From the NCBI GenBank assembly GCA_023419535.1, contig JAEZXX010000072.1, positions 55,011 through 79,010 on the forward strand: a stretch of 24,000 nt of DNA, given 5' to 3'. The DNA comes from Pseudomonadota bacterium (GTDB lineage: Bacteria > Pseudomonadota > Alphaproteobacteria > Rhizobiales > Rhizobiaceae). The position numbers were made by a program, and so were the translations under genes. Below the pieces are notes generated by a model. The model saw only the letters and a program-made list of their open reading frames with translations, did not search any database and had not been told where the DNA came from. This document shows positions 1 to 24,000 of the stretch, in pieces. Position 1 is the first letter of the stretch, and every line of letters begins with the position of its first letter.

Positions 1-362
1 ACGTAGAGGCGCGGGCGGCGACCCTGCCGTTCGCACTCCTTGGCGATCTCGCGCGCGATCTTCTCGCGGTCGACCGTCTCGATCACGTCGAAGAGCGCCA
101 CCGCCTCGGCGGTCTTGTTCGACTGCAGCGGGCCGATGAGGTGGAGCTCGATCCCGCCGAACGCCCCGCGAAGGCCCGACCACTTGGCCTTCGCCTCCTG
201 AACGCGGTTCTCGCCGAAGATCCTCTGGCCCGCCTCGAGGACGGGCCGGATCTCGTCCGTCTCGAAGGTCTTGGAGACGGCGACGAGGGCGACCGGACGC
301 CCCGATGCGGCGACGGTGATCCGTTCGCGGATGTTCCGGAGGCGTGAGACGGCGTCGTTCAT
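1..362 (-). CDS. yggS: YggS-family pyridoxal-phosphate homeostasis protein (first ~120 codons; 3' end runs off the window)
   Basis: Absent from the ORF track because the window edge truncates it. Reverse-strand translation from ATG (360-362) gives MNDAVSRLRNIRERITVAASGRPVALVAVSKTFETDEIRPVLEAGQRIFGENRVQEAKAKW...IELHLIGPLQSNKTAEAV... This shows the YggS hallmarks: VSKT (PLP lysine), GENRVQE and HLIGxLQSNK. An AAGGAG Shine-Dalgarno sits about 9 nt upstream. Confidence 0.85.
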   Translation of the reverse strand, partial: MNDAVSRLRNIRERITVAASGRPVALVAVSKTFETDEIRPVLEAGQRIFGENRVQEAKAKWSGLRGAFGGIELHLIGPLQSNKTAEAVALFDVIETVDREKIAREIAKECERQGRRPRLY

Positions 363-472
363 CAGGCTTGGCTCCTTTGCCGGCCGACATATGGCTTGCG
401 CGCCGGGCGTCAAAGACCGCCCGCGCGCCGCCCGGATCGACGCCGCTGCGAACGCGCTGCGCGCGAAACGCG

Positions 473-1846
473 TCAGACCGCCGGCCGCATACGCCAGCCC
501 TGTCCCAGCCGCCGGACGCCCATGTCGAGCGCCAGCATGACGAAAAGCGAGGCGCCGACGAGCGGGAAGATCACCCCGCCGAGCGCCAGCAGCGCGAGGA
601 GGCCGCGGAAGACGCGCGGGTCGCGCGGCATGGGCGGAACCCCGAGCGCGCGCGACGGCCGCCGCTTCCACCACATCACCCCGGCCGAGATCGAGAGCGC
701 GACGATGCCGAGACAGGCGGCGGCGAGAAACAGCTGGTTCGCCCGCCCGTATTCCTGGCCGAGATGGACGCTGATGCCCCATTCGAGCGCGCGCCCGCCG
801 AGGCCGTAGTCGCCGTAGTCCATGTCGACCAGCGGCTCGCCCGTATACTGGTCGAGATGGACGACGCGCTGTTGGCCGACGTCGTCGGGATAGACGGAGG
901 CCGAGAAGACGCCGGCCGCGTCCTGCGGCAGGCGGATGGCGTAGCCGGGGTGGAGGCCGAGGCGCTCGACGATCGCCACCGCCTCGTCGAGGCCGATCGG
1001 CGCAGTCCCCGCGCCGGAGACCGGGAGCTGCGCCTGCTCCATCGACCACGATGTCGGCTGGTCGGCGGCCAGGCGCTGGCCGGACATCGGAACGTCGACG
1101 CGAACGCCCGACGGGTAGCCGTGGTTCGAGCCGTTGGCGAGCGCGTTGACCTGCCCGCCCCAGACCTGGCTCCAGGGCATGCCGGTCAGCGCCAGGAACA
1201 CGATCACGCCGCCGAGCACGAGGCCCGAGACGGCATGGAGGTCGCGCCAGAAGACGCGGCTTTTCGGCGTGCCGCGCACCGTGAGGACGCCGCCGTTCTG
1301 GCCGCCCTGCCTGCCGCGGGGCCACCAGAGGAACAGCCCCGTCGCGACGAGGAGGATCGCCCAGCCCGCCGCGATCTCGATCAGGCCGCGCGCGACCGGG
1401 CCGAAATAGCGCAGCGAATGGAGGTCGCGCACGATCCCCATCACCGTCCCCCGGTCGGGGATCGCGCCGAGGACCGCGCCGTCATAGGGGTTCACGGCGA
1501 CGACGAGCCGCCCCTCGTCGAACGCGTCCACCACCACCTCCGCCGCACGGTCCGGCGCGGGCGGATCGACGTAGCGGACCGCCGTGCCTGGATAGGCCCC
1601 GAGCGCCGACCAGACCATGGAGGAGGGCGAGGCCTGCTCGACGTTCGCCTGCACCTCGACGCGCTTCAGGTCCGCATGGACGAGGCCGTCGATCTCGTCG
1701 CGGAAGAGATAGAGCCCGCCGGTGAGGCTGAGGGAGATCAGGAAGGGCAGGACGAAGAGCCCGGCGTAGAAGTGCCAGCGCCAGACGGCGCGGTAGAGAT
1801 CGGCGGAGGACCGCTCGCGGCGGTCGGGGGCGATGGTGGTCGACAT
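473..1846 (-). CDS. PepSY-associated TM-helix domain protein (PiuB-like membrane protein)
   Basis: 457-aa ORF starting at ATG 1844-1846, preceded by GAGAGGGGAAG. The N-terminus YRAVWRWHFYAGLFVLPFLISLSLTGGLYLFRDEI, several further TM segments and a C-terminal WWKRRP are typical of PepSY-TM proteins. It begins 13 nt after the SCO1 stop on the same strand. Confidence 0.85.
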   Translation of the reverse strand: MSTTIAPDRRERSSADLYRAVWRWHFYAGLFVLPFLISLSLTGGLYLFRDEIDGLVHADLKRVEVQANVEQASPSSMVWSALGAYPGTAVRYVDPPAPDRAAEVVVDAFDEGRLVVAVNPYDGAVLGAIPDRGTVMGIVRDLHSLRYFGPVARGLIEIAAGWAILLVATGLFLWWPRGRQGGQNGGVLTVRGTPKSRVFWRDLHAVSGLVLGGVIVFLALTGMPWSQVWGGQVNALANGSNHGYPSGVRVDVPMSGQRLAADQPTSWSMEQAQLPVSGAGTAPIGLDEAVAIVERLGLHPGYAIRLPQDAAGVFSASVYPDDVGQQRVVHLDQYTGEPLVDMDYGDYGLGGRALEWGISVHLGQEYGRANQLFLAAACLGIVALSISAGVMWWKRRPSRALGVPPMPRDPRVFRGLLALLALGGVIFPLVGASLFVMLALDMGVRRLGQGWRMRPAV

Positions 1847-1859
1847 GGCGCTTCCCCTC

Positions 1860-2477
1860 TCACGCCGCGTCGATGAGGCGGCGGAGCTTGGCGAGCGCTG
1901 TGTCCGGATCCTCGTGATAGGTGATCGTTCCGGCGAAATCGTTCGCCGCGTCCATCAGGAAGACCGACGCCGTGTGGTTCATCGTGTAGCCGCCGTCGGT
2001 CGCGACGCGCTCCACGTCCACGCGGTAGGCGTCGGCCATCGCCGCCACCTCAGCCGGCGTGCCGGTGAGGCCGCGCAGACGCGGGTCGAAGGCGGCGAGA
2101 TACTCGTTCAGGATCTCCGGCGTGTCGCGTTCCGGATCGACCGTCACCATGACGAAGTTCATCTCGTCCGCCTGGACCCCGAGCCGATCCATCAGGCTCG
2201 CGACCTCGAAGAGGGTCGTCGGGCAGACGTCCGGGCACCAGGTGAAGCCGAAGAAGAGCGCGGTCGGCCGGCCCGTCAGATCGGCCTCGGTGACGCGCGC
2301 GCCCGTCTGGTCGATCAGGCTGAAGGGCCCGCCGATATCGGCGGCGCCGGTGGAGGAGACGAGGCCTCGCGTCGGCGGCGGCGGCGAGGCCTGCCCGAGG
2401 ACGTTGGCGAGGATCGCGAAGGAGGCGCCGAGCGCGATGCCGGCGGCGGCGAAGAAGGCGAGGCGGGCCGGGCGCAT
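1860..2477 (-). CDS. SCO1/SenC family copper chaperone / thiol-disulfide oxidoreductase
   Basis: Track ORF 1860-2969 is over-extended through an Arg-rich junk N-terminus. I trimmed it to ATG 2475-2477 (MRPARLAFFAAAGIALGASF, membrane anchor), giving 205 aa. It has the CxxxC copper motif FFGFTWCPDVCP and the distal His in YTMNHTASVF. Its start overlaps the upstream stop (TGATG). Confidence 0.9.
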   Translation of the reverse strand: MRPARLAFFAAAGIALGASFAILANVLGQASPPPPTRGLVSSTGAADIGGPFSLIDQTGARVTEADLTGRPTALFFGFTWCPDVCPTTLFEVASLMDRLGVQADEMNFVMVTVDPERDTPEILNEYLAAFDPRLRGLTGTPAEVAAMADAYRVDVERVATDGGYTMNHTASVFLMDAANDFAGTITYHEDPDTALAKLRRLIDAA

Positions 2478-3019
2478 CAGTGGCCTGCGTGCCCGGAGGA
2501 GCCCGCCGCGCCCATGGCGCGCACGTCGAGCTCGACGTCCACCGTCCCGGCCTGGAAGCGAAGCGTCAGCGGGACGCGCCCGCCCTCGGCGAGCGGCGCG
2601 TCCAGCCCGATCAGCATCAGATGATAGCCGCCCGGCTCGAAGGCGGTCTCGCCGCCCGCCGGGACCTCGACGCCGTCCGGCATCGGGCGCATGCGTGCGA
2701 CGTCGTTCTCCATCGTCATCGAATGGATCTCGACGCGGGCCGCGCGCGGCGAGGATCCGCCGAGAAGCCGCTCGGGCGCGGCGCCGGAATTCATGATCCT
2801 CAGATAGCCGGCGGCGACGTTGGCCATGGGGGGCGTCGCGCGGCTCCAGGGCTCGGAGACGGTCAGGTCGCCGAGCGCGACGGCATCCGCCTCGACGGTG
2901 GCGTCGGCCGCGGCTGCGGCCTCGCCGTGATGGGTTCCGTCGTGATGGGCGTCGGCCGCGAGCGGCCACAGGACGAGGGCCGCGGCCAGCGCCGGCGCGG
3001 CAAGAAGGTGGATTGTCAT
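2477..3019 (-). CDS. Periplasmic copper chaperone PCu(A)C (DUF461)
   Basis: Track ORF 2477-3262 trimmed to ATG 3017-3019, giving 180 aa. Signal peptide MTIHLLAAPALAAALVLWPLAADA. His/Met copper motif VEIHSMTMENDVARMRPM, followed by GGYHLMLIGL. Confidence 0.85.
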   Translation of the reverse strand: MTIHLLAAPALAAALVLWPLAADAHHDGTHHGEAAAAADATVEADAVALGDLTVSEPWSRATPPMANVAAGYLRIMNSGAAPERLLGGSSPRAARVEIHSMTMENDVARMRPMPDGVEVPAGGETAFEPGGYHLMLIGLDAPLAEGGRVPLTLRFQAGTVDVELDVRAMGAAGSSGHAGH

Positions 3020-3086
3020 GGAAACTCTCCGGACGGGATGAACGGTCGGACGCCCGCGACGGCCGCGGTGCCGGGATCGGTTCAGG

Positions 3087-3530
3087 TCAGACGGAGAGGG
3101 ACGGGGGCCCGCGCGGGGCGGGCGCGAGGCCGAGGCGGCCGGGGTCGATCGGACCGGCGGTGCCCGCGACGGGCGCGAACGCGGCTTCGGTCTCGACCAT
3201 GAAGGCCGGGCCGAGATCGGCGCCCGGCGCGACGACCGGAACAGCGAGCGCGTCGCCGTCATGGCCGATCACGTAGGGACAGTCGTGGGAGAAGGGAGCG
3301 GCGCCTTCGGGCGCCTCTCCTCCGAGCGGCTGGCCCGGCTCGCACATCACGAAGCTCGGGCCGGCCTCGACGGGCACGGTCATGCCGCAGGAGACAGCGG
3401 CCACGAAGAGGTTGAGGACGAGGAACCAGCCCGCGAGGCCGGCAAGAACCCCGCCCGACAGCCGATCGCTCAACAGGATCCGCAAGCTCTTCATGTCCAT
3501 GCTTGTGGCAAAGAGCGCGGCGTTTGTCAC
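3087..3530 (-). CDS. Hypothetical membrane-anchored Cys/His protein, tentatively DUF2946-like
   Basis: 147-aa ORF with a GTG start at 3528-3530 and GAAGGG 6 nt upstream; alternative ATG starts at 3500 and 3494. One TM helix (GVLAGLAGWFLVLNLFVAAV) is followed by C..MC..SHDCPY. This resembles the TM plus H-x-CP-aromatic pattern of DUF2946 proteins often found beside PCu(A)C and PepSY genes. The family call comes from memory of that pattern only. Confidence 0.5.
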   Translation of the reverse strand: MTNAALFATSMDMKSLRILLSDRLSGGVLAGLAGWFLVLNLFVAAVSCGMTVPVEAGPSFVMCEPGQPLGGEAPEGAAPFSHDCPYVIGHDGDALAVPVVAPGADLGPAFMVETEAAFAPVAGTAGPIDPGRLGLAPAPRGPPSLSV

Positions 3531-3548
3531 GCGGCGCCCTTCATCACG

Positions 3549-4958
3549 TCAGCGCCAGTCGCGGATGTCGACGAAGCGGCCGGCGATGGCGGCGGCAGCG
3601 GCCATGGCCGGCGAGACGAGGTGCGTGCGGCCCTTGTAGCCCTGGCGGCCCTCGAAATTGCGGTTCGAGGTGGAGGCGCAGCGCTCGTTCGGCTTCAGGC
3701 GGTCCTCGTTCATGCCGAGGCACATGGAGCAGCCCGGCTCCCGCCAGTCGAAGCCGGAGGCCTTGAAGATGGCGTCGAGCCCCTCCGCCTCGGCCTGGGC
3801 CTTCACGAGGCCCGAGCCCGGCACGATCATCGCCGAGACCGTCTCGGCGACCTTCCGGCCCTCGACCATCTTCGCGACGATGCGCAGGTCCTCGATGCGC
3901 CCGTTGGTGCAGGAGCCGATGAAGACCTTGTCGAGCGCGATGTCGGTCATCTTCGTGCCGGGGGTCAGGCCCATATAGTCGAGCGCGCGGCGCTTGGAGG
4001 CGCGCTTGACCTCGTCGGCGATCGCCTCCGGGTCCGGCACCACGTCCTCGATCGAGACGACGTCCTCGGGGCTGGAGCCCCAGGAGACGATCGGCGGCAG
4101 GGCGCCGGCGTCGAGGGTGACGATCTTGTCGTAGTGGGCGCCCTCGTCGCTCCGGAGCGTCTTCCAGTATTCCACCGCGCGGGAAAAATCCTCGCCCTTG
4201 GGCGCCCGCGGGCGGCCTTCGATATAGGCGTAGGTCGTCTCGTCCGGCGCGATCAGCCCCGCCCTGGCACCGCCCTCGATCGTCATGTTGCAGACGGTCA
4301 TGCGCCCTTCCATCGACAGGGCGCGGATCGCCTCGCCGGCGAACTCGATGACGTGGCCGGTGCCGCCGGCCGTGCCGATCTTGCCGATGATGGCGAGGAT
4401 GATGTCCTTGGCCGTCACGCCCGCCGGCGCGACGCCGTCGACGCGCACCAGCATGTTCTTCATCTTCTGCTGGATCAGCGTCTGCGTGGCGAGCACGTGC
4501 TCGACCTCCGAGGTGCCGATGCCGTGCGCGAGCGCGCCGAAGGCCCCATGGGTCGAGGTATGGCTGTCGCCGCAGACGATCGTCATGCCGGGCAGCGTGA
4601 AGCCCTGCTCGGGGCCGATGATGTGGACGATGCCCTGCCGCCGGTCGAGCTCGTCGAAATACTCGACGCCGAACTCGGCCGCGTTCCGCGCCAGCGCCTC
4701 GACCTGGATGCGGCTTTCCTCGTTGGCGATGCCCTTGGTGCGGTCGCCGGTGGTGACGTTGTGGTCGACGACGGCCAGCGTCCGGTCCGGCCGGCGCACC
4801 TTGCGGCCGGCGACGCGCAGGCCCTCGAAGGCCTGGGGGCTCGTCACCTCGTGGACGAGGTGGCGGTCGACGTAGAGGAGGCCGGCGCCGCCGTCGACGG
4901 TGCCGAGGAAATGCTCGTCCCAGATCTTGTCGTAGAGGGTGCGGGGTTTCGTGGTCAT
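3549..4958 (-). CDS. leuC: 3-isopropylmalate dehydratase large subunit
   Basis: 469-aa ORF starting at ATG 4956-4958 with a GGAG SD. Aconitase-family LeuC sequence: [20 protein letters not shown], and Fe-S cysteine motifs FIGSCTNGR and GCSMCLGMN. Confidence 0.97.
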
Positions 4959-5238
4959 CGTTGAAGGTCTCCTGCCCTGCGGACGCCGCCGGCACGGGCG
5001 GTTCGCGGGCGTCTTTCGGCCTGGGCGGATCGGGACGGGGCGCGCGGGGCGCCCTCGCCGGTCAAAGGCCCGGTGCGGTGAGCGCGCGGTAGAAGAAGCG
5101 GCCGGGCAGGCGGCGCCGGTCGTCGAGCGGGGCGAAGCCCAGCGTCGTCGGCAGTCGGCAGCTGCGGGTGGCGGTGACCGTCATGGCGGCGTTTTTACCA
5201 GTTCCGGGCGGCGCCGACAACGCCGGTGCCTCGCCGGC

Positions 5239-6528
5239 TCAGGCGTAGAGGTCGCGCCGCGTCGGCGGCAGGCCGGAAGGGCCCTTGTCCCGCTTGGAGG
5301 CCAGCGTCTGGTTGACCATCACCGAGCCGCGTTCGAAGGCGAGCGCGCAGCCCGCCAGGTAGAGCAGCCAGACCCGCGCCTTCTCCTCGCCGATCTCGGC
5401 CGCGGCCGCGTCCATATGAGCGCGCAGCCGCTCGGCCCAGAGCCGGCAGGTCCGGCCGTAATGCTCGCGCCAGTTCTCCACGTCGTGCACCTCGAAGCGG
5501 TGCGCCTCCAGCTTCTGCAGCGAGTGGCCGACGAAGTCGAGCTCGCCGCCCGGGAAGATGTAGCGGGTGATCGCCCGGTACTCGTGCGAGCGCTTCGCGT
5601 GGAAGTCCTTCAGCGTCCTCTTCGCCGGCCGCGCGATGGCGTGGTGGAGATAGAGGCCGCGCGGGCGAAGCAGTTTCGAGACGGCCGAGAAATAGGCGTC
5701 GTGACGGGCGAAGCCCACATGCTCGAACATGCCGATCGAGGCGATCTTGTCGAACGTGCCCGTCAGCGCCTCGAAGGGCTTGAGCTCGATCGTGATCCGG
5801 CCGGCGAGACCGGCGTCCGCCACAAGCTGCGTGGCGAGGTCGAACTGGGCCTTCGAGAGCGTCACGCCGTGGCCTGTGACGCCGCGCGTCCTCGCGGCGT
5901 GGATCAGAAGGGCCCCCCAGCCGCAGCCGATGTCGAGGAAGCGCTCGCCGGGCGACAGGCGCAGCTTGCGGCAGATCATCTCCAGCTTGTCGCCTTGCGC
6001 GCGGTCGATGTCGTCGTGCCAGCCGTCGAAATAGGCGCAGGAATAGACCATCCGCTCGTCGAGGAAGAGCCGGTAGAAGTCGTTGGAGACGTCGTAGTGG
6101 AACTGGATGGCGTCCTTCGTCGAGCCCGAGCGGCCTTCGTCGGTGCCGATCGCCGCCGCGCCGCGCGTCCGCCCCCGGTGCAGTCGCCAGAGGGCGGGAA
6201 GGGCGCGCGCGATGCGCACCTTGTCGAGACGCTTCAGCCCGGCCTTGCGCCCGCCGTCCGGCCGGGCCGCGGCGATGTCGAAGATCGAACCGCCCTCGAT
6301 GTCCAGCCGCTTGCCCGCCCAGAGCTCGACGAGGGTCGCGATGGAGGGCGAGAAGGCGAGGCGGGAGAGGACGTGCGCATCGGCGACGACGATCGCCGGG
6401 CCGGCGACAGGACCGATGCGCTCGCCCGTCCACAGGCGGATCGCGAAGCCCGGCCGGAAGGCCTCGGCCGCGTGGGCGATGAGGTCGGCGGCCGTGCGCT
6501 CCGGGCCGCCCTCGACGTGTCTCGCCAT
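5239..6528 (-). CDS. cfa: Cyclopropane-fatty-acyl-phospholipid synthase family SAM-dependent methyltransferase
   Basis: Track ORF 5239-7047 runs on through sugE in another frame. I trimmed it to ATG 6526-6528 (MARHVEGG...), which has a GAGGAG SD about 6 nt upstream; 429 aa. CFA-synthase motifs present: IQFHYDVSNDFYRLFLDERMVYSCAYF, SAM-binding LDIGCGWG, IASIGMFEHVG, IFPGGELD. Confidence 0.9.
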   Translation of the reverse strand: MARHVEGGPERTAADLIAHAAEAFRPGFAIRLWTGERIGPVAGPAIVVADAHVLSRLAFSPSIATLVELWAGKRLDIEGGSIFDIAAARPDGGRKAGLKRLDKVRIARALPALWRLHRGRTRGAAAIGTDEGRSGSTKDAIQFHYDVSNDFYRLFLDERMVYSCAYFDGWHDDIDRAQGDKLEMICRKLRLSPGERFLDIGCGWGALLIHAARTRGVTGHGVTLSKAQFDLATQLVADAGLAGRITIELKPFEALTGTFDKIASIGMFEHVGFARHDAYFSAVSKLLRPRGLYLHHAIARPAKRTLKDFHAKRSHEYRAITRYIFPGGELDFVGHSLQKLEAHRFEVHDVENWREHYGRTCRLWAERLRAHMDAAAAEIGEEKARVWLLYLAGCALAFERGSVMVNQTLASKRDKGPSGLPPTRRDLYA

Positions 6529-6656
6529 CGCGGCGTTCTCCTCGCTGCCCCCGACCGCGAGACTTGCGGTTCGGGCGCCGGGAGTCCAGCCGCCATGCCC
6601 GGTCGGGACGAAGCATTCCGTCCCGGGGACCGCGCCCGCGTGGGGCGGACGGCGCC

Positions 6657-6977
6657 TCAGGCGGTGGAGGACAGCTTCATCAGCGCGATGCCCGAGACGA
6701 TGAGCCCGGCCGCCAGAAGCCGCATCGGGTTGGCGCTTTCGCCCAGGAACAGGATGCCGACGAGGAAGGCGCCCGCCGCGCCGATGCCCGTCCAGACCGC
6801 ATAGGCCGTGCCGAGCGGCAGCGTGCGCATGGCGATCGTCAGGAGATAGAAGCTGATGCCCATGGCGACGACCATGATGACGGTCGGCCCGGGCCGGGTG
6901 AAGCCCATCGAATATTTCATCGCCGTCGCCCAGACGATCTCGAAGAGACCCGCGACGAGAAGCATGATCCAGGCCAA
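6657..6977 (-). CDS. sugE: SMR-family guanidinium exporter (SugE/Gdx)
   Basis: 106 aa with a TTG start (6975-6977) and AAGGAGG 6 nt upstream. It aligns from residue 1 with E. coli SugE as I recall it ([17 protein letters not shown]... versus MSWIILVIAGLLEVVWA...). It also shares [14 protein letters not shown] and [10 protein letters not shown] and keeps the conserved membrane Glu (FEIVW). Confidence 0.92.
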
Positions 6978-6997
6978 GATCGGCCTCCTTTTCAGAA

Positions 6998-7048
6998 AGC
7001 CGGGCCGTCCCGGACATGGATGGGAAGCACCGCGGGTCGTCCCGCACG
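6998..7048 (-). promoter_or_regulatory. Guanidine-II (mini-ykkC) riboswitch in the sugE 5' UTR
   Basis: The minus strand reads GCGGG-ACGA-CCCGC (7032-7045), an 18-nt linker, then CCGGG-ACGG-CCCGG (7000-7013). These are two GC-clamped hairpins with ACGR tetraloops, which is the defining mini-ykkC architecture. The array lies directly upstream of the SD (AAGGAGG, 6984-6990) of an SMR guanidinium exporter, the canonical regulated gene. Confidence 0.8.
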
Positions 7049-7057
7049 CGTCGTCCT

Positions 7058-7086
7058 TATCTGGGTCGGGCGCAAAAACCGGTCAA
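7058..7086 (-). promoter_or_regulatory. Candidate sigma70-type promoter of the riboswitch-sugE transcript
   Basis: On the minus strand: TTGACC (7081-7086), 17 nt spacer, CAGATA (7058-7063). This puts the predicted transcription start a few nt upstream of riboswitch hairpin 1. Sequence match only. Confidence 0.35.
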
Positions 7087-7118
7087 GGCGTATGGCGTGC
7101 TGAAGGTCCCGAAGGGTC

Positions 7119-7604
7119 TCAGCCGCGTTCGGCCTGCCGCGGCACCGGAACGCCGGCGAGCGCGCACCAGTCGCGCCGCCGTCCCCCCTCATAGGGGACC
7201 ACATGCCCTTCCGCGAGGAGCCGCCGGCCGAGGTCGGGCTCGGTCTCGGTCGACAGATCGGCGAGGACGCGGCCGAAATACTTGTCGCCCTCGATGCGCG
7301 TGAGCCGCACCATGCCGTCGCCGATCAGCTCGATCAGGCGGGCGCGCGCCGCCTCCGCCGCGTCGATCTCGCTCTGGCACTGGCCGCGCCGCTCCGGCGC
7401 GTCGATGCCGCGGATGCGCACGGCGACGTGAACCGCCTGCATCGGCCAGACGAAGGCGGCGACCGTCACCGTGTCGCCGTCGCGCACCTCGACGACCTGA
7501 GCCTCCACCGGACCCGCGATGCGCCGCGGCGGAACCTGCGGCTCGGCAAGGGCGGGGAGCGCCAGAGCGAGGCCGAAGAGAAGGGCGGAAGCGGAACGGA
7601 GCAC
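7119..7604 (-). CDS. Secreted thermonuclease (staphylococcal-nuclease-like) family protein
   Basis: SNase motifs VVEVRDGDTVTV, VRIRGIDAPE and YFGRVLADL. The track starts it at ATG 7646, but those first 14 codons are AT-rich and GC3-poor and overlap a promoter-like element. I prefer GTG 7602-7604, which gives MLRSASALLFGLALALPALA-EP, a clean signal peptide. Start choice is uncertain. Confidence 0.8.
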   Translation of the reverse strand: MLRSASALLFGLALALPALAEPQVPPRRIAGPVEAQVVEVRDGDTVTVAAFVWPMQAVHVAVRIRGIDAPERRGQCQSEIDAAEAARARLIELIGDGMVRLTRIEGDKYFGRVLADLSTETEPDLGRRLLAEGHVVPYEGGRRRDWCALAGVPVPRQAERG

Positions 7605-7636
7605 GACCGACTCGGATCGAGATAAGACAGAAGTCC

Positions 7637-7665
7637 TATCTACCATGCGCGCTCGCGTACTGCAA
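7637..7665 (-). promoter_or_regulatory. Candidate sigma70-type promoter for the thermonuclease gene
   Basis: On the minus strand: TTGCAG (7660-7665), 17 nt spacer, TAGATA (7637-7642), in a locally AT-rich patch. The -10 element overlaps a 9-bp-arm palindrome (7620-7641). Confidence 0.35.
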
Positions 7666-7768
7666 ATGTTCCGTTCCGCCCGAATGCAACGTGGCGGTCG
7701 AAGACCGCAACTCGAAGTCCATGCTGTGCGGGACAGTTTCGTGAACGAAATCCTAACGCCGCCTGCGC

Positions 7769-7963
7769 TCAGAAGTCGGAGGCGATGCCCTTCTTCTCCC
7801 AGTCACCGAAGCGCGTGGGCTCGGGACCCGCGGGTCCGTTCAGCTCGGGCGGCAGCGGTGCCTCCTCCTGCGCCCGCCGGCGCGCCTCGGCCTCGGCGAG
7901 GGCGCGCAGCGCGGCGGGGGAGAGGGTCTTGCGCTCGGCAGCGCCGGAAGCGTCGTCGTCCAT
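7769..7963 (-). CDS. DUF1674 domain protein (SDHAF4-like)
   Basis: The C-terminus PTRFGDWEKKGIASDF is the DUF1674 signature. I start it at ATG 7961-7963 (MDDDASG..., 64 aa), which has AAGGAAAGG upstream. The codons above that in the track ORF (up to 8035) lose GC3 bias. An alternative ATG lies at 8005. Confidence 0.75.
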   Translation of the reverse strand: MDDDASGAAERKTLSPAALRALAEAEARRRAQEEAPLPPELNGPAGPEPTRFGDWEKKGIASDF

Positions 7964-8089
7964 CGGGGGAGCCTTTCCTTCGACGGGCGGGCCGGCCTCG
8001 AACATTGAAGCGGAGGGGCACGCGCACCAGATCAACTGCCGTCAGATCGCCCTTCGAAGGGCCGTTCGCAACCCGGAGACCTGCCGACG

Positions 8090-9061
8090 ATGAACATGAT
8101 CAAGACGGGCATGCTGATCGCCGTCATGACCGCCCTCTTCATGGGCGTCGGCGCCCTGATCGGCGGCAGCCAGGGCATGATGATCGCCTTCGCGATCGCC
8201 GTCGTCATGAACCTCTTCGCCTACTGGAACTCCGACAAGATGGTGCTGCGCATGCACCACGCCCACGAGGTCGACGAGCGCAGCGCGCCCGACTACTACC
8301 GCATGGTGCAGGGGCTGGCCGCCCAGGCGGGCCTGCCGATGCCCAAGGTCTACATCATCGAGAACGACCAGCCGAACGCCTTCGCGACCGGCCGCAACCC
8401 GCAGAACGCGGCCGTTGCGGCGACGACGGGCCTGCTCCAGCGCCTGACCCCCGAGGAGGTCGCGGGCGTCATGGCGCACGAGCTGGCGCACGTGCAGAAC
8501 CGCGACACGCTGATCATGACCATCACCGCGACGCTCGCCGGCGCGATCTCCATGCTCGGCAATTTCGCCTTCTTCTTCGGCGGCTCGGGGGGCGACAACC
8601 GCAACCCGCTCGGCATTATCGGCGTGCTCCTGGCCATGATCGTCGCGCCGCTGGCCGCGATGCTCGTGCAGATGGCGATCTCGCGCACCCGCGAATATTC
8701 CGCCGACCGCCGCGGCGCCGAGATCTGCGGCAACCCGATCTGGCTCGCCTCGGCGCTGCAGAAGATCGCCGTCGCGGCCGGGCGCACCGTCAATGTCGAC
8801 GCCGAGCGCAATCCGGCGACGGCGCACATGTTCATCATCAACCCTTTGAACGGCCAGCGCGCCGACGCCCTGTTCTCGACCCACCCCGACACCGGCAACC
8901 GCATCGCGGCGCTCCAGCAGATGGCGGCGGAGATGGGCGCCGGGCGGGCCGCGCCGGCCCGTGCCGAGAGCGCCTTCGGTGCCGGGCTCCGCCACACCGG
9001 CGGCCAGCGCGGCCCGTGGACCGGTGGCGGGTCCTCCTCCAGCCAGGGCCCCTGGGGTTGA
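8090..9061 (+). CDS. htpX: Zinc metalloprotease HtpX (peptidase M48)
   Basis: 323 aa starting at ATG 8090 with a GGAGAC SD. N-terminal TM helices, NAFATGRNP, the HEXXH motif [13 protein letters not shown], and [10 protein letters not shown]. Confidence 0.95.
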
Positions 9062-10443
9062 GCGCGCCGAAGGGCGGCGCGCCGGGAGCGAAGACCAGGG
9101 GACCGAAGGAGAGATTCGAGCCCGCGCGCCCGGGCCTCGCCAGCCGGCAGGTGGCAACGCGCCTGCTGTCGGCCGTCGTCGACGCGAAGACCTCGCTCGA
9201 CGGACTGACCGACCCGAGCGGCGGACATCCGGGCTACCGGGCGCTGGAGCCGCGCGATCAGGCGCTGGTGCGGGCGATCCTGGCGACCGCCCTGCGGTTT
9301 CGCGGCACGATCGAGGGGCTGGTCTCGGGCGCGATCGAGCGCCCGCTGCCCGAGGGCGCGGTGTCGCTGCGCCATCTTCTCCATGTCGGCGCCGCGCAGA
9401 TCCTCTTTCTCGACGTGCCCGATTCGGCGGCGGTGGACCTCGCGGTCGCGGCCGCCAGCGAGGACCCGCGCAACAGGCGCTTCGCCGGGCTCGTCAACGC
9501 CGTCCTGCGTCGGATCGCGCGCGAGGCGGTGGAGCGCCCGCACCTGTCCCGCGACCCGATGGCGGACATGGCGCCGTGGCTCCGCGAGCGTCTGACACGG
9601 GTGTACGGGGCGGAGCGGACGGGCGCGATCGCGGCGGCGCACCTGACGCCCGCGCCCATCGACCTGACCGTGACGGGCGATCCGGAGGGCTGGGCGGAGC
9701 GGCTCGGCGGCCGGGCGCTCCCGGGCGGGACCGTGCGCCTCGACCGGCTGGACGGGCCGGTGACGACCCTTCCCGGTTTCGAGGATGGCCATTGGTGGGT
9801 GCAGGACGCGGCGGCGGCCATTCCCGCCCGGCTCCTGCCCGGCATCGCGGGGCGGCGCGTCGCCGACCTGTGCGCCGCGCCCGGCGGCAAGACCGCGCAG
9901 CTCGCGGCGGCGGGCGCGCGCGTGACCGCCTTCGACATCTCGGCCAGCCGCCTGAAGCGGCTTCAGGCGAACCTGACGCGGCTGAGGCTCGACGCCGAGA
10001 CGCGGCTCGGCGACATCCGCGAGATCGAGCCCGAACCCTTCGACGCCGTCCTCCTCGACGCGCCCTGCTCGTCGACCGGCACGATCCGCCGGCACCCGGA
10101 CGTCGGCTGGACCAAGAGCGCCGAGGAGGTGGAGAAGCTCGCGCGCGTCCAGGCCGGGCTGCTCGACCGCGCGGCCGACTTCGTGGCGCCCGGCGGCCGG
10201 CTCGTCTTCTCCAACTGCTCCCTCGACCCGGCGGAGGGCGAGGCGGTCATCGAGGCCTTCCTCGCCGCGCATCCGGCCTTCTCGCGCGAGCCGGCGACCC
10301 CGGCCGAACTGCCGGGGCTGGCACGGGCCATCGATGCGCGCGGCGACGTCCGCACGACGCCGGATATGGATTTCGGGGCGTCGCAGGGGGCGATCCCGGG
10401 GCTCGACGGCTTTTTCGCCGCGCGGCTTCGGCGCGACGCGTGA
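9058..10443 (+). CDS. rsmB: 16S rRNA (cytosine-C5)-methyltransferase RsmB/Sun
   Basis: This is the C-terminal ~460 codons of track ORF 7519-10443; the upstream part of that ORF is antisense or off-frame junk. Motifs: SAM site [34 protein letters not shown], and an N-terminal NusB-like region. There is no in-frame ATG near the true N-terminus. The best candidate start is TTG 9058-9060, overlapping the htpX stop (TTGA); GTG 9151 is the alternative. Confidence 0.88.
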
Positions 10444-10450
10444 ACGCGCG

Positions 10451-11056
10451 CTAGATCGCACGCTCCTCCAGGATCCTCGACGTCTTCGCGACGTTGAAGG
10501 GCTGGATGACGAGCTTCGTCCAGCGCCGCCGGACCATGACGGCGGTCTCTTCGCCGAGCGGCGTGAGGCGCGGTTCGGCCCGCCACCCTTCGTTCAAAGG
10601 GAAGTCGTTCTCACGCGCGTCGTAGGCCAGCTGGGCCGCGGCGGCACTGGCCCAGACCTTCGCGGGATCGACGGGATAGGGGTAGCTGCCCGTGGCGTAG
10701 TAGCCGAAGAACCGCATCTTCAACCGGATGGTCCGGTTTCGGATGTTCTCGTGGGAGAAGAAGGCGTGCGGGACCTGCTGCGTGCACTCTATGCACGGGC
10801 TCCACCGGCCGAAGAGCATGACGGTCGCGTTGTTCGGGATGGCCTTGAAGTTCTCCGTGGCGGCGCTCAGGGCCTGAAGGAGCAGATGTTCGACGTGAAC
10901 GCCGTGCTTGACGAAGGACCGGTCGATCTGAAGGTATTTGTTCGAGTTCGGATCGCTGATGGCGACGACGCCGAGCATGTTGGTCGAGAAGGTGTGGTCG
11001 GCGATCTGCAGCTCCCATTCGCAGCGCTCCTGCGCGGCGTTCGCAAGCCGTCCCAT
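10451..11056 (-). CDS. Stand-alone AID/APOBEC-like zinc-dependent (cytidine) deaminase-fold protein
   Basis: 201-aa ORF starting at ATG 11054-11056 with GGAGG 6 nt upstream. It has H54-V-E56 (10889-10897) and P87-C-I-E-C91 (10784-10798), i.e. HxE-x30-PCxxC. The local context HVEHLLL...FGRWSPCIECTQQV...IRLKMRFFGYY resembles vertebrate AID. GC is lower than in flanking genes. The function call is pattern-based, not a database hit. Confidence 0.7.
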   Translation of the reverse strand: MGRLANAAQERCEWELQIADHTFSTNMLGVVAISDPNSNKYLQIDRSFVKHGVHVEHLLLQALSAATENFKAIPNNATVMLFGRWSPCIECTQQVPHAFFSHENIRNRTIRLKMRFFGYYATGSYPYPVDPAKVWASAAAAQLAYDARENDFPLNEGWRAEPRLTPLGEETAVMVRRRWTKLVIQPFNVAKTSRILEERAI

Positions 11057-11293
11057 CGAAACCTCCGCCCGCCCAACCTTCCGCTAGGGCAGGTTTGCAC
11101 AGCCATGGGTGGTGCGCAAGCGTGCCGCCTGGCGCTCGAAAGACCAAGGCCACGTCGCGGATCGACCGGTTCGCACGCTTTCATCGCCCCGTCTTAGGGA
11201 AGCGTTTACCTCGATCCGGGAAACTTCGGACGGGGGTCGCACGGCGGGAGCGGCCCTCGCGGATGCGAACCCAAGAGGCGGGGACAGAAGGTC

Positions 11294-12979
11294 ATGGCGG
11301 CCGAATTCATCGACGACCCGCGTCTGGCCGCGCTGACGGCGCGCGAAGCGGCGCGGCGGCTGCGGCGCGGCCTGCGGCTTCCGGCCCTCTCCTTCCTCTA
11401 CCGGCGCTCGCGCGAGAACGACCGGCTGCTCGCGCTTCCGCGCGATCTGGAGCGCGGCACGGCCGCGATCGCCGAGGCCATCTATTCCGGCGTGTTCGAT
11501 CTCGCCGGCCACCGCATCGTCGCGACGGAGCGCTCGCCGTTCCTGGAGGCCGAGGCCCCGGCCGCCTGGCGCGAGGCGCTCGTCTCCTTCGAATGGCTGC
11601 GCCACCTCAGCGAGGTCGAGGACGCGCTCGCCAGCGAGAACGCCCGCGCGCTGCTGCGCGATTTCCTGGCGCCCGCTCCGCGACGCCGCCTGGCGCCCTC
11701 GCAGCGCCCGGACGTCGCCGCGACGCGTGTGATCTCGCTCCTCTCGCATGCGCCGCTTCTGCTTCAGAACGCCGATTCGCCCTTCCGGCGCCGCTTTCTC
11801 GACGCGCTCGCCGCCGAGACGCGGGCGCTCAAGCGCGCCGCGCCCGAGACGGCCGAGGGCCTGCCGCGGCTGAAGGTGCGCATCGCGCTCGCCTTCGCGG
11901 CGCTCTGCCTGCCGGGCCGCTGCGACGCCCGGTCCGCCTCGGCGCATTTGAGCGACGAGCTCGACCGCCAGATCTTCCCCGACGGCGGCCACGCCTCACG
12001 CAATCCGCAGGCGATCGCGGTGCTGCTCAAGCTGCTCCTGCCGTTGCGCCAGCTCTATTCGGCGCGCGGCATGGCCGTTCCGCGCCCGCTCTTTGGCGCG
12101 ATCGACCGCATGCTGCCGGCGCTGCGCTTCTTCCTGCACGGCGACGGCGCGACGGCCCTCTTCAACGGCGCGGGCCTCGTGCCGGTGCCGCTCGTCGCGG
12201 CGCTGGTGCGTCAGGACGAGACGCTCGGCGAGCCCGTCGGCCACATGCGCCAGTCCGGCTATCAGCGCCTGGTGCGCGGCGGCACGACGATCGTCGCCGA
12301 CACCGGCCTTGCCCCGCCGACCGCGCTCTCGGGCGACAGCCACGCAGGAACGCTCGCCTTCGAATTCTCCTCCGGGCGCCAGCGCTTCGTCGTCAATTGC
12401 GGCGCGCCGGCGGCCGGCCACGAGGCGCACCGGCGCCTCGCCAGAGCCACCGCCGCCCATTCGACGCTGACGCTCGGCGACCGCTCCTCGGCGCGCTTCG
12501 CGCGCTCCGAGCGGCTCGACCGCTTCCTCGGCTCGCCGGTCGTCGCGGGGCCCTCGCGCGTGCCCTCCGCCTGCGAGGAGGTGGCCGAGGGCCAGCTCCT
12601 GACGGCGGCGCACGACGGCTACAGGCTGGCCTTCGGCCTCGTCCACGAGCGCGAGATCCTGCTCTGGCGCGACGGACTGCGCATCGAGGGCGCCGACCGG
12701 CTGCACCCGGCGGCGGGACGGGCGCGGATGCTCGGGCCCGCTCCGGAGGCCACGCTCCGCTTCCATCTCCACCCCGACGTGGTGGCCGGCGAGGCCGGGC
12801 GGGGCATTCGCCTGGCGGCCGGCGAGGAGGTCTGGTGGTTCTTCTGCGACCAGCAAGGGACGCTCGAGGATTCCGTCTTCTTCGCCGGTGCCAAGGGCCC
12901 GCGCCGCACGCGCCAGATCGTGGTGACGATGGAGCCGGGCGCGGCTCAGGCGAACTGGCGTTTCGAGCGCCAGCGTTGA
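11294..12979 (+). CDS. Heparinase II/III family protein (conserved alphaproteobacterial protein of unknown role)
   Basis: 561 aa starting at ATG 11294. Recognisable segments: FEWLRHL, IFPDGGHASRNP, and SHAGTLAFEFSSGRQRFVVNCG (heparinase II/III-like C-terminal domain pattern). No signal peptide. From memory, homologues sit next to rsmB in many Rhizobiales. Confidence 0.8.
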   Translation: MAAEFIDDPRLAALTAREAARRLRRGLRLPALSFLYRRSRENDRLLALPRDLERGTAAIAEAIYSGVFDLAGHRIVATERSPFLEAEAPAAWREALVSFEWLRHLSEVEDALASENARALLRDFLAPAPRRRLAPSQRPDVAATRVISLLSHAPLLLQNADSPFRRRFLDALAAETRALKRAAPETAEGLPRLKVRIALAFAALCLPGRCDARSASAHLSDELDRQIFPDGGHASRNPQAIAVLLKLLLPLRQLYSARGMAVPRPLFGAIDRMLPALRFFLHGDGATALFNGAGLVPVPLVAALVRQDETLGEPVGHMRQSGYQRLVRGGTTIVADTGLAPPTALSGDSHAGTLAFEFSSGRQRFVVNCGAPAAGHEAHRRLARATAAHSTLTLGDRSSARFARSERLDRFLGSPVVAGPSRVPSACEEVAEGQLLTAAHDGYRLAFGLVHEREILLWRDGLRIEGADRLHPAAGRARMLGPAPEATLRFHLHPDVVAGEAGRGIRLAAGEEVWWFFCDQQGTLEDSVFFAGAKGPRRTRQIVVTMEPGAAQANWRFERQR

Positions 12980-13010
12980 CGGCGCCCGCCTTCCCCCCAG
13001 CTATCGCCGC

Positions 13011-13157
13011 ATGCGAAGCGCGATCCTTCTCCTTCTCGTCCTGACCCTGTCGGCCTGCGGCGGCCTGAACCGGGCCGTCGGCGTCCTCCCCAACACGCTC
13101 GACGATCTGGCGCAGGAGCGCGAGCGGGCGAGGGGCGAGACGCCGCCCCGCGCCTGA
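13011..13157 (+). CDS. Possible small lipoprotein (48 aa)
   Basis: Below the ORF-track size cut-off. It reads ATG 13011 to TGA 13155-13157: MRSAILLLLVLTLSACGGLNRAVGVLPNTLDDLAQERERARGETPPRA. It has a textbook lipoprotein signal peptide with lipobox L-S-A-C. No convincing SD, so confidence is moderate to low. Confidence 0.45.
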   Translation: MRSAILLLLVLTLSACGGLNRAVGVLPNTLDDLAQERERARGETPPRA

Positions 13158-13161
13158 AGGG

Positions 13162-13851
13162 TCAGTTTCGGTCCTGGTCGGGCTTGGCCGGATCGGCGGC
13201 GTCCTCCACGTCGACCAGCGGACGCACGAAATCGCCCGTCTCCGGGTCCATCGCCCAGAGCTCGCCCGAGGAGATGTCGAACCAGGCGCCGTGCAGCGTC
13301 AGCTCGCCCGCCCTCTCGCGCGCTGCGATGTCGGGGAAGGAGCGCAGATTGCCGAGCGAGTGGCGGATGGAGATGCGCTCCAGCGCGGTCTGTCGCTCGG
13401 ACGCCGTCATGAGCTCGTTGGCGCCGACGGCATCGGCGACGGGGCGCACCAGACTCATCCACTTGCCGATGAAGTCGCCCTGCGAGAGCGGCACGGCCTC
13501 CGGATCGAGCGCGGCCTTGATGCCGCCGCAGCGCCCGTGGCCCATCACCACGATATGACGGACCTTGAGGGCCACCACCGCGAACTCCAGCGCGGCGGAG
13601 GTGCCGTGGAACTCGCCGTCGGGCGTGTAGGGCGGCACGAGATTGGCGACGTTGCGCACCACGAAGAGTTCGCCCGGGGCCGAGCCGAAGATGGTCTCGG
13701 GCGCGGCGCGCGAATCGCAGCAGGCGACGACCATGGTCTGCGGCGCCTGACCGTCCCGCGCGAGCGAGCGGTAGGTCGCGGTCTCGGCCAGATAGCGCCC
13801 CTCGATGAAGCTGCGGTAGCCGGCGAGGAGATGGTCGGGAAGGATGGTCAT
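13162..13851 (-). CDS. Beta-class carbonic anhydrase
   Basis: Zinc-ligand motifs VVACCDSRAAPE (CxDxR) and VMGHGRCGGI (HxxC), plus FVVRNVANLVPP. The track start at 13857 is a TTG; I use ATG 13849-13851 (MTILPDHLLAGYRSF...). Confidence 0.92.
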   Translation of the reverse strand: MTILPDHLLAGYRSFIEGRYLAETATYRSLARDGQAPQTMVVACCDSRAAPETIFGSAPGELFVVRNVANLVPPYTPDGEFHGTSAALEFAVVALKVRHIVVMGHGRCGGIKAALDPEAVPLSQGDFIGKWMSLVRPVADAVGANELMTASERQTALERISIRHSLGNLRSFPDIAARERAGELTLHGAWFDISSGELWAMDPETGDFVRPLVDVEDAADPAKPDQDRN

Positions 13852-14191
13852 GGGCAAACCGTTGCTTGTCGGACGAAGGATTTCAGCGGGCCGGCAACTC
13901 GGGCATCACCTGGCGCTTATAGGCGTCGAACACGGGGATGGTGAAGTCCGTGTCGCCGTTCCGGTGCGACGGGACCCATGCCCTTGCGTGTGCGATCGGA
14001 TCTGCCCCGGCCCGACGCCGCGATCTTCGGCTCCGGCGGACCGGCGATCGTCTCCGACTTGTGGAGGGCCGGGCCGAGTTCGGCAAGGCCCGCCCGCCGC
14101 GCCGTCCCCGACCGGTCGCAGCGGTGCCGGACGACGCTCGTCTGGGGGCTGCGACACCGCTCGCGGCGGCCGCTCCCCGAGGGGTGAAAGC

Positions 14192-15814
<1,623 letters not shown>

Positions 15815-16076
15815 GCGGGAGAATTCCAGGAGGACGCGGGGGGCCGAAGCCGCCTCAAACCACTCCGCTCCGCGCCGCGCAAGGGACCGCAGCGCGGCTC
15901 GCAAGGCCTGTCGGCCACGACTTCTCCTGAACGGCGGCGTCCGGTCGATGACCGCGCGCCCTGCACCGATCCCGACGCGCTCGCATCGTCCCGGCCGCGC
16001 GGAGACGCGCGGGCACGACCGGTTTCCGGCGCGCGACGGGTCGCCTCCCGGAGAGGAACCGGCCGGGGGATCGTCC

Positions 16077-19000
16077 CTAGAAGGGCTTGGTCAGGGTCAG
16101 CGTCCCGGAATGATCGCGCTGCCCGCCGCCCAAGCCGAGGGCCGGACGGTAGTCGAGGGCGAGGGTCCAGCCGTCGACGAAGGCGGCGTCGAAGCCGATC
16201 CCGAACTCCAGCCGGTCCTGCCCCTCGACATCCGTGCGCACGCCGTAGGCCAGGGTGCCGACGTCGGCGTAGCCGATCGAGGCGCGGTCGGACCGGGCGA
16301 AGTCGTGGGCGTACTCGATGCGGGCCCGCGGCGTCAGGACGCCCCAGTCGAAGGCGACTTCGCTCTCCAGCCGCAGGCCGACGATCCCGGCGAGGCTGGA
16401 GACGTCTTGGCGTCCGTAGGTCAGCGTGAAGGGGCTGGCGCCCGCCTCGGTGAAGGCGTCGAGCCTGGCGTGAGAGCCTTCGAGGCCGAGATAGGGCGCG
16501 AAGAGATGCGCCTGCCCGCGGTGCTCCCAGGTCGCGGTGAGCGAGCCGAACACCTGGTCGCCGGACCGCTCGCCGCGTGCGATCTCGCCGGTCGCCGTCA
16601 CGTGGCGATGGCTGTCGAACTCCAGCCGGCTGTAGCCGACGAGGCCGTCGAGGAAGAGATTCGCGCCGGGCGCGAAGCTGCCGTAGAGGACGCCGCTGTA
16701 GGCCTCCGCCCGGCTCGTCGTCCCGTTCTCGCCGATGTCGGCCCGCTCGCGGCCGTAGCCGATGCCGACGCCGCCCACGAACTGCGGCGTGAAGCGGTAG
16801 TCGACGCCGGCGCTGAGTCCGACGAGGGTGCGGTCCAGATCGATCGAGACCTCGTCGACGTCGCGCGACCCGAAATTGACGAACCCGCCGGCCCAGAAGG
16901 CCGCGTTCGACCGCGGTCCTTCGACGCCCGAGCCCGCCGCCGGCTCGCGGGCAAAGGTCGGGGCCTTGCCGCCGGAGGCCGGGTCGAGCGTCGCGAAGCG
17001 GTCGTCGAGGGCGGTCTGCCCGCGCTCCTCGAAGAGGGCGATCGGGTCGTTCGCCGAGGATTCGCTCGGCAGGCCGATCGAGATGTTCGCCGAACCCCGC
17101 CGGCGCTCGTCCTCGTCATGCGTGCGCTCCAGCCGGTCCCGGAAGTTCCGGATCTGCGCGCTGGCGATGCGACGGGTCGAATCCGCCTGGGCCCCCAGAA
17201 GTCCGACGACCTCCGGGTCGAGCGCGGGATCGGGACGCGCCTCGACGAGCACGGTCAATGTCGCGACGTTCGAGGGGCCGAACGCGTTGGACAGGGTGAA
17301 GGTGATGCTGGTCCGTCCCGCGCCCGCCGGATCGGCGGCGAAGACGAGCGAGGTCCCCGCCCCGCCGCGATCGAGCGCGGCGGTGCCGATGCGCGGGTCG
17401 GGCTGTGAGACGAGCGCGGCGCCCGTGAAGGGGCCTCCGGTCGCGCCTGCGGTCAGGTCGACCGTCAGGGCGGTCCCGGCGAGGACCGTGACGGTGGCGT
17501 CCGCGGCGGTCGGCAGTTCGCCCTCGACCCGCAGCGTATAGGTCGCCGTCCCCGTGAAGCCGTTGGCGTCGCTCGCCCGCACGACGATCTCGAAGCTGCC
17601 GCCGGCCGTCGGGGTGCCGGACAGGACGCCGTCGGCGCCCAGCGCCAGACCCGGCGGCAGGGTGCCGCCGGCCAGGGCGAAGCCGTAGGGCGCAGCGCCG
17701 CCCGAGGCCGTGATCGCCTGTCCGTAGGGCGTGCCGACGGTGGCGGCGGGCAGGGCGCCGGGCGCGAGCGCGATGGCCGGCGCGCCGATCCGCACCGTGT
17801 AGTCCGCCGAACCGGCGAAGCCGTTGGTGTCCGTCGCGGTGACGGTGAAGGCGAAGCTGCCGCCCTGCGTCGGGGTGCCCGACAGGGTCCCGTCGGGGGC
17901 GAGCGCCAGACCGGGTGGCAGGGTGCCGGTGGCGGTGAAGGCATAGGGGCCGACGCCCCCGGAGGCCGTGAGGGTCTGGAGATAGGCGACGCTGCCCGTG
18001 CCGTCCGGCAGGGTGGCGGGCGCGAGTGCGATGGCCGGCGGGTCGATCCGCACCGTGTAGTCCGCCGAACCGGCGAAGCCGTTGGCGTCCGTCGCGGTGA
18101 CGGTGAAGGCGAAGCTGCCACCCTGCGTCGGGGTGCCCGACAGGGTCCCGTCGGCGGCGAGCGCCAGCCCGGGCGGCAGGGTGCCAGCCGCGGAGAAGAC
18201 ATAGGGGCCGACGCCGCCGGAGGCCGTGAGGGTCTGGAGATAGGCGACGCTGCCCGTGCCGTCCGGCAGGGTGGCCGGTGCGATCGCGATGGCCGGCGGG
18301 TCGATCCGCACCGTGTAGTCCGCCGAACCGGCGAAGCCGTTGGTGTCCGTCGCGGTGACGGTGAAGGCGAAGCTGCCGCCCTGCGTCGGCGTGCCCGACA
18401 GGGTCCCGTCGGTGGCGAGGGTCAGCCCGGGGGGCAGAGTGCCGGTGGCGGAGAAGACATAAGGACCGACGCCGCCGGAGGCCGTGAGGGTCTGGGCATA
18501 GGCGACGCTGCCGGTGCCGTCCGGCAGGGTGGCCGGTGCGAGCGCGATGGCTGGCGGGTCGATCCGCACCGTGTAGTCCGCCGAACCGGCGAAGCCGTTG
18601 GCGTCCGTCGCGGTGACGGTGAAGGCGAAGCTGCCGCCCTGCGTCGGCGTGCCCGACAGGGTCCCGTCGGTGGCGAGGGTCAGCCCGGGCGGCAGGGTGC
18701 CGGCCGCGGAGAAGACATAGGGGCCGACGCCGCCGGAGGCCGTGAGGGTCTGGGCATAGGCGACGCTGCCCGTGCCGTCCGGCAGGGTGGTGGGCGCGAT
18801 CGCGATGGCGGGTGCGCCGAAGACGAGGCTGTAGGCCTGCTCGCCGGTGTTGCCATTGGAGTCGGTCGCCGTCGCCGTGAAGCCGAAGCTGCCGGTCTGG
18901 GTGGTCGTCCCGGAGAGCGTCCCGTCGGACGCGAGCGTGATGCCGGCCGGCAGCGCGCCCGCGGTCACGGCGAAGCCGTAGGGCGCAGCGCCCCCCGATG

Positions 19001-22000
19001 CGGTCAGCGCCTGGGCGTAGGGCAGGCCTGCCGTGCCCGCGGGCAACGTGGCCGGGGCGATGGCGATCGCGGGCGCCTCGATGACGAGGCTGTAGGGCCG
19101 GCTGCCGGCGTTGCCGTTCGCATCGGTGGCCGTCGCGGTGAAGGAGAACGAGCCGCTCTGCGTCGTCGTGCCGGCGAGCGTCCCTTCGGTCGACAGGGTG
19201 ATGCCGGCCGGCAGCGCTCCGGCCGTCACGGCGAAGCCGTAGGGGCCGGTGCCTCCCGAGGCGGTGAGGGTCTGCGCGTAGGGCACCCGCGTGATGCCCT
19301 GCGCGAGCGCGGCGGGCGCGATCTGGATGTCGGGGACGACGACGGTGAGGCTGTAGGCGAGCGACCCGGCGAAGGCGCCGGTTCCGGTGCTGGAATCGGT
19401 CGCCGTCACGGTGAAGTTGAACGTCCCGCCGGCCGTCGGCGTGCCCGAGAGGACGCCGTTCGCCGCGAGCGAGAGGCCGGTGGGCAGCGCACCCCCGGTG
19501 ACGGCGAAGCCGTAGGGCGCGGTGCCGCCCGAGGCGGTGAAGGTCTGGCTGTAGGCGACGTTGCGCGTCGCGTCGGGGACCGCGCCGGGCGCCACCGCGA
19601 TGGTGGGCGCGCTGATGTCGAGGGTGTAGGCGCGGGTTCCGGTGAAGCCGTTGCCGTCGGTGGCCCGCACGGTGAAGGAGAACGTGCCCCCGGCCGTCGG
19701 CGTGCCCGACAGGGTTCCGTCGGTCGCCAGGGCCAGTCCTGCGGGCAGGGTGCCGGTGGCGAGGGTGAAGGCGTAGGAGCCCGTTCCGCCGCTGGCGGTC
19801 AGGATCTGGCTGTAGGCCGCCGCGACGGTCCCCGCGGGCAGACTTTCCGGTGCGATCACGATCGACGGCGCGCCGACCGAGAGGGTGTAGGCCACGCTGC
19901 CGGCATAGCGGCCGCCGGGATTGGGGCCGCCGGTCGAGCTGTCGGTCGCCGTCACGGTGAAGGGGAAGCTGCCCTGGACGGTCGGCGTGCCCGACAGGAC
20001 GCCAGTGGGCGACAGCGTGACGCCGGTCGGGAGCGCGCCGGCGGTGACGGCGTAGCTGTAGGGCGCGGTGCCGCCGCTCGCCGTCAGGGTCTGCGAATAG
20101 GGCTGGCCGCCCGTGGCGGGGAGCAGAGCGCTCGGCGCGATCGCGATCGCTGGCGCCAGCACCGTCCCGGTGTACTGCTGGGTACCGGAGAACGGCGCGT
20201 TCGTGCCCGTCGAGCTGTCCGTCGCCGCGATCGTGAAATCGTAGTCGCCGCCCTGCGTGGGCGTGCCGGAGAGCGTCCCGTTCGGTGCCAGCGCGAGGCC
20301 CGTCGGCAGGGCGCCGGTGCTCACGGAGAAGGTGTAGGGCGCCGTCCCCCCGGTCGCCCCGAGGTTGGCGGTGTAGGCGGCGCCCACCTGCGGCTGCGGG
20401 ATCGACGCCGGCGTCACGTCGATGGTGGGGGGCCGGATGTTGCCGCTATAGGCCACCGTGAGCGTGTAGGGGCCGCCGCTTTCGGGGGGCGAACTGTCGG
20501 TCGCCGTGACGGAGAAGGTGTAGCCGCCGGCCTGAGTCGGCGTACCGGAGAGGCGACCGTCGGCGGCGAGCGTCAACCCGGCCGGCAGACTGCCGCCGGT
20601 GACGGCGTAGCTATAGGGCGCCGTTCCGCCGCTCGTGGAGAGATTCACGCTGTAGGCCAAGCCCACCGTCCCGCCGGGAAGCGGGCTCGGGGGAGACGCC
20701 GTCAGGGTCGGTGTTGCGATGGAGAGGGTGAAGGCCTGCGACTGCGTGACCGGCGGGCTGCCGAGGCCCGTATCCGTGACCGTGACGGTGAAGGGGAAAC
20801 TGCCGCTGGCGGCCGGCGTGCCGGTGATCCGGCCGCCGGTCGAGAGCGTCAGGCCCGCGGGCAGGGCGCCGCTCGTGATCGCGTAGCTGTAGGAACCCGA
20901 ACCGCCGCTGGTCGTGAAGGTGAAGTCGTACGCCGCGCCCCGCTGGCCGGCGGGCGGCGTGTTGGTCGTCAGCGTCGGATCGGCGATCGTGATCGAGACC
21001 GTCGCCGGCGCGGAGGTGGCGACGCCGTTGCTGACGGTGAAGGTGAAGCTGTCGGCCCCGCGCGCGTTCGTGGTCGGCGCGTAGGTGAGGTTCGGGGCGG
21101 TGCCGGAGAGGGTTCCGCGCGCCGGGCCCGTCGCGACGTTGTAGGTCAGCGTCCGCGCCGGCGTGTTCGGGTCGGTGCCCGTCAGGGTGATCGCGGTCGC
21201 CGTGTTGAACGGCACGGCGACGCTCTGGGCGTTCGCGGTCGGCGCCTGGACGACGGTCAGCGTCGCCGCGTTCGTCGTGACGGTGTCCTCTGTGTTGGTG
21301 AAGACCGCCCGGTAGCGGTTTCCGTTGTCGGAGGCGACCGTCGGGGGCGTCGTGTAGCTGGTCGAAGTCGCGCCCGGGATGTTCGTGAAGCTTGCGCCGC
21401 CGTTCGTCGAGACCTGCCATTGCACGCTCGGCGCGGGAGAGCCCGACGCCGCGGCGTTGAAGGTCGCCGTCGCGCCGACGGCGACGGTCTGGTCCGCCGG
21501 CTGCGTCATGACGGCCGGCGCGGTCAGGACGACATAGGAGAAGCCGCCCACCAGCGTCGCCGTCCCGCCGCCCGTCGTCACCGAAACGTCGGCCGGACCC
21601 GCCGGACGGGCGGGCGTGACCGCCGTGATCTCAGTGGCGCTGTTGACGACGAAGCTCTGCGCGCCCGCGCCGCCGAACGTGACGGCGGTCGCATTGGTGA
21701 AGTTCGTGCCGGTGATCGTCACGCTCGTGCCGCCGAGGGTCGTCCCCGAGTTCGGCGTGACGCTCGTGAGCGTCGGGGCCGCGATGTAGGTGTATTGGTC
21801 GGCCGGCGGGTTGGCCGCGGTGGTCACGCTCCCGGTCGTGACGCGCACGCCGTAGGTCCCCGCGGTCCGGGCCGGCAGCGTCGCGTTGAGCTGCGTCGCG
21901 CTGACGAAGCTGACGCCGGTGGCGGCCACGCCGTCGACGGTGACCGTCGCGGACGGCGTGAAGTTGGTGCCGGTGATGGTGACCGCGCGCGTCTGGTTCG

Positions 22001-22952
22001 CCGGGCCGGAGGTGGCGCTGAGGGCGGTTACGGTCGGGGCGGCGTAGGTGAAGGTCGCGGCGCCGGAGGCGGCGAGGTTCCTCGTGTTGTCGGTGACACT
22101 CACCGTTACGGCGCCGTTGCCGGCCGGCGTCGTCGCTCTCAGCGTCGTCGCGCTGGCGAAGGTCGCGGGCACCGTGGTGCCGCCGAAGGTCGCGCTGTAG
22201 GCGCTGGTGTTGACGAAGTTCGTGCCGGTGATCGTCACCGGCGTACCGCCGCCGCTCGACCCGCCCGTCGGTGCGATCGAGTTGATGGTCGGGGCGGGCG
22301 GGGTGGCGGGCGTACAGGTGACGGCGAAGTCGATGGTGCCGTTCGTCGGACTGCCGTCCGCAAACCCGAGCAGACCGATGGATGTCTCGGCTCCCGTGAC
22401 AGAATATTGCCGTGTTGCCGTGTCATTGGCCGTGAAGCGGACGGTTCCGACCTGCGCCGTCGCCGTCGCGTTGCTTCCGTTTCGGAACGCACCTCCTATC
22501 GCTCCGATCGCCGAGCTGGTGCTGAAGTTGCTGACCGTCATCGTCAGGTTGATCTGGTCGCCTGCCGCGAAGGGATAGAGAGTGCCGCCGTCCAGATAGG
22601 CTGCGGTGCCGGCATCGGGGTCGGTGGTGCCGGCGACCGTCCGGATCGCGTGGATGGCGCGGTTGGTCACCGTGTTCTCGGAACGGGCGGTGGACTGAGC
22701 GGTATTGAGGTCCGAGTTGACGAAAACCGCGCGGAAGTTGAGGCCGCCATTGTTGACCGCAGTGCAGCCCGCCGACTGGGCCGAGGCGGTCGTCGGGGTC
22801 ATCATCGCAAAGGCCGCGGCTGCAACGCCGGTTGCCAGCCGAAGTCCTAGCGCCGCCTTCGTGACCGGAGCCGCAGATCCGCTGGTTCTGGACAGGCTGC
22901 CACGGCAGATAGACAGCGCGCGCCCCATAGCGCGGACGAAGGAGATCGACAT
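16077..22952 (-). CDS. Giant type Va autotransporter adhesin with IPT/TIG, I-set-like Ig and 13 He_PIG-type Ig repeats
   Basis: The open frame runs to 23018 (TTG); I start it at ATG 22950-22952 (MSISF...). Residue numbers follow the 2313-aa track ORF. Signal peptide ends ...TPTTASA|QSAG at residue 80. Cys-bracketed N-terminal domain: nt 22299-22778. Three IPT/TIG domains (GGTPVTITGTNF-type): 21525-22292. I-set-like Ig (PSVQWQVS...DNGNRYRAVFTN): 21249-21524. Cadherin/Big-like domain: 20982-21248. Thirteen He_PIG repeats (LPxGxxGxxYxxxLxASGGxxPYxFxxxxGxLPxGLxLxxxGxLSGTPT): 17523-20981. Ig-like spacer: 17238-17522. Autotransporter linker plus beta-barrel (AFWAGGFVNFGSRD...LTLTKPF, terminal Phe): 16080-17237. 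Confidence 0.9.
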   Translation of the reverse strand: MSISFVRAMGRALSICRGSLSRTSGSAAPVTKAALGLRLATGVAAAAFAMMTPTTASAQSAGCTAVNNGGLNFRAVFVNSDLNTAQSTARSENTVTNRAIHAIRTVAGTTDPDAGTAAYLDGGTLYPFAAGDQINLTMTVSNFSTSSAIGAIGGAFRNGSNATATAQVGTVRFTANDTATRQYSVTGAETSIGLLGFADGSPTNGTIDFAVTCTPATPPAPTINSIAPTGGSSGGGTPVTITGTNFVNTSAYSATFGGTTVPATFASATTLRATTPAGNGAVTVSVTDNTRNLAASGAATFTYAAPTVTALSATSGPANQTRAVTITGTNFTPSATVTVDGVAATGVSFVSATQLNATLPARTAGTYGVRVTTGSVTTAANPPADQYTYIAAPTLTSVTPNSGTTLGGTSVTITGTNFTNATAVTFGGAGAQSFVVNSATEITAVTPARPAGPADVSVTTGGGTATLVGGFSYVVLTAPAVMTQPADQTVAVGATATFNAAASGSPAPSVQWQVSTNGGASFTNIPGATSTSYTTPPTVASDNGNRYRAVFTNTEDTVTTNAATLTVVQAPTANAQSVAVPFNTATAITLTGTDPNTPARTLTYNVATGPARGTLSGTAPNLTYAPTTNARGADSFTFTVSNGVATSAPATVSITIADPTLTTNTPPAGQRGAAYDFTFTTSGGSGSYSYAITSGALPAGLTLSTGGRITGTPAASGSFPFTVTVTDTGLGSPPVTQSQAFTLSIATPTLTASPPSPLPGGTVGLAYSVNLSTSGGTAPYSYAVTGGSLPAGLTLAADGRLSGTPTQAGGYTFSVTATDSSPPESGGPYTLTVAYSGNIRPPTIDVTPASIPQPQVGAAYTANLGATGGTAPYTFSVSTGALPTGLALAPNGTLSGTPTQGGDYDFTIAATDSSTGTNAPFSGTQQYTGTVLAPAIAIAPSALLPATGGQPYSQTLTASGGTAPYSYAVTAGALPTGVTLSPTGVLSGTPTVQGSFPFTVTATDSSTGGPNPGGRYAGSVAYTLSVGAPSIVIAPESLPAGTVAAAYSQILTASGGTGSYAFTLATGTLPAGLALATDGTLSGTPTAGGTFSFTVRATDGNGFTGTRAYTLDISAPTIAVAPGAVPDATRNVAYSQTFTASGGTAPYGFAVTGGALPTGLSLAANGVLSGTPTAGGTFNFTVTATDSSTGTGAFAGSLAYSLTVVVPDIQIAPAALAQGITRVPYAQTLTASGGTGPYGFAVTAGALPAGITLSTEGTLAGTTTQSGSFSFTATATDANGNAGSRPYSLVIEAPAIAIAPATLPAGTAGLPYAQALTASGGAAPYGFAVTAGALPAGITLASDGTLSGTTTQTGSFGFTATATDSNGNTGEQAYSLVFGAPAIAIAPTTLPDGTGSVAYAQTLTASGGVGPYVFSAAGTLPPGLTLATDGTLSGTPTQGGSFAFTVTATDANGFAGSADYTVRIDPPAIALAPATLPDGTGSVAYAQTLTASGGVGPYVFSATGTLPPGLTLATDGTLSGTPTQGGSFAFTVTATDTNGFAGSADYTVRIDPPAIAIAPATLPDGTGSVAYLQTLTASGGVGPYVFSAAGTLPPGLALAADGTLSGTPTQGGSFAFTVTATDANGFAGSADYTVRIDPPAIALAPATLPDGTGSVAYLQTLTASGGVGPYAFTATGTLPPGLALAPDGTLSGTPTQGGSFAFTVTATDTNGFAGSADYTVRIGAPAIALAPGALPAATVGTPYGQAITASGGAAPYGFALAGGTLPPGLALGADGVLSGTPTAGGSFEIVVRASDANGFTGTATYTLRVEGELPTAADATVTVLAGTALTVDLTAGATGGPFTGAALVSQPDPRIGTAALDRGGAGTSLVFAADPAGAGRTSITFTLSNAFGPSNVATLTVLVEARPDPALDPEVVGLLGAQADSTRRIASAQIRNFRDRLERTHDEDERRRGSANISIGLPSESSANDPIALFEERGQTALDDRFATLDPASGGKAPTFAREPAAGSGVEGPRSNAAFWAGGFVNFGSRDVDEVSIDLDRTLVGLSAGVDYRFTPQFVGGVGIGYGRERADIGENGTTSRAEAYSGVLYGSFAPGANLFLDGLVGYSRLEFDSHRHVTATGEIARGERSGDQVFGSLTATWEHRGQAHLFAPYLGLEGSHARLDAFTEAGASPFTLTYGRQDVSSLAGIVGLRLESEVAFDWGVLTPRARIEYAHDFARSDRASIGYADVGTLAYGVRTDVEGQDRLEFGIGFDAAFVDGWTLALDYRPALGLGGGQRDHSGTLTLTKPF
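17523..20981 (-). repeat. In-frame array of 13 He_PIG-type (putative Ig / dystroglycan-cadherin-like) domain repeats, ~80-90 aa each
   Basis: The pattern ...SGGxxPYxF...LPxGLxLxxDGxLSGTPTxxGxFxFTVTATD... recurs 13 times in the translated adhesin. Identity between repeats is variable outside the four-copy core. Confidence 0.85.
17787..18818 (-). repeat. Four near-identical tandem 258-bp (86-codon) copies inside the He_PIG array
   Basis: The marker string gatccgcaccgtgtagtccgccgaaccggcgaagccgtt recurs at 17787, 18045, 18303 and 18561, an exact 258-nt period. I hand-aligned copy 18045-18302 against 18561-18818 and found about 16 mismatches and no indels. Most mismatches are at the copy junction. 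Confidence 0.9.
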
Positions 22953-23270
22953 CGGCAGGCCCCCGACCCTTCTCCAGTTCCCCAACTGGTTGAAGCGGTC
23001 ATCCGTACCGTCACGCAATGCACGCGCGTGTCAAGGATACCGTTACGGAATCGTCGGCAGCACGCCGCTTTAAATTACGATGTGATGCGAAGACGCAACC
23101 GACCGCGCGAAATAACTAGAAGAAGTGACGGCTCGTAATTCCGTCGCGGCACTTGATCTGAAACGTAACGGTTGTACCATCGCGACGCGCGTCCGCTCCT
23201 TGCGATCTGTCGCAGCGCATGGGGCGCGGCGAGGCAAGGTTGTGCCTGGGCGCTGGGCGAGGGGAGACGC

Positions 23271-23861
23271 ATGGAAGCCTATCTTGGATACGTCATGTTC
23301 ACCGCGGGCAGTTACGCGCCGCGCGGCTGGTCGCTCTGCCAGGGGCAGCTGCTCGCGGTCTCGCAGAGCACCGCGCTCTACTCGCTGCTGGGCACCACCT
23401 ATGGCGGCAATGGCCAGACGACCTTCGGTCTGCCCAATCTGGGCGGCCGCACGCCTATCGGCACCGGCCAGTCGCCGGGCGTCGGCCACAACTATCAGCC
23501 GGGCGAGATGGGCGGCACCGAGCAGACCACCATCGTCGCCGCCCAGATGCCGATGCACGTGCATGCCATCGCGCCCCAGCCCGGCCCCACCGCGGTCACG
23601 GACAATTCCGGCGGCAGCACGACGAATCGACCCAGCGACGGCGCGCGCCTCGGCGTCGGATACGATTCATCCGGCGGAGAAGCGGCACCCGCGATCTACG
23701 TGCCGGCCAGCGCCGGAGGCACCACGGTCAACCTCGCGGGCGGCGCGGCGGGTACCACCGCTGTGGCCGGCGGCGGCCAGCCCATGTCGATCCTGCAGCC
23801 CTATCTGGCGATGAACGCGGTGATCTGCATCGAGGGGCTCTATCCCTCACGTCCGGACTGA
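23271..23861 (+). CDS. Phage tail collar domain protein (MdpB / microcystin-dependent-protein-like)
   Basis: Track ORF 23172-23861 trimmed to ATG 23271, which has a GGGGAG SD; 196 aa. Tail-collar signature: YLGYVMFTAGSYAPRGWSLCQGQLLAVSQSTALYSLLGTTYGGNGQTTFGLPNLGGRTPIG. The C-terminus GGGQPMSILQPYLAMNAVICIEGLYPSR is typical of the family. Confidence 0.88.
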   Translation: MEAYLGYVMFTAGSYAPRGWSLCQGQLLAVSQSTALYSLLGTTYGGNGQTTFGLPNLGGRTPIGTGQSPGVGHNYQPGEMGGTEQTTIVAAQMPMHVHAIAPQPGPTAVTDNSGGSTTNRPSDGARLGVGYDSSGGEAAPAIYVPASAGGTTVNLAGGAAGTTAVAGGGQPMSILQPYLAMNAVICIEGLYPSRPD

Positions 23862-23912
23862 GACGGCCGAGCGGTGCGCCGCCCGTCGGGCCGCGTACCG
23901 CCCCGCCTCGCC

Positions 23913-24000
23913 TCAGTTGAACACCGCCTGGTAGACGCGCCGGTCGCGCAGCGGCGGGCACTGGGTGATGAAGATGGAGTGCGGACCCCCGCGCCCGCAG
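23913..24000 (-). CDS. C-terminal end of an unidentified CDS entering from beyond the window
   Basis: The minus-strand frame is open from the window edge to TGA (23913-23915): ...CGRGGPHSIFITQCPPLRDRRVYQAVFN*. 27 of the 28 sense codons end in G or C, matching the GC3 bias of real genes here. Only 28 codons are visible and I could not recognise a family. Confidence 0.35.
   Translation of the reverse strand, partial: CGRGGPHSIFITQCPPLRDRRVYQAVFN

Follow-up and report, generated by a model that had tools for sequence, protein, structure and literature searches.

In vertebrates, deaminases of the AID/APOBEC family stand at the center of antibody diversification and antiviral restriction as well as of cancer mutagenesis. 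In prokaryotes, their roots have so far been followed only to toxin domains that secreted polymorphic toxins carry (Iyer et al., 2011, PMC3239186; Krishnan et al., 2018, PMC5889660). The bacterial AID/APOBEC-like toxin domains described to date include those of Wolbachia phage B3gp45 and Pseudomonas brassicacearum PSEBR_m1207, and domains of this type, in which strand 5 is followed by two helices, occur as C-terminal modules in RHS/SpvB polymorphic toxins (Iyer et al., 2011, PMC3239186).

Toxin deaminases (DddA/SCP1.201, SsdA, MafB19, YwqJ, Pput_2613, BURPS668_1122, XOO_2897 and OTT_1508) carry a fused trafficking domain and are encoded next to an immunity gene. DddA, which we take to belong to the SCP1.201 clade, and SsdA, which belongs to the C-terminal-hairpin division of the superfamily, both have fused delivery domains and paired immunity proteins. 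The SCP1.201 clade is itself placed in the C-terminal-hairpin division (Iyer et al., 2011, PMC3239186), and DddA and SsdA are bacterial DNA cytosine deaminases that are used in conflict (eLife 2021, PMC7901873). Cytosine-deaminase genes can also be anti-phage genes, as is the case for AvcD/DcdV and the dCTP-deaminase genes, and no protein antitoxin is involved in the control of AvcD (PMC10511110; bioRxiv 10.1101/2021.04.26.441389). These enzymes act on free nucleotides, AvcD being a deoxycytidylate deaminase with an adjacent RNA antitoxin. Neither a stand-alone bacterial AID/APOBEC-like family nor a polynucleotide-deaminase anti-phage gene is described in the literature that we searched, in which coverage of subscription journals is limited.

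The gene investigated here is found in a bacterium related to Aureimonas, inserted between two housekeeping genes, and very probably encodes a stand-alone AID/APOBEC-like accessory deaminase. Some of its few bacterial relatives are carried by a prophage or lie among anti-phage genes, so editing of the APOBEC type may serve bacteria against invaders. We propose a full antiviral editing model, in which the product is a single-gene cytoplasmic cytosine deaminase that acts on polynucleotides, probably single-stranded DNA, of mobile elements, and we put its probability at slightly less than one half.

The deaminase gene and its active site

The gene occupies positions 10451–11056 (stop codon included) on the minus strand of the window, by which we mean the entire 24-kb stretch of DNA that was analyzed. 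It encodes 201 amino acids from an ATG start, as assigned from the open reading frame listing and the homologues. A Shine-Dalgarno sequence, GGAGG (11062–11066, minus strand), can be read 5 bases ahead of the ATG, and the start is supported by a family-wide N-terminus, MG[KR]xT. An initial sequence-only reading had described a 201-residue frame with a good Shine-Dalgarno sequence and the motifs HVE and PCIEC, and had quoted the protein segments VHVEHLLLQAL, VMLFGRWSPCIECTQQVPHAFF and IRLKMRFFGYY; the motif positions and the translation were reproduced exactly, and the ribosome-binding site was confirmed. The GC content at the three codon positions (0.59/0.44/0.90) is the pattern of a real gene in a genome of ~72% GC, with a third-position value (GC3) like that of the host genes, and alternative frames overlapping the gene do not have this pattern. 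Codon-position GC and the homologues argue against a miscalled frame in a GC-rich genome, and an assembly artefact was rejected because a second assembly (L001), made independently from a different sequencing run, is identical across the whole region.

The zinc-ligand His and the catalytic Glu are contained in H54-V55-E56 at the start of helix 2 (10889–10897, minus strand). A spacing of 30 residues separates E56 from P87 of the sequence P87-C88-I89-E90-C91 (10784–10798), which is part of a WSPCxxC box, W85-S86-P87-C88-I89-E90-C91 (10784–10804, minus strand), located where strand 3 ends and helix 3 starts, that provides the two Cys zinc ligands. H54, E56, S86, P87, C88 and C91 are invariant in 42 of 42 family members. 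W85 is retained in 88%, but where APOBECs carry the first Ser of S-W-S, Arg, Lys, Asn or another residue is usual here. Strand 4 and the beginning of the loop that joins it to helix 4 correspond to K113-M-R-F-F-G-Y119-Y120 (10697–10720, minus strand), a stretch with conserved aromatic residues in which K113 is found in 90%, F116 in 93%, Y119 in 74% and Y120 in 90% of members. Judged from the invariant residues, the catalytic site is intact.

A one-gene insertion between rsmB and a heparinase-like gene

Close relatives were taken from the 90%-identity cluster of the heparinase-like protein encoded next to the deaminase. Comparison with their empty site by blastn and junction alignment delimits a lineage-specific insertion of ~735–745 bp (10444–11188). 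Window positions 5228–10443 and 11189–13159 are collinear with positions 702–5885 and 5900–7866 of contig L010, and contigs L011 and L012 are likewise collinear with the window across the junction. To the left of the insertion lies rsmB, encoding the 16S rRNA m5C methyltransferase (9058–10443, plus strand; Pfam Methyltr_RsmB-F and NusB domains), which is conserved in the relatives and convergent with the deaminase gene, the two stop codons being 7 bp apart. To the right lies the gene for the heparinase II/III-like protein (11294–12979, plus strand; Pfam Hepar_II_III_C), which is divergent from the deaminase gene.

The insertion holds the deaminase ORF alone, with 7 bp on its 3' side and ~125–130 bp on its 5' side, in agreement with the earlier view that the gene has no partner at this locus. 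It is not a core gene, as the same rsmB/heparinase-like junction is present without it in all three close-relative contigs. The borders show neither a target-site duplication nor a terminal inverted repeat above chance expectation, the only exact repeats there being 9-mers (~2 are expected in 1.1 kb), and there is no tRNA gene in the 24-kb window. These observations are best explained by an accessory gene that came into this Aureimonas-like genome as a one-gene cassette, bringing its ribosome-binding site and an upstream region along.

Classification by profile and predicted fold

The best Pfam match of the protein is APOBEC_N, whose gathering score of 25 is exceeded at 30.3 bits (E = 5e-7), and this match together with ~50 homologues having invariant H, E, S-P-C and C rules out a chance motif. 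NAD1 scores 27.1 bits (cut-off 27) and the SNAD4, APOBEC2 and NAD2 models score slightly below their cut-offs. All eight of the eight Pfam matches are of the AID/APOBEC type, although the matched region covers residues 41–106 only. Within the family, APOBEC_N is matched by 40 of 42 members, NAD1 and SNAD4 by 39 of 42 each, and dCMP_cyt_deam_1 weakly by three; none of the 42 matches a Pfam toxin-deaminase family at E ≤ 0.01. The models NAD1, NAD2 and SNAD4, which rank second and third among the Pfam matches, represent metazoan AADs (Krishnan et al., 2018, PMC5889660); unlike the present family they are eukaryotic, the SNADs have signal peptides, and the match is confined to the core from helix 2 to helix 3. 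A search of NCBIfam gave no match, and PADLOC contains no model for the deaminase. When the family profile was used against PDB sequences, the only deaminases found were APOBEC/AID proteins, with A3G at 1.1e-6; H54 and E56 align with H257 and E259 of APOBEC3G, and the WSPCxxC box aligns with that of APOBEC3F/3G.

These assignments are mirrored in the predicted structure. An alignment-based AlphaFold (AF2) model with a pLDDT of 89.4 was used, and a single-sequence model (pLDDT 37) was discarded. In a Foldseek search of the PDB, ranks 1–33 were all AID/APOBEC structures (APOBEC1, A3A, AID, A3C/F/H/G/B), TadA structures entered from rank 34, and CDA, dCMP, guanine and RibD deaminases were not among the best 50 matches. 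The proposal that the protein is AID/APOBEC-like and not a TadA, CDA, dCMP or RibD deaminase is therefore upheld by the profile searches, which return AID/APOBEC-type families only, and by the Foldseek ranking alike.

Vertebrate AID/APOBEC enzymes (A3A/C/F/G/H, AID and APOBEC1; PF08210) are thus the best matches in both profile and fold, yet identity in the core is ~15–22% and the structural matches have TM scores of 0.30–0.39 over ~100–150 columns. They share with the bacterial protein a single domain of ~200 residues, the HxE-x30-PCxxC zinc site with its W-S-P-C box, and a predicted helix-4 topology, alpha1-beta1-beta2-alpha2-beta3-alpha3-beta4-alpha4-beta5. In the model, helix 4 (residues 138–149) lies between strand 4 (111–118) and strand 5 (154–164) and is separated from the former by a loop of 19 residues (119–137). 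A long loop at this position that opens with conserved aromatics is a further common feature. From the alignment pattern rather than from superposition, the tyrosine in this loop may be the counterpart of the loop-7 Tyr of APOBECs, and Y119/Y120 could have a base-stacking role.

The C-terminal third (residues ~151–201; 10454–10606, minus strand) has no Pfam or PDB sequence match. By DSSP of the model it contains three predicted beta strands (154–164, 170–180 and 182–186), with a pLDDT of 91–94 up to residue ~190, as well as a K-T-S motif (191–193) that is conserved in the family consensus. The model has no helix after residue 149; a predicted beta-hairpin and the KTS motif take the place of helices 5 and 6 of the classical APOBECs. 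The bacterial clade is divergent because of this predicted hairpin in place of the two helices, and it also differs from its vertebrate counterparts in its host, its own N-terminus MG[KR]xT and its usual Arg, Lys or Asn for the first Ser of S-W-S. The protein had at first appeared to be only the catalytic fold, with the size of single-domain AID or A3A; the size (~200 aa) agrees, but the protein is not simply the canonical APOBEC fold, as residues ~150–201 are predicted to form strands rather than helices 5 and 6 and the Pfam match is limited to residues 41–106.

A housekeeping deaminase (TadA, CDA, dCMP, guanine or RibD) would carry the same HxE...PCxxC motif, which is common to all candidates. 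The lack of NCBIfam matches, the weak match of the Pfam housekeeping model in only three of 42 members, the position of TadA below 33 APOBEC structures and the empty site in relatives led us to reject this assignment. The alternative of an inactive relic fits poorly with the invariant catalytic residues, the host-like GC3 and the intact frame, all of which speak against decay, and we regard both options as scarcely credible.

The protein could instead be an RNA editor or RNA toxin with C in tRNA, rRNA or mRNA as its target, either as an abortive-infection effector that arrests growth or as a regulatory editor. APOBEC1 and A3A edit RNA, the tRNA deaminases (TadA) are the next-best structural matches, and growth arrest through RNA damage would require no DNA repair partner. 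The protein has no RNA-binding domain, however, and nothing specific favors such a function; a housekeeping role in RNA editing is contradicted by the lack of the gene in close relatives. On balance an RNA-directed activity seems rather improbable.

A very rare bacterial family

The family was located by an exhaustive HMMER search, as a word-indexed search returned the query protein alone and a word-indexed search with the family profile returned four proteins only. Among 1.84 billion representative proteins the exhaustive search gave 55 matches in ~50 clusters, and the 90%-identity clusters have one to three members each. Scans with the family pattern identified one genome-contig locus, one viral-contig locus and two metagenome-contig loci, and tblastn gave no match in 50,697 phage genomes or in 72,556 plasmids. 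The best explanation, as far as sequence comparison, the model and a partial coverage of the literature allow, is that these proteins constitute a hitherto undescribed, very rare proteobacterial clade that would belong to the AID/APOBEC-like (helix-4) branch of the deaminase superfamily.

Genomic contexts of the homologues

No neighbor is conserved across ten independent contexts of deaminase homologues, but some of the contexts are informative. The homologue of Ectopseudomonas khazarica (WP_404585519) directly follows gpD within the cargo of a P2-like prophage that is also an IMG/VR viral genome, and among its neighbors are candidate defence genes for an AbiZ-like protein and for a KAP NTPase (PDC-S20). 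The Pseudomonas fluorescens homologue follows PDC-S06 (929 bits), 131 bp downstream of it, and a CBASS cyclase and Cap15 are encoded 4 kb away. PDC systems are candidate defence systems rather than validated ones. Other homologues adjoin HicAB on a mobile element or a PIN/RHH pair. In this small sample, clear defence neighborhoods were observed in two of ~10 contexts and toxin-antitoxin or mobile-element neighbors in two more; the remaining contexts have no defence neighbors, that of the window itself and several others being plain housekeeping. PADLOC scans of unassigned neighbors in five further contexts gave marginal matches only. The regions that hold homologues have a G+C content of 0.41–0.57, presumably lower than that of the respective host genomes. 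Of the functions initially considered (antiviral editor, mutator, or RNA or nucleotide editor), we favor the antiviral one, to which these contexts point.

Two contexts bear on a different explanation. One homologue is divergent from a gene for a 141-aa PAAR protein, 305 bp away in a small island, and another follows a vgrG-rhs-Imm43-PAAR cluster, ~3.5 kb downstream of it. These arrangements, and the fact that the bacterial AID/APOBEC-like domains known earlier are RHS/SpvB toxin modules (PMC3239186), would fit an orphan T6SS-type cargo toxin, that is, a small deaminase like DddA or SsdA minus the fused delivery domain, loaded non-covalently on a PAAR/VgrG spike and injected into competitors. 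Several observations make this improbable. The insertion is too small for an immunity gene, and downstream genes are not conserved among homologues, the candidate downstream genes of two loci being unrelated to each other. No DUF4123, DUF1795 or DUF2169 adaptor or chaperone was seen near homologues, a PDC-S06 gene intervenes between the homologue and the T6SS genes in contig L013, and the 24-kb window is devoid of T6SS genes.

Moreover, none of the ~50 homologues is fused to a delivery or trafficking domain, which together with the lack of a conserved neighbor extends to the family the original observation that no delivery domain or immunity gene is present. The toxin deaminases listed in the introduction differ in both respects, as the 201-aa protein has neither a trafficking domain nor a signal-like N-terminus, and the genes downstream of it change from context to context. 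Compared by description rather than by sequence, the B3gp45 and PSEBR_m1207 domains are also distinct in that the present family is free-standing, is modeled without their helices, and comes with neither a trafficking domain nor an immunity gene.

The prophage and defence contexts would be accounted for equally well by a nucleotide-pool deaminase that consumes free dC, dCMP or dCTP and starves phage replication in the manner of AvcD/DcdV. In the literature found, this is the sole action shown so far for anti-phage cytosine deaminases. The best profile and fold matches of our family, however, are polynucleotide editors (APOBEC, then TadA) and not CDA, dCMP or dCTP deaminases. The comparison with AvcD itself is also unfavorable. 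AvcD has an extra N-terminal domain; the family has no extra domain, kinase-like or otherwise, of the AvcD kind, and no RNA signal of the AvcD type was seen. An RNA antitoxin, a promoter and a terminator were looked for at the deaminase gene and none was found, the 161 nt upstream of the gene fold no better than shuffled sequence (z = −0.01) and have no Rfam match, and TRF detected no tandem repeats at 10 loci, although an unstructured small RNA may still be encoded there. Overall, we consider depletion of free nucleotides an unlikely function.

An increased mutation rate of the host itself is a side effect to be expected of any inhibitor-free cytoplasmic deaminase of single-stranded DNA, and raising it under stress could be the purpose of the enzyme. 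The distribution, which is sporadic and of singletons, and the contexts in a prophage and a defence island suggest conflict rather than host physiology, and the host lineage has no excess of C-to-T changes relative to two relatives over 7.8 kb of flanking sequence (172 vs 155 in an unpolarised and hence weak test). A dedicated conditional self-mutator is accordingly very unlikely.

A model for antiviral editing

In the antiviral editing model, the gene product would be an active, cytoplasmic, zinc-dependent cytosine deaminase with a mechanism similar to APOBEC3 restriction, deaminating cytosines in exposed single-stranded nucleic acid of invaders. Candidate targets are phage replication or packaging intermediates, single-stranded DNA phages and conjugating DNA. 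Uracil-DNA glycosylase and AP endonuclease of the host would then convert the resulting uracils to breaks or lethal mutations. Self-protection without an immunity protein might be achieved by restriction to single-stranded substrates, modest expression and host uracil repair, possibly assisted by autoinhibition through the family-specific N-terminus MG[KR]xT or the C-terminal beta-hairpin/KTS motif. AID/APOBEC enzymes expressed in E. coli act as mutators that the cells tolerate, so that an enzyme that is mutagenic to its host need not be untenable.

A broader version of this proposal, which we find doubtful, is that the family is the free-living bacterial counterpart of eukaryotic AID/APOBEC, possibly a relative of its ancestor, and acts as a single-gene restriction factor of prophages and defence islands that hypermutates invader single-stranded DNA without an immunity protein. 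If this were true, APOBEC-type mutagenic immunity would be a further immune mechanism common to bacteria and animals, beside cGAS-STING, viperin, gasdermin and TIR/NLR modules, and AID/APOBEC enzymes would have originated from defence genes instead of, or beside, secreted polymorphic toxins. A stand-alone cytoplasmic bacterial clade in a prophage and in defence islands would offer a directly testable model of APOBEC-type immunity in bacteria, and would prompt the question of what allows a cell to live with an uninhibited polynucleotide deaminase.

The family may also be of practical use. Enzymes of 190–200 residues with a divergent substrate-loop region and ~50 natural variants would be an attractive source of compact cytosine base-editor domains with new preferences for sequence context. 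The natural variants are uniform in size, nearly all of them being 180–230 residues long; in the longer members the MG start is found inside a miscalled upstream extension, and one homologue, P0037, has an internal coiled-coil insert.

Reading frame and insertion site

The 201-aa open reading frame at 10451-11056 (minus strand) translates, letter for letter, as quoted in the sequence-only reading. Coordinate conversion places HVE at 10889-10897 and PCIEC at 10784-10798, and 30 residues separate E56 from P87, in agreement with the proposed HxE-x30-PCxxC signature. The Shine-Dalgarno sequence that had been described as good is GGAGG at 11062-11066, 5 bases 5' of the ATG. GC at the three codon positions is 0.59/0.44/0.90, as in genuine genes of this approximately 72% GC window; alternative ORFs that overlap the gene do not have this pattern. 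Total GC dips locally to 0.645 at the ORF because of codon positions 1 and 2. In L001, assembled independently from a different sequencing run, every base of the deaminase region is the same.

The window comes from an uncultured bacterium related to Aureimonas (Aurantimonadaceae), whose LeuC shares 88% identity with those of A. mangrovi and A. populi. The gene order is htpX, rsmB, the deaminase gene on the opposite strand, a heparinase II/III-like gene and a carbonic anhydrase gene. Three contigs from close relatives (L010, L011 and L012) were reached via the 90%-identity cluster of the heparinase-like protein. In all three the heparinase-like gene directly follows rsmB with a 115-bp spacer and the deaminase gene is absent from the junction, which shows that it is not a core gene of all relatives at this locus. 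By blastn, 5228-10443 and 11189-13159 are collinear with the relatives' contigs at 83-88% identity, and the window is accordingly longer by about 735-745 bases (10444 to approximately 11180-11188), which comprise 7 bp, the deaminase ORF and about 125 bp upstream of it. The insertion leaves no space for a second gene and holds the deaminase ORF alone, as expected from the earlier claim that it lacks a partner. Neither a target-site duplication nor a terminal inverted repeat was detected at its borders, and there is no tRNA there.

Synteny with the relatives stops directly after the carbonic anhydrase gene (approximately 13860 onward), and this region is a second variable spot of the chromosome region. 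At the end of synteny the gene is of the DUF3800 type in one relative and of the DUF429 type in the other (L010 8703-10615, L012 8133-10107); next in both come genes for a pdxK-like kinase and for an NAD-glutamate dehydrogenase of 1631 aa. In their place the window has an ABC-F ATPase and an autotransporter.

Family membership and predicted fold

Eight Pfam models matched the deaminase, all of the AID/APOBEC type and all confined to approximately residues 41-117: APOBEC_N (30.3 bits, cut-off 25), NAD1 (27.1, cut-off 27) and, with lower scores, SNAD4, APOBEC2, NAD2, APOBEC1, APOBEC4 and APOBEC4_like. No NCBIfam or PADLOC model matched. A word-indexed search of 5.8 billion proteins returned only the protein itself, and HMMER run exhaustively against 1.84 billion cluster representatives recovered 55 proteins at E≤1e-3. 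Two of these (P0041 and P0054) were repeat-protein artefacts and were rejected. Nearly all others are 180-230 aa long, and the N-terminal extensions of the few longer entries are gene-calling artefacts because the 'MG..' start of the family is found internally. Two metagenome homologues have unusual additions: P0037 (485 aa) carries a coiled-coil-like insert of approximately 270 residues that separates strand 1 from the HxE helix, as well as a Ser-rich tail, and P0014 (209 aa) has a collagen-like GLPGLPG tail.

In an alignment of 42 family sequences, H54, E56, S86, P87, C88, C91 and A141 are invariant and M27, P74, W85, K113, F116, Y120, W135 and Y145 are approximately 90% conserved; the deaminase active site is intact and strongly conserved. 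The N-terminus is conserved as MG[KRQN]xT and the C-terminus contains a K-T-S motif. When the members were scanned one by one, APOBEC_N matched 40 of 42, NAD1 and SNAD4 39 each, dCMP_cyt_deam_1 only three, and bacterial toxin-deaminase families none. Searched against all PDB sequences, the family profile matched APOBEC/AID chains (best A3G, 1.1e-6) and no other deaminase at E < 0.05; the remaining matches were two weaker, unrelated chains. A housekeeping deaminase role is excluded by the NCBIfam and dCMP_cyt_deam_1 results and the empty site in relatives.

A single-sequence structure model reached a pLDDT of 37, and the alignment-based model (pLDDT 89.4, pTM 0.86) was taken instead. It comprises a helix (residues 3-18), strands 29-34 and 41-45, a helix starting directly after HVE (55-66), a strand with the Trp at its end (78-85), the PCxxC helix (89-100), strand 111-118, a 19-residue loop starting with Y119 and Y120, helix 138-149, and strands 154-164, 170-180 and 182-186. 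Through strand 5 the predicted fold has the helix-4 topology of AID/APOBEC and TadA (defined in Iyer, 2011; PMC3239186). Foldseek ranks 1-33 against the PDB were APOBEC1, A3A, AID and A3C/F/H/G/B (E 3e-5 to 7e-3), with low TM-scores of 0.30-0.39 over approximately 100-150 columns; TadA appeared from rank 34, and CDA, dCMP, guanine and RibD deaminases were absent from the top 50. In place of helices 5 and 6 of classical APOBECs, the model has a predicted beta-hairpin in the C-terminal third. The Pfam, PDB profile and Foldseek matches all favour the AID/APOBEC-like class originally proposed, and we conclude that the family is a divergent, distinct clade inside that assemblage and not a canonical APOBEC. 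Its nearest kin are polynucleotide editors, not nucleotide-metabolism enzymes. Depletion of the nucleotide pool, of the AvcD or dCTP-deaminase kind, is at odds with these profile and fold affinities, even though it fits the contexts of the homologues.

Genomic contexts of the homologues

This very rare family has a scattered distribution, and the 90%-identity clusters examined have one to three members each. In all the named carriers (Paraburkholderia sp. J8-2, Ectopseudomonas khazarica, Pseudomonas fluorescens and a Cellvibrio MAG) the homologue is annotated as a hypothetical protein. No neighbour gene is conserved across 10 independent contexts. The E. khazarica homologue (contigs L003/L004 and IMG/VR viral genome L017) lies 37 bp after gpD of a P2-like prophage and heads a cargo region of about 7 kb that encodes a DUF6161 protein resembling AbiZ and a KAP NTPase with a match to PDC-S20, a PADLOC candidate. 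In P. fluorescens (L013) the homologue is found 131 bp after a gene of another PADLOC candidate, PDC-S06 (929 bits); an operon of a CBASS cyclase and Cap15 is 4 kb away, and a vgrG-rhs-Imm43-PAAR cluster lies farther upstream. Other contexts are HicAB with satellite or phage remnants (L009), a PIN/RHH pair (L022), a divergent PAAR gene (L015/L016), a small island adjoining ccmH (Cellvibrio) and, at three loci, a solitary insertion amid metabolic genes as in the window. The settings of the homologues thus include the cargo of a prophage and a defence island, and the family behaves as accessory, mobile and fast-diverging. The surrounding stretches have a G+C content of 0.41-0.57, presumably below the host genome averages.

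The PAAR and VgrG genes near two homologues suggested a T6SS cargo toxin, and the known bacterial AID/APOBEC-like domains are RHS/SpvB toxins (Iyer, 2011; PMC3239186). Against this assignment, an immunity gene, adaptor or fusion was found at no locus, and in L013 the defence gene separates the homologue from the T6SS genes.

The E. khazarica cargo region (L003 10947-16321, the same element as L017) lies between gpD and cII/ogr-like regulators, has further ORFs of 202, 208, 163 and 265 aa without a family match, and looks like an uncharted prophage defence hotspot. At Cellvibrio-type loci (L002 2217-7804 and L020) the gene before the homologue, on the same strand, encodes a 502-aa protein whose N-terminal part is a winged-helix domain of the OmpR type; this protein is a possible regulator of the deaminase specific to that lineage. 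Upstream of it are two proteins without assigned function and, in L002, also a 558-aa WGR-domain protein.

Proposed role and novelty

That the protein is a stand-alone AID/APOBEC-like accessory deaminase is very likely. We give the full antiviral polynucleotide-editing model a probability of about 0.45-0.5: the protein would deaminate cytosine in invaders' single-stranded nucleic acid, and uracil repair by the host would then turn deamination into restriction, comparable to APOBEC3 in animals. An RNA editor is a less likely alternative. A self-mutator is disfavoured by the distribution of the family and by a weak substitution count without C-to-T excess (172 vs 155). The deaminase has neither a signal sequence nor a delivery domain, and searches for an immunity gene and for signs of an RNA antitoxin found none. 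E. coli cells expressing AID/APOBECs survive, with a mutator effect, and by analogy tolerance of the deaminase by its host without an inhibitor is plausible. A fitness cost would fit the rare, patchy distribution, and the conserved MG[KR]xT and KTS termini are, speculatively, candidates for autoregulation.

In two earlier studies (Iyer, 2011, PMC3239186; Krishnan, 2018, PMC5889660), bacterial AID/APOBEC-like domains are described as polymorphic-toxin modules only. The only deaminase-based defences named in a 2026 review of bacterial defence systems are dCTP deaminase and the CRISPR-associated adenosine deaminase; APOBEC is absent from that review, and a general immunity review mentions it for vertebrates only. 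Full-text searches, covering mainly papers outside subscription journals, found no description of a free-standing bacterial family of this type. We class the superfamily and clade as known, and the architecture (stand-alone, with a different C-terminus) and biological setting as new; the gene is real and unusual, and its earlier classification is right.

Other features of the window

A Guanidine-II (mini-ykkC) riboswitch at 7000-7048 (minus strand; 38.5 bits, gathering score 32) lies directly upstream of a 106-aa SugE/small-multidrug-resistance-type ORF (6657-6977, minus strand), at whose position PF00893 is annotated in the relatives; this is the usual guanidine-exporter arrangement. A 2313-aa autotransporter adhesin (16077-23018, minus strand) combines 13 He_PIG Ig-like repeats and TIG domains with an autotransporter beta-barrel at the C-terminus; GC skew in its region is strongly positive on the plus strand. 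A GC trough (0.63-0.67) at 22200-23900, with a 229-aa phage tail collar domain ORF (23172-23861, plus strand) and a 123-aa ORF without a family match, is possibly a piece of DNA gained by horizontal transfer.
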